This document shows, one piece after another, positions 1 to 64,000 of a stretch of 64,000 nucleotides of DNA. The stretch's first letter is position 1. Each line of letters starts with the position of its first letter. Position numbers and translations under genes: made by a program. The notes beneath the pieces were generated by a model. It searched no databases and had not been told where the DNA came from. It was given only the letters and a program-made list of their open reading frames with translations. The DNA comes from Fluviicola sp. (GTDB lineage Bacteria; Bacteroidota; Bacteroidia; Flavobacteriales_D; Crocinitomicaceae): assembly GCA_020849495.1 (NCBI GenBank), contig JADLGD010000029.1, positions 58,439-122,438 of the forward strand, in the 5' to 3' direction.

Positions 1-47
1 TACATGCAAGCGTTTGGAGCAAAAAAAAATATTTTTTTTCAAAAAAA

Positions 48-73
48 AATGAGCGACTTTTCAATCGCTCATT
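48..73 (-). terminator. Intrinsic terminator after hpf
   Basis: Stem AATGAGCGA/TCGCTCATT (48-56/65-73) followed on the minus strand by a T run. Confidence 0.75.
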
Positions 74-94
74 CTAACTTTTTCATTATCAGGT

Positions 95-391
95 TTAACT
101 CAATTGTTTCTCCTTGTATTTTTTTACTTGTGTTTTTAGGGCATCTATGCATAAATCTGCTGCCTCTTCAAATGTTTTGCACTGTTTTTTGGCAAACAAC
201 TCTTTTCCTGGAATCAAAATCTTTACTTCGGTAATCTTATTTTCTTTGTCTGAATTTTTATCTAATCTTAAAAAAACTTCACTTACGATGATCTGATCAA
301 ACAACAATTGTAGTTTCGTCACTTTTTCATTAATAAAATCAATCAACTTTTGATCCGCTTTGAAATGAATAGAATGCACTTTGATATCCAT
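95..391 (-). CDS. hpf: Ribosome hibernation promoting factor / RaiA family
   Basis: 98 aa; MDIKVHSIHFKAD...K.AE..IPGKELFAKKQCKTFEEAAD pattern of the S30AE family; usual Bacteroidota position after xerC. Confidence 0.9.
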   Translation of the reverse strand: MDIKVHSIHFKADQKLIDFINEKVTKLQLLFDQIIVSEVFLRLDKNSDKENKITEVKILIPGKELFAKKQCKTFEEAADLCIDALKTQVKKYKEKQLS

Positions 392-396
392 GACTA

Positions 397-1290
397 CTAA
401 GTTTTACGCCCACGCGGGTGAGCTTGTGAATAAATTGAATTAATTTGAGCGAAAGAGTTGTGTGTGTAAACTTGTGTTGCTGAAAGATTAGCGTGACCTA
501 ATAATTCCTTCAGCGTTTCCAAGCCTGCTCCATTGTTTAATAAATGCGTTGCAAACGTATGTCTTAAAACATGGGGACTTCTCTTTTGCTGCGTCGTTAC
601 ACTCCCAAGGTAGCTATTAATTTTTCTATAAACAAACTTTGCCGAGCATTTTCTACCATCTTTTTTGACAAATAACATATTTTGGCTATCAGGTCCTTTT
701 GGCTTTAAAGCGCGGTACGACTGAATTCGCTCATACAAAGAATGTCCAATAGGAATGATGCGCTCTTTGTTTCTTTTACCTAAAACCTTGATTTGCTTTG
801 CACTTACATCCACCTCTTTTAAATTCAACAATTCACTTAATCGTATACCTGTTTGATAAAACAACTCTATCATCAAACGATCTCTAAGCCCTTCAAAATT
901 ATCTGCAAATAATGGTGCAATTCGGTTTTCTGTGAATTCTGTCTGTTTGATGAACTGTGGTAATCGCTTTTCTACTTTTGGACCTCTCACTTTCAACATC
1001 GGATTCACTTCAATGACTCCTTCGCGTTTTAGCCAGCCAAAAAAAGAACGCAAACAACTTAGTTTACGCCCAACAGTTCTTGCTGTTTGACCAGCCTCCA
1101 ACAGCTCCACTATCCAAGCTCGAATCAATTGATGATTGACTTCTTTCCATTCAGCGGATTTTACAATCTCTGCAAATGTTATGAATTGCGTTAAATCTTC
1201 TTGATAGGCAATAACGGTATGACCTGAATAGCGCTTTTCCACTTCCAAGTAGTGTAAAAATTGATCTTTGTATCCGTTATTGTTTGACAT
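397..1290 (-). CDS. xerC: XerC/XerD-family tyrosine recombinase (chromosome dimer resolution)
   Basis: Catalytic motifs TGIRLSEL, GKRNKER, HVLRHTFATHLL, GHANLSATQVYTH; conserved rpsU-xer-hpf context. Confidence 0.85.
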   Translation of the reverse strand: MSNNNGYKDQFLHYLEVEKRYSGHTVIAYQEDLTQFITFAEIVKSAEWKEVNHQLIRAWIVELLEAGQTARTVGRKLSCLRSFFGWLKREGVIEVNPMLKVRGPKVEKRLPQFIKQTEFTENRIAPLFADNFEGLRDRLMIELFYQTGIRLSELLNLKEVDVSAKQIKVLGKRNKERIIPIGHSLYERIQSYRALKPKGPDSQNMLFVKKDGRKCSAKFVYRKINSYLGSVTTQQKRSPHVLRHTFATHLLNNGAGLETLKELLGHANLSATQVYTHNSFAQINSIYSQAHPRGRKT

Positions 1291-1329
1291 CTGTTTTAGA
1301 ACGCTGAAAATCCTTAAAAGTTTCTTGAA

Positions 1330-1362
1330 AATAAAAAAAAGGAGCCCAAACTGGACTCCTTT
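1330..1362 (-). terminator. Intrinsic terminator after rpsU
   Basis: Minus strand GGAGTCCA-gtt-TGGGCTCC followed by T8. Confidence 0.7.
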
Positions 1363-1385
1363 AAATATCGAATAAGAAATTATTC

Positions 1386-1577
1386 CTAGATCTCTTGCGA
1401 TTTCATTTTTTGAGCGTAAGCTGCTTTGATACGGCTTTGACGATCAATAACAGATGGTTTTACGAACTCTTTACGTCTACGCAATTCTTTCATCACGTTC
1501 GTTTTGTCGAATTTTTTCTTGTACTTCTTAAGCGCTCTTTCGATGTTCTCGCCTTCTTTTACTGGAATAATTAACAT
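1386..1577 (-). CDS. rpsU: 30S ribosomal protein S21
   Basis: MLIIPVKEGENIERALKKYKKKF...RRRKEFVKPSV, typical Bacteroidota bS21. Confidence 0.97.
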   Translation of the reverse strand: MLIIPVKEGENIERALKKYKKKFDKTNVMKELRRRKEFVKPSVIDRQSRIKAAYAQKMKSQEI

Positions 1578-1612
1578 ATCTATAATTCTATTTGATGCTT
1601 ATTAATGGGTCG

Positions 1613-1620
1613 CAAAGATA
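1613..1620 (-). promoter_or_regulatory. Bacteroidota sigma70 -7 element for rpsU (TATCTTTG)
   Basis: Matches TAnnTTTG; TTG at 1639-1641 is a plausible -33 element. Confidence 0.7.
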
Positions 1621-1644
1621 CAAATCTTTTTTTTTCCACAATGC

Positions 1645-2784
1645 CTATTTCAAAATTTCTCGAGAAATTACTAATTTTTGTATTTCTGAGGTTCCTTCAC
1701 CGATTGTCATCAACTTTGCATCGCGCAAGAATTTCTCAGCTGGATACTCTTTTGTGTAGCCATAACCACCCATGATCTGAACCGCTTCATTCCCACATCT
1801 AACGGATACTTCAGAAGCAAAATATTTCGCAAAAGCACCTTGAGTAGTCATTTTTTGGTGACGGTTTTTTAAATCAGCAGCTTGGAATGTCAATAATTCA
1901 GCAGCTTCAACTTCAGTAGCCATGTCTGCTAATTTAAATCCAATTGCTTGGAATTTTCCGATTGGTTGACCGAATTGTTCGCGTTCTTTAGCATATTTCA
2001 CAGAAGCTTCGTAAGCTCCACGAGCAATTCCGCAAGACAAAGCAGCAATTGAAACACGACCGCCATCTAAGATTTGCATTGCTTGTTTGAAACCTTGTCC
2101 AACCTCACCAATTACTTGAGATTCGTGAACACGTACGTTTTCAAAAATCAACTCAGCTGTTTCAGAAGCACGTACTCCAAATTTATCTTTGATTTTCACT
2201 GCAGAGAAACCTGGAGTTCCTTTTTCAATGATGAAAGCAGTAATTCCGTTTGAATCCAACAATTCTCCTGTGCGGATCAATACAACTGCAACATCTCCTG
2301 ATAAACCATGAGTGATCCAGTTTTTAGCTCCATTAATTACCCAATGGTCGCCATCTTTAACAGCAGTACATTTCATGCGCATGGCATCAGAACCTGTGTT
2401 TGGCTCCGTCAAACCCCATGCACCGATCCATTCACCTGATGCTAATTTTGGAAGGTATTTTTTCTTTTGTTCTTCGTTTCCATGGTAGTAGATGTGACCT
2501 GTACACAAAGAGTTGTGTGCAGCAACACTCAATCCAATTCCTCCACATACTTTTCCTAATTCCATCAATGCAGTTGCATATTCGAAATAAGAAAAGCCAC
2601 TTCCACCGTATTCTTCTGGGATGTAGATTCCAAGTAAGCCAAGCTCACCCATTTTTTTCATTACATCAACTGGGAAATGCTCATCTGCATCCCACTGATT
2701 CATGTTTGGACGGATTTCTCTTTCCGCAAAATCACGCACCATTTGCGCGATCATCTTTTGATTTTCGTTCTGTTCAAAGTTCAT
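1645..2784 (-). CDS. Acyl-CoA dehydrogenase
   Basis: GAWGLTEPNTGSDA, NGAKNWIT, GGYGYTKEYPAEKFLRDAK, IGEGTSEIQ motifs. Confidence 0.95.
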   Translation of the reverse strand: MNFEQNENQKMIAQMVRDFAEREIRPNMNQWDADEHFPVDVMKKMGELGLLGIYIPEEYGGSGFSYFEYATALMELGKVCGGIGLSVAAHNSLCTGHIYYHGNEEQKKKYLPKLASGEWIGAWGLTEPNTGSDAMRMKCTAVKDGDHWVINGAKNWITHGLSGDVAVVLIRTGELLDSNGITAFIIEKGTPGFSAVKIKDKFGVRASETAELIFENVRVHESQVIGEVGQGFKQAMQILDGGRVSIAALSCGIARGAYEASVKYAKEREQFGQPIGKFQAIGFKLADMATEVEAAELLTFQAADLKNRHQKMTTQGAFAKYFASEVSVRCGNEAVQIMGGYGYTKEYPAEKFLRDAKLMTIGEGTSEIQKLVISREILK

Positions 2785-2835
2785 GCTAACAGTTTTGGGG
2801 TGTTCCGTTAAAAAACTTGTTTTTCGATTAGTTAT

Positions 2836-3363
2836 TTAATAGCCGACTAAATTAGTAATATTATCTGTGTAGTTTCTTAATTTTTCTTCACCATTGAGAA
2901 AATTTAATCCTACTAGAAAGTTAAAACCAGCCACTTCACCTCCACATTGCACAATTAATTCTGCTGCTGCAGCGGCAGAACCACCTGTTGCCAATAAATC
3001 ATCGTGGATCAAGATTTTTTCACCTGGTTTAACTGCATCCACATGAATTTCAATAGTAGCTGTACCGTATTCCAACTCGTAAGCATAACTGATTTTGTGG
3101 TAAGGCAATTTTCCGGCTTTACGAATCAAAACAAAAGGAATTCCTAGTTTCATTGCAACTGGATAGCCGAATAAAAAACCACGACTTTCAATTCCTGCAA
3201 TTTTATCAATTCCTTTGTCTTTGTACATTTCCACCAAATGATCTACGATGTCTGACGACAATTTGGGATCCAACATGATCGGTGTGATGTCTTTAAAGAC
3301 AATTCCTTCTTTTGGAAAATCTACTACATCTCTAATTGCAGTTTTGATTCTATTTTCTATCAT
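2836..3363 (-). CDS. apt: Adenine phosphoribosyltransferase
   Basis: DFPKEGIVFKDITP, GIESRGF, HDDLLATGGS (PRPP loop). Start moved from 3384 to 3363 (TAATG coupling with the upstream gene). Confidence 0.95.
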   Translation of the reverse strand: MIENRIKTAIRDVVDFPKEGIVFKDITPIMLDPKLSSDIVDHLVEMYKDKGIDKIAGIESRGFLFGYPVAMKLGIPFVLIRKAGKLPYHKISYAYELEYGTATIEIHVDAVKPGEKILIHDDLLATGGSAAAAAELIVQCGGEVAGFNFLVGLNFLNGEEKLRNYTDNITNLVGY

Positions 3364-4232
3364 TACTCTACTGTTAAGTACCACTTCAATTGCTCGAAAA
3401 GGGTCTCAGTCATCAATGCCGATTTTTTCACCTCTTCTATTTTTTTGAAGTTTCCGTTTTGGAGGCGCAATTTTACGATAGAATTTGCCAAATTCCAAGA
3501 AATATAAGGATGAGCTTGTAACTCTTCAACCGTTGCTTGATTGAGATTGATTTTTTTAAGTTGTTTTGAAGCATATAAACTCGGTTTCCATTGGGCCAAT
3601 TTTTCTTCATCCATCTTCCAAATCTCTAACAATTGGTTGATATCGTGATAACCGCCAAGTTCAGTTCTTCTTTTTACAATTTGTTTAGCGAAAAATGGTC
3701 CGATTCCTTTTATTTGTTGCAATTCTTCCACACTTGCTGTGTTCACATCTAAAATAACAGACTGTTTAACAGCTTTGGAAAAATCTTCTTTTTCGTACTT
3801 GGTATTCGATGGATTGTAAACCGTCGAATCTTTGATCAACTCAAACAATTCATCATTGATGACGACAATTTTTTTAAGATCGTTATTGGATCGCAATGGA
3901 TAACGGGTAAATTTTAATACCACTTCCGCTTGTTTTTGACTCAGACCCAATGCCATCCATTCTTCCAAGGTGTATTCATTGGGATTGAATTTAGCTGGAG
4001 GTGCATTGAATTTTGAACCTCGGTCATAATTATTTCTTGATGAACGGGCATTTTTCTCAACACTTACAATTGCTTTTTTGGTTTTCTCATCCCACTCTTT
4101 GATAGAAATACTCTCTTTCGCACTGAATGTTTGGATCACATCAGGCAACACAAAAAGGGCAATCAACACCAAAGCTAAAATCAGTGCGCCCCTGAATGTT
4201 GATTTAGAAAAGGCTTCGTTACTCATGCTCAA
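3363..4232 (-). CDS. ComEA-like helix-hairpin-helix DNA-binding protein, membrane anchored
   Basis: N-terminal TM helix; HhH repeats DVNTASVEELQQIKGIGPFFAKQIV and NLNQATVEELQAHPYI. Confidence 0.85.
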   Translation of the reverse strand: MSMSNEAFSKSTFRGALILALVLIALFVLPDVIQTFSAKESISIKEWDEKTKKAIVSVEKNARSSRNNYDRGSKFNAPPAKFNPNEYTLEEWMALGLSQKQAEVVLKFTRYPLRSNNDLKKIVVINDELFELIKDSTVYNPSNTKYEKEDFSKAVKQSVILDVNTASVEELQQIKGIGPFFAKQIVKRRTELGGYHDINQLLEIWKMDEEKLAQWKPSLYASKQLKKINLNQATVEELQAHPYISWNLANSIVKLRLQNGNFKKIEEVKKSALMTETLFEQLKWYLTVE

Positions 4233-4239
4233 AAACAGG

Positions 4240-5076
4240 TTAACGTTTAAACCATTTCACTTTCTTGCTTTTGCCGGTTTGATTAATCAATTCAAGCAAG
4301 TAAACACCAGCGTCTAATTGATCAACGCCTAACTGATTTCCTTCTAATTGACCTGATGAAACAACTGCTCCGTGAATGTTTATCACTTTGTAAGATAATT
4401 GTTCTGAAAGTTCATTTTGAATGAAAAGATGATCTTCTGCTGGATTTGGATACACATTCACATCAAGTAGTTGATTTTCCGAAAGTGCCGCTGAAAAATT
4501 GTTCTTGTAAAAGAAGAAGAACCATTTAGCTGGTCCTGGATCAAACATCCCTACTGTTGGAGCATAGAGGTAGCATAACACATCGTAGTCATTTGCAGCA
4601 ATGAGTTGAACAATTTGCAAACTACTTGCTGTTTCCCAAGCCAAATCGGTTTGTGAATTACTCGCCATCGGTGCACCATTTATATCAAGACAAGACATAA
4701 AAGATGGAACAGCTAAGCTAGTTGGTAAAGCATCAAAAGGTGGAGCTGTATTGGAACTTAATTGTGGATGTGATTGCTGACCTAGTCCCATCCAAACAAT
4801 GGTACCGCTAAAAAACACTTCCGTTGAAGGATTCAGATACAGCGACATTGAACCGAAATCGCCAGGCACAACATAGTTTGTTCCAAATGGCAAAGAATCA
4901 AGTGTACAATCTTCACAGTCGTAATAATTCAATGAAGCGCCAGAAAAGGAATAATCTTCGTAATCGACTGCAACAGTGAGCAAATTGATTTTATTGGGAA
5001 GAAATAGGGTGTCAAATTGTGCCGTTCCAAAAATTGGAACAAAAAAAGCAAGGATTTGGATATAAATCAATCGCAT
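4240..5076 (-). CDS. T9SS type A CTD protein, unknown N-terminal domain
   Basis: Signal peptide; C-terminal VYPNPAEDHL...LDAGVYLLEL...KVKWFKR. Confidence 0.8.
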   Translation of the reverse strand: MRLIYIQILAFFVPIFGTAQFDTLFLPNKINLLTVAVDYEDYSFSGASLNYYDCEDCTLDSLPFGTNYVVPGDFGSMSLYLNPSTEVFFSGTIVWMGLGQQSHPQLSSNTAPPFDALPTSLAVPSFMSCLDINGAPMASNSQTDLAWETASSLQIVQLIAANDYDVLCYLYAPTVGMFDPGPAKWFFFFYKNNFSAALSENQLLDVNVYPNPAEDHLFIQNELSEQLSYKVINIHGAVVSSGQLEGNQLGVDQLDAGVYLLELINQTGKSKKVKWFKR

Positions 5077-5133
5077 AGACGGAAAGTTTGTCGTCTAAAA
5101 TATCAATCTTTTTACTAAGAAAAAAATTCGGTT

Positions 5134-6033
5134 TTAATTTTTTAATTCTGCTAATAAAAGCGGGACAGTTTCTTCGATTGATTTTGGCTGATACGCTAAC
5201 AATTGGAAGGCTTTATCCAGAATGAACCCTGTTTTAGGCGGACGTTTTGCTGCTTGATTCAAAGTTGCGGAACTTATTGTTGAGATGTTTTCTGTAGAAA
5301 GTTTCATCGTTTCTGCGATGCGTTTCACGATTTCATCAACTGCCAAAGTTGTAGGTCCGCTCAAATGAAAAATACCGGTTTGTTTTCGAAGTACTATTTC
5401 TACACAACCATAAGCTAAATCATCTGCCCATGTTGGCGCTCGAAATTGATCGTTCACTAATTTCATGGGTTCTCCTTTTGGCAAAGCTTCTAAGGCCCAA
5501 AGTACCATGTTTGATCGCGATAAGCCATGACCAGTTCCGTAAACAATGATTGTTCTAGCAATTGACCAATTTGTGTTTGCATCTTCTAACAGCAAGTTTT
5601 CAGCAGCAACTTTAGATTGTGCATACACGCTCAAAGGATTTACAGAATCGGTTTCTTTGTAAGGTCCATTTTCACCATCAAACACAAAATCGGTGGAAAG
5701 CAGTTCAAAATGCGCTTGGATACTTTTCGCAGATTCCCAAAGGTATTTGGTTGCGGTTACATTGACCAATTTGCATTCCTCTGGATGATCTTCACAATAA
5801 TCTACATTCGTTAAAGCAGCAGTATGAATGATTACAGAAGGACGCAAATCTTCAAAAAGACTTTGAACAGCTATTGGATCCGTAATATCCAGTGAATGAT
5901 AGTTTGATGCAGGACAATCGGGATTTCTATTTTCTCCTTTTGAAGTGGCAATGAAATCAATTTGCTGTTGAAGACAACGCTTCACAATTTTTTGTCCCAA
6001 CAAACCATTGGAACCAGTGATCAATAACTTCAT
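5134..6033 (-). CDS. rfbD: dTDP-4-dehydrorhamnose reductase (RfbD/RmlD family SDR)
   Basis: ITGSNGLLG, HTAALTNVDYCE, STDFVFDG, YAQSK, DQFRAPT. Start moved to MKLLITG (6033). Confidence 0.8.
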   Translation of the reverse strand: MKLLITGSNGLLGQKIVKRCLQQQIDFIATSKGENRNPDCPASNYHSLDITDPIAVQSLFEDLRPSVIIHTAALTNVDYCEDHPEECKLVNVTATKYLWESAKSIQAHFELLSTDFVFDGENGPYKETDSVNPLSVYAQSKVAAENLLLEDANTNWSIARTIIVYGTGHGLSRSNMVLWALEALPKGEPMKLVNDQFRAPTWADDLAYGCVEIVLRKQTGIFHLSGPTTLAVDEIVKRIAETMKLSTENISTISSATLNQAAKRPPKTGFILDKAFQLLAYQPKSIEETVPLLLAELKN

Positions 6034-6034
6034 T

Positions 6035-6274
6035 TTATAATTCCCAAATTGAAGCGCGTTTCGATCTTTTAAACCCAAAATAATGTTTGTGTTCTAAAAT
6101 CCACGCCATGATTAAATAAGGAATCAATGGAGAACCTAAACCAATGACCGTTGCATACAAAAAACCCAAACGTACTTTATTGGTTTGAATGCCAATTTTT
6201 TGAGCCCACCATGAGCACACTCCAAAAGAACGCATTTCGAAAAAGAAGGCAATTTTTTGCAACGTACGTTTCAT
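6035..6274 (-). CDS. PspC-domain small membrane protein
   Basis: FGVCSWWAQKIGIQTNKVRLGFLY...PYLIMAWIL resembles Bacteroidota PspC proteins found beside DUF2851. Start moved to 6274. Confidence 0.7.
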   Translation of the reverse strand: MKRTLQKIAFFFEMRSFGVCSWWAQKIGIQTNKVRLGFLYATVIGLGSPLIPYLIMAWILEHKHYFGFKRSKRASIWEL

Positions 6275-6322
6275 ACACTTGGTTTTTGATGCTTCAATCA
6301 TTCTCAAAGCACAAACACAAAT

Positions 6323-7600
6323 TTACTGCTTTTGACCTAAAGTATGCTGTCCGACACGACATTTTAAACACAACTTTTTTTCGCACCATTGGGACAGTAA
6401 TTCCAAAAGACCTTGCGCATCAGCGGCCGACTTTGCCTCAATCCCTAATTGCTTCCAATAATCGAGTCGAACATTTTTTTCTGCGGGTAGCATTTCTAGT
6501 ATTTCCAAGCCTTTTTCTCTGTAAGCACTATTTGCCAACCGCTTACTTAACCAAAATAAAAAAGGGACAATACTGTTTACAATGATCAATTGTGCGGTAG
6601 CTTTACTCATAGCAGTTGAAACTTTGTCTTTTTTAGCGATCCCAAAATTTACATGATTCAACCAATACGCATCAATTGGAGCTAGTAAGGCACTGTACAT
6701 CGCATCCAATAATTGGCGGGTAGGCAATTCCCAAAAAGCTTCCGACCAATCCATGCGATGGATAAAATTGGCAAATTGTGCCAAGCGGATTGTTGGAAAA
6801 CCGGGTGGTCTGCAGCCTTTGAATTTCCAGCTTTCTTTTTTCGCAGCTTGAATGGATAAACGTGCACGTTGAAAACGCCATTCATTGGTCAATTGCAATT
6901 GGTAATCATCTGATGGTTGTTGTTCTAAAAATCCGGCTGTACCAAAAACGAGGGCTTGCTTTTCGGGTAAAGAACATTTCATAAAACGCTCAAAGGGCAA
7001 GCGCTGACTTAATTCCATGAATGGCAAGGCGTTCGTTTTGCAGCCAAACGATTTTGCTAAAGCTTGAAACAGGACTTCTTTTGGGTTGGGAGCCACTTCG
7101 TTTTGGGATTCATGCAATTCTTGCGCTTTTCTGTTCAGACGATCTAGGAGTGCAACTTCAACTTGGTTCCAAAAAATGGGCGGCGGACAATCGTTTAAAC
7201 TACTAGCACAATGAACAAGGCTTTTCGATTCGCTGAACTGATGAACCTGTTTGTAGTGTGCCCAATCGATGTGTTCCTTGAGTTCAATCGTTGGAATTTC
7301 AATTCCTTCGATGAACACCAATTGATCGTGTTCGTAAACCACATGCAGGATTACATTGTCATAAGCCCTGTCTTCATGGTGTTTGTGAGCATACCAATCA
7401 GAAGACTTGATGTGCATTTCAATGTTTCCACTATGGCGCACACCATCGATTTCAATTTGTCCATTGAAAAAATCAGGACCTGAAGCAGTGTTGTAAATAC
7501 CAACATGAAGTATTTTGACTTCTTTTTTGTCAATTGTTTGCAATAAATGAAAAGGCAAACGTTTGGTTTTCCAGATTAAGTGTAGATAATTCTCATTCAT
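6323..7600 (-). CDS. DUF2851 family protein
   Basis: MNENYLHLIW, GPDFFN, GNIEMHIKSSDWYAHKH, NVILHVV, RPPGFPTIRLAQ, C-terminal CLKCRVG. Confidence 0.85.
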   Translation of the reverse strand: MNENYLHLIWKTKRLPFHLLQTIDKKEVKILHVGIYNTASGPDFFNGQIEIDGVRHSGNIEMHIKSSDWYAHKHHEDRAYDNVILHVVYEHDQLVFIEGIEIPTIELKEHIDWAHYKQVHQFSESKSLVHCASSLNDCPPPIFWNQVEVALLDRLNRKAQELHESQNEVAPNPKEVLFQALAKSFGCKTNALPFMELSQRLPFERFMKCSLPEKQALVFGTAGFLEQQPSDDYQLQLTNEWRFQRARLSIQAAKKESWKFKGCRPPGFPTIRLAQFANFIHRMDWSEAFWELPTRQLLDAMYSALLAPIDAYWLNHVNFGIAKKDKVSTAMSKATAQLIIVNSIVPFLFWLSKRLANSAYREKGLEILEMLPAEKNVRLDYWKQLGIEAKSAADAQGLLELLSQWCEKKLCLKCRVGQHTLGQKQ

Positions 7601-7735
7601 TTCGGATCGTTTTCCTATTGAATTTAGGAAAAAAGGTCGTTTAGAACAAGAGGATAAATGTTAAAAATTAGCTGAAAATTCGATTTTATAACAACAAAAA
7701 TGTTCGTTGAAAAAGCAAAACTTAAAGCTCATTCG

Positions 7736-8233
7736 TTAACCTTTACTTTTGTTAAAGACGAATTTGCTGATGCTTTTGAATTCTTCTTTTTCTTTCGAAG
7801 TTGCAATTTGTTGTCTTAGTGACTCAGTAGATGTAACGCCATCTACTCCTCCATCCAATAAAGAAATATCTCCTACAATTAATTGATTCCCATCAAATTC
7901 AAACTGATACAAATAGTATTTATCTTCATTTGAAGGCTTTAAATACATAACATTTAATCCATTGATATTGGTTTGATACATCAGCAAATCATCTGTTTCA
8001 AGAGCATACATTTCTCCACGTTCAATCACATTCACTGCATAAGCAAACTTACTTTGCTTTTTAAACGAAACTGAAAGCACTTCATGATCCGGAGTACTTG
8101 AATCCAAGGTCCAAATCCCTTCTAATCGGGGATCTACTGCCTCAGTACCAATGTTACCAGGTGTGTAATCCAGTCCAACAGGGCAAGCAGTTAATAGCAA
8201 TACGAATGGAAGAAAATAGATCAGCTTTTTCAT
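7736..8233 (-). CDS. Hypothetical lipoprotein
   Basis: Lipobox LLTA-C; 165 aa, beta-rich. Confidence 0.7.
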   Translation of the reverse strand: MKKLIYFLPFVLLLTACPVGLDYTPGNIGTEAVDPRLEGIWTLDSSTPDHEVLSVSFKKQSKFAYAVNVIERGEMYALETDDLLMYQTNINGLNVMYLKPSNEDKYYLYQFEFDGNQLIVGDISLLDGGVDGVTSTESLRQQIATSKEKEEFKSISKFVFNKSKG

Positions 8234-8331
8234 GAGGATTTTTTTCTAAAACTAGTATTTTTTTTTATAACGCTAGACTTCTGACTGTTAATTACATAGC
8301 GAATAAAACTGCTTTTCCGTTATAATTATCG

Positions 8332-8339
8332 TACTTTTG
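8332..8339 (+). promoter_or_regulatory. -7 element (TACTTTTG) for the helicase-KTSC operon
   Basis: TAnnTTTG match 18 nt upstream of the ATG at 8358. Confidence 0.65.
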
Positions 8340-8357
8340 CAGCTTTATAATTCGAAT

Positions 8358-9518
8358 ATGGTGTTTTCCTCACTTCAATTACATCCTTCTCTTCTTCCTG
8401 TTTTAAACGAATTAAAATTCGAGCAAGCGACTCCTATTCAGGAACTAGCTATACCAGCGATTTTGAATGGAAAAGATGTGATGGGAATTGCACCAACTGG
8501 TTCTGGTAAAACGGCGAGTTATGCTTTGCCAATTTTAACTCAGCTAGCAAAACAACCTGTTTCGAAAACCCGCAACATTCCTGTTTTGATTTTGGTTCCA
8601 ACACGTGAATTAGCTATTCAGGTGGAAGAAGTGTTCAAACTCTTTGCTCCAGCTTTGCCAAATTCACCAAAAATCAAAGCGGTTTATGGTGGTGTTTCGA
8701 TCAATCCGCAAATGAAATCCATGATGGGCGTTTCGGTTTTGATTGCTACTCCAGGACGTTTGATTGAATTATTGGAGAAAAACGCCCTTCAATTGAGCAG
8801 TTTGAAAACCTTGTTGCTGGACGAAGCTGATAAATTATTGAATCAAGGGTTCCAGGAGGAAATGGATCAAATCCGATCTTATCTTCCTGCAAAACGACAA
8901 AATTGTTTGTTCTCTGCCACATTGAACGAGAAAGTAGAAGCCATTACTTCATTGTTATTGCACGATCCGCTGGTGTTAAAAGTGGAGCAAACAGAAAACA
9001 GTGTAGAACAAATCAAACAAACGGCTTTTTGGGTGAATGAAGACCGAAAAGGACCTTTGCTGCGCTATTTAATAAAAAGCAGAAACATGCACCAAGTGTT
9101 GGTGTTTGTGGGATCAACTTTCAAAGCTGATGCAGTTGTAGAAAAATTGCGCAACAATAAATTGGACGCAGTGGCTATTCACAGTAAGAAAAGTCAGGAT
9201 GCGCGAACAAAATCATTGCGCAATTTCAAAGAAGGGAAAACACGCATTTTAGTTGCAACCGATTTGATTTCACGAGGGATTGATATTGAATTTTTGCCCT
9301 ATGTCATCAACTACGAATTGCCACGATCGCCAAAAGATTACATTCACCGAATAGGTCGAACGGGAAGAGCAGAAGCAACGGGTGAAGCCATTACTTTTGT
9401 GATGCCTGAAGATGAGCACCATTGGAAAATCATTCAAAAGAAAACAAAAAAAGAACAGGAACATCCTGCACATATTGAACATATTTCAACAGAAGATTTC
9501 GACTTGAAAGGATATTAA
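8358..9518 (+). CDS. DEAD-box RNA helicase (RhlE-like)
   Basis: Q motif ATPIQ, APTGSGKT, PTRELA, TPGRL, DEAD, SAT, HRIGRTGRA. Start moved from the TTG at 8337 to the ATG at 8358. Confidence 0.95.
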   Translation: MVFSSLQLHPSLLPVLNELKFEQATPIQELAIPAILNGKDVMGIAPTGSGKTASYALPILTQLAKQPVSKTRNIPVLILVPTRELAIQVEEVFKLFAPALPNSPKIKAVYGGVSINPQMKSMMGVSVLIATPGRLIELLEKNALQLSSLKTLLLDEADKLLNQGFQEEMDQIRSYLPAKRQNCLFSATLNEKVEAITSLLLHDPLVLKVEQTENSVEQIKQTAFWVNEDRKGPLLRYLIKSRNMHQVLVFVGSTFKADAVVEKLRNNKLDAVAIHSKKSQDARTKSLRNFKEGKTRILVATDLISRGIDIEFLPYVINYELPRSPKDYIHRIGRTGRAEATGEAITFVMPEDEHHWKIIQKKTKKEQEHPAHIEHISTEDFDLKGY

Positions 9519-9529
9519 ACATAAAATAG

Positions 9530-9979
9530 ATGAAACGCATTGCACAATACAAAAAACTCTTTCAAGTAGAATCAACTATTGAATTAGCAGATTTAAAAAA
9601 GACCTACCGCAAGTTGGTTAAAGAATGGCACCCGGATAAATTTCAAGAAAATGATCCTTTGAAAGCGGAAGCAGAACAAAAAAGCACCGAAATCATTGAT
9701 GCGTATCATTTCTTGGTGAGCATTGCTCCTGAAACATTGGAACAAAACTTACCCGCATATACCGAAATGATTACCAGCTCGATCGTTTCAGATTTTCAAT
9801 ACAAAGGCTTGACTTTGAAAGTAACTTTCCACAACGGTGATGTTTACGAGTACTTTGGTGTTCAAGCCAACAACTACAAGAAATTTGCCTCTGCTCCGTC
9901 GCCAGAACGCTATGGAAGAAGACATATTTTCACTTCACACGTTTACAGACAAGCAGCAAAGAGCACGGTGGAGGCTTAA
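9530..9979 (+). CDS. J-domain (DnaJ) + KTSC domain fusion protein
   Basis: N-terminal LKKTYRKLVKEWHPDKF (HPD motif); C-terminal TLKVTFHNGDVYEYFGV...YKKFASAPSPERY KTSC pattern. Confidence 0.85.
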   Translation: MKRIAQYKKLFQVESTIELADLKKTYRKLVKEWHPDKFQENDPLKAEAEQKSTEIIDAYHFLVSIAPETLEQNLPAYTEMITSSIVSDFQYKGLTLKVTFHNGDVYEYFGVQANNYKKFASAPSPERYGRRHIFTSHVYRQAAKSTVEA

Positions 9980-10008
9980 AGAAAAAGCCGCATTAAAAGT
10001 TCAAATTG

Positions 10009-10030
10009 AGGGGCGTTTAGCCCCTTTTTT
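10009..10030 (+). terminator. Intrinsic terminator after the KTSC gene
   Basis: AGGGGC-gttta-GCCCCT followed by a T run. Confidence 0.75.
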
Positions 10031-10105
10031 GTTTTGAAGAAGTCATTTCCTTCCTTTCCGCAGGAGAAAAGTGATAAAACAACTATTAAGTACAGTAAAT
10101 TTTTC

Positions 10106-10735
10106 TTAATAGTTAAACTCATAAAACCTTTGTTCATTAGGACTTAAAAAGATGGTGTCGGAGAAATTATTTGTAATTCCATTTTTTGTTACTTCCCAAG
10201 TAAAAAACCAATAACCCATTGGCACTTGAACAAAATTTGGCATGGTATAATCTTGACATCCATTGTAAATAGCAGGATTATTAAAACCCGTATAACCAGA
10301 CAAATTTGAAACTCTTGTTACTTCAATATGATCATTTGCATCAATGCAATTAACGTTGTTATACCTAAATTTCAAATAAGCACACTCCGCAAACTCAAAG
10401 TTAAAATGTCCATTTTCATCAAAAGGGCTATCGAAAAACATGTTGATTTGTTTATTGTAACAGGTGTTTGCTGGTTCAACCACCCGAACCGCGTACCTCC
10501 TGTTCCGCTTTTCATGCAATTCTACCACTGCTTCTCCATTTGCATTCAAAACACCAGAAGCAACCGTTTTTGTGCCTTCTCCATTCACAGCTCCCACTCT
10601 AGAAGAAACCACACTATATTCCAAACCCGGATATCGCTCACCGGTGATCGCATTAGTGGCAGTTATGACAATGGTGCGTTCTTTTCCACAGGAGGATAAC
10701 AAACAAGCAACTAAAAGAAAGAGAAATGGTTTCAT
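10106..10735 (-). CDS. Lipoprotein, paralog 3 (divergent) of the tandem family; candidate immunity protein
   Basis: Lipobox LLSS-C; C-terminal domain shares N.NC..D, GC and EVT.NG..N.F.DT..L.P...Y with the two upstream paralogs. Confidence 0.75.
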   Translation of the reverse strand: MKPFLFLLVACLLSSCGKERTIVITATNAITGERYPGLEYSVVSSRVGAVNGEGTKTVASGVLNANGEAVVELHEKRNRRYAVRVVEPANTCYNKQINMFFDSPFDENGHFNFEFAECAYLKFRYNNVNCIDANDHIEVTRVSNLSGYTGFNNPAIYNGCQDYTMPNFVQVPMGYWFFTWEVTKNGITNNFSDTIFLSPNEQRFYEFNY

Positions 10736-10820
10736 AAGTAATCCTTTTTACAAATTTGAGCAATTATTACACTTCAATTGTTGCAATTTTCCGTACTTGT
10801 GATTTGGGAACCGTAGGGGT

Positions 10821-11540
10821 TTAGTAATTGATAAATAGATTGTTATTTACACCAGGAGCTACAAGAATTGTATCCATGTATTCGTTTAAAACACCATTGC
10901 GGGTTACTTGAATTTTATAAACATGCAGACCAGCATTTCCATTGTACTGATAATTATTAGAAAAACAACCAAAAGCATAAGGACTCCAATAATTATTAAT
11001 GAAATCGTAATAATAATCTTGTTCATTAATGTTACGCAATATTATACGCATACTATCAGAAGGACCTGTGCAATTGACATTTTCTATCTTGTAATTAATA
11101 TCCATTTTCGGTAACAATCGCAAATAAATTTCTTTCGGCTCATTGGCAAATACATCAATAAACTGAGGCGTGTTGATAAGGGTATAATCTGAATACGGAC
11201 TTTGTACACCGCTATAATCAAAAAAGCATTGGTAATACCTGTTTTTGGTTTCTTTTCTGCGTTTGGTAAATGCGACTACTGCACGTCCGTTTGCCCCAGT
11301 TACACCTTGCATTTCAAAACCAGTGGGTTCACTTGGACCAAAAAGTTGATCTCCACCCGAACTGTATTCAACTACCTTAAATTTTACGCCTGGTATGGGC
11401 GTATGATCGTAAGGGATTTCACATTGCACCGCAACTTTAAATAAAAGCACATCGTTTTTCTTGCAACCTAGAAAGAAAAATAAACTAAGCGCAATACAAA
11501 ATGCGCCTAGTTTTGAATGATTACTATTTGGTGTTGCCAT
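10821..11540 (-). CDS. Lipoprotein, paralog 2; candidate immunity protein
   Basis: Lipobox FFLG-C; first ~140 aa nearly identical to 11552..12277, C-terminal ~95 aa divergent. Confidence 0.8.
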   Translation of the reverse strand: MATPNSNHSKLGAFCIALSLFFFLGCKKNDVLLFKVAVQCEIPYDHTPIPGVKFKVVEYSSGGDQLFGPSEPTGFEMQGVTGANGRAVVAFTKRRKETKNRYYQCFFDYSGVQSPYSDYTLINTPQFIDVFANEPKEIYLRLLPKMDINYKIENVNCTGPSDSMRIILRNINEQDYYYDFINNYWSPYAFGCFSNNYQYNGNAGLHVYKIQVTRNGVLNEYMDTILVAPGVNNNLFINY

Positions 11541-11549
11541 GAGTTGTTG
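11125..11549. repeat. Direct repeat copy A (~425 bp; partner 11862-12286, offset 737 bp)
   Basis: Manual alignment gives roughly 90-95% identity, with an identical run at 11431-11523 / 12168-12260. Confidence 0.95.
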
Positions 11550-11551
11550 GT

Positions 11552-12277
11552 TTAATATTGGATAAACACCTCATTTTCTTGGTTTGGTAGTATTAAAAAA
11601 GTGTCTATAAAAGTATTTACTTGACCATTTCGAGTGACTTCGTATTGATAAACTTCATGACCACTAGTAATACTACTATTAGTATAATCGATTATCACAC
11701 CGCAACCTAAATGGTAGCTTCCCCAAGGAGATGTGTCGTCGAAGGAAGAGTTTGGGTTTGAATCATAATTATAAACTCTCCATCTTATTCTATCATTTTC
11801 GTCAAAGCACGTTTGATTTTCAACTTTAAAATGATAACTTGTTTTAGGCAATAACTTGAGGTAAATTTCCTTCGGATCATTGGCAAATACATCAATAAAC
11901 TGAGGCGTGTTGATAAGGGTGTAATCAGGGTAAGGGCTTTCTACGCTGCTGTAATCAAAAAAACATTGGTAATACCTATTTTTGGTATCTTTTCTGCGTT
12001 TGGTAAATGCGACTACTGCACGTCCGTTTGTTCCAGTTATACCCTGCATTTCAAAACCAGTGGGTTCACTTGGGCCAAAAAGTTGATCTCCACCCGAACT
12101 GTATTCTACAACTTTAAATTTTACGCCTGGTATGGGCGTATGATCGTAAGGTATTTCACATTGCACTGCAACTTTAAATAAAAGCACATCGTTTTTCTTG
12201 CAACCTAGAAAGAAAAATAAACTAAGCGCAATACAAAATGCGCCTAGTTTTGAATGATTAATGTTTGGTGTTGCCAT
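11552..12277 (-). CDS. Lipoprotein, paralog 1; candidate cognate immunity protein
   Basis: Lipobox FFLG-C; start overlaps the last 34 bp of the upstream T9SS hydrolase gene. Confidence 0.8.
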   Translation of the reverse strand: MATPNINHSKLGAFCIALSLFFFLGCKKNDVLLFKVAVQCEIPYDHTPIPGVKFKVVEYSSGGDQLFGPSEPTGFEMQGITGTNGRAVVAFTKRRKDTKNRYYQCFFDYSSVESPYPDYTLINTPQFIDVFANDPKEIYLKLLPKTSYHFKVENQTCFDENDRIRWRVYNYDSNPNSSFDDTSPWGSYHLGCGVIIDYTNSSITSGHEVYQYEVTRNGQVNTFIDTFLILPNQENEVFIQY

Positions 12278-12286
12278 GAGTTGTTG
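11862..12286. repeat. Direct repeat copy B (~425 bp)
   Basis: See copy A; includes the last 14 codons of the hydrolase gene and the 5' half of paralog 1. Confidence 0.95.
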
Positions 12287-15072
12287 AACTTTAAATAAAC
12301 AATATACATACCTGATGCCAATGAAGGTACGGATAAATTTGTGCTACCAGTCAATGTTGTACCAAAACAAACAATGCCGTTGGGCTGTACTAATTTTATT
12401 TCCGTAGATTCTGTGTAGTTTTCAGGCAACTGAATGTGGAAACTACCATTCGATGGGTTCGGAAAGATCCTCCATTGTGATTCAGCTGACTGATTCTGAA
12501 TTAGTATATTACGGCCAAAATCATTTTCAGTATCTTCTTCAGAATCGCCAGTTAGAACTGAGGTTTGCAAAGATTTTGGACAATTCTCTGATCCAATGAA
12601 CAAATGTACGTCAGTACCTGCTTTGAAGTGCACACCTGGCTTTAAATGAACAATAGTGCCCGCCATAACCTCCGAGATACTATTCGCTTCAAAACTTACA
12701 GGCAAAAAGTCTGTTTTTTGAGTAACATGTTCACCCATTGTAATGGAGTTTGAAGTTGTGAAATCTGCTCGGTAACTTGCACCTGCTGTAGTATATTCGC
12801 CCACCTTTCGGTTTTGTAAATACATGTGTTCACCTTCTGTTTCCAATACATGAAACGTTACCAAAACGGGTTGCATAGCTGACGGCACACCTACGTTATC
12901 GGTTGGGCTTTTTGCTAAACCAGTAAGGTGCTCGGTGTTTTGATCAAAGGTAAACAAGGCATCGAAGGGTGTAACAGTATAATGGTTAGATGGGTACCCC
13001 AAATGTGGATATCCGAAGAAGTTTGAAGAGTTGTTAGGATTATTTGTGCTTGCTGAAATCTCATTTTCAAACATGAGAAAATTTTTCTTAAAATCATAAT
13101 CCAATCTTCCGCCAGCAAACTGAGTTCCAATATTCCGCACATCGTGCGTAAAAACAGTTGGTGTAAACGAAAACTGTGAGCCTCTTCTTATGTTTGGTTC
13201 ACCTGGTGTTTCACCATCAAAAATCACCAAAGCCTGCTCAACGATAGGTTTTTCTCCAAATGGAAACAAACCTCCTGGAGCATTGTCTAACAAAAGCGGA
13301 TTAATAGTTGCTGCTGCATACCTTACCTGCCAAGGTTTAAATAATGGTTTTTGCTCATAATAAAAAACACGGTGTATGCCTGGTTTCAAAAAAGTAGCTT
13401 CCCAACGTTTAAAAGAATTATTCTGTTTAAGAAAAATATGCCCCATCTCTGAGGGATACGGATAGTGATCTACGCTACCAGAAACATATTCTGGAATGCT
13501 CGAACCATTCGAGATTGAGACATTGCGTTGAAAAGAAGGATAATCTTGTAAATGCGTGTTTTTTGAATGGTTATACGTGCTTTGTAGTGCTAAGTAGCTT
13601 GTTCTTAAGGGGTGCCAACCTTGGCTAGGATAAGACGGGGAGCCTGTTTGTGTATGAAAATAATAAAGCAATTCTTGGGCTAGAGGCACATTAAAAATAT
13701 AGTTAATTGCATATAACCTCAAATTCCAAGCATCATATTCATAATCCATCATATAATCGATGGTATGCTGCAAGCCCAGTGGCACATTTGCTCCTAGGTT
13801 TTCTCCATCGTTAGAAATAAATAATCGTGTGTGTGGATGTTTACCATTATTTTCCAAATAGCGTTTTTCCATTTTAAGAAGCGCCAACCGTGCACACAAA
13901 GCACCAGCACTATAACCCGTAACGATATTTTCTTCATAGTAACCATCAGAATTTTTCCTTGTATTCACGGCATTAATCACCTTAATAGCAACTTCTGTAT
14001 TTAGATCAATGGATGCATTTGGTGGATTTATTTGTGCAAAAACAATGTCAAACCCCTTTTCTCTCAATTCACCAAAAACATTAGTTACGTTGAACTGATT
14101 CAAAAGCGTAAAATAATCTGTAGGCCATCCTTGGTTATTATTTATCAGTCCTTTATCAGTGTGAGGACCAAAACCTGTAAAAACTATGTATGGTTTTCTT
14201 AATTTTTTATCAGCACATGCATAGAAAATACGGTATTGTATTTTAGGGTTATTTAACCCTGAACTAGCACCCACAGTTAGTCTTTCTTCATATTGCTCAC
14301 TGTATGTACCTAGGTTAAAGGCACTTTTCGGTCGAGGCGTAATATATAGATTTTGTTGCGTTTCAAATAAAGTACCATCATCAAATTGAACAGAAAAATC
14401 AAATGATGTATTTCCATTCAATACGTTTGACAAATCGATAGTTGAACCTGGCAACAGGGTAAATGTAGTTCCACCAACCGTAACGTTAATCATTGAAATC
14501 GATCGCGTTTGATTAGAAAATATATTTTCTAACGGAAAAGTAAGTCGCAATAAATTAGTAGGAACTGTATCTTCCAAAAAGCCAATATAACGAATGTCTC
14601 GTTGAAACAAATCAGATTGTTGTAATGGAGGAAAGGCATCTTGTGTTGTTCCTTGAGAATACACATTCCACAAAGAGGGTAATACACTATTTACCCTTAC
14701 ATCTGCGAATACTAAAGGGTAATCAACAAGTTCTTCCCCATCAAAATTAAAACGTGCCTCCATATAGGAATCAAGAATAGAATCACGATGAATGGTGTTA
14801 GACATATCCCACCAATCTAATAGTGTGAGTACCTGCATCGATTTCTTGCTGCTCGCATTTGCCTGCCAAACAGGTGATGACATAGAAGCAATGATAGAAT
14901 CATTCAAAAGCAATGTTCGATTAGTTAGAAAAGTAGAGTTCCAAGTTTGCCAATTAGAAGCAGAAAAAGCGTAATTCGCTAGTTGTCTGGGATTCTCAAA
15001 AACCAAAGTATCATTCTGTCCCCATGCTTGCACTCCCACAAGCATGAAGAAAAAAAACAATAAGTGCTTCAT
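12244..15072 (-). CDS. T9SS-secreted alpha/beta-hydrolase (PGAP1/DUF676-like lipase fold) with type A CTD
   Basis: Signal peptide MKHLLFFFFMLVGVQAWG; KPYIVFTGFGP; nucleophile elbow GYSAG (13903-13917); TRLFISNDGENLGANVPLGLQ; IVHLKPGVHFKAG repeat-type domain; IFPNPSNG CTD. Start moved from 15105. Confidence 0.8.
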   Translation of the reverse strand: MKHLLFFFFMLVGVQAWGQNDTLVFENPRQLANYAFSASNWQTWNSTFLTNRTLLLNDSIIASMSSPVWQANASSKKSMQVLTLLDWWDMSNTIHRDSILDSYMEARFNFDGEELVDYPLVFADVRVNSVLPSLWNVYSQGTTQDAFPPLQQSDLFQRDIRYIGFLEDTVPTNLLRLTFPLENIFSNQTRSISMINVTVGGTTFTLLPGSTIDLSNVLNGNTSFDFSVQFDDGTLFETQQNLYITPRPKSAFNLGTYSEQYEERLTVGASSGLNNPKIQYRIFYACADKKLRKPYIVFTGFGPHTDKGLINNNQGWPTDYFTLLNQFNVTNVFGELREKGFDIVFAQINPPNASIDLNTEVAIKVINAVNTRKNSDGYYEENIVTGYSAGALCARLALLKMEKRYLENNGKHPHTRLFISNDGENLGANVPLGLQHTIDYMMDYEYDAWNLRLYAINYIFNVPLAQELLYYFHTQTGSPSYPSQGWHPLRTSYLALQSTYNHSKNTHLQDYPSFQRNVSISNGSSIPEYVSGSVDHYPYPSEMGHIFLKQNNSFKRWEATFLKPGIHRVFYYEQKPLFKPWQVRYAAATINPLLLDNAPGGLFPFGEKPIVEQALVIFDGETPGEPNIRRGSQFSFTPTVFTHDVRNIGTQFAGGRLDYDFKKNFLMFENEISASTNNPNNSSNFFGYPHLGYPSNHYTVTPFDALFTFDQNTEHLTGLAKSPTDNVGVPSAMQPVLVTFHVLETEGEHMYLQNRKVGEYTTAGASYRADFTTSNSITMGEHVTQKTDFLPVSFEANSISEVMAGTIVHLKPGVHFKAGTDVHLFIGSENCPKSLQTSVLTGDSEEDTENDFGRNILIQNQSAESQWRIFPNPSNGSFHIQLPENYTESTEIKLVQPNGIVCFGTTLTGSTNLSVPSLASGMYIVYLKFNNSWQHQTLIIQN

Positions 15073-15076
15073 GACC

Positions 15077-16054
15077 CTACTGTTTTTGTTGTTGAATTGC
15101 GTCAATAATAGCTTGTTGTTTTTGCAATAATTCTTGTTGCGTTTTCAGCTGTTCTTGCAAATCAATCAGATACAGTGTCAATTCCTCTACTTTTTCCATT
15201 AAAAGTACATTCGTTTCAGCTACATTGATACCTTGTTCTTGCATTTCTGAAGCACTCGGAACATTTGGTAAATGGTTGTTTGTAGCAATAAAGGATTTTA
15301 CTTCATTCAATGGCATTAAAGGATAGTTTTTCTCAAAAACATAATCAGGCCACGCTTGATCTAGATTTACTTTTATCTCTCTAGCATAGAGCAAACCATC
15401 CGAGTTTAGTTGCAAAAGTTTGTTCCCTGTATGGTCTTCAACTAAAATGGGTTTGGTTTGAAATGTATTGGAGGTTTTTATATGCAGTTTTGCAGTTGGC
15501 ACAACTCCGATACCCACTTTTACATCGGGCAAACAATTATTGTTCAAAACAAACATTGTTTGTTGTCCCGCTTGCCAAAAAGGAGATGAATAAACTAAAT
15601 TACCGTTTGCATCAGTTAAACAAGGGAGTTGTTGGGGCAAAGGTGGAAAGTTATAAATGAGACTTTTTAAATCTCCTCCATTTTTCACTTTTCCATTGGA
15701 ATTGATCATTAATACTCCATCACCAAATAATGTAGTATCGCCCAAAGGTTTGATTCTGAAATCTCCTTCTCTGATAACGACGTCGCCTTTTAAAATTGCT
15801 TTACCATCAACACGCAAATCGGTTTTAACCCGAGCTGTTTTGTTGAAAACTACCGAATCTCTTACAACCAAGGAAGAATCGATTCTTGCAGAACCATTTA
15901 CTTGTAATTTAGTGGTTGGTGAAATGGTTCCGATACCCACATTTCCATTATTGGGTAAGGTATTCGTTTGCCCAAAAGCAAACGAAAAAGTTGCTACTGA
16001 AACCAAGGCTATCCAAAGCTTTTTGGTGTTTTTTGATGTTAGATTGTGATTCAT
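15077..16054 (-). CDS. Secreted tail-fibre-like protein with a peptidase S74/chaperone-like C-terminal domain and coiled coil
   Basis: Signal peptide; GNVGIGTISPTTKLQVNG and KVGIGVVPTAKLHI repeats; WPDYVF...HLPNVPSASEM...LMEKVEELTLY followed by a Q-rich coiled coil. Confidence 0.75.
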   Translation of the reverse strand: MNHNLTSKNTKKLWIALVSVATFSFAFGQTNTLPNNGNVGIGTISPTTKLQVNGSARIDSSLVVRDSVVFNKTARVKTDLRVDGKAILKGDVVIREGDFRIKPLGDTTLFGDGVLMINSNGKVKNGGDLKSLIYNFPPLPQQLPCLTDANGNLVYSSPFWQAGQQTMFVLNNNCLPDVKVGIGVVPTAKLHIKTSNTFQTKPILVEDHTGNKLLQLNSDGLLYAREIKVNLDQAWPDYVFEKNYPLMPLNEVKSFIATNNHLPNVPSASEMQEQGINVAETNVLLMEKVEELTLYLIDLQEQLKTQQELLQKQQAIIDAIQQQKQ

Positions 16055-16199
16055 AAGTGTAAGTTTAGAACCTCAATCTACTAAGAATGATTGAACTATA
16101 CAAAACTTCGCTTGTTTTTTAACAAATGAATCCGAGCTACGAAAGATTCCTCAAACTAGATTATTTGAACAAGAACATCAAGATGGATTGAGCCTCCGT

Positions 16200-17267
16200 T
16201 TATTTTCTCTGCTCCGGAAATAAGCTCAACAAACCTTCTTCAGATGCAGCGCAGACACCTCTTTCGGTAATGAGTGCTGTGACCAAACGTGCAGGTGTTA
16301 CATCAAAACCATAGTTACTTGCTTGTGTGGTTTCAGGACAAATCAACACTTCGTCTAGTTTTCCTGTTGCTTTACTTTTCCCAACTACCCAGCGTACTTC
16401 GTCTTGGTTGCGTTGTTCGATCGGAATTTCTTTCAAACCATCAGAAATGGTCCAATCCAAAGTAGTGGAAGGCAGTGCTACGTAAAACGGAATCTGATTA
16501 TCATGAGCAGCAAGTGCTTTCAAATAGGTTCCGATTTTGTTTGCAACATCACCAATTCGAGTAGTACGATCTGTTCCTACGATACACATGTCCACCATTC
16601 CGTGTTGCATCAAATGTCCGCCTTGGTTATCCACAATCAGTGTATGTGGCACATTGTGGCGAGTCAATTCGTAAGCTGTCAGATTTGCGCCTTGTAAACG
16701 AGGACGTGTTTCATCCACCCAAACATGTACTTTGATGCCTTTTTGAACCGCTTGATAAATCGGCGAAGAAATGGTTCCCCATTCGATGCAACCCAACATT
16801 CCAGCGTTGCAATGTGTGAGTATGTGAACAGTCTCCCCATTTTTTTGTTGGCTCAACGCTTCAATCAATGGCAAACCGTGAACACCAATCATGCGACAAG
16901 TTTCCACATCGTCTTCTACAATGTTTCCAGCTTCAGTCCATGCAGTTTCCACTAAATTCTCAGCATTATCCAAGGCACGTTGCATGCGATCGAGCGCCCA
17001 AAACAAATTCACCGCAGTTGGTCTAGAAGCACGCAAAGCCGCAAAAGCTTCTTCCATGTTTGCACCTTCTCTTGCCGCCAAGTAAACACCATAAGCTGCA
17101 GTTGCACCGATTAATGGCGCACCACGAACAACCATGTCTTTGATTGCGCGTTCTGCATCTTTGTAAGAAACTAATTTTTCAACGACCCACTCGTGTGGTA
17201 ATTTGCGTTGATCAATGACTTCTACATAGTTGTCTTCAGTGGTCCAAATGGTTCTAAATGCGCTCAT
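16200..17267 (-). CDS. mtnA: S-methyl-5-thioribose-1-phosphate isomerase
   Basis: MVVRGAPLIG, RPTAVNL, THCNAG, DETRPRLQG, DVANKIGTY, FDVTPARL. Confidence 0.93.
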   Translation of the reverse strand: MSAFRTIWTTEDNYVEVIDQRKLPHEWVVEKLVSYKDAERAIKDMVVRGAPLIGATAAYGVYLAAREGANMEEAFAALRASRPTAVNLFWALDRMQRALDNAENLVETAWTEAGNIVEDDVETCRMIGVHGLPLIEALSQQKNGETVHILTHCNAGMLGCIEWGTISSPIYQAVQKGIKVHVWVDETRPRLQGANLTAYELTRHNVPHTLIVDNQGGHLMQHGMVDMCIVGTDRTTRIGDVANKIGTYLKALAAHDNQIPFYVALPSTTLDWTISDGLKEIPIEQRNQDEVRWVVGKSKATGKLDEVLICPETTQASNYGFDVTPARLVTALITERGVCAASEEGLLSLFPEQRK

Positions 17268-17290
17268 GATGGAATATTATCGTAATGGAA

Positions 17291-17986
17291 TTAATGAAAT
17301 TGTATCTCGTTGAAATCAGCAGCGGTATTTTTCCAATCTGCTGTTGTACCTGGTCTTACTAATTGAATAGTTTGATAACCTGCAGTGTTTGCCGCTTCCA
17401 ATTCTTCTTTGATATCGGATAAAAACAAGATGTTCTCAGGAGAAACAGTCAACAACTCAGCGATCTTAGCATACGTAGTTGTGTCTCTTTTTCCTCCTGT
17501 TGTTGTATCGAAGTAATTGGAAAAAAGTGGCGTTAAATCACCCGCAATGGAATAACCAAAGATCAATTGCTGTGCAGCGATAGAGCCAGAAGAAAAAACG
17601 CCCAAACCGATTCCAGCAGCATGCCAATTTTGTAAAGCTGCAGCTACTTCGGGGTAAACATGTCCTTTCAATGTTCCGTCTTTGTAGCCTTTCTCCCACA
17701 AAACGCCTTGTACAGCTTTCAAAGGAGTGATTTTTCGATCTTCCACACTCCACTGGTGCAATTTACGGATGATTTCTTCGTCGGTTGAGATCGTTTCGTT
17801 ATCCACTTCCAAGGCCAAATGAATGGTTTCAATGAAAGCTTGTTCTACAACCGGATGGTGTTTCAGCAGCGTTAAATCGTGAATATTGTTTCTGAAATAA
17901 GGAAACAGTTCATCTGCAACAAACGAAATAGACGTTGTTGTTCCTTCAATATCCGTGAGGATAAATGCAGGTTGTTTTAAAATCAT
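17291..17986 (-). CDS. mtnC: Enolase-phosphatase E1 (acireductone synthase)
   Basis: DIEGTTTSISFV...LFPY, DRKITPLKAVQG, FSSGSIAAQ, FLSDIKEEL. Confidence 0.93.
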   Translation of the reverse strand: MILKQPAFILTDIEGTTTSISFVADELFPYFRNNIHDLTLLKHHPVVEQAFIETIHLALEVDNETISTDEEIIRKLHQWSVEDRKITPLKAVQGVLWEKGYKDGTLKGHVYPEVAAALQNWHAAGIGLGVFSSGSIAAQQLIFGYSIAGDLTPLFSNYFDTTTGGKRDTTTYAKIAELLTVSPENILFLSDIKEELEAANTAGYQTIQLVRPGTTADWKNTAADFNEIQFH

Positions 17987-17990
17987 GGGG

Positions 17991-17998
17991 CAAAAATA
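17991..17998 (-). promoter_or_regulatory. -7 element (TATTTTTG) for mtnC-mtnA
   Basis: TAnnTTTG ends 4 nt before the mtnC ATG. Confidence 0.65.
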
Positions 17999-18083
17999 GG
18001 GAAAATCGAACTTAGCAATTAAGTAATAGTATTAAATTCCTTTTTTGCTTCAAAAAGTGACACCTGAACAGGAAAGAATTCAA

Positions 18084-18809
18084 TCAATCAACTTCTTCTT
18101 GATAGGCAATTAGAGGAGGTGTTTGTGGTGGATATTTCACATCTAATACCGACCAAATGATGCTACAGCAAAATAGCCAAATCAAGCACAGATAACCAAA
18201 GTTATTGAAATCATTAAAAAAACCATCGATCATTACAGCCAATACTGAACCATAGAAATAGGTGTTGAATTTATATTTTGAATTTTTTGTAAATGGTAAA
18301 AAAATGTTCCAATCTTTTACTTTGTAGCTATTCAAACGTTTCAGTTCTTTTCGAAATACCAAGTATTCAAAACAGAGAATGAGTAATGAAATTAAAATCA
18401 CACTAGTCCATTGACCATCCCATTTTTCCATAAAGCTTTTGTAATCTTCAACTTTCAACACTTTATAAAAAAATGCTGCAATCATTGACCCAGATACAAT
18501 TGCAGAAATGGCAAGAGCAAAAGTGAACAGAAATATATTGAAAATAAAAACGAAAAATTGCCAAATCAGGACAAGAGGCTGGGCCAATTCAGAAGACACC
18601 AAATCTCCCTTTATAGCAGCATATAGTGAGTTTTTAAACGTCAATTCACACAATGACAAATAATAATTGAAGAACAGACTAAAAAAAGATACATTCATGA
18701 ATAGGATTGTTTGACCTATTTCCCAGGACCAAAAAAAATAACCTATTAATGTAATTAGTACCCAGATGCTATTGATTGCAAGTGAGGAGTAGTTTTTAAG
18801 CCTGCTCAT
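18084..18809 (-). CDS. Hypothetical multi-pass membrane protein
   Basis: 241 aa with about six hydrophobic segments; ATGA overlap with the mtnD stop; visibly AT-rich. Confidence 0.65.
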   Translation of the reverse strand: MSRLKNYSSLAINSIWVLITLIGYFFWSWEIGQTILFMNVSFFSLFFNYYLSLCELTFKNSLYAAIKGDLVSSELAQPLVLIWQFFVFIFNIFLFTFALAISAIVSGSMIAAFFYKVLKVEDYKSFMEKWDGQWTSVILISLLILCFEYLVFRKELKRLNSYKVKDWNIFLPFTKNSKYKFNTYFYGSVLAVMIDGFFNDFNNFGYLCLIWLFCCSIIWSVLDVKYPPQTPPLIAYQEEVD

Positions 18810-19345
18810 TTCTTCACTTGAAATTCTAAATAGTTTTGTTCAATCTTAGATTCCGTGTAAACTGGCACCCAACCACTCATATCAATAAAAATGCGGATGG
18901 CTTTCACAAAAGGATTCGTTTCTCCAGCATCAAACCAATGTTTGGTACCTGCTGGAACAGAAATCAAATCGCCTTTTTCACACAACAGATTAAAAACGGG
19001 TTCTCCGTCTAAATTGAACCAAAACAATCCTTGTCCATCAACAAAAAAGCGAATTTCATCTTCAGAGTGCGTGTGTTCTGATAAAAATTTTGCGCGAATG
19101 GCTTCGTAATTTTCAGTGAGGTGATTGATTGTAATCACATCCGCAGTTTGGTAGCCTCCCGCTTGCATGAATGGTTGCAAATCGGCTTCATACGCTTTCA
19201 AGATCTCATCTGGTGTTGCTGTGTCTTCGAATGAAACAGCAGCTTGCCATTGATCAAAGAATACGCCTCTTTCATTTAAAAAAGTGCGGATTGCTGCAAC
19301 ATCTTTAATGGTTAACTGTTTATCAGGAATTGAGAGAATTGCCAT
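18806..19345 (-). CDS. mtnD: Acireductone dioxygenase
   Basis: EHTHSEDEIRFFVDGQGLF and LISVPAGTKHWFD cupin metal ligands. Confidence 0.93.
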   Translation of the reverse strand: MAILSIPDKQLTIKDVAAIRTFLNERGVFFDQWQAAVSFEDTATPDEILKAYEADLQPFMQAGGYQTADVITINHLTENYEAIRAKFLSEHTHSEDEIRFFVDGQGLFWFNLDGEPVFNLLCEKGDLISVPAGTKHWFDAGETNPFVKAIRIFIDMSGWVPVYTESKIEQNYLEFQVKK

Positions 19346-19413
19346 TGTATGTATTTTTAAACATTTTTATTCCAGTAGAAAACACTATGTATCCACAGAC
19401 AAAATTATTGAAA

Positions 19414-20541
19414 ATGCGTTTCATTTTGAGTTTTTTAATGGTTTGTTTTGTTTACTCTGCCAGTTTTTCGCAAAAAAAGCAATCCCTTCCAGTTCGCTAC
19501 ATTCGAAAAATCTTTTTTGATACGACAGCAAAGTCAAAACCTCAGTTCATTGTCTACCCTATTGCTGCTTACTCTCCTGAAACCAATTTTGAATTTGGCT
19601 TGAGTTCTTTGTACGTTCGCTACGCAAAAGGCGACACCAATAACCGCTTGAGTGAAATCAACGCGTTTGCTTTTTACACTTTGGCAAAACAATACGGTGG
19701 TGTTTTGGAACATGCTATTTACTCAGATAAGAACAAGTGGTTTTTCTTGGGCAAACTAAAATTTCAAAGTTTTCCTTTGTCGTACTATGGAATTGGTCCC
19801 AGTGCCACACCTCAGAAAAAAGCAACCGTTGAAGCCATTTCATTTCAGGTGAAAGAACGCGTTTTACATAAAATTCACAACAACATTTACGGCGGAATAG
19901 AATTCGACTTACAGCATCTTGGAAATGTGAACTTTGCAGTTGAAGAAGGCCAACAAGTGGAATTACCATTAGGTCATGAAGGATCAACCAACTTAGGAAT
20001 CGGTTTTGGTTTATTGTATGACAACCGCCACAATGTACTCAACGTTAGAGAAGGATTTTTTGCTGAAGCGGCCGTTTTACATTACAACGATGCCATTGGT
20101 TCAGCCTATAAATTCACCTCTTTGTTTACTGATATCCGTTATTTTCATCCGATACGAACACGTAATACGCTTGCATTACACACTTACGGACAATTTACAT
20201 TTGGCAATGCTCCGTTCAATCATTTAGCCCAAATTGGTGGAGAAAGCATGATGCGCGGTTATTATTTAGGACGTTTCAGAGACCAGCATTATTTGGCCAC
20301 ACAAGTAGAATACCGCATGCTTCCTTTTTCATTTGCCAAACGTTTTGGTGCGGCTGTTTTTGCAGGAACAGGAAGTGTTTTCAATGACGCAGATCCCTTC
20401 CATCCAAACAAGTTGTTGCTTGCTGGAGGTGCAGGCTTGCGCTTTCAATTATTTCCTAAAAAAGACGTTTGGTTGCGCTTCGATTTAGCATTTACAAACG
20501 AAGGAAATGGCGTGTATATCTTTATCGGGGAAGCTTTTTGA
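19414..20541 (+). CDS. Omp85/BamA-TamA family beta-barrel without POTRA domains
   Basis: Signal peptide from 19414; PIAAYSPETNFEFG; GGESMMRGYYLGRF (VRGY-like loop 6); ends FIGEAF. Confidence 0.75.
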   Translation: MRFILSFLMVCFVYSASFSQKKQSLPVRYIRKIFFDTTAKSKPQFIVYPIAAYSPETNFEFGLSSLYVRYAKGDTNNRLSEINAFAFYTLAKQYGGVLEHAIYSDKNKWFFLGKLKFQSFPLSYYGIGPSATPQKKATVEAISFQVKERVLHKIHNNIYGGIEFDLQHLGNVNFAVEEGQQVELPLGHEGSTNLGIGFGLLYDNRHNVLNVREGFFAEAAVLHYNDAIGSAYKFTSLFTDIRYFHPIRTRNTLALHTYGQFTFGNAPFNHLAQIGGESMMRGYYLGRFRDQHYLATQVEYRMLPFSFAKRFGAAVFAGTGSVFNDADPFHPNKLLLAGGAGLRFQLFPKKDVWLRFDLAFTNEGNGVYIFIGEAF

Positions 20542-21690
20542 TTATACTTCTTTTTCCTCCAATTTCCCATCTGCATGTAGCGCAAATCTACTTTTAGTAC
20601 GATCGTGTACTTGATCGTATTTCGGCCAAGGCCAACCGCCAAATTGAGTTGCGTGGTAATCTTCGAAGGCTTGTTGGATTTCTTCTTTTGTATTCATTAC
20701 AAAAGGTCCGTATTGCATCACTTGCTCGCCGATTGGTTTCCCTTGAAGTATGAAAATATTCACTTCCGTTTCATGGGCTTTTAACACCACTTCTTGATCA
20801 GCATGTAATTCCACGCCTGAATATTTCTCAATGGTTTTATCGGCAATCGTCAAACGGTCACCTTCGTAGAAATACAAGGAACGATTGGTTCCAGCACTTG
20901 CTTTTGGCAACACCACTTCTGCATGAGGCTGCATCAAAATATTGACCACCATCACTTCATTGGCAGGATTTGCAGCCCACGAATTGGGAGGTGGATTTTG
21001 TGCTTTCTGATCTCCCCAAGTTCCAGCAATGAGTTCAATTTTTGCCGTATTCTTTTCATTGGAAACTGTTTCAATCGTTGGGATGGATTCGCGCCACAAC
21101 ATTTTGAAATGAGGCTCCACCATTTTATCTTTCTTTGGTAGGTTTAACCACACTTGAAACAACTCGAGCGGGTTTTCTTTTTCCTGACTCAACAAAGGAA
21201 ACATTTCGGAGTGTTGCACACCTTTTCCAGCCGTCATCCATTGTACGTCTCCATTTCCATATCGTCCGGCAGCGCCCAAGGAATCAGCATGATCTACCAA
21301 ACCTTTTCGCACCACAGTGATGGTTTCAAAACCACGATGTGGATGACCGGGAAAACCTGGAACCGTTTGTCCGTGATACATTCGAAAACCATCTTTGATG
21401 ATGAAATCATCGCCCATGTGTCGTCCTGCAAAATTATTAGGATCTGGTCCCATCACCTCATTCCCAACAGGAAAATAATCTTCGTGGTGTACACAAAATA
21501 AAAAAGGATCTTGGGTTTCCCATTGAAAACCAAGCGGTCTGATGCGTTTGATTGGATCTTTTTCGTTCATTTCAGCAGAAGAATTATCGGATGATTTTGC
21601 AGCTCCAGCGAGCCAAGGTAGTGCAACAACACTTCCCAGTGCGAGCGATAAACGCTCAACAAATTTGCGACGGTTTACATTTGAGCTCAT
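20542..21690 (-). CDS. Pirin family protein with twin-arginine signal
   Basis: GFPGHPHRGFETIT and QWMTAGKGVQHSE metal ligands; N-terminal NRRKFV + hydrophobic stretch + AGA. Confidence 0.88.
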   Translation of the reverse strand: MSSNVNRRKFVERLSLALGSVVALPWLAGAAKSSDNSSAEMNEKDPIKRIRPLGFQWETQDPFLFCVHHEDYFPVGNEVMGPDPNNFAGRHMGDDFIIKDGFRMYHGQTVPGFPGHPHRGFETITVVRKGLVDHADSLGAAGRYGNGDVQWMTAGKGVQHSEMFPLLSQEKENPLELFQVWLNLPKKDKMVEPHFKMLWRESIPTIETVSNEKNTAKIELIAGTWGDQKAQNPPPNSWAANPANEVMVVNILMQPHAEVVLPKASAGTNRSLYFYEGDRLTIADKTIEKYSGVELHADQEVVLKAHETEVNIFILQGKPIGEQVMQYGPFVMNTKEEIQQAFEDYHATQFGGWPWPKYDQVHDRTKSRFALHADGKLEEKEV

Positions 21691-21840
21691 TCGTTCGTGT
21701 ATTTAGCTACCAAGGTAACAAAAATAAGCAACGATTGTTGAATGATAAAATGTAAAAATGTATCAGCAACGGTTGATTAACGTGTGAACGAATTTTAAGC
21801 TCAAAAAAATTGTTGACTGATTGGGACTAAAATTGAACTA

Positions 21841-22452
21841 TTATTTCCTCAACTTCCACTCCACTTCCAACAAATATTCGGTTGTTTCTAAGTGGCGTTT
21901 TGCTTCGAATAGATCACGTCCCCAAGCGTAGGTCCCGTGTTTGCGCATGATGAAAGCCGGAATGGTTAAACGCTCTTTTTGAGCTGTCAATTCCGCAGCA
22001 AAAGCCGTCATGTCTTGTGTATTGTCAAAAATGGGTAAATCAACACTAACCTCATGGGTTTTGATGCCTTCATACCCTTTCAACACTTCATAGCCTTCCA
22101 AACGAACAGCATCAGATTCAACTGCAGAATGCAAGACACTGTAAACTGAATGACTGTGAACGATGCAATGCATTTCCGGGAATAATTGATACAAGGTACA
22201 ATGAATCAAGGTTTCAGCAGATGGTCGAATACCTTCAAATGCAGGCAAAGCCTTTCCATTCAAATCCACTTCCATGAAATCTGTTGGGGCAAAATAATGC
22301 TTGTCAATCCCTGATTTGGAAACGTAAACCACTGTTGGGTTATCTGGCAAACGGAAAGAATAATTCGTTGAAGTAGCCGGCGACCAACCTTTGGAGTTGT
22401 AATGACGCACAACTTCAGCCAATTGCTGTTTGATTTGATCCACGTTTTTCAT
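21841..22452 (-). CDS. mtnB: Methylthioribulose-1-phosphate dehydratase
   Basis: GWSPATSTNYS, SKSGIDK, PSAETLIH, HSHS, HGTYAWG. Start moved to 22452, 1 nt after the pyrF stop. Confidence 0.9.
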   Translation of the reverse strand: MKNVDQIKQQLAEVVRHYNSKGWSPATSTNYSFRLPDNPTVVYVSKSGIDKHYFAPTDFMEVDLNGKALPAFEGIRPSAETLIHCTLYQLFPEMHCIVHSHSVYSVLHSAVESDAVRLEGYEVLKGYEGIKTHEVSVDLPIFDNTQDMTAFAAELTAQKERLTIPAFIMRKHGTYAWGRDLFEAKRHLETTEYLLEVEWKLRK

Positions 22453-22453
22453 C

Positions 22454-23275
22454 TTAAACAAAGTGTTTCGCCACTAAAATTTGTTCCATCTCCGCTTGCA
22501 ATGCTTGGGCCTCTTGACCAGCTTTATCCGCAAAATCCAATCCTGAAGAAGCGTAAATAATCGAACGAGAAGCATTCACCAATAAACCACAATCAGCATT
22601 CCAACCGTAATTGGCAACATCCTCCAAGCTCCCACCTTGAGCACCTACTCCAGGCACCAAGAAGAAATGATTCGGAACCACTTTACGAACTTCAGCAATA
22701 CCTTCAGCTCTTGTTGCACCTACGACATACATCAAATTGTCTGCACTTCCCCATTTTGAACTTTTGCGCAAGACTTTTTTGTACAATTCTTCTCCGTTTA
22801 CATCGGTCATGAACTGAAAATCAAGCGCACCTTTATTCGAGGTCAAGGCCAACAAAATGACCCATTTGTCTTTGTATTCTTGGAAAGGCGTCACAGAATC
22901 TTCGCCCATGTAAGGCGCAACTGTAACTGCATCACAATTCAAGTATTCGAAAAATGTTTTTGCATAATACAAAGACGTGTTACCGATATCGCCGCGTTTT
23001 GCATCAGCGATTGTCATGCAAGTAGAAGGAATATAATCAATCGTTTTTTTCAAAGATTCCCACCCTTTTGGACCCAAACATTCGTAGAATGCGATATTGG
23101 GTTTGTAGGCTACACAAAAATCTTTCGTTGCATCAATAATGGCTTTATTGAATTCAAAAATCGGATCTTCTGTTTCCAATAAATGTGCAGGTATTTTTGT
23201 TAGATCGGTATCTAAACCAACACACAAGAAGGATTTCTTAGCACGAATTTGATCAATGAGCGCTTGTCTCGTCAT
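22454..23275 (-). CDS. pyrF: Orotidine-5'-phosphate decarboxylase
   Basis: [49 protein letters not shown]. Confidence 0.96.
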
Positions 23276-23294
23276 ACGAATAGATTTAAGCCCG

Positions 23295-23302
23295 CAAAGA
23301 TA
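23295..23302 (-). promoter_or_regulatory. -7 element (TATCTTTG) for pyrF-mtnB
   Basis: TAnnTTTG match upstream of pyrF. Confidence 0.65.
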
Positions 23303-23329
23303 AGCACTTCAAAGGAAAAACCGCGTACT

Positions 23330-24103
23330 TTATGGAACAACAATCGTTTTTGACGCAAAAGTTCTAGCACCAAAATAGCCAAAACAACCACTTGGGAAGT
23401 TGGATACAGGATTTGCTGGAGTTGCTTGTCCACTCGAATTCAGACTCAATTGATAGAAATACGAATACACGGGCTTGTCGATGCAGAACATGTCCAAACG
23501 CAAAGTATCACCAGGTAGCAAATCAGGACCAAACAAGGGTTGAAGTGTCAAATTTCCATCATTGAACTGATCGTCTTGCAAGTAAATTCCTTTTTCTCGA
23601 ACACCGTTTACGTACAAATTGAATTGGTAATAATTGGGTTCACCAGCAGGATCATTTCGTTCTGCAATAATGGTTCTAAAGGTATCTTGACCGAAATACA
23701 ATTCTTGAATAAAGACATCGTTTAAAGGAACAGCTGTTTGCAGTGTACTTGAAGCAGAAAACGTATTTCCATCCACTGCAACTGTGATGGTGTAAGTTCT
23801 ACCTACCACACCAGGATAACTGCTCAATGCATATTTGCCATTTCCGATGGAAGTAAATGTTCCTACATTCCCTAAATTATCGACTACTGTTACAATAGCG
23901 TTATTTACTGTTGGATATGCAATGGATTCATCAAAATTCAAGGAGCGTGTAATCAACACATAATGCGTGGTATCGCCTTCATGAATGTTTCCTTCAATCA
24001 CAAATTTGGGATCTTCCGAATTCAAATCTACGTCAATTACTTTTTGACAGCTGCCCAAGACAATTAATGTCAAAACGCAAATAAAAATGATTGCTCTTTT
24101 CAT
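23330..24103 (-). CDS. DUF4249 family lipoprotein (TonB-dependent receptor partner)
   Basis: LGS-CQKVIDVDL..EDPKFVIEG; C-terminal PANPVSNF..GCFGYF. Confidence 0.85.
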   Translation of the reverse strand: MKRAIIFICVLTLIVLGSCQKVIDVDLNSEDPKFVIEGNIHEGDTTHYVLITRSLNFDESIAYPTVNNAIVTVVDNLGNVGTFTSIGNGKYALSSYPGVVGRTYTITVAVDGNTFSASSTLQTAVPLNDVFIQELYFGQDTFRTIIAERNDPAGEPNYYQFNLYVNGVREKGIYLQDDQFNDGNLTLQPLFGPDLLPGDTLRLDMFCIDKPVYSYFYQLSLNSSGQATPANPVSNFPSGCFGYFGARTFASKTIVVP

Positions 24104-24166
24104 GTTCGTATAATTTTATCTATTCTACCTTCTTACGAAGGGAAATATGGAAAGCAATGCTTTCTC

Positions 24167-26491
24167 TTATTTGAATTTAAAGTTGTAAGTAATTGCCGGA
24201 ACCAATTTGAACAAAGTTGTTTGAACTGCCTCTGTTTTATTGGGATCATTTTCATTCGTTCTGAAGGTAATGGAATAAGCATTTTCACGTGCATACACGT
24301 TGTAGATGGACAAATTCAAACTACTTTCAAACTTCGCTGTGTTTTTGATATTCCATGTAACGGCTAAATCCAAGCGGTGATAATTGGGCATGCGATAACC
24401 GTTTCTTTCCGTGTAAATAAAATACGATTCACCATCAACTTGGTATTTTCCTGAAGGGAACGTTACTGCATTTCCTGTATAAAACACAAACAAAGCAGAT
24501 ACCGACCATTTCGCATTGAAATCATAGATTCCAACTACAGAAATATCGTGTGTACGATCTTGTTTTGCTAAGTACCAATTGTTGTCATTGATGCCATCGA
24601 TTTGACGTTCGGTTTTAGACAAGGTATAACCAATCCAACCAGTGAATTTACCTGATTTTTTACGCAGCATTACTTCGATACCGTATGCTCTTCCATCGCC
24701 AGCTAAAATTTCACCTTCCAATTTCTCGTTCGCTTGTTCGTTGGCACCATTGCGGTAATCCAACTGGTTTTGCATTACTTTGTAATACACTTCCGTGTTG
24801 AATTCCAATTTATTATCCAAGAAGTTTTTGAACCATCCCAAAGCAACTTGATCTGAAATACCTGGTTTTGTATTCATACTAGAAGACAACCACACATCCG
24901 TTGGTGAGCCAGAAGTAGCATTTGAAACTTGGTGGATGTTTTGAGTATTTCTTGAATAAGCTCCTTTGATTGATTGACCTTTTAAATATTCCCAACTAAA
25001 AGAAGCACGTGGTTCTAAATTGAAATAGTTTTTCAACATTTTTCCTTTGGTGTAAATCTCAGTAGTTGCAACGCTTCCATCAGGATTGTAGGTGTACATT
25101 TCATCACCGCTACCTAAAACCGTCAACAAACTTCCACGCAAACCATAATTCACGATCAGTTTTTCATTTACTGTCCAATCATTGCTCACAAACAAAGCCG
25201 TTTCAAAGGTATTGGTTGGTTTGATACGTTTTGCATTGATTCCAGATTCTGAATTGGCATCCACTTGTCCTGGTGTAATGGAGTGACGAATCACATTTGC
25301 ACCAAACTTGATTTTATTGCGTGTATTTAAGAAATATTGAAATTCTTGTTTGAGGTTAAGATCTTGGATTTGAGAACGAATCGAAAAATCGACATCACCA
25401 CCTGAGATATTGATTTTGTAATCGTATTTGGAATAAATGAAAGACGTATTGGAGAACAATTTATCATTTACAATGTGATTCCAACGCAAGGTTCCAGTTG
25501 TATTTCCCCAATCGATTCCGAAAATATCACCTAAGCCCAATTTATCTCTTCCAAAATAACCTGAAAGAAACAAACGGTTTTTTTGATTGATGCGGTAATT
25601 CAATTTCGCATTCAAATCATAGAAATACAATTTATTGTCTTTAAAATCTTCAGTTGCTTTCAAGAACACATCCGCATACGTTCTACGACCTGTAACCAAG
25701 AAGGAAGCTTTGTCTTTTACGATTGGTCCTTCCACGTTTAATTTCGAGGAAATCAAACCCAAACCACCACTGACATTGAAACGCTTACTGTTTCCTTCGT
25801 TCATTTTGATATCGAGCACAGAAGACAAACGTCCACCGTAGTTTGATGGTTGATTTCCTTTGTAAAGTGTTGCATCTTTGATAGCATCAGAGTTGAAGGT
25901 AGAAAAGAAACCTAATAAATGGGAAGCATTGTAAACGGGTGCTTCATCCAAGAGGATTAAGTTTTGATCGGCGCTTCCTCCTCGCACATAAAATCCAGAA
26001 CCACCTTCACCAGCATTTTTCACACCTGGTAATAATTGCATGGTTTTGATCAAATCCTTTTCACCGAAAATAACAGGAATTTTAGCTAAATCTTTTGGAT
26101 CCAAGCGCTCAACACCCATGATAGGGTCTTTGACATTGGCATCTGGTCTTTCAGCAGCAACAATAACCTCTTCAATTTTAGTGGTCGCTTGAGTGGGTTT
26201 CAATTGAATATCTTGTTGCACACTCGTTGACAAATCAATAGCTAACTCCAATTTATCAAAATCAATGGAAGTGATCACAAAAGTGTATTGACCAACAGGA
26301 AGCGTGATGGAAAAGAATCCATACTCATTCGTTGCTGTACCAATTGCCTGATCTTTCAGTTTGACAGTTGCTCCAATTAATTCTTCACCAGTAGCAGCAT
26401 CTTTGATGGTACCACTGAATGTTGCTTTATCTTGCGACCATGAAAAGCTTATAAACATAAGCGCAATGATCAATAAGAGGTGTTTATGCAT
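24167..26491 (-). CDS. TonB-dependent receptor
   Basis: N-terminal carboxypeptidase-regulatory-like domain; plug GEKDLIKTMQLLPGV...VRGGSADQNL; C-terminal YNFKFK. Confidence 0.92.
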   Translation of the reverse strand: MHKHLLLIIALMFISFSWSQDKATFSGTIKDAATGEELIGATVKLKDQAIGTATNEYGFFSITLPVGQYTFVITSIDFDKLELAIDLSTSVQQDIQLKPTQATTKIEEVIVAAERPDANVKDPIMGVERLDPKDLAKIPVIFGEKDLIKTMQLLPGVKNAGEGGSGFYVRGGSADQNLILLDEAPVYNASHLLGFFSTFNSDAIKDATLYKGNQPSNYGGRLSSVLDIKMNEGNSKRFNVSGGLGLISSKLNVEGPIVKDKASFLVTGRRTYADVFLKATEDFKDNKLYFYDLNAKLNYRINQKNRLFLSGYFGRDKLGLGDIFGIDWGNTTGTLRWNHIVNDKLFSNTSFIYSKYDYKINISGGDVDFSIRSQIQDLNLKQEFQYFLNTRNKIKFGANVIRHSITPGQVDANSESGINAKRIKPTNTFETALFVSNDWTVNEKLIVNYGLRGSLLTVLGSGDEMYTYNPDGSVATTEIYTKGKMLKNYFNLEPRASFSWEYLKGQSIKGAYSRNTQNIHQVSNATSGSPTDVWLSSSMNTKPGISDQVALGWFKNFLDNKLEFNTEVYYKVMQNQLDYRNGANEQANEKLEGEILAGDGRAYGIEVMLRKKSGKFTGWIGYTLSKTERQIDGINDNNWYLAKQDRTHDISVVGIYDFNAKWSVSALFVFYTGNAVTFPSGKYQVDGESYFIYTERNGYRMPNYHRLDLAVTWNIKNTAKFESSLNLSIYNVYARENAYSITFRTNENDPNKTEAVQTTLFKLVPAITYNFKFK

Positions 26492-26604
26492 GAGTTGTTA
26501 TTTTCAGGTACAAATCTCCGTTCTTTTTCTGAGGAAATCGTTTAAAAAATGTGAAAAAAAAGGTACAAACTGCTAAGCGGTTAAAATGACTGTATGACTG
26601 GAAG

Positions 26605-27684
26605 TTAAACTCCTTCACCTTTCATTTTTTCAGCATTCTCGGCCATTTTCAAAGCGTCAATCATTTCTTGCACATCTCCATTCATAAACATACTAAGGTT
26701 GTACATTGTTTTGTTGATGCGGTGATCCGTGATTCGTCCTTGAGGATAATTGTATGTTCTAATTTTTGCTGAGCGGTCACCAGTAGAAACCAAAGTTTTA
26801 CGTTGAGCAGCTCTTTCTTGATGAACGCGATCCAATTCTGCTTGATACAAACGCGAGCGTAGAACAGAAATTGCTTTTTCCAAGTTTTTGTGTTGTGAAC
26901 GACCATCTTGACATTCAACGACCACTCCAGTTGGAATGTGCGTCAAACGAATAGCAGATTCCGTTTTGTTAATGTGCTGACCACCAGCTCCAGATGCACG
27001 GAAGGTATCCTTGCGCACATCGTTCATGTCCAATTCAAAATCCACTTCTTCCGCTTCTGGTAAAACTGCCACAGTGATTGCAGAAGTATGCACACGTCCT
27101 TGAGATTCTGTTTCAGGCACACGTTGTACGCGGTGAACACCCGATTCGAACTTCAACATTCCGTAAATCCCAGCACCTTCAATGCTCATGGAAATCTCTT
27201 TGTATCCTTTTGTACTACCTTCAGAAGAGTTGATGATTTCGTATTTCCATCCCATTTCTTTGAAGTACATCGTGTACATGCGGAAAATATCTTCAACGAA
27301 AATACAAGCCTCATCACCACCGGTTCCTGCGCGCAACTCTAGGATGGCATTTTTATCGTCTTCAGGATCTTTTGGAATCAACAATACTTTAATTTCCTCT
27401 TCTATTTCAGGACGTTTTTGTTCCAACTCATCGATTTCCATTTTCGCCATTTCCCTCATCTCAGGATCGGTTTCCACTTCCAACAATGCTTTCGAACTTT
27501 TTAAGTTGTCCAAAATGTTTTTATAGGTTTTATAGGCATTATCAACCTCTTCAAGGTCTCTATACTCTTTATTTAATTTCACATAACGATCCATATCTGA
27601 AATGATATCAGGATCGGTAATCATTTTACCAACTTCCACAAATCGGAAATGAATTGCTTCTAGTTTATTCAGTAAATCGTTCAT
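26605..27684 (-). CDS. prfA: Peptide chain release factor 1
   Basis: GVHRVQRVPETESQGRVHTS (PxT), GAGGQ, RTYNYPQGR. Start moved to MNDLL (27684). Confidence 0.96.
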   Translation of the reverse strand: MNDLLNKLEAIHFRFVEVGKMITDPDIISDMDRYVKLNKEYRDLEEVDNAYKTYKNILDNLKSSKALLEVETDPEMREMAKMEIDELEQKRPEIEEEIKVLLIPKDPEDDKNAILELRAGTGGDEACIFVEDIFRMYTMYFKEMGWKYEIINSSEGSTKGYKEISMSIEGAGIYGMLKFESGVHRVQRVPETESQGRVHTSAITVAVLPEAEEVDFELDMNDVRKDTFRASGAGGQHINKTESAIRLTHIPTGVVVECQDGRSQHKNLEKAISVLRSRLYQAELDRVHQERAAQRKTLVSTGDRSAKIRTYNYPQGRITDHRINKTMYNLSMFMNGDVQEMIDALKMAENAEKMKGEGV

Positions 27685-27688
27685 GCTA

Positions 27689-28858
27689 TTATTGATAAAT
27701 AAATTCACCCACTTCAGAGCGAACGGTCACTTGTTTTCCTTCATGAGCTTCCACTCTACCGATAATTTTGGCATCAATTCCAAAACTTTCACTTATTTCA
27801 ATGATAGAAGCTGCAATGCTTTCTGGTACATAAATTTCCATGCGATGCCCCATGTTAAATACCTTGTACATCTCTTTCCAATCCGTACCAGATTCTTCTT
27901 GAATCATTTTAAACAGCGGCGGAATTGGGAATAAATTGTCTTTGATGACGTGTACTTTGTCAACAAAATGCAACACTTTCGTTTGAGCTCCTCCAGAACA
28001 ATGCACCATTCCATGTATTTCTTCACGATGTTTGTCTAACACTGCTTTAATAACAGGCGCATACGTACGAGTTGGAGAAAGCACCAATTGTCCAGCATCA
28101 ACTGGAACACCATCAACTTTGTCCGTCAAATTCTTTGTTCCAGAATACACCAAATCAGATGGAACTGCCGCATCAAAGCTTTCAGGGTATTTAGCAGCTA
28201 GTGATTTATTGAAAACGTCATGGCGAGCGGATGTCAAACCATTAGAACCCATTCCACCATTGTAAGCTGATTCATAAGTAGCTTGTCCAAAAGAAGCCAA
28301 ACCTACAATTACATCCCCATTTTGAATGGTGTGATTGGAAATTACCTCTGAGCGTTTCATTCTACAAACAACTGTAGAATCTACTATGATTGTACGAACC
28401 AAATCACCAACGTCAGCAGTTTCACCACCAGTTGAATAGATGCCGATACCTTGTTCGCGTAAAGTTCCCAATAATTCTTCTGTTCCATTAATAATGGCAG
28501 CAATCACTTCACCTGTGATTAGGTTTTTATTGCGACCGATGGTAGAAGAAAGTAAAATATTTTCAGTTGCACCCACACACAATAAATCATCTATATTCAT
28601 GATCAAAGCATCTTTAGCGATTCCTTTCCAGACAGAAACATCACCTGTTTCTTTCCAATACATGTATGCTAGAGAAGACTTGGTTCCAGCTCCATCAGCA
28701 TGCATGACGATACAATACTCAGGATCACCTGTTAAGTAATCCGGAACGATTTTACAAAATGCTTGAGGGAATAAGCCCTTATCTACATTTTTAATTGCGT
28801 TGTGCACTTCTTCTTTACCAGCAGAAACGCCTCGGAGATTGTATCGAATATCTGACAT
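27689..28858 (-). CDS. purM: Phosphoribosylformylglycinamidine cyclo-ligase (AIR synthase), Bacteroidota type
   Basis: RGVSAGKEEVH, HADGAGTKS, GGETADVGDLVRT, GSNGLTSARH, FNMGHR. Confidence 0.88.
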   Translation of the reverse strand: MSDIRYNLRGVSAGKEEVHNAIKNVDKGLFPQAFCKIVPDYLTGDPEYCIVMHADGAGTKSSLAYMYWKETGDVSVWKGIAKDALIMNIDDLLCVGATENILLSSTIGRNKNLITGEVIAAIINGTEELLGTLREQGIGIYSTGGETADVGDLVRTIIVDSTVVCRMKRSEVISNHTIQNGDVIVGLASFGQATYESAYNGGMGSNGLTSARHDVFNKSLAAKYPESFDAAVPSDLVYSGTKNLTDKVDGVPVDAGQLVLSPTRTYAPVIKAVLDKHREEIHGMVHCSGGAQTKVLHFVDKVHVIKDNLFPIPPLFKMIQEESGTDWKEMYKVFNMGHRMEIYVPESIAASIIEISESFGIDAKIIGRVEAHEGKQVTVRSEVGEFIYQ

Positions 28859-28960
28859 AATTGCAACTTTATCCTACTTTCCATCAAGCAGGAGGGCAAA
28901 AGTAAGCATTTCAAATGAGTACTAAAAGTCAAAAGAAAGCTAAGAAAGAACAGAACAAAA

Positions 28961-28988
28961 AAAAGGCTCTCAATATTGAGAGCCTTTT
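28961..28988. terminator. Intrinsic terminator after the PorE-like gene
   Basis: Perfect palindrome AAAAGGCTCTCAATATTGAGAGCCTTTT. Confidence 0.8.
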
Positions 28989-28994
28989 GGTATT

Positions 28995-31193
28995 TTATTT
29001 ATTCGCTGCTGGCAGCTTTTTAAATACTAAGAAATCAGGATTAGCAGGAGGAGCTGTCGCTGGATCAAAATCCAATGTTACCACTTTTGCTTCTGTACGA
29101 CGATTGAACTGCTGAAGCATTTCAAACTTCTTCTTATCCTTTTTGAACGGAGCCATATACGCTTCAGTCATTTTCAATTCTTGCGTTCCTGGAAGCGCTT
29201 CTTTCGTTGTTGGGTCTTTTGGAGGATTCTCATAATATCTAGCACCATTTAAGTACATTGTACGAGGCTCGTTTTCACCTTTACCAACTGGAACGATTCT
29301 TCTTGGATCAACACCTTTTTGTTTTACTAAATACTCATAACAAGCTTTAGAACGGTTTTCAGACAACACTTGATTATAAGTGTTTCCACCACGAGGGTCA
29401 GTATGAGAAGACAATTCTAAAACCAATCCTGGGTTTTCATCCAATAATGTGATTACATAATTCAATGAATCCAAAGAGTTAATTGAAGAATCCTGAACGA
29501 ATTTCCAAGTAGCCACATAGTAACGTACCTCAGGCAAACGAATTGGTTTGATTGGCAACAATCCCATATCTACAACGAAATCTTGATCGTATTTCAAACC
29601 AACAGTTTTAATTTCAGCTGGAATTTTGTTTTCGTAGTATCCTGCTTTACCGATTGTGATTTTGTATTCAGACTCTTCATTGATATAACGATCTCCGTTT
29701 GGTTTTTTATCCCAATAGATTGATCCATCTTTCAATGTTTTACCAGTCCATTTGTCAGCAGGTGTTTTACCTTGAACAGTAACATCTACACCATCAATTT
29801 TAGTTGTACGAGTTTTGTCAGATAAATCAAATACATTCACTTTTAAAGTAAATACATTCGGAGGCAACTCATACATGTAGATATCACCTTTGTAATTATC
29901 AGCAGCACCACCTTTACGCTCAGAAGTGAAGTATCCTTTGCGGTCACTTACTTCTACTAAAGCATAGTCATTAAAATCAGAGTTGATTGGAGAACCTAAA
30001 TTCGTAGGGTTTTCCCATTTGTTTTCTTCACCTACTTTAGCGGCTTTGAACATATCCAAACCACCCATTCCTGGTAATCCGTTAGAAGCATAAATCAAAT
30101 CACCATTCAAAGCTAACGTTGGGAATAATTCATCACCAGGTGTATTGATTTGAGGCCCCATGTTTTGTGGAGTTGACCAAGAAGCAGATTTTTTGTCGTA
30201 AGTAGTAGACCATAAATCTCTTCCACCTAATCCTCCAGGCATATCAGAAGCAAAAATCAAGAATTTACCATCTTCAGATACACAAGGGTGACCAACTGAA
30301 ACAGAGTCATTTGATTTCAATGGTAATTTCACTGGACGATCCCAACCTTTACCACCAGCTTCAGACATCCAGATATCACATCCTAAATTTTGTTTCTTTC
30401 TAGTAGGACAACGTGTAAAGAACATCGTTTTAGCACGACCATCGATACAAATTGTACCTTCATTATCTTCTGTATTGATACTATCACCCTCAATTAATTT
30501 GACAGCAGTGAAATTTCCTTTTTTATCAATCTCAGAAACGAAAATGTCCATGTAAGATTCACAAGAACGTGGATCATCATCATTTCCAACAACACCTTCA
30601 CGTGAACTTGAGAATGCCATTACCAATCCCTTTTTGTCCACAAACATTGGCGCCATGTCAAAACCTTCCTTGTTCAAAACAGAAACATTCGTAACTGTGT
30701 GACGCGTTCTGTTTTCTTTGAACTCTTCGTTTTTCTTGCATGATTCAATACCAACATCTGCACGAGCATCGTCTGGAACAAGCGCTTTGTACAAAGCATA
30801 GTTTTGCTCAGCTTTCTTGAATTCACCCATTACACGCAACATCTCTGCATTGTATAAGTAAACCAACGGCTCTTTTTCTTGGTATTTCAACAAAATAGCT
30901 TTGTCATACCATTCATTTGCTTGCTTTACATCCTCGATGTTACGGAATGCTTCAGCAGTTTTGAATGCCATATCTCCTTTAGCTGCTAAAGCCAAAGTAC
31001 CACTTCGTTTGATTTTAGAATAAGCAACCGCACATTTATCAGCGGCTTCACAATAATTTTCACTACGGTAAGACTTGTTAGCGTCTTTTAAATACTTCGG
31101 TTGTGCCGAAACCAATCCCGAGATACCGATAGATACTAGTAATGTAAGTGTTTTAACGTTCATAGCAAGGTGCAAACTTTTGTTAAATTTCAT
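28995..31193 (-). CDS. PorE-like protein (TPR + PD40 propeller + carboxypeptidase-regulatory-like + OmpA_C)
   Basis: TPR N-terminus; PD40 repeats (FASDMPGGLGGRDLW, INTPGDELFP); OmpA motifs LSSHTDPRG...LSENR and NRRTE. Confidence 0.8.
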   Translation of the reverse strand: MKFNKSLHLAMNVKTLTLLVSIGISGLVSAQPKYLKDANKSYRSENYCEAADKCAVAYSKIKRSGTLALAAKGDMAFKTAEAFRNIEDVKQANEWYDKAILLKYQEKEPLVYLYNAEMLRVMGEFKKAEQNYALYKALVPDDARADVGIESCKKNEEFKENRTRHTVTNVSVLNKEGFDMAPMFVDKKGLVMAFSSSREGVVGNDDDPRSCESYMDIFVSEIDKKGNFTAVKLIEGDSINTEDNEGTICIDGRAKTMFFTRCPTRKKQNLGCDIWMSEAGGKGWDRPVKLPLKSNDSVSVGHPCVSEDGKFLIFASDMPGGLGGRDLWSTTYDKKSASWSTPQNMGPQINTPGDELFPTLALNGDLIYASNGLPGMGGLDMFKAAKVGEENKWENPTNLGSPINSDFNDYALVEVSDRKGYFTSERKGGAADNYKGDIYMYELPPNVFTLKVNVFDLSDKTRTTKIDGVDVTVQGKTPADKWTGKTLKDGSIYWDKKPNGDRYINEESEYKITIGKAGYYENKIPAEIKTVGLKYDQDFVVDMGLLPIKPIRLPEVRYYVATWKFVQDSSINSLDSLNYVITLLDENPGLVLELSSHTDPRGGNTYNQVLSENRSKACYEYLVKQKGVDPRRIVPVGKGENEPRTMYLNGARYYENPPKDPTTKEALPGTQELKMTEAYMAPFKKDKKKFEMLQQFNRRTEAKVVTLDFDPATAPPANPDFLVFKKLPAANK

Positions 31194-31337
31194 TCATTTA
31201 TATGCGTCAAATGATCCTGAAAATCGTTCAATTTCATCAAAACATACGTATAGAAGATTGCCGAAGTTAAATTAAAATTTTTAAACTGGCGCGTTTCATA
31301 CGTAAAAAAATACGTTTAATCGAATATTTGTGAGATT

Positions 31338-32366
31338 TTAGCCAACAACATAGCGTTCCCATTTATCCAATAAAGCCTTGAATCCAATAGGTAGTTCGGA
31401 GTCAAATTGCATCCATTCTCCTTTTGAAGGATGATAAAAACCAAGGGATTTCGCATGCAATGCTTGTCCTGGAATCAAATCGAAACAATTACTAATAAAC
31501 TGTTTGTAAGCTGCGCTGGTAGTTCCTTTCACCACTTTGTCGCCGCCGTATTCCAGGTCATGAAACAAAGGATGCCCTATCCATTTAAGGTGTGTTCTAA
31601 TTTGATGGGTTCTTCCTGTTTCCAATTTGCATTCTACCAAGGTTACCAATCCGTATCGTTTCAACACTTTCACATGAGTAACAGCATGTTTACCATGATC
31701 TCCTTCTGGAAAAACCGCCATCACTTTCCTGTTTTGTAGTGACCTGCCCAAGTTTCCTTCAATCCGAACATCTGCTTCTAAATCGCCCCAAACCAAAGCA
31801 TGATATCGGCGCTCGGTTGTTCGATCATAAAATTGTTTAGCTAACTGGGTTAAGGCGTTTTCCGTTTTAGCAACAACCATAATTCCAGTTGTATGTTTAT
31901 CTAAACGGTGTACCAAGCCTGGTCGACCAAAATAGTCGTGCATTCTAACAGGCAACTGATCAAAATGATAGACCAAAGCATTCACTAATGTTCCAGTATA
32001 GTTTCCATATCCAGGATGAACGACCATATTTGCTGGCTTATTGATCACAATCAAATCTTGATCTTCATAAACAATATCCAAAGGTATGTCTTGAGCAATC
32101 AATTCAATCTCTCGGACAGGATATGGCAAGACCATAGAAACCTCATCTCCAGGTTTAATACGGTAGTTTTGCTTAACAACTTGCGTGTTTACAAGGATGT
32201 TTCCATTCTTTGCTGCAACCTGAATTTTATTGCGCGAAGTGTTTGGCATGCGATCCAACAGAAACTTATCAATACGAATAACTTCTTGACCTGGATCAGC
32301 TTTAAAACGGTAATGCTCGAATAATTCTTCTTCTTCTTGATCGAATTCTTGAACGGAATCATTCAT
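31338..32366 (-). CDS. rluD: RluA-family 23S rRNA pseudouridine synthase (S4 domain)
   Basis: RIDKFL S4 domain, NKPANMVVHP, HRLDKHTTG, TGRTHQIR. Confidence 0.88.
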   Translation of the reverse strand: MNDSVQEFDQEEEELFEHYRFKADPGQEVIRIDKFLLDRMPNTSRNKIQVAAKNGNILVNTQVVKQNYRIKPGDEVSMVLPYPVREIELIAQDIPLDIVYEDQDLIVINKPANMVVHPGYGNYTGTLVNALVYHFDQLPVRMHDYFGRPGLVHRLDKHTTGIMVVAKTENALTQLAKQFYDRTTERRYHALVWGDLEADVRIEGNLGRSLQNRKVMAVFPEGDHGKHAVTHVKVLKRYGLVTLVECKLETGRTHQIRTHLKWIGHPLFHDLEYGGDKVVKGTTSAAYKQFISNCFDLIPGQALHAKSLGFYHPSKGEWMQFDSELPIGFKALLDKWERYVVG

Positions 32367-34562
32367 CTATTTTAAAATCTTTTTAGTGGATGGTGTATTT
32401 CCAATCAATTTTAAAAAATAGACACCAGAAGGGAATTCTTTAAATGAAATACTTTCAGAATCACTATTCATTTCAGCGAGCACTCTTCCTGTACAATCCA
32501 CCACAACTGCACCTGGGAAAGCACTATTTTCATTCCAACGAATGGATAATTGATCGGTAACTGGATTAGGATAAACTTCCCAATTTAAATCAACTTGCGG
32601 CTCAACCAACCCTAAATCGGCGTTTCCTACTGTTGAAAAAATGGGGCGCATCATCATACTTCCTTCTAAAGAAGAATTGGACCAAGTTGAACCTCCGTTT
32701 AATGAATAAAATGTTTTGTCAGAATTGTCATTGTTTTTATCAAAACCAATATTCAAACGATCAGCATCAATCTGTCTCCAACCCACATAGAATTTTCCTG
32801 CTGGCAAAACAACTGCGGTATCTTCAAAATAGTAATCTGTAAAAACGCCTCTTTCACTTTCATAAATTGGTTGACGAGCATTGAAGAATTCATCTTGGTA
32901 CAAAACAGTACCTGGAACACCGCCATTGTCTGCCCAAACAGTAAGCATGAACAATTTATCACTCACATCATTAACGGAAGGCACGAAATGAATTTTTACT
33001 CCTAACAAGGTATCCGTTTCATAAGGATCAAATTGATAAGCAATTCTAGCTTGAACACCAGTCACACCATAAGCTGCTTCAGCCGAACCGTCATCGTAAG
33101 CATATTCATTTCCAAAATATTGCTGAACATAAGAAGTATCATTTCCAGTAAACGTTGGAAACTGAGCAGAAGCTGCTGCAATCACATCGAACGTTTTTTC
33201 TTCTACACTTGGCGTTGTACTAAAAACATATCCTGCAGAAAAATTGTGAAACGATTCGTAAACCGTTCGAGGAGCATAATTTGGAAAACCTCCAGACAAG
33301 GTTTGAGCCATTAAAGTGAAATTCCCTTCGTTTGTACCTGCTACGTCAACTGCTACACTTCCATTCAAGTTGTTTTCAGGGATATTGGAACCATTTCTTA
33401 CGATTACTCGAATACTATCCGTCATGTGAGTAGGATCATTTACCCAGTGATCCCAAGGAACTTGAGTATAGGTTTTTATCAAAGAACCAATAGGATAAAC
33501 AAATGCGTAATCTTTGAACAAGGTATCGTAATAAATACTTCCAGATCTTAAATGCACATAATCCAAATGGAATTCATCTAACATTCCGGATAGACCTCCG
33601 TAATTTTTAAAGCGAAATTTAAATCCGTTTGTTAAATAAGCTGCATTCGTAATGCGAATATGCCCTACTTTAAAATCTTGCACATTTGAACCATTCATGC
33701 TCCACACATGCTCCCAATCATCTTCACCCACATTGTAAAATTCCAAGACCAAAGAATCACTTACTTCTGGCTCATCTCCCAAACCTTCTGCTTGCGCTAA
33801 AAAACTGAAATAAATGGAATCATTTGGAGCAAAAGAAGACAAATCGATGGATTTTGATGTCAAAAAATCGGCATAACCCACAGTAGCAGAACCAAAATTA
33901 TAAGGATAACCCGTTTCATCCAATCCATCAAAAGTGACTACACCCAAAGACCATGGATCTTTGGCGTGTGTGAAATTACGATAAGCTTGTTGGTCTATCC
34001 AATATGCATCAGGGTTTGATAAAGATGCGGTAAATACTAATGCTGAATCCTGTGCGTACTCAGGAACAGCAATATAAATAGTGTCTGGATCATTTGGAAA
34101 ATCCAACGTATCATAGATAAAATAAGGAGGATAAACTGTAATTGTAGTATAAACAACAGGATAACTGGAGAAACTTCCTACTTTGATGGTTGTAGAAGGC
34201 AAATCTGTTTCAATCACTGCTCCATTTTGCACGGTTCTCAATTTGGTAATTGTTGCTGTATAAGCAGCTGAAGCAGGTAAAGGAACATCTGCAACATCTT
34301 TTAATCGATAGAACAATTCCTCTGTTACATTTGGATCTCCGGGGTTTGCATTGTGTGTTTGAAATTTATCGTGAGAAAACTCATCAAACAAAGGCAAACT
34401 TAGAGTATCATATAGATAAATGAATGAACTATCAATGTTACTCGTTGTCTTTAAAACCTGTTTTTTGTCTGCTCGTTTCTGAAATCGAATTGCCTCCAAA
34501 GATTCTTGTGACCAAACATTGGAACAACCGATGAATAACAACACTATGAAAAAATGCTTCAT
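32367..34562 (-). CDS. T9SS type A CTD protein, conserved uncharacterised
   Basis: Signal peptide from 34562; TFDGLDETGYPY, YAYDDGSAEAAYG; CTD VYPNPVTD...FPSGVYFLK. Confidence 0.8.
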   Translation of the reverse strand: MKHFFIVLLFIGCSNVWSQESLEAIRFQKRADKKQVLKTTSNIDSSFIYLYDTLSLPLFDEFSHDKFQTHNANPGDPNVTEELFYRLKDVADVPLPASAAYTATITKLRTVQNGAVIETDLPSTTIKVGSFSSYPVVYTTITVYPPYFIYDTLDFPNDPDTIYIAVPEYAQDSALVFTASLSNPDAYWIDQQAYRNFTHAKDPWSLGVVTFDGLDETGYPYNFGSATVGYADFLTSKSIDLSSFAPNDSIYFSFLAQAEGLGDEPEVSDSLVLEFYNVGEDDWEHVWSMNGSNVQDFKVGHIRITNAAYLTNGFKFRFKNYGGLSGMLDEFHLDYVHLRSGSIYYDTLFKDYAFVYPIGSLIKTYTQVPWDHWVNDPTHMTDSIRVIVRNGSNIPENNLNGSVAVDVAGTNEGNFTLMAQTLSGGFPNYAPRTVYESFHNFSAGYVFSTTPSVEEKTFDVIAAASAQFPTFTGNDTSYVQQYFGNEYAYDDGSAEAAYGVTGVQARIAYQFDPYETDTLLGVKIHFVPSVNDVSDKLFMLTVWADNGGVPGTVLYQDEFFNARQPIYESERGVFTDYYFEDTAVVLPAGKFYVGWRQIDADRLNIGFDKNNDNSDKTFYSLNGGSTWSNSSLEGSMMMRPIFSTVGNADLGLVEPQVDLNWEVYPNPVTDQLSIRWNENSAFPGAVVVDCTGRVLAEMNSDSESISFKEFPSGVYFLKLIGNTPSTKKILK

Positions 34563-34572
34563 GCTCTTGAAT

Positions 34573-35367
34573 TTAATTTCCAGATTTGGAAGCATTGACC
34601 ATGATAGTTGTCCCAGCTGGCAACATCACTCCTTCTAAATACTCAGGACTTTGAGAATAAATGATAGCAGAAGTAGAATCTTCACCGGTAAGACAACCAT
34701 CACAAGATCCAATCTGGAAATTTAATGATGTTCCTTGTAAACGTCCTCTTGCTTCAGATATTGTGGAATTCACTAAATCCATCACTTCTGTAGGCTGACC
34801 ACTTTCATTTTCTCCAACAACAATGGTGATAACCGAACCAATTGGAATACGTGTTCCTTCTTTAATTTCTGTTCCTTTATATAATTGTTTTAGTACAGCT
34901 CCATTTGCTTCAGAAGTAGGGACATATTGAATTCTGAACTTCAATCCACGGTTTTTCAATACACTTTCAGCAAAACGTTGCGACTTATCAATCAAACTTG
35001 GCATTTCTACTAAACGTGTACGTTTTGAAACGCGGACACGAATAATTCTTCCAGATTTCACATAAACCAACGACTTTGATGTTGGAAGTGGATCTTGCTC
35101 TAAAATGGTACCTGCAGGTAAATCTGGTCGGTAAACTGAATCCAATAACTCCATTTTTAAATCCAACTCTTCTAAAGCAGCTTGTGCTTTTACGGAAGGC
35201 ATCCCGACTAAATTTGGCAATTTAATTTTTTCACCATGATTGGTAAAGGCATCCAAATACAAGATGGTTCCCCCAACAATTACAATGTAAGTGATTAAAA
35301 TATATCCAGAATGTTTCAAGAAATGTTTACTCCAAACAAACGCTTTTATTTTCTGCCAAAGTTCCAT
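34573..35367 (-). CDS. PASTA-domain membrane protein
   Basis: N-terminal TM helix; three PASTA repeats (LPNLVGM, MPSLIDKS, VMDLVNST). Confidence 0.9.
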   Translation of the reverse strand: MELWQKIKAFVWSKHFLKHSGYILITYIVIVGGTILYLDAFTNHGEKIKLPNLVGMPSVKAQAALEELDLKMELLDSVYRPDLPAGTILEQDPLPTSKSLVYVKSGRIIRVRVSKRTRLVEMPSLIDKSQRFAESVLKNRGLKFRIQYVPTSEANGAVLKQLYKGTEIKEGTRIPIGSVITIVVGENESGQPTEVMDLVNSTISEARGRLQGTSLNFQIGSCDGCLTGEDSTSAIIYSQSPEYLEGVMLPAGTTIMVNASKSGN

Positions 35368-35517
35368 GTTACTTTCAAAGTGAAAAACAAATATATAAAG
35401 AATGTTTCGGGTGAAAAACCTTACGAAAATAAGCTTTCAACAATTCAGGATGAAAACTTTTAATTTATTTGTGAAAATTCAATTTAATGAAAAGTAAATT
35501 TGAAAAAAAGTTCTACC

Positions 35518-36483
35518 ATGAAACGCGTTGGTTTATTCTGCGGAGGGTTTTCTTCCGAGTTTGAAATTTCGATGAAAAGTGCTCAAACAATCGAAGCACA
35601 TTTTCCTTCTGATTATGCAATTGTGAAAATTGAAGTCACTAAAAATGGTTGGTTCGCACTAGAAAATGGTGAACGAATTCCTTTTTCACTTGATACTTTT
35701 TCTTACTCGTACCAATCTGAAGAGAAAAAAATCGACGTTGGTTTGATTTACATTCATGGAAATCCAGGCGAAAATGGAAAAGTACAAGCGTTATTAGATA
35801 TCAAAGGGATTCCGTATGTCAATTCATCTGCTTTGGCTTCTGAATTATCGTTCGACAAGTGGTATTGCAATCAGTTTTTGAAAAATTTCAATATTCCAGT
35901 TGCAAAGTCGCTTTTTCTACGTTCAAAAACAGAATTTTCAAACGAAACAATATTGAAAGAATTAGGGTTACCATGTTTTGTGAAACCTTCTGATTCTGGT
36001 TCAAGTTATGGTATTTCAAAAGTAAACGAAGCGAGTGAATTGAATGATGCCTTGGATAAAGCATTTAAAGAAGGTGGAACCGTAGTCATTGAGTCCTTTT
36101 TGAAAGGAACAGAAGTCACTTGTGGCGTTTATCGACGTAAAGATGGTTTGCATGCATTGCCATTAACAGAAATTGCAACAGAAAATGCCTTTTTTGATTA
36201 CGAAGCAAAATACCTTGGACAATCGCAAGAAATTACCCCTGCAAGAGTTTCAGATGAAGTTCGAATAAAAGTGCAGGAACGCGCAAAGTATTGTTATGAA
36301 TTATTACAATTACGTTCCATAGCTCGCATTGATTTTATGGTCGTAGAAAACGAAGCTTATGTTATTGAGGTGAATACAACTCCAGGTTTTTCACCGGCGA
36401 GTATCGTTCCGCAAATGCTTGCAGCAGACGGCATTTCAATTCATGATTTTTGGAAGGAAATTTTCAGTGTTGAATTAGCATAA
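35518..36483 (+). CDS. ddl: D-alanine--D-alanine ligase
   Basis: GGFSSEFEIS, IHGNPGENG, FVKPSDSGSSYG, DYEAKY, EVNTTPG. TAAATTTG -7 element at 35495-35502; start moved to 35518. Confidence 0.95.
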   Translation: MKRVGLFCGGFSSEFEISMKSAQTIEAHFPSDYAIVKIEVTKNGWFALENGERIPFSLDTFSYSYQSEEKKIDVGLIYIHGNPGENGKVQALLDIKGIPYVNSSALASELSFDKWYCNQFLKNFNIPVAKSLFLRSKTEFSNETILKELGLPCFVKPSDSGSSYGISKVNEASELNDALDKAFKEGGTVVIESFLKGTEVTCGVYRRKDGLHALPLTEIATENAFFDYEAKYLGQSQEITPARVSDEVRIKVQERAKYCYELLQLRSIARIDFMVVENEAYVIEVNTTPGFSPASIVPQMLAADGISIHDFWKEIFSVELA

Positions 36484-36487
36484 AATG

Positions 36488-36519
36488 AAAAAGGGTATTT
36501 TCCATCAAAATACCCTTTT
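36488..36519. terminator. Bidirectional terminator between ddl and the LRR gene
   Basis: 13-bp inverted repeat AAAAGGGTATTTT/AAAATACCCTTTT. Confidence 0.85.
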
Positions 36520-36580
36520 CCAAACCTAAAACCCAATTTACCAAACCAATCAGAGAGAACTCTGATGTACTTGACACTTA
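36520..36580 (-). ncRNA. Candidate small RNA (hairpin + GU-rich tract, ending at the 36488 terminator)
   Basis: Upstream CCAACC-N15-CATCAT promoter-like motif; ATCAGAG/CTCTGAT hairpin; no ORF. Inference only. Confidence 0.3.
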
Positions 36581-36635
36581 CATGATGGGTCAATTTTTAA
36601 AAGGTTGGAAAACAAATTATCTTTTTTTTATTTTT

Positions 36636-37208
36636 TTAATCGACACAGTGACAAGGTGCATCAAAATACCAAGTAACTTGAGGCATTCGCTCTTGCCATT
36701 TGGATTGAAAACCTGGACTCAACATGATCGAACGCATGTCCACTGCTTTCAGATTTTGTAATTTGAGCAAGTCTTCTGGCAACTCAGCAATGGGATTATC
36801 CCAAATATCCAAAAAAGTTAATTCAGATAAAAAACCAATACATGCAGGTAAACTTGAAATATGATTTCTAGCCAAGTGTAATTTTCTCAATGCTGGTAAT
36901 TGACAAATAACAATTGGACTATTAGTGATCTTGTTTTTTGTAGCATCCAAGACTTTCAGCTGTTTGAAAACGCCTAAATCAAGTGGTAATTCTGTTAATT
37001 TGTTTTTACTAATATTTAAAAACCTTAACTGTTTGAACTCATACAATTCTGTTGGGATGGTTTCCCACTTCAATTGGGAAGCGTCAATAGCAAAAACACT
37101 ATCTCGATGCATCGTCAATGCATGCTCCCATTTGTAAATTTTGAGTGTATCTTGAGCGAACAGATTAGTTTGCCAAATCAAGCAAAACAGTACGAGCCAT
37201 TTCAGCAT
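36636..37208 (-). CDS. Secreted leucine-rich-repeat protein
   Basis: Signal peptide; LRR consensus LxxLxLxxNxL repeated about five times. Confidence 0.88.
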   Translation of the reverse strand: MLKWLVLFCLIWQTNLFAQDTLKIYKWEHALTMHRDSVFAIDASQLKWETIPTELYEFKQLRFLNISKNKLTELPLDLGVFKQLKVLDATKNKITNSPIVICQLPALRKLHLARNHISSLPACIGFLSELTFLDIWDNPIAELPEDLLKLQNLKAVDMRSIMLSPGFQSKWQERMPQVTWYFDAPCHCVD

Positions 37209-38103
37209 CTTTAGAAAGTTGAAGTTTTAACGAATTTACGGAATCAAAGCGTTGCTCCCCTCTTAAATAAGTATAAAAGTCAACTTTTATTGTTTCTCCA
37301 TAAATATCTTGGTCAAAATCAAAGATGAAAACTTCAGCAGAAATCGTCTCTGTTTGCTTTACAGTAGGCTTTTTACCAATATTTAAAACACCCTGAAACA
37401 ATTGATCTTTTATGAATACTTTCACCGCATACACACCCAAATTTGGAAGTATTTTATCTTGATCCAATTGGATATTTGCAGTTGGAAACCCTATTGTTCG
37501 GCCTAGTTTATTCCCATGAATGACTTCTCCAGTAATGGAGTAAGGTTTCCCCAAAAAGGCAGAAGCCAAAGTAGTATTTCCTTCTAAGAGTGCATTTCTA
37601 ATTTTAGTTGAACTAATAGCCGTTTCTCCTACTGTTATTGCTGAAGTTTCATGCACTTCAAATCCGAATTGTTTTCCTAAATCGACCAACTCCGTGAATG
37701 ATCCTTCTCTGTTTTTACCAAAATGGTGATCATAGCCAATGTGAATTTCACTAATGTGAATGGTATCTACCAAAATTTGTTTCACAAACTCTTCAGCACT
37801 TAACAGAGAAAATTCTTTTGTAAAGGGAAATAAAATAACTGTATCCAAGCCCAAAGCTTCCAGTTTCACCAATTTCTCCTCAATCGTATCAATGAGTTTT
37901 ACCCCATGTGATTCGGGATTGAGTACCATTCGAGGATGTGGATGAAAGGTAAACAAAACCGATTCTTTTCCTGCAGCTTTTGCCCGTTTGACCAATTTCT
38001 CAAGTATCGCTTGATGACCAATATGTACACCATCATACGTACCCAATGTAAGAATTGGTTGATTAAAAATAGTATCAGAAGACAGGGAACGGATCACTCT
38101 CAT
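37165..38103 (-). CDS. ribF: Bifunctional riboflavin kinase / FAD synthetase
   Basis: GTYDGVHIGH, FHPHP, GYDHHFG, ISSTKIR, GRTIGFPTAN. Start moved to 38103. Confidence 0.95.
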   Translation of the reverse strand: MRVIRSLSSDTIFNQPILTLGTYDGVHIGHQAILEKLVKRAKAAGKESVLFTFHPHPRMVLNPESHGVKLIDTIEEKLVKLEALGLDTVILFPFTKEFSLLSAEEFVKQILVDTIHISEIHIGYDHHFGKNREGSFTELVDLGKQFGFEVHETSAITVGETAISSTKIRNALLEGNTTLASAFLGKPYSITGEVIHGNKLGRTIGFPTANIQLDQDKILPNLGVYAVKVFIKDQLFQGVLNIGKKPTVKQTETISAEVFIFDFDQDIYGETIKVDFYTYLRGEQRFDSVNSLKLQLSKDAEMARTVLLDLAN

Positions 38104-38123
38104 GGAACAAAAATAGTGAAACA

Positions 38124-38154
38124 AAAAGAGGCCACAATCATTGCAGCCTCTTTT
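38124..38154 (-). terminator. Intrinsic terminator after 38172..40067
   Basis: Minus strand GAGGCTGCAA-tga-TTGTGGCCTC followed by a T run. Confidence 0.7.
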
Positions 38155-38171
38155 CAGTATCATTTTGAAAT

Positions 38172-40067
38172 TTATTGTTGAATCATCAATTTTTGATTCA
38201 ACACTTCAGAAGTCGTTTCTAGTCTAAGAATATACTCTCCTGTGATGAAATCTTGTACACTAATTGTCAGTTCCCCAGTGAAGGTGAAATGTTGTTTTTC
38301 AAAAACAATTTTACCAAGGAGGTCAATGATCTGAACAGAAACCACATCACTAGGTATAGCTGAAATGGTTACTGAAGTTGAACTAGGATTTGGGAAAATC
38401 ACAAATGAATTTTTCAAGGATTCATTCAAATCAGCACATGCATCTACCGTAATTACAACACTTGCTGAATTGGAACAATCATTTGCATCAGTGTAATTAT
38501 AAGTCAATGTATTGCTACCAATGTGTCCGCTTGGATCAAAAGAGTTACCAGTCACACCGGTTCCAGTCCAAGTACCTCCAACTGGCGTTCCAGTTAAAGT
38601 AGCATCTACAGCGTATTCACATAAATCTAATGAAGAGCTTTGAGTAGTAACAGTTGGGTTTGGATGAATTGTCACAGTTATTGTATCACTTGCTGAACAT
38701 CCACTTGAATCAGTAACCATTACAGAATAATCTCCAGAATTTGACACTGAATTAAATTGATTTACGCCACTATTTGACCAAGAATAAGCCGCAAATCCAG
38801 CTCCAGCATCAAGCATAACTGTTCCCTCACATTGTTCTACATCTGTTCCTAAATCAACGCTTGGTAATGATAACAATGGGATCGTCAAAGTATCGCCGCT
38901 CACACAACCATTTGAATCAGTTCCTTGAACTGTAATCGTATTGGTAGCTGTAGATTGATAATTAATCGTTGAAGTAACTTCACCATTAGACCAAACATAA
39001 TCTAAAGCACCAGTTACATCTAATTGAATGGTATCATTTTCACAAACTCCATTTGGATTCGATGAAGAAATACTTACAACTGGATTTGCTATCGGAGAAA
39101 ATACCAATGTATCTGCTCCTGAACAACCCAAAGCGTTTGTACCATTCACGATTAAGGTAGTTACAGAATCAATAAAATAGGTTTCTGAAAGCGCAACTGA
39201 ACCCGTATTCCAAGTGTAATTATCTGCTCCAGAAACGTTAAAATCAACATTTCCCGATTCACAAACTGTAGGTACATTTGAAGTAATAGCAACCGCCAAA
39301 TCTTGAACCTGAGCAGTAAAAGCTACAGTGTCCGAGATACATACTTCTGAAAAATACAAGTTTACACGAGAAATGGAGCCAGCAGCTTCCGTCCATAATT
39401 GTTGAGGTGCAGTTGTAGTTAATGGGAATTGCATCCCTAAACGACTGATGGTCGTTGCTTGCCCTAAAATGGTTGTTGCAAAATTACCTGTACCATAAGA
39501 ACAAACTGTCGCTCTCTGACCTAATACACCAATAATATCTCCTGGTTGAATCAAAATATTTAAAGGAATAATACCTGCTGTAGGATCGTTTTGAGTCAAG
39601 TAGAGAACTTCAAAATCATTCGTTGTAGTAGAATAAAGTGGCGGATTTGCATTAAAACGCACTATTGCAATACTTTGAGCACCAGTTGAAGCATCCGTTG
39701 GTACATCCACTCCAGTAATCATCGCTTGCACGGGAGAAATGAAATAATACCCTCTTACATTTCCAGTAAATGTACTTGATTGTGCTGAAACAGCCATCGG
39801 GGATTGCGTTCCCAATGTATATTCTTGAACACCAATTGTCGTATCACCAATTAATTGATTGATTTGAAAAGAGCTTCCAATTCCAATCAAACTGTCAGCA
39901 GCTGCATTGTTGTAAAAGAAATAATTCCCCCCACCTACAGGCTGAAAAAGAGCGTCACTTCCACAACTGACATTTAAGGTTGGCGCTTGTGGATCTGCTG
40001 GTGCAACACATTGTGCACTTAGATAGATGGGTAATAAAAATAAAAGTGAAGTAATAATTTTTTTCAT
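38172..40067 (-). CDS. T9SS type A CTD protein with Ig-like/PKD-like repeats
   Basis: Signal peptide; repeats C...YTW..G.......V.GT...GC; CTD IFPNPSST...GEYILRL. Confidence 0.85.
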   Translation of the reverse strand: MKKIITSLLFLLPIYLSAQCVAPADPQAPTLNVSCGSDALFQPVGGGNYFFYNNAAADSLIGIGSSFQINQLIGDTTIGVQEYTLGTQSPMAVSAQSSTFTGNVRGYYFISPVQAMITGVDVPTDASTGAQSIAIVRFNANPPLYSTTTNDFEVLYLTQNDPTAGIIPLNILIQPGDIIGVLGQRATVCSYGTGNFATTILGQATTISRLGMQFPLTTTAPQQLWTEAAGSISRVNLYFSEVCISDTVAFTAQVQDLAVAITSNVPTVCESGNVDFNVSGADNYTWNTGSVALSETYFIDSVTTLIVNGTNALGCSGADTLVFSPIANPVVSISSSNPNGVCENDTIQLDVTGALDYVWSNGEVTSTINYQSTATNTITVQGTDSNGCVSGDTLTIPLLSLPSVDLGTDVEQCEGTVMLDAGAGFAAYSWSNSGVNQFNSVSNSGDYSVMVTDSSGCSASDTITVTIHPNPTVTTQSSSLDLCEYAVDATLTGTPVGGTWTGTGVTGNSFDPSGHIGSNTLTYNYTDANDCSNSASVVITVDACADLNESLKNSFVIFPNPSSTSVTISAIPSDVVSVQIIDLLGKIVFEKQHFTFTGELTISVQDFITGEYILRLETTSEVLNQKLMIQQ

Positions 40068-40103
40068 TCGAAATTCAGTTAATAGTTTGGTACAAAAATA
40101 AGA

Positions 40104-40125
40104 AAGACTGATCGAAATCAGTCTT
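40104..40125 (-). terminator. Intrinsic terminator after the adhesin gene
   Basis: AAGACTGAT-cgaa-ATCAGTCTT stem with a T-rich tail on the minus strand. Confidence 0.7.
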
Positions 40126-40149
40126 CCTGTAAAATATTTCTAGATTGTT

Positions 40150-42951
40150 TTATCTAGTCAACTGAACAAATCCTTGTCCAGTTATTGTTTTAGTATCTTT
40201 TCCTACAATGGTGTATTGGAAGAAATAAGTTCCTTCTGAAGCACCATCTCCTGACCATTTATCGGTAAAATCATTGATTTCATACATCACATTACCCCAT
40301 CTGTTTTGAATTTGAACTTCAATTGAAACAGCATTGGTTGCATCAATGTAAAAAGCATCATTTTCACCATCATTGTTTGGAGTGAAAACATTTGGAACAT
40401 GAACGATTACCGGCTCATAAGGAATTACGATTACTTCGATTTGCGCATCGTCATCACAAACACCATTCGATGCTGTCAAGACGACAGTGTAAGTTCCTGG
40501 AGAATTAAAGGTACTCGTGAAAATATCAGTTAGATTCGTTGAATTATCCACCAATCCATTATCGAAATCAATTGAATAGTTCGTTGCAAATTGAGAGTTG
40601 TTTGTAAAATCAACTGTCAAACCAGGATAACCAGATAATGGGTCTGTTGAACTGACGCCAGCTACTGGAACTGGTAGAACAGTTACGGTAACGGTACTTG
40701 TATTCACACAGCCATTCGCATCTGTTCCTGTTACAGTGTATTGTAAATTTCCAATTGCAGGTTGAAATGCTTGGTTATTGATTACACCATTATTCCAAGT
40801 ATATGTTACACCTCCCGATCCAGAAAGAATCACTTGATCACCAGCACAAACAGTTTGGTTAGAACCAGCTAAAATTGTTGGTAATGCATTCACTGTGACC
40901 GTTACTTGATCCGTATTCTGACAACCTAGTGCATTGGTTCCTGTAACTGTATAGGTATTTGTTGCATTTGGTGTAAACGCTACTCCATTTGTAACACCAT
41001 TGTTCCAAGTATAAGTAACACCTCCTGAACCATTCAAAGTCACCTGTCCACCAGCACAAACCGATTGTGCAGAACCAGCATCAATAGCAGGTAAAGCATT
41101 TACAGTTACTGTTACATTATCTGTATTCTGACAACCATTTCCATCTGTTCCAGTTAGTGTATATGTGTTTGTAGCAGCAGGAGTAAATGCTACTCCATCA
41201 GTTACTCCATTATCCCAAGTGTAAGAAACACCATTTGAACCGTTTAAAGTTACTTGATCGCCAGTACAAACAGATTGAGCTAATCCAGCATCAATAGCTG
41301 GCAAAGCAAACACGGTAACAGTTACCACATCCGTATTTTGACAACCACTAGCATCGGTTCCAGTTACAGTATAATTCGTTGTTGAAGCTGGAGTAAATGC
41401 CACACCATCTGTAACACCATTGTTCCATGTGTATGAAACACCACCAGAACCGTTCAATGTAACTTGCGTACCTGGACAAACCGATTGAGGAGACCCAGCA
41501 TCAATAACAGGAAGTGGACCTACTGATACAGTTACTTGATCCGTATTTTGACAGCCATTACCATCTGTTCCAGTAACCGTGTAAGTTGTTGTTGCAGGTG
41601 GTGTAAATGCTACTCCATTCGTTACCCCATTATCCCAAGTGTAAGATACAGCACCGCTTCCTGACAAAGTAACTGAACTTCCACCACAAGCAGATTGATT
41701 TGGTCCTGCATCAACTGTAGGAAGAGCAATTACAACTGATGTTGTGTCATCAGATGAACAAGTCACTCCTCCAAAAGTAGTTGTTGCAGTTAAAATATAA
41801 TCTGTTGTTCCTACAGGAGAAACAGCAGATGCATTTGCATTTGTAGCATTCGTAATCGCAACAGCAGATAAATTTGTCCACAATAAAGTGGTAGTTGCAT
41901 TAACTGTTATTGGTGTAGTGAAATCTGTACTTTGAGGCACAGAGAAAATTGATGCCGTACCTGCAGAACAGGAATTATCATTGATAGAAGAGTTAATTGC
42001 TCCAGAAGAATAAGTAAACGTAGTTGGAGAACCACACAATGAAGTTAAGTTACTAAATGTAATAGATGCGTTCGTCAAAGATCCCACATCGGCACCAATA
42101 CAATCATAAATTTGCACTTTCCAGCCACCCTCTGTAGCATTGCAACCATATAATGGAGACCAATTGATACTAACATTATCTCCAAAAGAAGATGAATAAC
42201 CAGAATATGTACCCGTTAACGGAACAGCTGCACTACAGGGCTCAATGTTTCCAACCATGTTGGTCGTAAAACAAAGATTATTGACATTGTTACCACCATT
42301 ACAACAGCATCCGTTACCACTATTAATAAGCTCTGGATGTGGCATTAACGGAATAGTTGGACTCCCACAACCCGGAGGTCCTACCAAATAAAATCCTAAA
42401 TCAGAAACATAGGTATGAGTTGCTGTAAAGCAAACCGTTATGGTTGTAGAAGGGTTTATCAATGATTGCGGTGGCGGCGGATTGTAATAAGAAAAATTTC
42501 CGGATGTATTAACTGTGCCGTTTAGTGCCGTATTGGAACAGCTTGTAACAGAGTTGTTAGCAACTACCTGTGTATTCAAATTCCACACCCATGCCATAAA
42601 GCAGTTCACAAGCGCATTGGAAGCGTCTCTAATTTCAACACGATATCCATCACTTGGTAAATTATTGATGGTAGAAGTCATTCCCGTCTGTGTGATGTAT
42701 GGTTCCCACGAAAAAGTGGTTTGATCATGGAAAAACCAATTGAATGTATAAGGCCCTACTCCTGAATTTGGCGTTGCCGTTAAGCTCGCTTGATTCAATC
42801 CCATTACATCTCCACACCAAATAAAAATATTATCATTAGGTGCTCCATTGGTGTATGCCGTAGAAGTCACACCAGAATTACCGTTGGCCGTAATCTGACC
42901 TAATGCCATAGACGTCCAGCCCAAGGCAACCATTAACCACCAAACTCTCAT
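40150..42951 (-). CDS. T9SS type B CTD (gliding-motility CHU_C) surface protein with a P-domain-like region, 5 Ig-like repeats and PKD
   Basis: HTYVSDLGFYL...WKVQIYD..GADVGSL (P-domain-like); C-terminal VPNVFTPNNDGENDAF...NRWG...GTYFF...GFVQLTR. Confidence 0.88.
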   Translation of the reverse strand: MRVWWLMVALGWTSMALGQITANGNSGVTSTAYTNGAPNDNIFIWCGDVMGLNQASLTATPNSGVGPYTFNWFFHDQTTFSWEPYITQTGMTSTINNLPSDGYRVEIRDASNALVNCFMAWVWNLNTQVVANNSVTSCSNTALNGTVNTSGNFSYYNPPPPQSLINPSTTITVCFTATHTYVSDLGFYLVGPPGCGSPTIPLMPHPELINSGNGCCCNGGNNVNNLCFTTNMVGNIEPCSAAVPLTGTYSGYSSSFGDNVSINWSPLYGCNATEGGWKVQIYDCIGADVGSLTNASITFSNLTSLCGSPTTFTYSSGAINSSINDNSCSAGTASIFSVPQSTDFTTPITVNATTTLLWTNLSAVAITNATNANASAVSPVGTTDYILTATTTFGGVTCSSDDTTSVVIALPTVDAGPNQSACGGSSVTLSGSGAVSYTWDNGVTNGVAFTPPATTTYTVTGTDGNGCQNTDQVTVSVGPLPVIDAGSPQSVCPGTQVTLNGSGGVSYTWNNGVTDGVAFTPASTTNYTVTGTDASGCQNTDVVTVTVFALPAIDAGLAQSVCTGDQVTLNGSNGVSYTWDNGVTDGVAFTPAATNTYTLTGTDGNGCQNTDNVTVTVNALPAIDAGSAQSVCAGGQVTLNGSGGVTYTWNNGVTNGVAFTPNATNTYTVTGTNALGCQNTDQVTVTVNALPTILAGSNQTVCAGDQVILSGSGGVTYTWNNGVINNQAFQPAIGNLQYTVTGTDANGCVNTSTVTVTVLPVPVAGVSSTDPLSGYPGLTVDFTNNSQFATNYSIDFDNGLVDNSTNLTDIFTSTFNSPGTYTVVLTASNGVCDDDAQIEVIVIPYEPVIVHVPNVFTPNNDGENDAFYIDATNAVSIEVQIQNRWGNVMYEINDFTDKWSGDGASEGTYFFQYTIVGKDTKTITGQGFVQLTR
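40670..41724 (-). repeat. Five tandem ~210-bp (70-aa) Ig-like repeats within the adhesin
   Basis: LP.IDAG..QSVC.G.QVTL.GS.GVSYTW.NGVT.GVAFTP...YTVTGTD..GCQNTD.VTV, five copies. Confidence 0.92.
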
Positions 42952-43253
42952 TACTTAAAAGAATTTAGTTCCTTAATACGATCATTGATTTGCAGTAACT
43001 GATCTTGATAGATCGGCATTGATTCCTCAGTCGCAGATTTCATTTTAACAGCTAAAATGTTTTTAGCATCCAAACAAGCCTCTATCGTCCATTTTGAAAT
43101 GGGAACAATTTCAGATGTCGCAATTGTAGGCTGAGAAACAACCTTTCCTTCAACACCGATAGCTTCATTAACAACAACTCCGTTAGATTGAGTTGTTTGA
43201 GCTTTTAATGCGAATAGGCTCATAGACAGAGCACCAGTCAACAATAGTTTCAT
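42951..43253 (-). CDS. Small secreted hypothetical protein, translationally coupled to the adhesin
   Basis: Signal peptide MKLLLTGALSMSLFALKA; TAATG overlap at 42951. Confidence 0.7.
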   Translation of the reverse strand: MKLLLTGALSMSLFALKAQTTQSNGVVVNEAIGVEGKVVSQPTIATSEIVPISKWTIEACLDAKNILAVKMKSATEESMPIYQDQLLQINDRIKELNSFK

Positions 43254-43433
43254 AGTAGTAGTAGTATAAAATGTAGTTTAGTAGATTTTGTAAACGCCCA
43301 AAAATAAGAAAAGGTTGCAGTAAATGAAAAAAATTAACACAACGGCCTGAATATTTGTTTGAATACCATAAAAATGGTATTTTTGTGCCGAAAACGTGCT
43401 TTATTTAAAATTAATCTAAATAAAGAAAAGGAT

Positions 43434-43757
43434 ATGATACAAGTTACTGAACAAGCAAAAAAGCAAGCTATTCGTCTAATGGAAGATGATGGCAAAGAAG
43501 GATTTTTCATCCGTGTAGGTGTACAAGGTGGTGGATGTTCTGGATTGATGTATCAACTCACTTTTGATAACGAAGAGCGTCCAGACGACAAAGTATTTGA
43601 GAACAATGGAATCAAAGTAGTTGTTGATAAGAAAAGCTTTTTGTACTTGGTGGGAACCACTTTAGATTTTTCAGGTGGTTTGAACGGGAAAGGTTTTGTT
43701 TTCTCTAATCCAAATGCAGGAAGAACTTGCGGTTGTGGGGAATCATTTTCCCTTTAA
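43434..43757 (+). CDS. sufA: A-type Fe-S carrier (HesB/IscA/SufA family)
   Basis: GGGCSGLMY and CGCGESF. Start moved to 43434; -7 element TATTTTTG at 43378-43385. Confidence 0.88.
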   Translation: MIQVTEQAKKQAIRLMEDDGKEGFFIRVGVQGGGCSGLMYQLTFDNEERPDDKVFENNGIKVVVDKKSFLYLVGTTLDFSGGLNGKGFVFSNPNAGRTCGCGESFSL

Positions 43758-43774
43758 TTTACATACAATAGAAC

Positions 43775-45220
43775 ATGGGATATACTGAAAACGACTTAGC
43801 AAAAGACTTAGAGAACTCTGAGTACAAGTTTGGTTTTACCACCAATATTGAGTCGGATAAAGCTCCAATAGGTTTAAATGAAGACATTATTCGCTTCATT
43901 TCAGCTAAAAAAAATGAACCCGAATGGTTGTTGGAATTCCGCTTGAAAAGTTTCAAGATCTGGCAAGAAATGACGGAACCCAACTGGGCACATATTCATT
44001 ACAACAAACCAGATTTCCAAGCAATTTCTTATTATTCGGCTCCAAAGCAAACGAAGAAATACGAAAGCTGGGACGATGTTGATCCAGAAATGAAAGCTAC
44101 CATGGCGAAATTGGGGATTTCATTGGAAGAACAACAACGTTTGACGGGTGTAGCTGTAGACTTTGTAATGGATTCTGTATCTGTTGCAACAAGTTTCAAG
44201 TCTAAGTTGAAAGAATTAGGAATTATTTTCTGTTCTTTTTCTGAAGCTGTCCAAGAATACCCTGAATTGATTCAAAAATACATGGGGTCTGTGGTTCCAG
44301 TTACAGATAACTTTTATGCAGCTTTAAATAGTGCTGTTTTCACAGACGGTTCGTTCTGTTACATTCCCAAAGGAGTAAGATGTCCCATGGAACTCTCTAC
44401 TTACTTCCGAATCAATGAAGCTAACACTGGTCAATTTGAACGCACATTGGTTGTTGCGGACGAAGGTTCGTATGTTTCTTATTTGGAAGGTTGTACTGCT
44501 CCTCAACGCGACGAAAACCAATTACACGCAGCTGTTGTTGAATTGATCGCATTGAATGATGCAGAAATCAAATATTCAACGGTTCAAAACTGGTATCCGG
44601 GAGATAAAAACGGTGATGGTGGTGTATTTAACTTTGTTACCAAACGTGGAATTTGTGAACGCAATGCCAAAATCTCTTGGACACAAGTGGAGACTGGTTC
44701 TGCTGTCACATGGAAATACCCTTCTTGTATTCTAAAAGGAGATAATTCAATCGGTGAGTTCTATTCAGTTGCTGTAACAAACAACTATCAACAAGCTGAT
44801 ACAGGTACCAAAATGATTCACCTTGGTAAAAACACGAAGAGTACGATCATCTCGAAAGGTATTTCTGCAGGAAAATCACACAATTCTTATAGAGGATTGG
44901 TTCAAATACATAAAAACGCACAAAACGCTCGCAACTTTTCACAATGTGATTCCTTGTTGATGACTGATGAATGCGGTGCACATACGTTTCCTTACATCGA
45001 ATGTAAGAATCCAAGTGCGAAAATTGAACACGAAGCAACAACTTCCAAAATTGGTGAAGATCAAATTTTCTACTGTTTACAAAGAGGGATTTCTGAAGAA
45101 AAAGCCATCAGCTTAATTGTAAATGGATATTGCAAAGAAGTGTTGAATCAACTTCCAATGGAGTTTGCTGTTGAAGCACAAAAATTATTATCGATTAGTT
45201 TAGAAGGATCGGTAGGGTAA
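43775..45220 (+). CDS. sufB: Fe-S cluster assembly protein SufB
   Basis: [35 protein letters not shown]. Confidence 0.97.
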
Positions 45221-45300
45221 GACAATTAAAAATGATCAATTATCAAGTCGAATTTTAAGCTTGTTAATTCATCATTCAACAATTCATAATTGAAGACAGG

Positions 45301-46053
45301 ATGTTAAAAATAAACAACTTACATGCGTCGATTGACGGGAAAGAAATACTAAAAGGGTTAAATCTTGAAGTAAAAGCTGGTGAAGTACATGCGATCATGG
45401 GTCCAAATGGTGCTGGAAAAAGTACCTTGGCTTCAATCTTAGCTGGAAGAGAAGAATACGAAGTTACTGAAGGTTCTGTAGATTTTGATGGAAAAGACCT
45501 ATTGGAATTGGCAACTGAAGACCGTGCTCGCGAAGGCTTGTTTCTTGCATTTCAATATCCTGTTGAAATTCCAGGTGTTTCAAATGTGAATTTCTTGCGA
45601 ACAGCTTTGAATGAAATTCGCGAATACCGCGGCGAAGAACAAATCTCTGCAAAAGATTTCATGGCATTGGTTCGTGAAAAATCTGCCATCGTTGAATTGG
45701 ATGCAAAATTAGCTTCTCGCTCTGTAAATGAAGGTTTTTCTGGAGGTGAAAAAAAACGCAATGAAATTTTCCAAATGGCCATGCTCGATCCGAAATTAGC
45801 TATCTTGGATGAAACAGATTCAGGTTTGGACATTGATGCGCTTCGTATTGTTGCAAATGGTGTCAACACTTTGAAATCTGCCGAAAACGCAACAATCGTT
45901 ATCACCCATTACCAACGTTTATTGGATTACATCGTTCCTGATTTTGTTCATGTACTTTATAACGGTCAAATCGTTAAATCCGGTCCAAAAGAATTGGCTT
46001 TGGAATTAGAAGAAAAAGGATACGATTGGATCAAAGCAGAATTTTCAATTTAA
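45301..46053 (+). CDS. sufC: Fe-S cluster assembly ATPase SufC
   Basis: GPNGAGKST, FSGGEKKRNE, LDETDSGLDIDA. Confidence 0.97.
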   Translation: MLKINNLHASIDGKEILKGLNLEVKAGEVHAIMGPNGAGKSTLASILAGREEYEVTEGSVDFDGKDLLELATEDRAREGLFLAFQYPVEIPGVSNVNFLRTALNEIREYRGEEQISAKDFMALVREKSAIVELDAKLASRSVNEGFSGGEKKRNEIFQMAMLDPKLAILDETDSGLDIDALRIVANGVNTLKSAENATIVITHYQRLLDYIVPDFVHVLYNGQIVKSGPKELALELEEKGYDWIKAEFSI

Positions 46054-46063
46054 GCTGGAACAC

Positions 46064-47329
46064 ATGGATGTGATGGAAAAAGACACCGCTACACAGGTGA
46101 ATTGGAAAATGAATGATGCTTTTATTCTCAATCAGTCATTGCGTAATGACGCACTAGCTGTTTTAGAAAATACTGCATTTCCAACTACAAGAACAGAAGC
46201 TTGGAAATATACCCGTTTGACAAAAATCAAAAATGCGAGTTATCAAACAACACAAGCAATTGAGTTAACAAGAACAGTAGGTTTAGATCCAAACGCTATC
46301 AAATTAGTGTTTGTCAATGGACATTTTAATGCAGCCCTTTCAAGTAAATCACTTCCTGATGGATTGAAATTGATTCCTTTATCACAAATGGATCCAGCTG
46401 AATTAATGGCATTGGGAAATACGACTGAAAATCCGGAAGAATTATTTACGGCTATCAACACGGCTTATACCACTGATGGAAGTTATTTACATGTTTCAGC
46501 GAAGGTGAACATTGAGCCAACAATTGAATTGATTCATGTTTCAACAGGCGAACAACACATTTCGAATATTCGTCATTTTATCACCGTTGAAGCTTTCTCA
46601 AAAGCAGCTGTAGTACAACATTTTTTATCGGAAAATGCTACCGACTGTTTTTGCAATGTTGTAACAGAAATAGCTGTTGCAAAAAATGCGCATCTGACAA
46701 TTGACAAATTACAAGAAGCTGCAGATTCAAATCATTTCATAGGTACTGAAAACGTCAAACAACAACAAGATTCTGTTTTCACAATTAACACGATTACCTT
46801 GAATGGTGGTATTGTCCGCAATAATTTAAATATCAAAGTTGCAGGTTCGAATTGTGAAACGAATTTAAATGGCGCTTACATCCTTAAAGGAAATCAACAC
46901 GTCGATAATCATACGGTTGTGGATCATTTGGTGGCACATTGTAATTCAAATGAATTGTACAAAGGAGTGATCGATGGTAAAGCAACTGCTGTTTTCAATG
47001 GTAAAGTGTTCGTTCGCAAAGACGCACAAAAAATCAATGCTTTCCAATCAAACGGAAATGTTTTATTGAGTGATGACGCAACAGTAAACAGCAAACCAGA
47101 ATTGGAAATTTATGCAGATGATGTAAAATGTTCTCACGGTTCAACTACTGGTCAATTAGATGAAGAAGCAATTTTTTACTTGCGTGCAAGAGGAATTGGC
47201 GAACATGCTGCAAAACAATTAATGGTTGGAGCTTTTGTTGGAGAAGTATTTGAAAAAATTGAAAACGAAGCTTTTTTAAATCGTATCAATGAAATTCTAA
47301 CTGAACGCTTTTCTTGGAACATCGACTAA
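46064..47329 (+). CDS. sufD: Fe-S cluster assembly protein SufD
   Basis: FPTTRTEAWKYT, PELEIYADDVKCSHG, FYLRARGI. Confidence 0.95.
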   Translation: MDVMEKDTATQVNWKMNDAFILNQSLRNDALAVLENTAFPTTRTEAWKYTRLTKIKNASYQTTQAIELTRTVGLDPNAIKLVFVNGHFNAALSSKSLPDGLKLIPLSQMDPAELMALGNTTENPEELFTAINTAYTTDGSYLHVSAKVNIEPTIELIHVSTGEQHISNIRHFITVEAFSKAAVVQHFLSENATDCFCNVVTEIAVAKNAHLTIDKLQEAADSNHFIGTENVKQQQDSVFTINTITLNGGIVRNNLNIKVAGSNCETNLNGAYILKGNQHVDNHTVVDHLVAHCNSNELYKGVIDGKATAVFNGKVFVRKDAQKINAFQSNGNVLLSDDATVNSKPELEIYADDVKCSHGSTTGQLDEEAIFYLRARGIGEHAAKQLMVGAFVGEVFEKIENEAFLNRINEILTERFSWNID

Positions 47330-47422
47330 TCCGAAATAAAAAACGAGCAAATTCAAATCCTAGGCAGTCATGTTTGGGATTTTTCTTTTCACTACCTTTT
47401 TCTTTCTGTGTATTTTTGCTAC

Positions 47423-48166
47423 ATGGAAGAACGCTTAGACAAGCTTTTAGTAGATCGTGGTTTGGTTACTTCACGCACCAGAGGTGAAGAATTGATCAAA
47501 AATGGCGATGTATTGGTAAATGGGATTAGCATTGAAAAACCGGGTAAACGCATTTCTGTGGATGCCAACATCATCCTTTTGAACGAAGAATTAACATGGG
47601 TTTCAAGAGGTGCATTGAAATTATTAAAAGCGCTCGAGACGTTTAAAGTTGCAGTGAAGGGAAAATCTTTCATCGATTTAGGCGCTTCTACTGGCGGTTT
47701 TACGGAAGTCTTATTGAAAAACGATGCAACAACAGTCTTTTGTGTAGATGTTGGACATGGTCAGTTGCATGAACGCATACAAGCAGATACGCGAGTTGTA
47801 AACATCGAAAAAACACATATTCGTGAATTGACAGCACATCACGTTCCAGCACCAGTAGATGGAATGGTCATCGATGTTTCGTTCATCTCCCTTGAAAAGG
47901 TTTTGCCTTTCACCACACAGTTTTTGAAACCAAACGGAGAACTGATTGTATTGATCAAGCCTCAATTTGAATTGGAGCGAAAAAACCTCAACAAACATGG
48001 AATTGTAAAAAGTGCTGCATTGTACCCTGCAGTTTTAGAACGCATTAAGCGATTTGCAAGTGACGCCAATTTTGAAGTGATTGGAATCATTGACTCGCCA
48101 ATTGTAGGTGGTGATGGAAATAAAGAATTCTTACTATATGCTAGAAAAAAAGAAAGCGCTTCGTGA
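47423..48166 (+). CDS. tlyA: TlyA-family rRNA 2'-O-methyltransferase
   Basis: S4 RLDKLLV; VSRGALKL; DLGASTGGFT; DVSFISL; IKPQFE; GGDGNKEF. Start moved to 47423. Confidence 0.92.
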   Translation: MEERLDKLLVDRGLVTSRTRGEELIKNGDVLVNGISIEKPGKRISVDANIILLNEELTWVSRGALKLLKALETFKVAVKGKSFIDLGASTGGFTEVLLKNDATTVFCVDVGHGQLHERIQADTRVVNIEKTHIRELTAHHVPAPVDGMVIDVSFISLEKVLPFTTQFLKPNGELIVLIKPQFELERKNLNKHGIVKSAALYPAVLERIKRFASDANFEVIGIIDSPIVGGDGNKEFLLYARKKESAS

Positions 48167-48179
48167 GCGCTTTCTTTTT
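48146..48179. terminator. Bidirectional terminator between tlyA and a lipoprotein gene
   Basis: AAAAGAAAGCGCT-tcgtg-AGCGCTTTCTTTT. Confidence 0.85.
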
Positions 48180-48609
48180 ATTGAATCTTTTCAAAAGTCA
48201 AGTAGTCAACTGATTCACCACTATGACTTTTATCTTTCAATTCCAATTTGTCATCAGAATTACTTTCAATTTCCCAGTCATCAGATAAATCATCATAAGG
48301 TGCTGGCAAATTCAAAATAAATTCTACGTGTTTATCATCACTGATATCATCGTCATCTGAATCATTTTCTTTAGCAACATCCCAAGTCCCTACAAAAGTT
48401 GCAGATCCAGTTACTGTCACAGAACCATTATTGGAAAACACAAACGTACTGCTTGACAATGCTGTAGAGAAATCTTCCCCTTCGTCGATGTATTTGGTAA
48501 TGCGCCAAGTTCCCTCAACCATTGCCTTTTCAATGTTTTTGATTTGCTTTTTCTTACATCCTCCAATGAAGAAAGCCATCACAACTACTACTAAACCTAC
48601 TCTTATCAT
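48178..48609 (-). CDS. Lipocalin-like lipoprotein
   Basis: Lipobox IGG-C; GTWRITKY, GTWDV, DDWEI..S...LELK. Confidence 0.7.
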   Translation of the reverse strand: MIRVGLVVVVMAFFIGGCKKKQIKNIEKAMVEGTWRITKYIDEGEDFSTALSSSTFVFSNNGSVTVTGSATFVGTWDVAKENDSDDDDISDDKHVEFILNLPAPYDDLSDDWEIESNSDDKLELKDKSHSGESVDYLTFEKIQ

Positions 48610-48640
48610 TTCTTATTTTTTTTGCAAAGGTATGTAAAAA

Positions 48641-48661
48641 AAGAGGAGCTTAACTCCTCTT
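48641..48661 (-). terminator. Intrinsic terminator downstream of the ECF operon
   Basis: AAGAGGAG-ttaag-CTCCTCTT followed by T7 on the minus strand. Confidence 0.8.
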
Positions 48662-48793
48662 CTTACCAGTTCTACTTGTTTGATTGAAACGCATCATTTG
48701 ATTTTTACAAACCCATTTGGAGATAATGATGCATTTTCTGTTTTTATTTTATGTCAGTATCTCTATGATTCAAACAATCTAAAAAGGTTGGAA

Positions 48794-50080
48794 TTAAAAT
48801 GAAAATTTTGCTTGCAGTCTCAAACCTTGTAAATCATTAAACTCCACATTTGAACTTTTTAAACGTGGCATGTATTGGTATTGCATCCCAACTCCAATTT
48901 GACTTCCATTCGTAAATTGTTTCACGCGACAGTTAAATCCTGCTGTTAATCCCAATTGAATGGAAGAAGCATTGTAAACGTTGGAAACTGAATTTTGCTT
49001 TTCTTCAAAACCATTGATCAAACGACTAAATACAACTCCTGTGTACATGCTAGTTCTACCAAATCGAACACCGCCAAGTGTTGACAATTGTAGCGTATTC
49101 AATTTTTGATTGGTATTAAAATAACGACCATTGATGTATTTTCCAGATGTTTGAGCAAATTGACTAAAACCTAATCCTTCTGAAACAAAGAAACGTCCAA
49201 AATGCATAGTATATGCAACATCTGCTACAAAAGCAGCTTTTGGAAGTGCGTTTGTAAACGAATTCGTATTGCGTTCATTTAACAAAGAAACCTGTGTCCC
49301 TAATTGTACTGACCAATTTGGTTGTCTCACTGGCAACAATTTGACATCTCTTAATGTAGCTAAGCTTGCGTTATCAGACAATTGAGGTTGAATCACACCT
49401 ATTCGATCAATTGAATCATTAAGAATAATCGTATTACTAATTGTGCCATTTTCCGTTAAATGAAGCTCAACAGTTTGATTCGTCTCATTTTGTTCGTTAT
49501 TCTCAAACAATTGGTTTTGCGGCAACTTATTGTTAATCAAATAATTGCGATATTGCTGTGGATTTGTATTTACGAATTGTTGTTGATCTTCATTGTTAAC
49601 TGCAACAACTGGAGTAGTTGATTGAACATCATCTTGCTGTTGATCGGCAATAGAAGAAATGTTTGAGTCAGTCGTCAATTCATTGCGATCAACTTTTTGT
49701 ACAGCATTGGAGAAATAAAACGAAACAAACACAAATAGAATACTTGCTGCCGCCATTTTCAACCAAGGCATTTGTGTAGAGACAGGAGTAGCAAGTGTAC
49801 TGTTTAATCGATTCCAAACGCGTTCTCTAGAAAGTTCTTCTTGCATGCGTTCCCAACCATCGGAATTTGTAGCAGGTGACCAATCATTGTGGGCCGCTTT
49901 TAACCATTGATAAGCAGAACTTCCTTCAGCTTCTAGTGAAGCATCCAAGCGCTGAAAAACCTTTTCAACACTCAACGAAGCATCCAATTCATCCCACATA
50001 TCTGTAGGAGAACCAGCATCCCAAGTATCAAACGATTCTTTCAGCTTATCGGTAAAATGATATTTTTCATTCAAACTCAT
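48794..50080 (-). CDS. Putative dual-membrane-spanning anti-sigma factor (N-terminal sigma-binding region, TM helix, disordered linker, outer-membrane beta-barrel)
   Basis: Overlaps the ECF stop; single TM WLKMAAASILFVFVSFYF; Q/N/T-rich linker; alternating-strand C-terminal domain ending RLQAKFSF. Confidence 0.7.
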   Translation of the reverse strand: MSLNEKYHFTDKLKESFDTWDAGSPTDMWDELDASLSVEKVFQRLDASLEAEGSSAYQWLKAAHNDWSPATNSDGWERMQEELSRERVWNRLNSTLATPVSTQMPWLKMAAASILFVFVSFYFSNAVQKVDRNELTTDSNISSIADQQQDDVQSTTPVVAVNNEDQQQFVNTNPQQYRNYLINNKLPQNQLFENNEQNETNQTVELHLTENGTISNTIILNDSIDRIGVIQPQLSDNASLATLRDVKLLPVRQPNWSVQLGTQVSLLNERNTNSFTNALPKAAFVADVAYTMHFGRFFVSEGLGFSQFAQTSGKYINGRYFNTNQKLNTLQLSTLGGVRFGRTSMYTGVVFSRLINGFEEKQNSVSNVYNASSIQLGLTAGFNCRVKQFTNGSQIGVGMQYQYMPRLKSSNVEFNDLQGLRLQAKFSF

Positions 50081-50592
50081 GATACCAACTTCTGTTTTAA
50101 AACCGTTCTAGCGTAATTTAATTGTGATTTTGATGTCCCTATAGAAATATCTAATTCTTCTGCAATCTCTGCATGAGACCATCCTTCTAAAGCATATAAT
50201 TTCAAAACCAATCCAGCTTTTGTAGGCAAATGATTGATTTCTTCTAAAATTCGAGCAAATGGAATAGTCGTTTCCATTTCGTCCTCTGAAACATCCATGA
50301 CAGGAATTTCTGCAATTTGCTGGAAAGTTTTGCGTTTGCGAAGTGCTTGTAAACAACAATTCACCGTCACACGTCTCATCCATCCTTCAAAAGAACCTGT
50401 AAAATTGTAAGAACCTATGTTTTTGTATATGTGCATAAACGCATCATGCAACATATCTTCTGCATCTTGTGAATCCGATCCGTATAACTTACATACCTTG
50501 AATAAATCTTTCGAAAACAAACGATATAGGCGTTCCTGAGAACTTCGTTCCCAATTCGCACAGCCTTCTATTATTTGTTTGTAATCACTCAT
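50077..50592 (-). CDS. ECF RNA polymerase sigma factor
   Basis: DAEDMLHDAF, GSFEGWMRRVTVN, EGWSHAEIAEELDISIGTSKSQL. Confidence 0.93.
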   Translation of the reverse strand: MSDYKQIIEGCANWERSSQERLYRLFSKDLFKVCKLYGSDSQDAEDMLHDAFMHIYKNIGSYNFTGSFEGWMRRVTVNCCLQALRKRKTFQQIAEIPVMDVSEDEMETTIPFARILEEINHLPTKAGLVLKLYALEGWSHAEIAEELDISIGTSKSQLNYARTVLKQKLVS

Positions 50593-51248
50593 TACTCAAC
50601 AGTTAAAACCAATGAACTAGCCAAAAGCTCATCAATCTCTTGATAAATACCGCTATTGTAACTATCCTTCACAACGATAGTTGGAGTACCTGATTCATTT
50701 GAAATATCCGCTAATTCCCATTGATTGGAAGAAATAGTTGAAAACAATTTCGAGATATCAGTTCCCAAAGTAATTTTGTAATCCTTTTTCTTTTTTAATG
50801 TGAACCCATTCATCGATTTAAAATCCAACAACTTAGAACTACTCCATTGTATAACTACAGGAATTACATCCGTTCCATTATTATAAGAACCTTTTAGTAA
50901 CAAACAAGGCGTCACAGTATTATTGACATTTAAAGAAACTTGAAAATCAGTGTATTCACCTACTGGAATATCAAGGCTCAAACCTAAACTTCCAGAGGCA
51001 TAAAACGAAGTCTGAGTGTAAGGCAAATTTTGATCTATTTCAACATCCTGACCTTCCACACGTTTGCCATCAATCGATAATTGATCAATATAGAATTGAC
51101 CCGACTCAATAACAACTTTATTATTTGCCTGAGTATTATTGAAAAAATTCCAACTAAAATTGAGATAAGCTGGTTGGTTTAGCTTGTATTTTTTACATGC
51201 TGACAATCCCAAAGAGAGGACTAAAACCAAAAAAGCTGCATATTTCAT
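50592..51248 (-). CDS. Lipoprotein co-transcribed with the ECF sigma factor (DUF4382-like, tentative)
   Basis: Lipobox LSA-C from 51248; TAATG coupling to the ECF gene. Confidence 0.7.
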   Translation of the reverse strand: MKYAAFLVLVLSLGLSACKKYKLNQPAYLNFSWNFFNNTQANNKVVIESGQFYIDQLSIDGKRVEGQDVEIDQNLPYTQTSFYASGSLGLSLDIPVGEYTDFQVSLNVNNTVTPCLLLKGSYNNGTDVIPVVIQWSSSKLLDFKSMNGFTLKKKKDYKITLGTDISKLFSTISSNQWELADISNESGTPTIVVKDSYNSGIYQEIDELLASSLVLTVE

Positions 51249-51266
51249 TTGTGTGTATTTTTCTGT

Positions 51267-51293
51267 TAGACGCACTAAAGTTACAAAGGTTGG
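51267..51293 (-). promoter_or_regulatory. ECF-type promoter CCAACC-N15-CGTCTA upstream of the lipoprotein-ECF operon
   Basis: Minus strand ttCCAACCtttgtaactttagtgCGTCTAac fits the general ECF -35 AAC / -10 CGT pattern; autoregulation is inferred. Confidence 0.55.
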
Positions 51294-51346
51294 AAAAAGA
51301 TTTATTTAGAAATAATTTAAATAAGCCAAATACCTATCTTTGCAAC

Positions 51347-52582
51347 ATGGAACAATTGCCAATAAGAAAATTTAGCGTTCGCGAAATTCGTCAAGATTTT
51401 CCTGCCTTGCGTCAACAAGTCTATGGAAAAAATTTGATTTATTTTGATAATGGCGCAACTTCACAGAAACCACAATTGGTTTTAGATGCCATCAATCAGT
51501 ATTACAGCAAAGACAATGCGAATATTCATAGAGGTGTTCACTTGTTGAGCCAGAAGGCTACTGATGGTTATGAAGCTTCCCGTATGTTCATTCAAAAATA
51601 CCTGAATGCTGCAAAAAAGGAGGAGATCATCTTTACAAAAGGTACTACTGATGGTATTAATCTAGTTGCCTATTCATTTGGAGAATTGTTAAGTCCGGGA
51701 GATGAGATTTTGATTTCAGCGATGGAGCATCACTCCAATATTGTTCCATGGCAATTACTTTGCGAGCGCAAAAAAACGGTTTTAAAAGTCATTCCAATTA
51801 ACAAAAGAGGTGAATTGGACTTGGAAGCATTTGACAATTTGCTTTCTGAAAAAACGAAATTAGTTGCTATTACACATATTTCGAATACGCTTGGAACCAT
51901 TAATCCAGTCAAAACTATTATTGATAAAGCGCATTTAGTTGGAGCAAAAGTTTTAATTGATGGTGCGCAAAGCATTCAGCATACAAAAGTGGATGTACGC
52001 GATTTGGATTGTGATTTCTTTGTTTTCTCTGGTCACAAAGTATTTGGACCTACAGGAATTGGCGTTTTGTATGGAAAAGAAGCCCTTTTAGATGCGATGC
52101 CTCCTTACCAAGGTGGCGGTGATATGATTTCTAAAGTAACTTTCGAAAAAACAACTTACAATGAATTGCCTTTCAAATTTGAGGCAGGAACACCACACAT
52201 TGCTGGTGGAATTTGTTTGGGAACAGCGTTGCAATATTTCAGTCAATTTGATCCTGTTGAAATTGAAAATTACGAACGCGAATTAGCTGATTATGCCCAA
52301 GACTTATTGTCAACTTTTGAAGATTTAAAAATCATTGGCACAGCTAAAAACAAAACAAGTGTTGTTTCTTTTTCGGTAGACGGAGTACATCCATTTGATA
52401 TCGGTACTTTGCTTGATAAACAAGGAATAGCAGTCAGAACAGGTCATCATTGTACACAACCATTGATGGATATTTTTAAAATTCCCGGAACAGTTCGAGC
52501 TTCTTTTGCGTTTTATAATACAAAAGAAGAGATAGATACATTTATTGCTGCTGTAGAAAAGAGCATCACCATGTTGCGTTAA
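51347..52582 (+). CDS. sufS: Cysteine desulfurase SufS
   Basis: YFDNGATSQKP, FSGHK (PLP Lys), AVRTGHHC. Start moved from 51197 to 51347 (TATCTTTG at 51335-51342). Confidence 0.95.
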   Translation: MEQLPIRKFSVREIRQDFPALRQQVYGKNLIYFDNGATSQKPQLVLDAINQYYSKDNANIHRGVHLLSQKATDGYEASRMFIQKYLNAAKKEEIIFTKGTTDGINLVAYSFGELLSPGDEILISAMEHHSNIVPWQLLCERKKTVLKVIPINKRGELDLEAFDNLLSEKTKLVAITHISNTLGTINPVKTIIDKAHLVGAKVLIDGAQSIQHTKVDVRDLDCDFFVFSGHKVFGPTGIGVLYGKEALLDAMPPYQGGGDMISKVTFEKTTYNELPFKFEAGTPHIAGGICLGTALQYFSQFDPVEIENYERELADYAQDLLSTFEDLKIIGTAKNKTSVVSFSVDGVHPFDIGTLLDKQGIAVRTGHHCTQPLMDIFKIPGTVRASFAFYNTKEEIDTFIAAVEKSITMLR

Positions 52583-52584
52583 AT

Positions 52585-52998
52585 ATGAGCATTCAAGAAA
52601 AAGAACAAGAAATTATTGACGAATTCGACATCTATGACGATTGGATGGAGAAATACGAATACATCATTGAATTGGGTAAGGATTTACCACTAATCGATCC
52701 TTCTAAAAAAACCGAAGACCGTTTAATTGAAGGGTGTCAGAGTAGAGTTTGGTTGGATGCGCATTTCGAAAATGGCCGCTTGCATTTTAGTGCTGATTCA
52801 GATGCTATCATTACAAAAGGCATCATTGGTTTATTGATTCGTGTGTTTGACAATGAACAGCCAGAAGATATTGCCAAAGCTGATTTGCATTTTCTAAAAG
52901 CGATTGGTTTACAAGAACATTTGTCTCCTACTCGTGCAAATGGCTTAGTGAGCATGGTTAAAAAAATTAAATTATTGGCGCTTGCAGCCATCGCATAA
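52585..52998 (+). CDS. sufE: SufE sulfur acceptor
   Basis: IEGCQSRVW, ADSDAIITKG, LSPTRANGL. Confidence 0.93.
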   Translation: MSIQEKEQEIIDEFDIYDDWMEKYEYIIELGKDLPLIDPSKKTEDRLIEGCQSRVWLDAHFENGRLHFSADSDAIITKGIIGLLIRVFDNEQPEDIAKADLHFLKAIGLQEHLSPTRANGLVSMVKKIKLLALAAIA

Positions 52999-53001
52999 AT
53001 T

Positions 53002-53310
53002 ATGGAACAACAATTAGAAGATCGAATTGTCGAGATTTTAAAGACAATCTATGACCCCGAAATCCCAGTCGATATTTACGAATTGGGCTTGATCTATGAA
53101 GTTCGAATCAACAAAGAAGGACATGTGGATGTGGAGATGACACTCACATCACCCAACTGTCCAGTTGCTGAGTCTTTACCAAAAGATGTCAAAGAAAAAG
53201 TAGAATCAGTTGAAGGAGTTAACTCTGCAGATGTTCACATTGTGTTCGATCCACCTTGGGATAAAGACATGATGAGTGAAGAAGCAAAATTAGAGTTAGG
53301 ATTTTTGTAG
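53002..53310 (+). CDS. SUF system DUF59/SufT-like protein
   Basis: YDPEIPVDIYELGLIY, MTLTSPNCP, FDPPWDKD. Confidence 0.9.
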   Translation: MEQQLEDRIVEILKTIYDPEIPVDIYELGLIYEVRINKEGHVDVEMTLTSPNCPVAESLPKDVKEKVESVEGVNSADVHIVFDPPWDKDMMSEEAKLELGFL

Positions 53311-53422
53311 GATTTTTCCACAAAACCATCCGATGTTGTTTAGTATTATCGCAATGTTAATTTAATATTAACAGTTAAATGTATTTTTTATATATTGCAG
53401 TTCATTAGATTGAATTGCTACT

Positions 53423-54568
53423 ATGAAATCAATACTTACTATCAGTTTTTCTGCTTTACTCACGTGTACAGCTTTCACACAATATTGTATGACAGGCGGT
53501 CCTACTAGTAATATAGATTCAAATGTCGAACTCGTACAAATTACTGGAGCATCGGGTACAATCAATTACACTGGATGCCCTGGTGTTTTAGGTGTTCAAG
53601 ATCTTACCACTTCACAAGTTGTAACACTTTCTGCAAATGGAAACTACAATCTCACAGTTGATTTCGGAACTTGTGGAGGAAATTATTCTGGTGTAGGTCA
53701 AGCTTGGATAGATTTCAATTTAGATGGTGTTTTTGATCAAACCGAAACCGTAGGCACTTGGCAAGGTGTTCCACCAGTAGCTCCAAGTGTATTTAACTTC
53801 ACCGTTCCTGCAAATGCACAAAATGGTACAGCTCGTTTGCGTGTTATTCAACAAGAGGCAGGAACTCTGCCAATCAATCCTTGTGGTGCTTTTACTTGGG
53901 GATCAGTAATGGATTTTGGGGTCATCATCAATGGTGGTGTAGATTGTAGTTCTTATCTAGGAGACACAAAAGAAACTGCTATTGAAATTGCAAGTGTACC
54001 TTATTCGACAACTGGAAACAATTCTTACTGCTATTTCAACCAAAATTTAGTGTATAATTCACCAGATATTTACTACCGATTAATTCCAGGGACGCAATTA
54101 CTTCAAGCTACTGTTTCATTGTGTGGTTCCAATTTCGATACGTTTCTTTCTGTTATCGATCAGCAAGGAAATGTGATTGCTTACAACGATGATGGAAGTT
54201 GTGGTTCTTCTTCTGAATTGACATTTTCAACCGTTGGAATTGATACTGCCTATATCATCGTAGAAGGATGGAGTAATGAAACTGGAGATTTTGATTTGAA
54301 TATCAATGGTGCATTTTTAGGAATTGATGAAAATAGCTCTCAAAACATTCAATTGTTCCCAAATCCTGCGAAACAATCTTTTCAAGTTATTGGCTTAGAA
54401 GAGGAAGCTGCTATTTTCATTCGTGATTCGAAGGGTTCATTGGTTCAATCAATTCCTTCTTATTTTGCGAATACATCCATTCCAATAGAAGCTTATCAAG
54501 CGGGAATCTATTTCGTAACTGTAAAAACGAAACAATACGAACACATCACTAAATTGATCATCGACTAA
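53423..54568 (+). CDS. T9SS protein with GEVED-like and PPC-like domains
   Basis: AWIDFNLDGVF...RLRV...GSVMDFG (GEVED variant); LCGSNFDTFL..NDD; LFPNPAK CTD. Confidence 0.8.
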   Translation: MKSILTISFSALLTCTAFTQYCMTGGPTSNIDSNVELVQITGASGTINYTGCPGVLGVQDLTTSQVVTLSANGNYNLTVDFGTCGGNYSGVGQAWIDFNLDGVFDQTETVGTWQGVPPVAPSVFNFTVPANAQNGTARLRVIQQEAGTLPINPCGAFTWGSVMDFGVIINGGVDCSSYLGDTKETAIEIASVPYSTTGNNSYCYFNQNLVYNSPDIYYRLIPGTQLLQATVSLCGSNFDTFLSVIDQQGNVIAYNDDGSCGSSSELTFSTVGIDTAYIIVEGWSNETGDFDLNINGAFLGIDENSSQNIQLFPNPAKQSFQVIGLEEEAAIFIRDSKGSLVQSIPSYFANTSIPIEAYQAGIYFVTVKTKQYEHITKLIID

Positions 54569-55707
54569 TGCGTAAATTACTTATTCTACTAGTCCTTACC
54601 ATTGTTTATGGTGAAGCTAGTGCACAAGGTTGGTTGACCCGTGCAGATTTTGGTGGTGTTGGTCGACATAGAGCAACTGGAATGTCAATCGGCAACAAAG
54701 GATATGCTGGTCTTGGTCACATGAATGGAACAGGAGTTAATATTGTTTACAAAGATTGGTGGCAATTTGATCCTGCTTCGAATAGTTGGACACAAAAAGC
54801 AGATTATCCTGCTCCAATGTACGGTGCCATTGTATGGGGAAATTCGACTCATGGATATGTAGGCGGAGGAACAGCTTATTCCTTTGAATATTTCAAATAC
54901 GATCCCATCACAAATACATGGACGGCTATTGCCAATTGTCCAATAGATGCAACTGATCAAACTGCCTTTTGTGTCGCTGAAAAAGGCTATGTCATGACGG
55001 GGAATCAGTTAGTGGAATACAATCCAACAACCAATACTTGGTCAGCAAAATCAAATGTACCTGCAGGACTTGGTGCATGGGGAACTTCTTTTGTGATTGG
55101 TTCAAGCGCCTATGTAAAAAATGGCGTCTCCTTGTATGAATACAAACCCGCTCAAGATGAATGGTTGATCCGAGCAAGTTGTCCTGGAATAGCAACAGGA
55201 GGTTCATCTTCTTTTTCCATGAATCAAAAAGGATATGTAGTCACTGGATATTCAGGAAGTTTAGCGGTTTTATCAAAAGAAGTATGGGAATACAATCCAG
55301 CCACCAATAGCTGGTTACAAAAAGAAGATTTCCCTGGTTCCTCACGTAGATTTTCAGTTGGATTCTCTATTAATGATCGTGGTTACTTTGGTTTAGGAAC
55401 AAACGGTATCAATTTCAATGATTTCTGGGCCTTCGATAACTTTGCAGATCTCAACAATGACTTGAAAATTGATAGTCAATTATACCCGAACCCAACTACA
55501 GATTATCTACAAGTGGAGATCTTGGATTTTAAATCTACAATAGATTATCAACTCATCAATCAACTTGGAGAAATCGTAAGTTCTGGCAAAATCTCGGAAG
55601 CGATTACAACCATTGATCTTTCTACATTTCATGTTGGCACTTACTTCATCCGCTTAACTAATATAGATGGTTTGGTGACTACACAACAAATTCAAAAAAC
55701 AAACTAA
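54568..55707 (+). CDS. Kelch-repeat beta-propeller, T9SS type A CTD (1 of 3)
   Basis: GYAGLG...W.Y.P..N.W...A.FPG repeats; LYPNPTTD CTD. Confidence 0.88.
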   Translation: MRKLLILLVLTIVYGEASAQGWLTRADFGGVGRHRATGMSIGNKGYAGLGHMNGTGVNIVYKDWWQFDPASNSWTQKADYPAPMYGAIVWGNSTHGYVGGGTAYSFEYFKYDPITNTWTAIANCPIDATDQTAFCVAEKGYVMTGNQLVEYNPTTNTWSAKSNVPAGLGAWGTSFVIGSSAYVKNGVSLYEYKPAQDEWLIRASCPGIATGGSSSFSMNQKGYVVTGYSGSLAVLSKEVWEYNPATNSWLQKEDFPGSSRRFSVGFSINDRGYFGLGTNGINFNDFWAFDNFADLNNDLKIDSQLYPNPTTDYLQVEILDFKSTIDYQLINQLGEIVSSGKISEAITTIDLSTFHVGTYFIRLTNIDGLVTTQQIQKTN

Positions 55708-55708
55708 G

Positions 55709-56929
55709 ATGAGATTTCTATTATTTATCTGCAGTTGTTTTTTGGTATTCAATTCAATTGCTCAAGTTCCCAATTCATGGTTGAAGAAAGCAGATTTCCT
55801 TGGGTCAAAACGCGAACAAGCAGTAGGCTTTTCAATTGGTGATAAAGGTTATATTGCTACTGGTGTTGATACTAGTGAAACCGTCAAAAACGATTTATGG
55901 GAATACAATTCCATCACAGACTCATGGACCCAACGAGCAGATTTACCATCCACGGCTAGACGTTCTGCATTTGGTTTTTCATTGAATGGACTAGGTTATG
56001 TTGGTGGAGGTGTTAATGCCGATGAAGCTCAATTGGGTAATGTATTGACAGATTTCTGGGAATACAATCCCACAACAAATACTTGGGTAGCGAAAGCTGT
56101 ATTCCCCGGTGGAAATGGTTTGGGAGTGTATTACGCAACCAGTTTTTCGATTGACAACAAAGGTTATGTCTGTGGTGGAAAAATTGGTCCAAATAGTTAT
56201 TCCAATCATTTATGGGAATACAAACCTTCCAATAATACATGGACGCAACGCAGTAATTTCCCAGGTGGAGTAAGGTATAACTTGTCCAGTTTAGCAGTTG
56301 GAAATGTTGCTTACATTGGTTTAGGTACAAATCAAGACACATATTGCAACGATTGGTGGCAATACAATCCAGGATCCAATCAATGGGAACAAAAAACGAA
56401 CTTCATTGGCGGACAACGCGGCGGAGCAAGTACATTTGTGATTGGTGAAAACGGTTATGTCTGTTTAGGGACCAACGGTGCTCTGAAAGATGATTTATTT
56501 ATGTATGATCCTGATAACAATCAATGGTATCCAAGAGCAAATTATGGTGGAAGTGAACGTAAACAAGCCATTTCGTTCAATATTGGAAACCGTGCATTTG
56601 TTGGAACAGGTTCAGGTGTCTCTGGAAAAAAAGCCAGTATGTATGAATACATCTCGTTGGATGAATTAGCTCTTGAAGAATGGTCGGCTATTCAACTTTC
56701 CGTTTATCCAAATCCCAGCAAAGAAAAAATTACCATTTCTGCTGGTGAGCAATTGATTACTGCTGTTAAAATCTTTAATGAAGCTGGTATGATGGCTATT
56801 GATCAATTAGAAAACACCGTTCAATTGGAACTGACTTTAAGCGATCTTCCAGCTGGAAATTACCACTTGTATGTAGAATTTGAGAATGGTCGTAAAATCG
56901 CTCACTCATCCTTTCAAATTATTGATTGA
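55709..56929 (+). CDS. Kelch-repeat beta-propeller, T9SS type A CTD (2 of 3)
   Basis: DLWEYN..TDSWTQRA repeats; VYPNPSKE CTD. Confidence 0.88.
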   Translation: MRFLLFICSCFLVFNSIAQVPNSWLKKADFLGSKREQAVGFSIGDKGYIATGVDTSETVKNDLWEYNSITDSWTQRADLPSTARRSAFGFSLNGLGYVGGGVNADEAQLGNVLTDFWEYNPTTNTWVAKAVFPGGNGLGVYYATSFSIDNKGYVCGGKIGPNSYSNHLWEYKPSNNTWTQRSNFPGGVRYNLSSLAVGNVAYIGLGTNQDTYCNDWWQYNPGSNQWEQKTNFIGGQRGGASTFVIGENGYVCLGTNGALKDDLFMYDPDNNQWYPRANYGGSERKQAISFNIGNRAFVGTGSGVSGKKASMYEYISLDELALEEWSAIQLSVYPNPSKEKITISAGEQLITAVKIFNEAGMMAIDQLENTVQLELTLSDLPAGNYHLYVEFENGRKIAHSSFQIID

Positions 56930-58116
56930 TTATGAAACAATTATTAGGACATATAGCGATTTTCATGTGCTTTTCTTTAAGTGCACAAGATAGTTGGATC
57001 CAAGTTGATTCAATGAATGGCCCTCCGAAATCGGTTACGACTAGCTTTGTTTTGCAAGATACTGGATATGTGATTGGTGGATTTTTAGACAATGAATTTA
57101 CACGCAAAATGTATTCTTACAATCCTATTCAAGATGATTGGGACGATGAAGTATCATTGAGTGGTGAAACAGGAAGTGGCAATAGTAGAGGATCCGCAGT
57201 TAGTTTTGCCATTGAAAACAAAGGATATGTAGGTTTAGGTCAAGGAAATACTGCTGGTTATTACACCGATTTTTGGGAATACGATGCTGCTACTGAAGCT
57301 TGGACACAAATTGCTGATTTTGCAGGAACGGGAAGAAGAGGCGCTGTTGCTTTTGCCATCAATGGGATTGGATATGTTGGAACTGGACAAGATGCAACTG
57401 GATTGAAAAAAGACTTTTACAAATACGATCCTAGCACCAATTCCTGGACACAATTGAGTGACTTCATTGGAACTGCACGAAAATATGCGGTAGGTTTCAC
57501 CATGGGTGGACAAGCTTATGTTGGAACAGGTGATGACGGTGTCTATAAAAATGACTTTTACATGTATTTGGCTGAATTTGACACCTGGGTAGTTCGAGCA
57601 TCCATCCCAGATGTTGGAAGAGCTGGTGCTGTAGGCTGGGGATCATTTCCCACAGCATTTATATGTACAGGAGAAGATCCTGCTGGTAATGTCACATCCG
57701 ATTTATGGGAATTCAACTACTACTCCAATGCTTGGGCCCAAAAAGCAAATTTTACTGGTCCCGCAAGAAAGCACGCTACTGCTTTTGTGATTGATGGAAT
57801 TGGTTACGTAGGAACAGGATTTAACAACGGAACATTTTACGACGATTTTTACGCTTACACTCCAATGCTCGGCATGAACGATTGGTCCATCGATGATTTT
57901 ACCATTTATCCAAACCCAGCATCTAGTTCAATTCAATGGAAAAATGCACAAATTGAATCGCTTATCATCACTGATTTTTCAGGTAAAGTGATGGACACCA
58001 ATTTTGACCGCAACCAACAAGCTGTTTCCATTGCTCATCTATCGGCTGGTGCGTATTTCATTCAAGCAAATACGATGGACGGTCACGTTTTACAAACATC
58101 ATTTGTCAAACAATGA
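56926..58116 (+). CDS. Kelch-repeat beta-propeller, T9SS type A CTD (3 of 3)
   Basis: GYVGTG...DFYKYDP..NSWTQ repeats; IYPNPASS CTD. Confidence 0.88.
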   Translation: MIMKQLLGHIAIFMCFSLSAQDSWIQVDSMNGPPKSVTTSFVLQDTGYVIGGFLDNEFTRKMYSYNPIQDDWDDEVSLSGETGSGNSRGSAVSFAIENKGYVGLGQGNTAGYYTDFWEYDAATEAWTQIADFAGTGRRGAVAFAINGIGYVGTGQDATGLKKDFYKYDPSTNSWTQLSDFIGTARKYAVGFTMGGQAYVGTGDDGVYKNDFYMYLAEFDTWVVRASIPDVGRAGAVGWGSFPTAFICTGEDPAGNVTSDLWEFNYYSNAWAQKANFTGPARKHATAFVIDGIGYVGTGFNNGTFYDDFYAYTPMLGMNDWSIDDFTIYPNPASSSIQWKNAQIESLIITDFSGKVMDTNFDRNQQAVSIAHLSAGAYFIQANTMDGHVLQTSFVKQ

Positions 58117-58523
58117 GAATTCATCCTGTATTGATAGCCTTTTGCTTGGCAAGTTGTTCAGCATCAACGGAGCAAAGTACACCTTTGGATATGAAAACGG
58201 TTGAAACAACTTCGACTTCAAAAAAAGATGTTGAACGTAAAACAACTGCTCAAACGACTCCAGCTAACGAAAGAAAACAATCCAAATTGATTGCGAAACC
58301 TATATACGACGCAGCTGCTGGATGGGGCTATGATATTTTTGATGGAGATAAATTAGTAGTGCATCAACCGCATATTCCAGCTATTCAAGGGAATTACGGA
58401 TTTGAAAATGCCGATGAAGCGTTATTGGTTGCAACGAAAGTCATTGAGAAAATTGATGCTGGTATCATGCCTCCTAGTTTAACGAAAGAAGAACTACTTC
58501 AATTAGGTGTTAAACTTCCATAA
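58113..58523 (+). CDS. DUF4907-like lipoprotein
   Basis: Lipobox LAS-C; GWGYDI....VHQPHIPAIQG..GF...A..VA..VI.KI..G..PP. Confidence 0.75.
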   Translation: MRIHPVLIAFCLASCSASTEQSTPLDMKTVETTSTSKKDVERKTTAQTTPANERKQSKLIAKPIYDAAAGWGYDIFDGDKLVVHQPHIPAIQGNYGFENADEALLVATKVIEKIDAGIMPPSLTKEELLQLGVKLP

Positions 58524-58598
58524 TTCCTTCTTGAAATATCCAACTTGCCTTCTTCTACTTGAAAAAGTGGTAACTTTGCAGCTTCTAATAAGTAGATT

Positions 58599-59843
58599 AT
58601 GATAAAGCGAGTTGTAATAACTGGATTGGGAGCACTAACCCCAATTGGAAATGATGTAGATTCATTTTGGAATAATTTAAAAGAAGGAAAAAGTGGTGCT
58701 GGACCGATCACCAAATTCGATGCTTCAAAATTCAAAACCAACTTTGCTTGTGAATTGAAAGATTTTGATGCAAAAGCACACTTTGACGTAAAAGAAATCC
58801 GAAAATACGATCCGTTTAGTCAGTATGCACTGGTTGCTGTAAGACAAGCCGTAGCGGATGGAAACATTGATTTCAGCACCTTGAATAGAGATCGAATTGG
58901 TGTGATTTGGGGTTCAGGAAATGGAGGTATTCAAACGTTTCAAGATCAAATGATCGAGTATTGTGAAGGTGACGGAACACCCCGTTTTACTCCTTTTTTC
59001 ATCCCGCGTATTTTGGTTGACCTTGCCGCAGGAATTATTTCCATGGAATACGGTTTACGAGGTGTAAACTACTGCCCTGTTTCAGCATGTGCTACATCTA
59101 ACACTGCATTGATTGATGCGTTCAACTACATTCGTTGGGGAAAAGCAAACATGATCATCTCTGGAGGTTCTGAAGCAGCAATTACACAAGCAGCAATGGG
59201 AGGTTTTTCTTCTGCTCAAGCTTTGTCAAAACGCAACGATGATCCAACAACCGCTTCTCGCCCATTTGATGTGAATCGAGATGGATTTGTAATGGGAGAA
59301 GGCGCTGGAGCCATTATTTTGGAAGAATACGAACATGCTAAAGCACGCGGTGCTAAAATATACGCTGAAGTTGTAGGAGGTGGAATGGCAGCAGATGCTT
59401 ACCATTTAACAGGAACTCATCCTGAAGGAGATGGAGCAGTTTTAGGAATGGAAGAAGCAATGCGCGAAGCAGAGATTACTCCTGAGCAAATTGATTACAT
59501 CAACATGCATGCAACATCAACTCCACAAGGAGATAAAAGTGAATTGATTGCCGCAAAACGTGTGTTTGGCGAACGCAAATCGTTGAGTATTTCTGGAACA
59601 AAATCCATGACTGGTCACTTATTGGGAGCAGCTGGAGCTGTGGAAGCAATTGCTTGTATCAAAGCGCTTCAAGACAATATTGTTCCACCAACAATCAATA
59701 CAGAAGAAATTGATCCAGAATTTGCGGATTTATTTGATTTCCCACTAGCAAAAGGCAAAGCAAAAAACTTGACTTATGCGATGAGTAACACCTTTGGATT
59801 TGGTGGACACATTGCCAGCGTTATTTTCAAGAAATACGAATAG
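58599..59843 (+). CDS. fabF: 3-oxoacyl-ACP synthase II
   Basis: RVVITGLG, SACAT (Cys), MHATST (His), KSMTGHLLG, SNTFGFGG; TAACTTTG at 58571-58578. Confidence 0.95.
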   Translation: MIKRVVITGLGALTPIGNDVDSFWNNLKEGKSGAGPITKFDASKFKTNFACELKDFDAKAHFDVKEIRKYDPFSQYALVAVRQAVADGNIDFSTLNRDRIGVIWGSGNGGIQTFQDQMIEYCEGDGTPRFTPFFIPRILVDLAAGIISMEYGLRGVNYCPVSACATSNTALIDAFNYIRWGKANMIISGGSEAAITQAAMGGFSSAQALSKRNDDPTTASRPFDVNRDGFVMGEGAGAIILEEYEHAKARGAKIYAEVVGGGMAADAYHLTGTHPEGDGAVLGMEEAMREAEITPEQIDYINMHATSTPQGDKSELIAAKRVFGERKSLSISGTKSMTGHLLGAAGAVEAIACIKALQDNIVPPTINTEEIDPEFADLFDFPLAKGKAKNLTYAMSNTFGFGGHIASVIFKKYE

Positions 59844-59865
59844 AACATTCATCAATAAGAAAACG

Positions 59866-59894
59866 AGGGGTACATTAAAACGTATCCCTTTTTT
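59866..59894 (+). terminator. Terminator after fabF
   Basis: AGGGGTAC...GTATCCCT with a T run. Confidence 0.6.
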
Positions 59895-60732
59895 AATGCA
59901 AAGTCGTTTTAATCCAGCTGCAGAACTTAGCAATGAAAAACTGTAATTCTTCGGAATCTCGCTTTACAGGATGTACCGTGTTTAAAGTGTGTCCAGCTTT
60001 AGGAATAGGTAAAAATCCATTCAGGGAATTGTTTTTATAAATCCAAGAAAAGATGCTTCTTCCATGTTCAAAAGGAACTGATTCATCATCTACAGCATGA
60101 GCAACAAAAATAGGAAGCTCCAATTGTTCAATGGCATGTTCCAAATTCCACAAGGTATCGCTCAACAACGTTTCATTCAAGAATTCTTCTCCTTGAGGTA
60201 AATTTTGATTGGTACGCGGATTCAAACGATAATACACACCGTTTTTCTTCCATTCATCCATGACTTCTTTCGTACGGATGTCTAAGGTTTTTAAGGAGCA
60301 TAAAAATCCCAATCCACTTAAATGCAAGCCGCTTTCTTCAGCCATTTTGGCTGCAAATCCTGCTGAAAAACCACCCATACTATGACCCAACAAATAGGTC
60401 TGTTTTGGTGTTCCGAAAGAGGAATTTTGCTGTATCTGCTGGAGCATAAAGACCAAATCCTCTGCTTCCAAACGGCGACAGTTTTTTGAATAAGCATCCA
60501 AATCATTGAAGACATCACCATCATCTGTGATTCCACAATGGGAATAATTAAAAGCAACACTCGAAATTCCTTGTTGGGCAAAACCTTTCTGTAAGGTAGG
60601 AAACATGCCATAATGGTAAAAGCCATTGTGACCACACGCCAACAAAACCAAAGGAGCAGATGATGATACGATGATTTTTCTTCCTCTCAAAGTCCCATTT
60701 GGGGATGCTATTTCGAATACTTCAGATTCCAT
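59893..60732 (-). CDS. Alpha/beta hydrolase
   Basis: GHSMGG, HAVDDESV, AGHT catalytic triad motifs. Start moved to 60732. Confidence 0.85.
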   Translation of the reverse strand: MESEVFEIASPNGTLRGRKIIVSSSAPLVLLACGHNGFYHYGMFPTLQKGFAQQGISSVAFNYSHCGITDDGDVFNDLDAYSKNCRRLEAEDLVFMLQQIQQNSSFGTPKQTYLLGHSMGGFSAGFAAKMAEESGLHLSGLGFLCSLKTLDIRTKEVMDEWKKNGVYYRLNPRTNQNLPQGEEFLNETLLSDTLWNLEHAIEQLELPIFVAHAVDDESVPFEHGRSIFSWIYKNNSLNGFLPIPKAGHTLNTVHPVKRDSEELQFFIAKFCSWIKTTLH

Positions 60733-60771
60733 TTTAAGTGCTGTTAAAAACGCTACAAACCTACTCAATTC

Positions 60772-61638
60772 CTACATCATACCCACATAACAAACTCCAT
60801 TTCTCCAATAAACCGAAGGAAAAGGAATTTTGATTGCATTCAAGGGTTTGAGTACATTTTTCACCCATTTGCGTTTAATGGGAAGTTGCGCCCAATCAAT
60901 GTCTAAAGATATGGCCCATTCGCGATGAGCGGTATAGTTCATTCCATTAAGTGAATAGGTATTCAAATCACCATTCAACTCTCCATCTATGCTATACCCC
61001 ACTCCTACTTGAATCCACTTGGGGAAGTTACTATCAGAGAAAAAGCTTCCTGGAGCAACACACAACCAATAACTTTGTGCATTGTAATCTTTGAGTAAAC
61101 TTTCAGGGAAGTTACTTCCAAGAACTGTGGGTCTTAGATCTGCATAGGGAGATGGATTGTAGCCAAATTTCAATTGAAACCGTTGTTGATCCCAAGCCAA
61201 TTGCTGACCAATAAACAATCCAGCACCTAGTGTGTTTGCGGTTAAATCAGCCAAAGAAAAGCCCCATTGTGCAGAATATCCATCCATTACTTCGACAGAT
61301 AATTGATACGTCCAAGCGATTCCACCTGATAACCAAATCGCTTTCTTTCGGGGTAATTTAGCCCAACGCCAAGCGGCGTATTCTGCATTGGAAAGGATGT
61401 AAGCGGTGTAAGAATGTCCTACTTTGTCCATTTGCAACCATTCATTGGCATCGTTGAACAAATGAAAATCAGATTTTGGATAATCTTTGTACCAAACCGA
61501 ATTTAACAAAGCGATACTTCCTCCACCTACTACAACGTTTGTTCCTGTAACTAGCCACGAACGTTTATTCCACGAAGAATCCGATTGAGCTAAAACACAA
61601 TTTGTAAAGAGCAATAAAAATAGGAACCACTGTTTCAC
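60772..61638 (-). CDS. DUF2279 / YfiM-like protein
   Basis: MDKVGHSY, EVMDGYSAQWGFSLADL, KDYNAQSYW. Likely GTG start at 61638. Confidence 0.8.
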   Translation of the reverse strand: MKQWFLFLLLFTNCVLAQSDSSWNKRSWLVTGTNVVVGGGSIALLNSVWYKDYPKSDFHLFNDANEWLQMDKVGHSYTAYILSNAEYAAWRWAKLPRKKAIWLSGGIAWTYQLSVEVMDGYSAQWGFSLADLTANTLGAGLFIGQQLAWDQQRFQLKFGYNPSPYADLRPTVLGSNFPESLLKDYNAQSYWLCVAPGSFFSDSNFPKWIQVGVGYSIDGELNGDLNTYSLNGMNYTAHREWAISLDIDWAQLPIKRKWVKNVLKPLNAIKIPFPSVYWRNGVCYVGMM

Positions 61639-61721
61639 AACCGAAAAGTACAATTTATCGTTGAATACCAAAAGTGAGTAAGATCAAGTTGTCTTTGAAT
61701 GTATGCAGGAAAGAGAAACAA

Positions 61722-62462
61722 CTAAAAATGGGTGTTTTTCACATTACTCTGTAACAAATCATGGTAAGCAGTATCCGTCAAATGAGATTCAAGAATCTGC
61801 AAATGTTCAATGCGATGACAATCACTTCCTGCAATATCAATCAAATTGGCTTTCAATAAACGTAGCGCTTGTTTTTTTACACCGGGACCGTAATGACCCG
61901 TAAACGAATTCAAATTCACTTGGATCATACAGCCCAATTCTTTCAAACGCTTAGCCATTTCAATAGAATCATGGTAATACGGGTAGCGTTCAAAATGTGC
62001 AATAACTGGTTGGTAACCCGAAGAGCACAACAAGAACACAAAATCTTCCAGCTGTTGTGGTTCATGTCTAAATGACAACTCAAACAACACGTGATTGCCA
62101 TTGAAAGGAATAAAATCTTTTGATTTGATGCGTTCGAACAAGGTTTCATCTAAAAAATATTCTGCAGAAACCTCTAATTCCATATTGATCCCCAAAGACT
62201 GGATGGTTGCCTTTAATTCATCAAAAGCTGTTCGAATAGTTTCAGACGAATTATCATAGACTCCACTCATTACGTGAGGTGTCATGATCAATTTTTGGTA
62301 GCCCAATTCTTGAAATTTTCGAATCATCCCAATTGAATGATCCACTGTTGGAGCACCATCGTCGATTCCAGGAATCAAATGACTATGAATATCTACACGC
62401 AAATTACCGATTGCAGCAGGCGTGTTGTTTTTACTACTTTTTAGAAAATCAAAAAGACCCAT
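61722..62462 (-). CDS. CpsB/CapC-family (PHP) tyrosine-protein phosphatase
   Basis: DIHSHLIPGIDDGA, TPHV, IAHFERY, GSDCH. Confidence 0.9.
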   Translation of the reverse strand: MGLFDFLKSSKNNTPAAIGNLRVDIHSHLIPGIDDGAPTVDHSIGMIRKFQELGYQKLIMTPHVMSGVYDNSSETIRTAFDELKATIQSLGINMELEVSAEYFLDETLFERIKSKDFIPFNGNHVLFELSFRHEPQQLEDFVFLLCSSGYQPVIAHFERYPYYHDSIEMAKRLKELGCMIQVNLNSFTGHYGPGVKKQALRLLKANLIDIAGSDCHRIEHLQILESHLTDTAYHDLLQSNVKNTHF

Positions 62463-62585
62463 GAGGCAAAGATAATTATTCTAAAAATGGAGTCGTCGAT
62501 TTTAAAAGAAAACAATTGAGGGGTTAGCACCCTATTTTACTAAATCGATAGAGCATACTTTCGTAGAGTGCAAAAACATCGTGCT

Positions 62586-63866
62586 ATGAAACCGTTATTA
62601 CTACTTCTTTTTGTTTGTCAATTGGCAAGCACTTTGATGGGTCAAACTTTTAGTTGGAGTGGATATACAACTGGAAGTATGTCTTATACCACAGGTGCAA
62701 TGTCAGCAACTGTTACTTCTAGTGCACCTGGATTTCAAAACTCCACTCCGAGACATTATGCCGCTGCAACTGTTGGATCTGGACAATGTGGCATTGCAGG
62801 TGGTTTGGCATTAGAACATTTTTTTGGGAATATTACTTCTGCACATGCAACATTGACTTTGAATTTCACTTCAGGAGGTACTACTTCTGGTTTGTGTTCG
62901 GTAATTACTTTCCCAATCAGAGACATTAATTCGGATGAATCCGTTCAAACATTTGCTGATTGGGTGGAGATATCTGCCATAGATGGTAACAATGCAGCGA
63001 TCCCAGTTGCTAGTATAACTGCTACAGGCGGAAGCAATAAAGTTGTCACAACTTCTGGAAGCACTCGTATTATTAAAGGTTATAATAGTAGTGCTTACGG
63101 TTCACGATCAACAACTGCTTGCGACAATATGAACATCACAGTCACTCCACCAACTGGAGTTGCTGTAAAAAGTATTACCATTAAATATCATCCAGATTAC
63201 ACCGCTTCTCCAAGTAATTATTACAATTTCAGTGGTCCTCTGCGTCCAGCTTACCAATACATTAGTATCGGAAGTGTAACGGCTACACCCACTGGTTCTT
63301 GCGTGCCATTACCAGTTGGATTGAGTTCGTTTAGTGCTAAACGCGTTGAACGTGAAGTGGCTTTGAATTGGGTAACAGAAACAGAAGTAAACAACGATTA
63401 CTTCCTCGTACAACGAACAAATGATGGTGAACACTATGAAGACATTGCAACTATTGATGCAAAAGGCAGTCTTTATGCACCAACACAGTATGCTATTTCA
63501 GATGAAAACAGCGCTTTAACAACTAGTTATTACCGTTTGGTCCAAGTTGATAACGACGGAACGCGAACCTATTTTGATTTGGTGAGTGCTAGTCCATTTG
63601 AAACATCCGAATTATTACAGGATGTCTATCCGAATCCGACCAAGCAAATCATCACATATCCTTTGATGAGTGAACAACGACAAACAATCAGTATTTATTT
63701 ATTGGACAATTTAGGTCGAACAATAGAAACGAGAGAACATCAATTAGAGAAAGGAACGTATTTCCCTTACATCGATATGAGTGCTTATAAGGCGGGAACT
63801 TATCAACTCATCGCTATCTCTGAAACAGGAGAAAAAATGGTGAAAATGATTCAAAAAATAGATTAA
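62586..63866 (+). CDS. T9SS type A CTD protein with PLPV-type Ig domain
   Basis: Signal peptide from 62586; PLPVGLSSFSA...W.T.TE.NNDYF.VQR..DG; VYPNPT CTD. Confidence 0.85.
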   Translation: MKPLLLLLFVCQLASTLMGQTFSWSGYTTGSMSYTTGAMSATVTSSAPGFQNSTPRHYAAATVGSGQCGIAGGLALEHFFGNITSAHATLTLNFTSGGTTSGLCSVITFPIRDINSDESVQTFADWVEISAIDGNNAAIPVASITATGGSNKVVTTSGSTRIIKGYNSSAYGSRSTTACDNMNITVTPPTGVAVKSITIKYHPDYTASPSNYYNFSGPLRPAYQYISIGSVTATPTGSCVPLPVGLSSFSAKRVEREVALNWVTETEVNNDYFLVQRTNDGEHYEDIATIDAKGSLYAPTQYAISDENSALTTSYYRLVQVDNDGTRTYFDLVSASPFETSELLQDVYPNPTKQIITYPLMSEQRQTISIYLLDNLGRTIETREHQLEKGTYFPYIDMSAYKAGTYQLIAISETGEKMVKMIQKID

Positions 63867-63925
63867 CCTACCAAAACAACCACCACAATCAAGTTTAGCA
63901 AAAGCAGTTTTAGGTTTAGGTTTAG

Positions 63926-63946
63926 AAGGCTCCTTTTTGGAGCCTT
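63926..63946. terminator. Bidirectional terminator
   Basis: AAGGCTCC-ttttt-GGAGCCTT. Confidence 0.75.
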
Positions 63947-63952
63947 TCTATT

Positions 63953-64000
63953 TTATCTGTCTTTGTACATGGTATTGTAGTAAGCTTGATACGAACCCGA
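63953..64000 (-). CDS. 3' end of a gene running off the window, possibly dTDP-glucose 4,6-dehydratase
   Basis: Reads ...SGSYQAYYNTMYKDR*, resembling the RfbB C-terminus; only 15 codons are visible. Confidence 0.35.
   Translation of the reverse strand, partial: SGSYQAYYNTMYKDR

Follow-up and report, generated by a model that had tools for sequence, protein, structure and literature searches.

A Fluviicola operon linking a fibre-like protein and a predicted T9SS esterase to candidate lipoprotein inhibitors

The KLIKK peptidases, secreted by Tannerella forsythia through the T9SS, are each co-transcribed with an adjacent gene for a lipoprotein inhibitor; these inhibitors, the potempins, bind and block their enzymes specifically and protect the outer membrane of the producer (PMC9890683). 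We found no other characterised case in which a T9SS cargo is paired with its own lipoprotein inhibitor. Among lipases, Tle enzymes are bound by the outer-membrane lipoproteins Tli1 and Tli3, and three immunity genes follow pldB (PMC6099711, PMC9860674). TANFOR polymorphic toxins of Bacteroidetes were proposed to be T9SS-exported antibacterial toxins with downstream immunity genes, and a role of the T9SS in interbacterial competition has been a hypothesis since 2020 (PMC7073777). In a review of 2024, T9SS-linked killing comes up only for a predatory bacterium in which T9SS and T6SS cooperate (PMC11205867). The mosaic adhesive trimer (MAT) fibres of Bdellovibrio recognise prey surfaces, and a capping-loop motif, V-G-(G/N)-x-x-x-P-x-x-x-L, has been defined for them (PMC10769870).

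Here we analyze an operon in which elements resembling these systems are combined. Its best reading, by analogy with KLIKK/potempins or Tle/Tli, is that the lipoproteins are self-protective inhibitors of a T9SS esterase.

Gene layout, export signals and hydrolase core

The DNA that was analyzed, called the window below, is a stretch of 64,000 nucleotides from Fluviicola sp.; the habitat of the host is wastewater and activated sludge. Reading of the ORFs revealed five minus-strand genes, all co-oriented and in an operon layout, in the order fibre, hydrolase, lp1, lp2 and lp3. These genes and the features discussed below are:

15077-16054, minus strand: fibre gene, 325 aa with a Sec signal peptide (ORF reading)
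15080-15412, minus strand: C-terminal domain of the fibre, residues ~215-325 (column conservation)
12244-15072, minus strand: hydrolase gene, 942 aa counted from ATG
12913-14244, minus strand: alpha/beta-hydrolase core, residues ~277-720 (BLASTP and Foldseek)
13903-13917, minus strand: nucleophile elbow GYSAG with Ser388, residues 386-390 (homolog alignment and translation)
12247-12468, minus strand: T9SS type-A C-terminal sorting domain, residues 869-942 (PF18962 and TIGR04183)
11552-12277, minus strand: lp1, lipoprotein of 241 aa, C-domain type C14
11861-12287, minus strand: homogenised tract of lp1, which begins 10 nt before the ATG and ends where the two domains meet
10821-11540, minus strand: lp2, lipoprotein of 239 aa, C-domain type C13
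11124-11550: partner of the lp1 tract in lp2, 93% identical over 427 nt
10106-10735, minus strand: lp3, divergent lipoprotein paralog of 209 aa, a singleton type in the sample

The junctions between these genes are, in order, 4 nt, -34 nt (an overlap of hydrolase and lp1), 11 nt and 85 nt. A first-pass annotation had described a packed minus-strand operon with the first three of these junctions, set between housekeeping blocks. Both statements hold, with the fourth junction added: direct reading placed methionine-salvage genes upstream and genes for a J-domain protein and a DEAD-box helicase downstream. T6SS genes are absent from the flanks of the window cassette and of those loci for which genes were listed.

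The mechanical ORF of the hydrolase opens at a TTG at position 15105. Fourteen homologs start at MK.., favouring the ATG start, and the Sec signal peptide, MKHLLFFFFMLVGVQAWG/QNDT, is kept in 14 of 14 aligned homologs. It is followed by an N-terminal alpha+beta region (residues ~20-270), the alpha/beta-hydrolase core, a pre-CTD beta domain and the sorting domain. The last of these passes the curated cut-offs of both PF18962 (E=1.3e-8; 35.4 bits against 27) and TIGR04183 (E=9.6e-9; 35.1 bits against 23), and the profile of the hydrolase family matches solved CTD structures (8glk, E=3e-12). Eight further ORFs of the window terminate in CTD-like domains, which suggests that the T9SS is active in the host. 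Overall, it is very probable that the 942-aa protein is an active hydrolase exported by the T9SS.

The hydrolase family is large, with 971 clusters (50% identity, E<=1e-30), and has neither a Pfam model nor a characterised member. Fragments of the hydrolase gene are present in a wastewater metatranscriptome, which is weak evidence of expression. The first-pass annotation had drawn a comparison with lipases of the PGAP1/DUF676 fold. Comparison of the window protein with Pfam hydrolase models, including PF05057 and PF07819, gave nothing at E<=1, and DUF676 was reached by one of 15 family members (E=0.03). The relationship emerged through distant homologs: P0022 and P0026 pass DUF676 (33.9 and 32.8 bits; cut-off 20.3), P0025 and P0029 pass PGAP1 (34.4 and 32.0 bits; cut-off 24.3), and BLASTP aligned the window protein with P0022 over residues 174-564 (8e-22) and with P0026 over residues 279-524 (1e-22). 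Both alignments span the elbow, GYSAG lying opposite GISMG, and the motif SxDxxxGANVPLGLQ. A predicted serine-hydrolase core related to DUF676/PGAP1 is supported by these data via intermediate homologs only; in this form the earlier comparison stands.

S388 and G390 of the elbow are invariant in 35 of 35 homologs, and the claim of a Sec and T9SS-CTD protein with a GYSAG elbow was borne out in each of its parts. D596 is likewise invariant (35/35), position 422 is acidic (D/E) in all 35, and H715, at the end of the TPFD...NTEH stretch (residues 701-715), is found in 31. A strand-elbow-helix arrangement is predicted at residues 382-408. Ser388 would be the nucleophile, with Asp596 or Asp/Glu422 as the probable acid and His715 as the probable base. 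For this candidate triad the structural model is mediocre (pLDDT 63.5, and below 50 at residues 522-658, an insertion, and 711-733), and residues 522-658 are unmodelled. Foldseek with this model returned only generic alpha/beta hydrolases, at E ~1e-5; among them are lipases and esterases, for example 2y6v, 6v7n and 1gz7. Neither Tle4/TplE nor any other toxin-specific match appeared in PDB sequence searches or among the top 50 Foldseek matches of the mediocre model, and the specific kinship with Tle4/TplE that had been suspected was not upheld.

Conservation of the cassette and evolution of the lipoproteins

The fibre gene, the hydrolase gene and one to five lipoprotein genes are found together in ~30 genomes, mostly Crocinitomicaceae. 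The cassette is intact and conserved across 24% to 95% identity, and the genes that flank it vary between loci. Wherever sequence upstream of the hydrolase gene is available, a fibre gene directly precedes it; downstream of the hydrolase, 26 of 29 loci encode a family lipoprotein, with a copy number of 0 to 5. In 25 loci, among them that of the window, the gene in the lp1 position starts 31-38 nt before the end of the hydrolase gene; in five further loci the overlap of the first lipoprotein gene with the hydrolase gene is only 1-4 nt. The linkage is also seen from the side of the lipoproteins. At least five of the seven distant lipoproteins with usable context keep a hydrolase partner: P0039, P0044, P0045 and P0051 lead to a fibre and a hydrolase, and P0038 sits in a hydrolase locus (L034). 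A lipoprotein family occurring mostly without the hydrolase would have counted against the first-pass annotation by its own standard, and the reverse was observed; the Tle/Tli-style layout that it proposed is seen in the tight linkage, the translational overlap and the varying copy number. Two Kordia loci (L029 and L032) keep the fibre and the hydrolase and are missing the family lipoprotein, no plus-strand ORF of at least 40 aa being present after the hydrolase in L029. A family lipoprotein was also not found in L030.

The lipobox reads FLG/C in two of the window lipoproteins and LSS/C in the third; the lipid Cys is invariant in the family, which has two conserved Cys residues, C157 and C192. 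lp1 and lp2 are 70% identical, and lp3 matches lp1 (E=8e-10) and lp2 (E=4e-7) in BLASTP and the profile of the lipoprotein family at E=2.8e-55. Judged by these comparisons the three are true paralogs, as was stated at first reading. Also as stated then, no run of acidic residues follows the lipid Cys in the window lipoproteins. Two beta-sandwich domains are predicted, the distal C-domain being variable. No match to Pfam or NCBIfam models was found, pilin families included; PF13620 (CarboxypepD_reg) was found in distant members of the family.

Foldseek with a lipoprotein model (pLDDT 66) returned generic two-Ig-domain pilins and adhesins only, at TM ~0.2-0.3, and known immunity proteins or potempins were not among the matches. 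The best matches, among them P. gingivalis Mfa4 and Bacteroides FimA-like proteins, were two-domain pilins, and type V pilus operons typically contain lipoprotein paralogs encoded in tandem. Such data could be explained by a surface filament, with the lipoproteins as type V pilus-like subunits, the fibre as its tip and the hydrolase as a processing or remodelling enzyme. This is highly unlikely, given TM values that low on a model of that quality, lipoproteins only about half as large as type V pilins, the absence of an usher or anchor gene and the lack of sequence matches to pilin families.

The N-domains of lp1 and lp2 are ~93% identical, and the likeness of their DNA breaks off sharply at the boundary of the N- and C-domains. 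In at least eight lineages, identity within an array is 85-100% for N-domains and 30-50% for C-domains. The N-domains are homogenised within arrays, and the C-domains are old, distinct types, which predate the species carrying them. The combination of a homogenised N-domain with conserved C-domain types seems to be undescribed in the papers searched. Type C14, that of lp1, always occupies the first position. Type C13, that of lp2, is common to the last array members of L009, L010 and L021 at 62-63% identity. The first, cognate position was not occupied by either of the accessory types C13 and C16 in any of the ~30 loci, a poor fit with a simple orphan-immunity picture.

The lipoproteins could instead be helpers, that is, periplasmic or outer-membrane escorts in the manner of Lif, which fold the hydrolase, deliver it to the T9SS or tether the enzyme or the fibre at the surface. 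Translational overlap and strict co-occurrence fit this explanation equally well, and so does anchoring in the envelope; beta-sandwich domains are suited to protein binding, the N-domain resembles CarboxypepD_reg-type modules, and the Kordia homologs show that the enzyme family can exist without the lipoprotein. Lif is an alpha-helical steric chaperone anchored in the inner membrane, which serves T2SS lipases of Pseudomonas and Burkholderia in single copy, and steric foldases are normally present as one per lipase. A chaperone would not usually be expected in arrays of two to five copies whose C-domains diverged long ago. In addition, no similarity to Lif was found, and PotA, from the closest T9SS precedent, was reported not to contribute to secretion or maturation (PMC9890683). 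A helper function is rated as unlikely. The lipoproteins probably bind the hydrolase; that they are inhibitors or immunity proteins, not helpers, falls a little short of probable.

The fibre and its association with T9SS cargos

The Sec signal peptide of the fibre was read as ...SFAFG/Q, and no T9SS signal was recognised in addition to it. The mature protein is built of two GNVGIGT..P..KL capping-loop motifs (GNVGIGTISPTTKLQV and VGIGVVPTAKLHI), a beta-rich shaft, the conserved C-terminal domain and then a coiled coil. A profile of 17 homologs matched the Bdellovibrio MAT structures 8ond (Bd2133; E=1.1e-7) and 8ol4 (E=2.3e-6); MyRF was reached at E=0.038 through the N-terminal capping-loop motif only, and this motif also gave weak matches to PHROG tail fibres. 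The fibre had been called S74-like, which is correct for the GNVGIGT..P..KL loop (profile E=1e-7) and not for the remainder. Nothing was obtained with Pfam S74 at E<=1, the SDxxxK motif is absent, the corresponding stretch reading YAREIKV without Ser, and no S74 chaperone-domain structure was present among the PDB profile matches.

The C-terminal domain (WPDYVF..HLPNVPSA..LMEKVEELTLY and coiled coil) is the best-conserved part of the fibre, with invariant columns W235, D237, Y238, V239, F240, H261, L262, P263, K288, E290, E291 and T293. It has no Pfam match and no PDB sequence match. It does match at least 536 metagenome stretches and is also found in 32 viral-contig loci and on proteins of 866-878 aa beside baseplate-wedge and tail-fibre PHROGs. 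Its occurrence on tail-fibre-sized phage proteins next to baseplate genes, and the tail-fibre PHROG matches of the N-terminal motif, would be expected of a prophage or tailocin remnant, in which fibre and enzyme are a leftover tail-fibre/depolymerase pair without cellular function. However, Sec signals on both proteins and a T9SS sorting domain on the enzyme are needless for virion proteins. Phage genes do not flank the cassette in the window or in the ~30 loci, the conserved cassette shows no decay, and its comparison with 50,697 phage records gave no match. A remnant of this kind is extremely improbable.

The fibre family is far broader than the hydrolase-linked set. In the sampled metagenome loci a T9SS sorting domain is present on 17 of 39 (44%) genes just downstream of the fibre gene and on 19 of 202 (9%) others (odds ratio 7.4, p=1e-6). 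Other fibre-linked cargos include trypsin-like proteases, an M23 peptidase and a GH16 enzyme. Behind several such cargos lies a small array of lipoprotein genes, joined by the same -35 or -4 junctions. The fibre with a T9SS cargo is a more general and more deeply conserved pairing, and its statistical coupling seems to be undescribed in the papers searched.

The GH16 and protease cargos, together with the wastewater and activated-sludge origin of the host, are what a nutritional surface complex might show. In such a complex the fibre would bind particles, algae or detritus, the esterase would release fatty acids or deacetylate polymers, and the lipoproteins would be surface-exposed SusE/F-like binders that differ in ligand specificity, to which their two beta-sandwich domains with a variable distal one could correspond. 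Foldseek matches of the lipoprotein model include Bacteroides 'cell adhesion' lipoproteins, and most known T9SS cargos are digestive enzymes. The enzyme could indeed be purely nutritional. On the other hand, no TonB-dependent transporter or SusC/D pair adjoins the cassette at any locus, and the window lipoproteins do not have the acidic run after the lipid Cys that is the surface-export signal in Bacteroidota. The conserved start-stop overlap, moreover, suggests matched protein amounts rather than independent binders. The complex as a whole is regarded as improbable.

Proposed mechanism and comparison with known systems

We tentatively prefer to see the operon as a three-part extracytoplasmic module, composed of a fibre, a T9SS esterase and self-protective lipoprotein inhibitors, for which a fibre-targeted attack may be the use. 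The 942-aa protein would cross the inner membrane via Sec and the outer membrane via the T9SS, through its type-A sorting domain, and would be an active serine esterase/lipase; among alpha/beta hydrolases it would belong with the DUF676/PGAP1-like branch. The lipoproteins, lipid-anchored in the envelope, would bind it and keep the producer's own membranes safe, inhibiting it while it passes through the periplasm, at the cell surface or at both sites. lp1 may be the cognate partner, its synthesis being coupled to that of the enzyme by the 34-nt overlap; specificity would be carried by the variable C-domain, lp2 and lp3 providing accessory specificities. The fibre may be a trimeric adhesin of the phage-tail-fibre or Bdellovibrio MAT type, which brings the enzyme, or the cell carrying it, onto a target surface. 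The likely target would be another cell envelope, and the module would then be an attack or lytic-foraging device.

The effector-immunity reading of the first-pass annotation survives in part: export, the hydrolase core, the paralogs and their linkage agree with it, and the absence of a Tle4 match and of an immunity-protein fold match, together with the Kordia loci that have no lipoprotein, speaks against it. A weapon against other bacteria is plausible; that the module serves to harm them is a possibility that we would not call probable. Rather doubtful is the wider proposal that attack modules made up of a phage-derived fibre, a T9SS envelope-degrading enzyme and lipoprotein immunity arrays form a class of their own, undescribed and widespread in Bacteroidota, of which the window module would be the lipase-type member. 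In this class a trimeric fibre would direct the secreted enzyme to a cell that is a competitor or prey; the enzyme could be an esterase, a protease, an M23 peptidoglycan peptidase, a glucanase or an Rhs-type toxin. Immunity would reside in the lipoproteins encoded downstream, whose anchoring domains are homogenised within an array and whose binding domains diversified long ago. If this were true, the T9SS would be directly involved in interbacterial antagonism. The operon provides a compact test of such antagonism: an enzyme with S388A as a dead control, three candidate inhibitors, of which one would be cognate and two accessory, and a candidate targeting fibre.

TANFOR toxins have an N-terminal TANFOR domain, C-terminal nuclease-type toxins and cytoplasmic immunity proteins (PMC7073777); they are without CTD, lipase and fibre, all three of which the window module has. 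LipA/Lif operons are similar in that the gene of a secreted lipase is followed by that of a membrane-anchored periplasmic partner, Lif binding one-to-one. They differ in the use of the T2SS, and their proteins showed no similarity to those of the window. The Tle1-5/Tli1-5 pairs (TplE/Tle4-Tli4, Tle1-Tli1, PldB) share a GxSxG alpha/beta-hydrolase, PGAP1-like in Tle4, and partner genes directly downstream, often for lipoproteins and sometimes in tandem, whose Tli products bind the lipase in the periplasm. Tle enzymes are injected by the T6SS and have no Sec signal or CTD, whereas Sec and the T9SS are predicted here; the window module also has no adjacent T6SS gene and no specific sequence or fold match to these pairs, and it includes a fibre gene.

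The fibre shares with Bdellovibrio MAT and phage S74 fibres a signal peptide, a beta-rich region and repeated V-G-x-G-x-x-P-x-x-x-L loops (PMC10769870). It differs from them in length (325 aa against ~1000), in phylum, in its genetic coupling to a T9SS cargo and in its C-terminal domain, a distinct conserved module without SDxxxK or a Pfam S74 match.

As in the KLIKK/potempin loci, the gene of a T9SS hydrolase stands here beside that of an envelope-anchored lipoprotein. Neither this precedent nor any role for the fibre figured in the first-pass annotation. The potempin gene lies upstream of its cargo, whereas the lipoprotein genes of the window lie downstream. Potempins are single beta-barrels of 98-132 aa (OB-fold or eight-stranded), with no sequence or fold similarity to the window lipoproteins, which are of 209-241 aa with two predicted beta-sandwich domains. 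KLIKK cargos are peptidases without tandem arrays or a fibre gene; the window combines a predicted esterase with both. If its lipoproteins only guard against the producer's own digestive enzyme, the potempin principle would be extended from peptidases to lipases and from an oral pathogen to environmental Bacteroidota.

Gene order and conservation of the operon

The first-pass annotation had described five minus-strand genes, for a fibre, a hydrolase and three lipoproteins (lp1 to lp3). Reading of the ORFs, signal peptides and lipoboxes agreed with this in each checkable detail. The genes and the blocks flanking them are as follows.

Operon genes and flanking blocks in the window
15077-16054, minus strand, fibre, 325 aa
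12244-15072, minus strand, hydrolase, 942 aa counted from the ATG
11552-12277, minus strand, lp1, 241 aa
10821-11540, minus strand, lp2, 239 aa
10106-10735, minus strand, lp3, 209 aa
16200-19345, flanking block, methionine-salvage genes
8337-9979, flanking block, convergent J-domain / DEAD-box helicase pair

The mechanical ORF of the hydrolase opens at TTG 15105. Fourteen homologs begin at the equivalent of MKHLL, and the start was therefore placed at the ATG, which leaves 4 nt between fibre and hydrolase, an overlap of 34 nt between hydrolase and lp1, and gaps of 11 nt (lp1 to lp2) and 85 nt (lp2 to lp3). Sec signal peptides ending in ..G/Q are present on both the fibre and the hydrolase, and the lipoboxes read FLG/C in lp1 and lp2 and LSS/C in lp3. 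GC content is slightly lower than in the flanks and is not island-like. A sigma-70 promoter scan returned 20 sites against 20.4 expected; Bacteroidota promoters depart from that consensus. PADLOC gave zero defence-system matches.

Just past the helicase gene lies a 165-aa lipoprotein with an LLTAC lipobox (7736-8233, minus strand), which was not matched by the profile of the lp family. Eight further ORFs of the window end in domains resembling the T9SS type-A C-terminal sorting domain (CTD).

ORFs with CTD-like ends
4240-5076, minus strand
32367-34595, minus strand
38172-40067, minus strand
53423-58116, plus strand, tandem run of four paralogs of ~380-406 aa
62568-63866, plus strand

Most matches to the 9900-16300 region came from metagenomes of wastewater and activated sludge. 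In one wastewater metatranscriptome, three short contigs matched the hydrolase gene (13096-13333, 13588-13747 and 14431-14605), which is weak evidence that it is expressed.

Few relatives of the lipoproteins came up in word-indexed protein search, including one with a profile of 27 sequences, so synteny was derived from genome loci. The genome scan yielded 31 loci, mostly from Crocinitomicaceae (Fluviicola, Lishizhenia, Brumimicrobium), with distant members in Kordia and unclassified Bacteroidota. The cultivable Fluviicola chungangensis MAH-3 (L016) bears a cassette that includes five lipoproteins. The fibre gene adjoins the hydrolase gene in every locus with upstream sequence, usually 2-11 nt upstream of it; in L030 it lies downstream. 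One to five family lipoproteins follow in 26 of the 29 loci with downstream sequence, and the first of them begins before the hydrolase gene has ended: the overlap is 31-38 nt in 25 loci and 1-4 nt in a further five. Genes flanking the cassette vary between loci. Conserved synteny rules out chance co-location. The operon is a real, conserved and uncharacterised module.

Four cassettes of Crocinitomicaceae type with a T9SS sorting domain (L010, CP034120.1; L014, CAXPPC010000009.1; L026; L031) stand in records titled Glaciecola amylolytica, Henriciella pelagia or Chryseobacterium gleum; these labels look wrong or the bins contaminated. Some genomes carry more than one cassette, since one Crocinitomicaceae MAG, JANNWW01, has at least two hydrolase loci (L004 and L012), and in L004 the cassette is succeeded by pieces of another hydrolase and of a fibre (L004:4428-5097).

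The secreted hydrolase

The last 74 residues of the hydrolase form a type-A T9SS sorting domain that exceeds both curated cut-offs. Outside the CTD no Pfam, NCBIfam or PDB sequence match was found with the single sequence, the family profile or two distant homologs. Protein search identified 30 relatives, 16 of them full-length or nearly so (31-95% identity), and several in the distant tail exceed the gathering scores of DUF676 or PGAP1. The window hydrolase aligns with two such relatives at 8e-22 (residues 174-564) and 1e-22 (residues 279-524); in both alignments GYSAG pairs with GISMG and SNDGENLGANVPLGLQ with SMDSPHQGANVPLGLQ. Homology to DUF676/PGAP1 holds through intermediate homologs, and membership by direct Pfam score does not.

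Among 35 homologs from genomes and metagenomes, S388, G390 and D596 are invariant and position 422 carries an acidic residue (Asp or Glu) throughout. The candidate His of the NTEH motif, as first proposed, corresponds to H715 and is kept in 31 of the 35. An AlphaFold (AF2) model of the 942 aa, built with 15 sequences, was of moderate quality (pLDDT 63.5, residues 522-658 poor) and contained the strand-elbow-helix. Foldseek of this model against the PDB matched lipases and esterases at ~1e-5 (peroxisomal Lpx1, lysosomal acid lipase, Candida rugosa lipase, PETases) and returned no Tle effector among the top 50 matches. Over the PDB and the BFVD viral library together, generic alpha/beta hydrolases and CTDs were matched and nothing toxin-specific, with no addition from the viral library. 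Taken from its sequence, the protein is very probably a T9SS-exported, active serine esterase/lipase of the DUF676/PGAP1-like branch. Exhaustive profile search placed 971 clusters (50% identity, E<=1e-30) in its family, which is large and has neither a family model nor a characterised member.

The lipoprotein arrays and their putative role

Overall, lp1 and lp2 are 70% identical, and lp3 is a true, distant paralog of both (E=8e-10 and 4e-7, respectively). In the family alignment the lipid-bearing Cys is invariant and the second domain has two conserved cysteines; the first domain resembles CarboxypepD_reg modules in distant members. An AF2 model of lp1 (pLDDT 66) consists of two beta-sandwiches, and its Foldseek matches, at TM ~0.3, were no more specific than generic pilins and adhesins of two domains. 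Given matches so generic to a model of this quality, we did not accept the pilins as evidence of a pilus, and assembly of the lipoproteins into a pilus-like filament is highly improbable.

At the DNA level lp1 and lp2 are 93% identical over 427 nt that start 10 nt 5′ of the ATG and reach as far as the domain boundary, after which identity collapses. At least eight lineages repeat this pattern: within arrays the first (N-) domains are 85-100% and the second (C-) domains 30-50% identical. Between genomes the relation is inverted: the lp1 C-domain (type C14) is 51-55% identical to that of lipoproteins standing first in the arrays of other Fluviicola, and the lp2 C-domain (type C13) 62-63% identical to that of final array members of three genomes, whereas the N-domains of lp1 and lp2 are only 35-40% identical to those of the same proteins. 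N-domains are thus homogenised within a genome while C-domain types are old and maintained, which points to the C-domain as a putative specificity module. Under a model of orphan immunity, accessory C-domain types would be cognate elsewhere, and this was not observed in the sampled loci.

In several Fluviicola loci the arrays end with, or are interleaved by, lipoproteins of another, unrelated family (~220-230 aa, mature N-terminus C-TITKRHFGPGYHVEWKK). This family is without a Pfam match and has no member in the window.

Members of the second lipoprotein family
L005:11695-12351
L005:12431-13105
L006:12423-13109
L009:13935-14627
L010:11704-12399 and 13211-13885
L021:13218-13901

An lp family found mostly away from the hydrolase would have counted against the first-pass annotation, and this was not the case. 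The pairing was upheld by the 26 of 29 loci and also by distant lipoproteins, since P0039, P0044, P0045 and P0051 are each preceded by a fibre and a homolog of the hydrolase, and P0038 belongs to a locus already known to contain the hydrolase. P0041 is solitary, as is P0050, a weak match that may not belong to the family. No family lipoprotein was found in the two Kordia loci or in L030, despite the presence of fibre and hydrolase; in one of the former, L029, no plus-strand ORF of at least 40 aa follows the hydrolase. These loci speak against an obligate immunity role. It is unlikely, though worth weighing, that the lipoproteins serve the hydrolase as foldase, escort or anchor; an equally low probability attaches to a surface complex for nutrition whose lipoproteins bind ligands.

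In the mechanism that the evidence favours, the hydrolase would be exported via Sec and then T9SS, the lipoproteins would bind it and shield the producer's own membranes, lp1 would be the cognate partner, its synthesis matched to that of the enzyme, and adhesion to the target would come from the fibre. Export and enzyme activity are very probable, and binding of the hydrolase is somewhat more likely than not. Inhibition is slightly short of an even chance, and an antibacterial purpose of the module is less likely still. The effector-immunity reading originally put forward is supported in part: the linkage of lipoprotein and hydrolase stands, and the Tle-specific likeness was found neither by sequence nor by Foldseek.

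The fibre, other T9SS cargos and known systems

A profile of 17 fibres matches MyRF and the mosaic adhesive trimer (MAT) structures of Bdellovibrio (E=1e-7), and the matches run through the capping-loop motif GNVGIGT..P..KL, known from S74-type fibres (PMC10769870). The C-terminal domain is strongly conserved (WPDYVF..HLPNVPSA..LMEKVEELTLY plus a coiled coil). Because searches of Pfam and the PDB gave it no relative, and the SDxxxK dyad is absent, the term S74-like, used at first for this fibre, denotes no more than a resemblance. The domain is very common: it was found in more than 536 metagenome stretches, among the matches listed, and in 32 viral contigs of IMG/VR, where it is carried by 866-878 aa proteins adjoining baseplate-wedge and tail-fibre genes.

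Long viral-contig proteins with the fibre C-terminal domain, next to baseplate-wedge, tail-fibre and major-head PHROGs
L138:3706-6342
L147:3616-6216
L142:4846-6225

Its position beside phage structural genes indicates a genuine phage tail-fibre module common to cellular genes. A tblastn search of the domain against 50,697 deposited phage genomes and records gave no match. Both the export signals and the flanking genes contradict a reading of the operon itself as a prophage remnant, which keeps only a very low probability.

Among the matches listed, the hydrolase is present in 2 of 112 fibre loci. In the metagenome loci, by crude gene calls made for this analysis, a T9SS sorting domain ends 17 of 39 genes directly downstream of the fibre and 19 of 202 others (odds ratio 7.4, p=1e-6). 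Among the cargos are an M23 peptidase, a GH16 enzyme, two proteases of trypsin-like type and several proteins of no assigned function, and some are then followed by small lipoprotein arrays with junctions as in the window. In L064 (7134-12543) a 798-aa T9SS cargo comes after the fibre, and the first of seven alternating lipoproteins (135/138 aa) overlaps its stop by 35 nt; L054 (7080-10267) has the same layout, with a 798-aa T9SS protein and up to seven small alternating lipoproteins. In both loci the junction geometry is that of the window, but enzyme and lipoproteins are different. A shared docking domain was sought among the cargos, and only a pre-CTD beta domain and the CTD were in common. 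The operon of the window thus represents, with its esterase, a general layout in which a T9SS cargo stands behind a fibre and may be followed by lipoproteins in an array.

Six loci (L046, L057, L061, L074, L085 and L109) have 5-9 fibre paralogs in tandem, and some fibre arrays stand ahead of Rhs-repeat proteins. Behind the arrays of L046, L057 and L085 comes a protein of 1100-1400 aa that ends in a ..NILK..Y.Y-type tail; the L046 protein has an Rhs repeat by Pfam.

The literature searched contained no account of the hydrolase family or of fibre-cargo coupling. The Tle/Tli background invoked in the first-pass annotation proved accurate: Tle4/TplE is PGAP1-like, Tli1 and Tli3 are outer-membrane lipoproteins, and pldB is followed by three immunity genes (PMC6099711, PMC9860674). 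The window hydrolase differs in delivery route, and no specific similarity to these effectors was found; it is not a Tle. An antibacterial T9SS role has been put forward, as a proposal, for TANFOR toxins (PMC7073777). The closest T9SS precedent, absent from the first-pass annotation, is the KLIKK-peptidase/potempin system, in which T9SS peptidases share a transcript with lipoprotein inhibitors that guard the producer's outer membrane (PMC9890683). By this analogy the module would be a secreted hydrolase with a putative cognate lipoprotein inhibitor. It departs from its precedent in the class of enzyme, the order of the genes and the fold of the inhibitor, and in having tandem arrays and a fibre.
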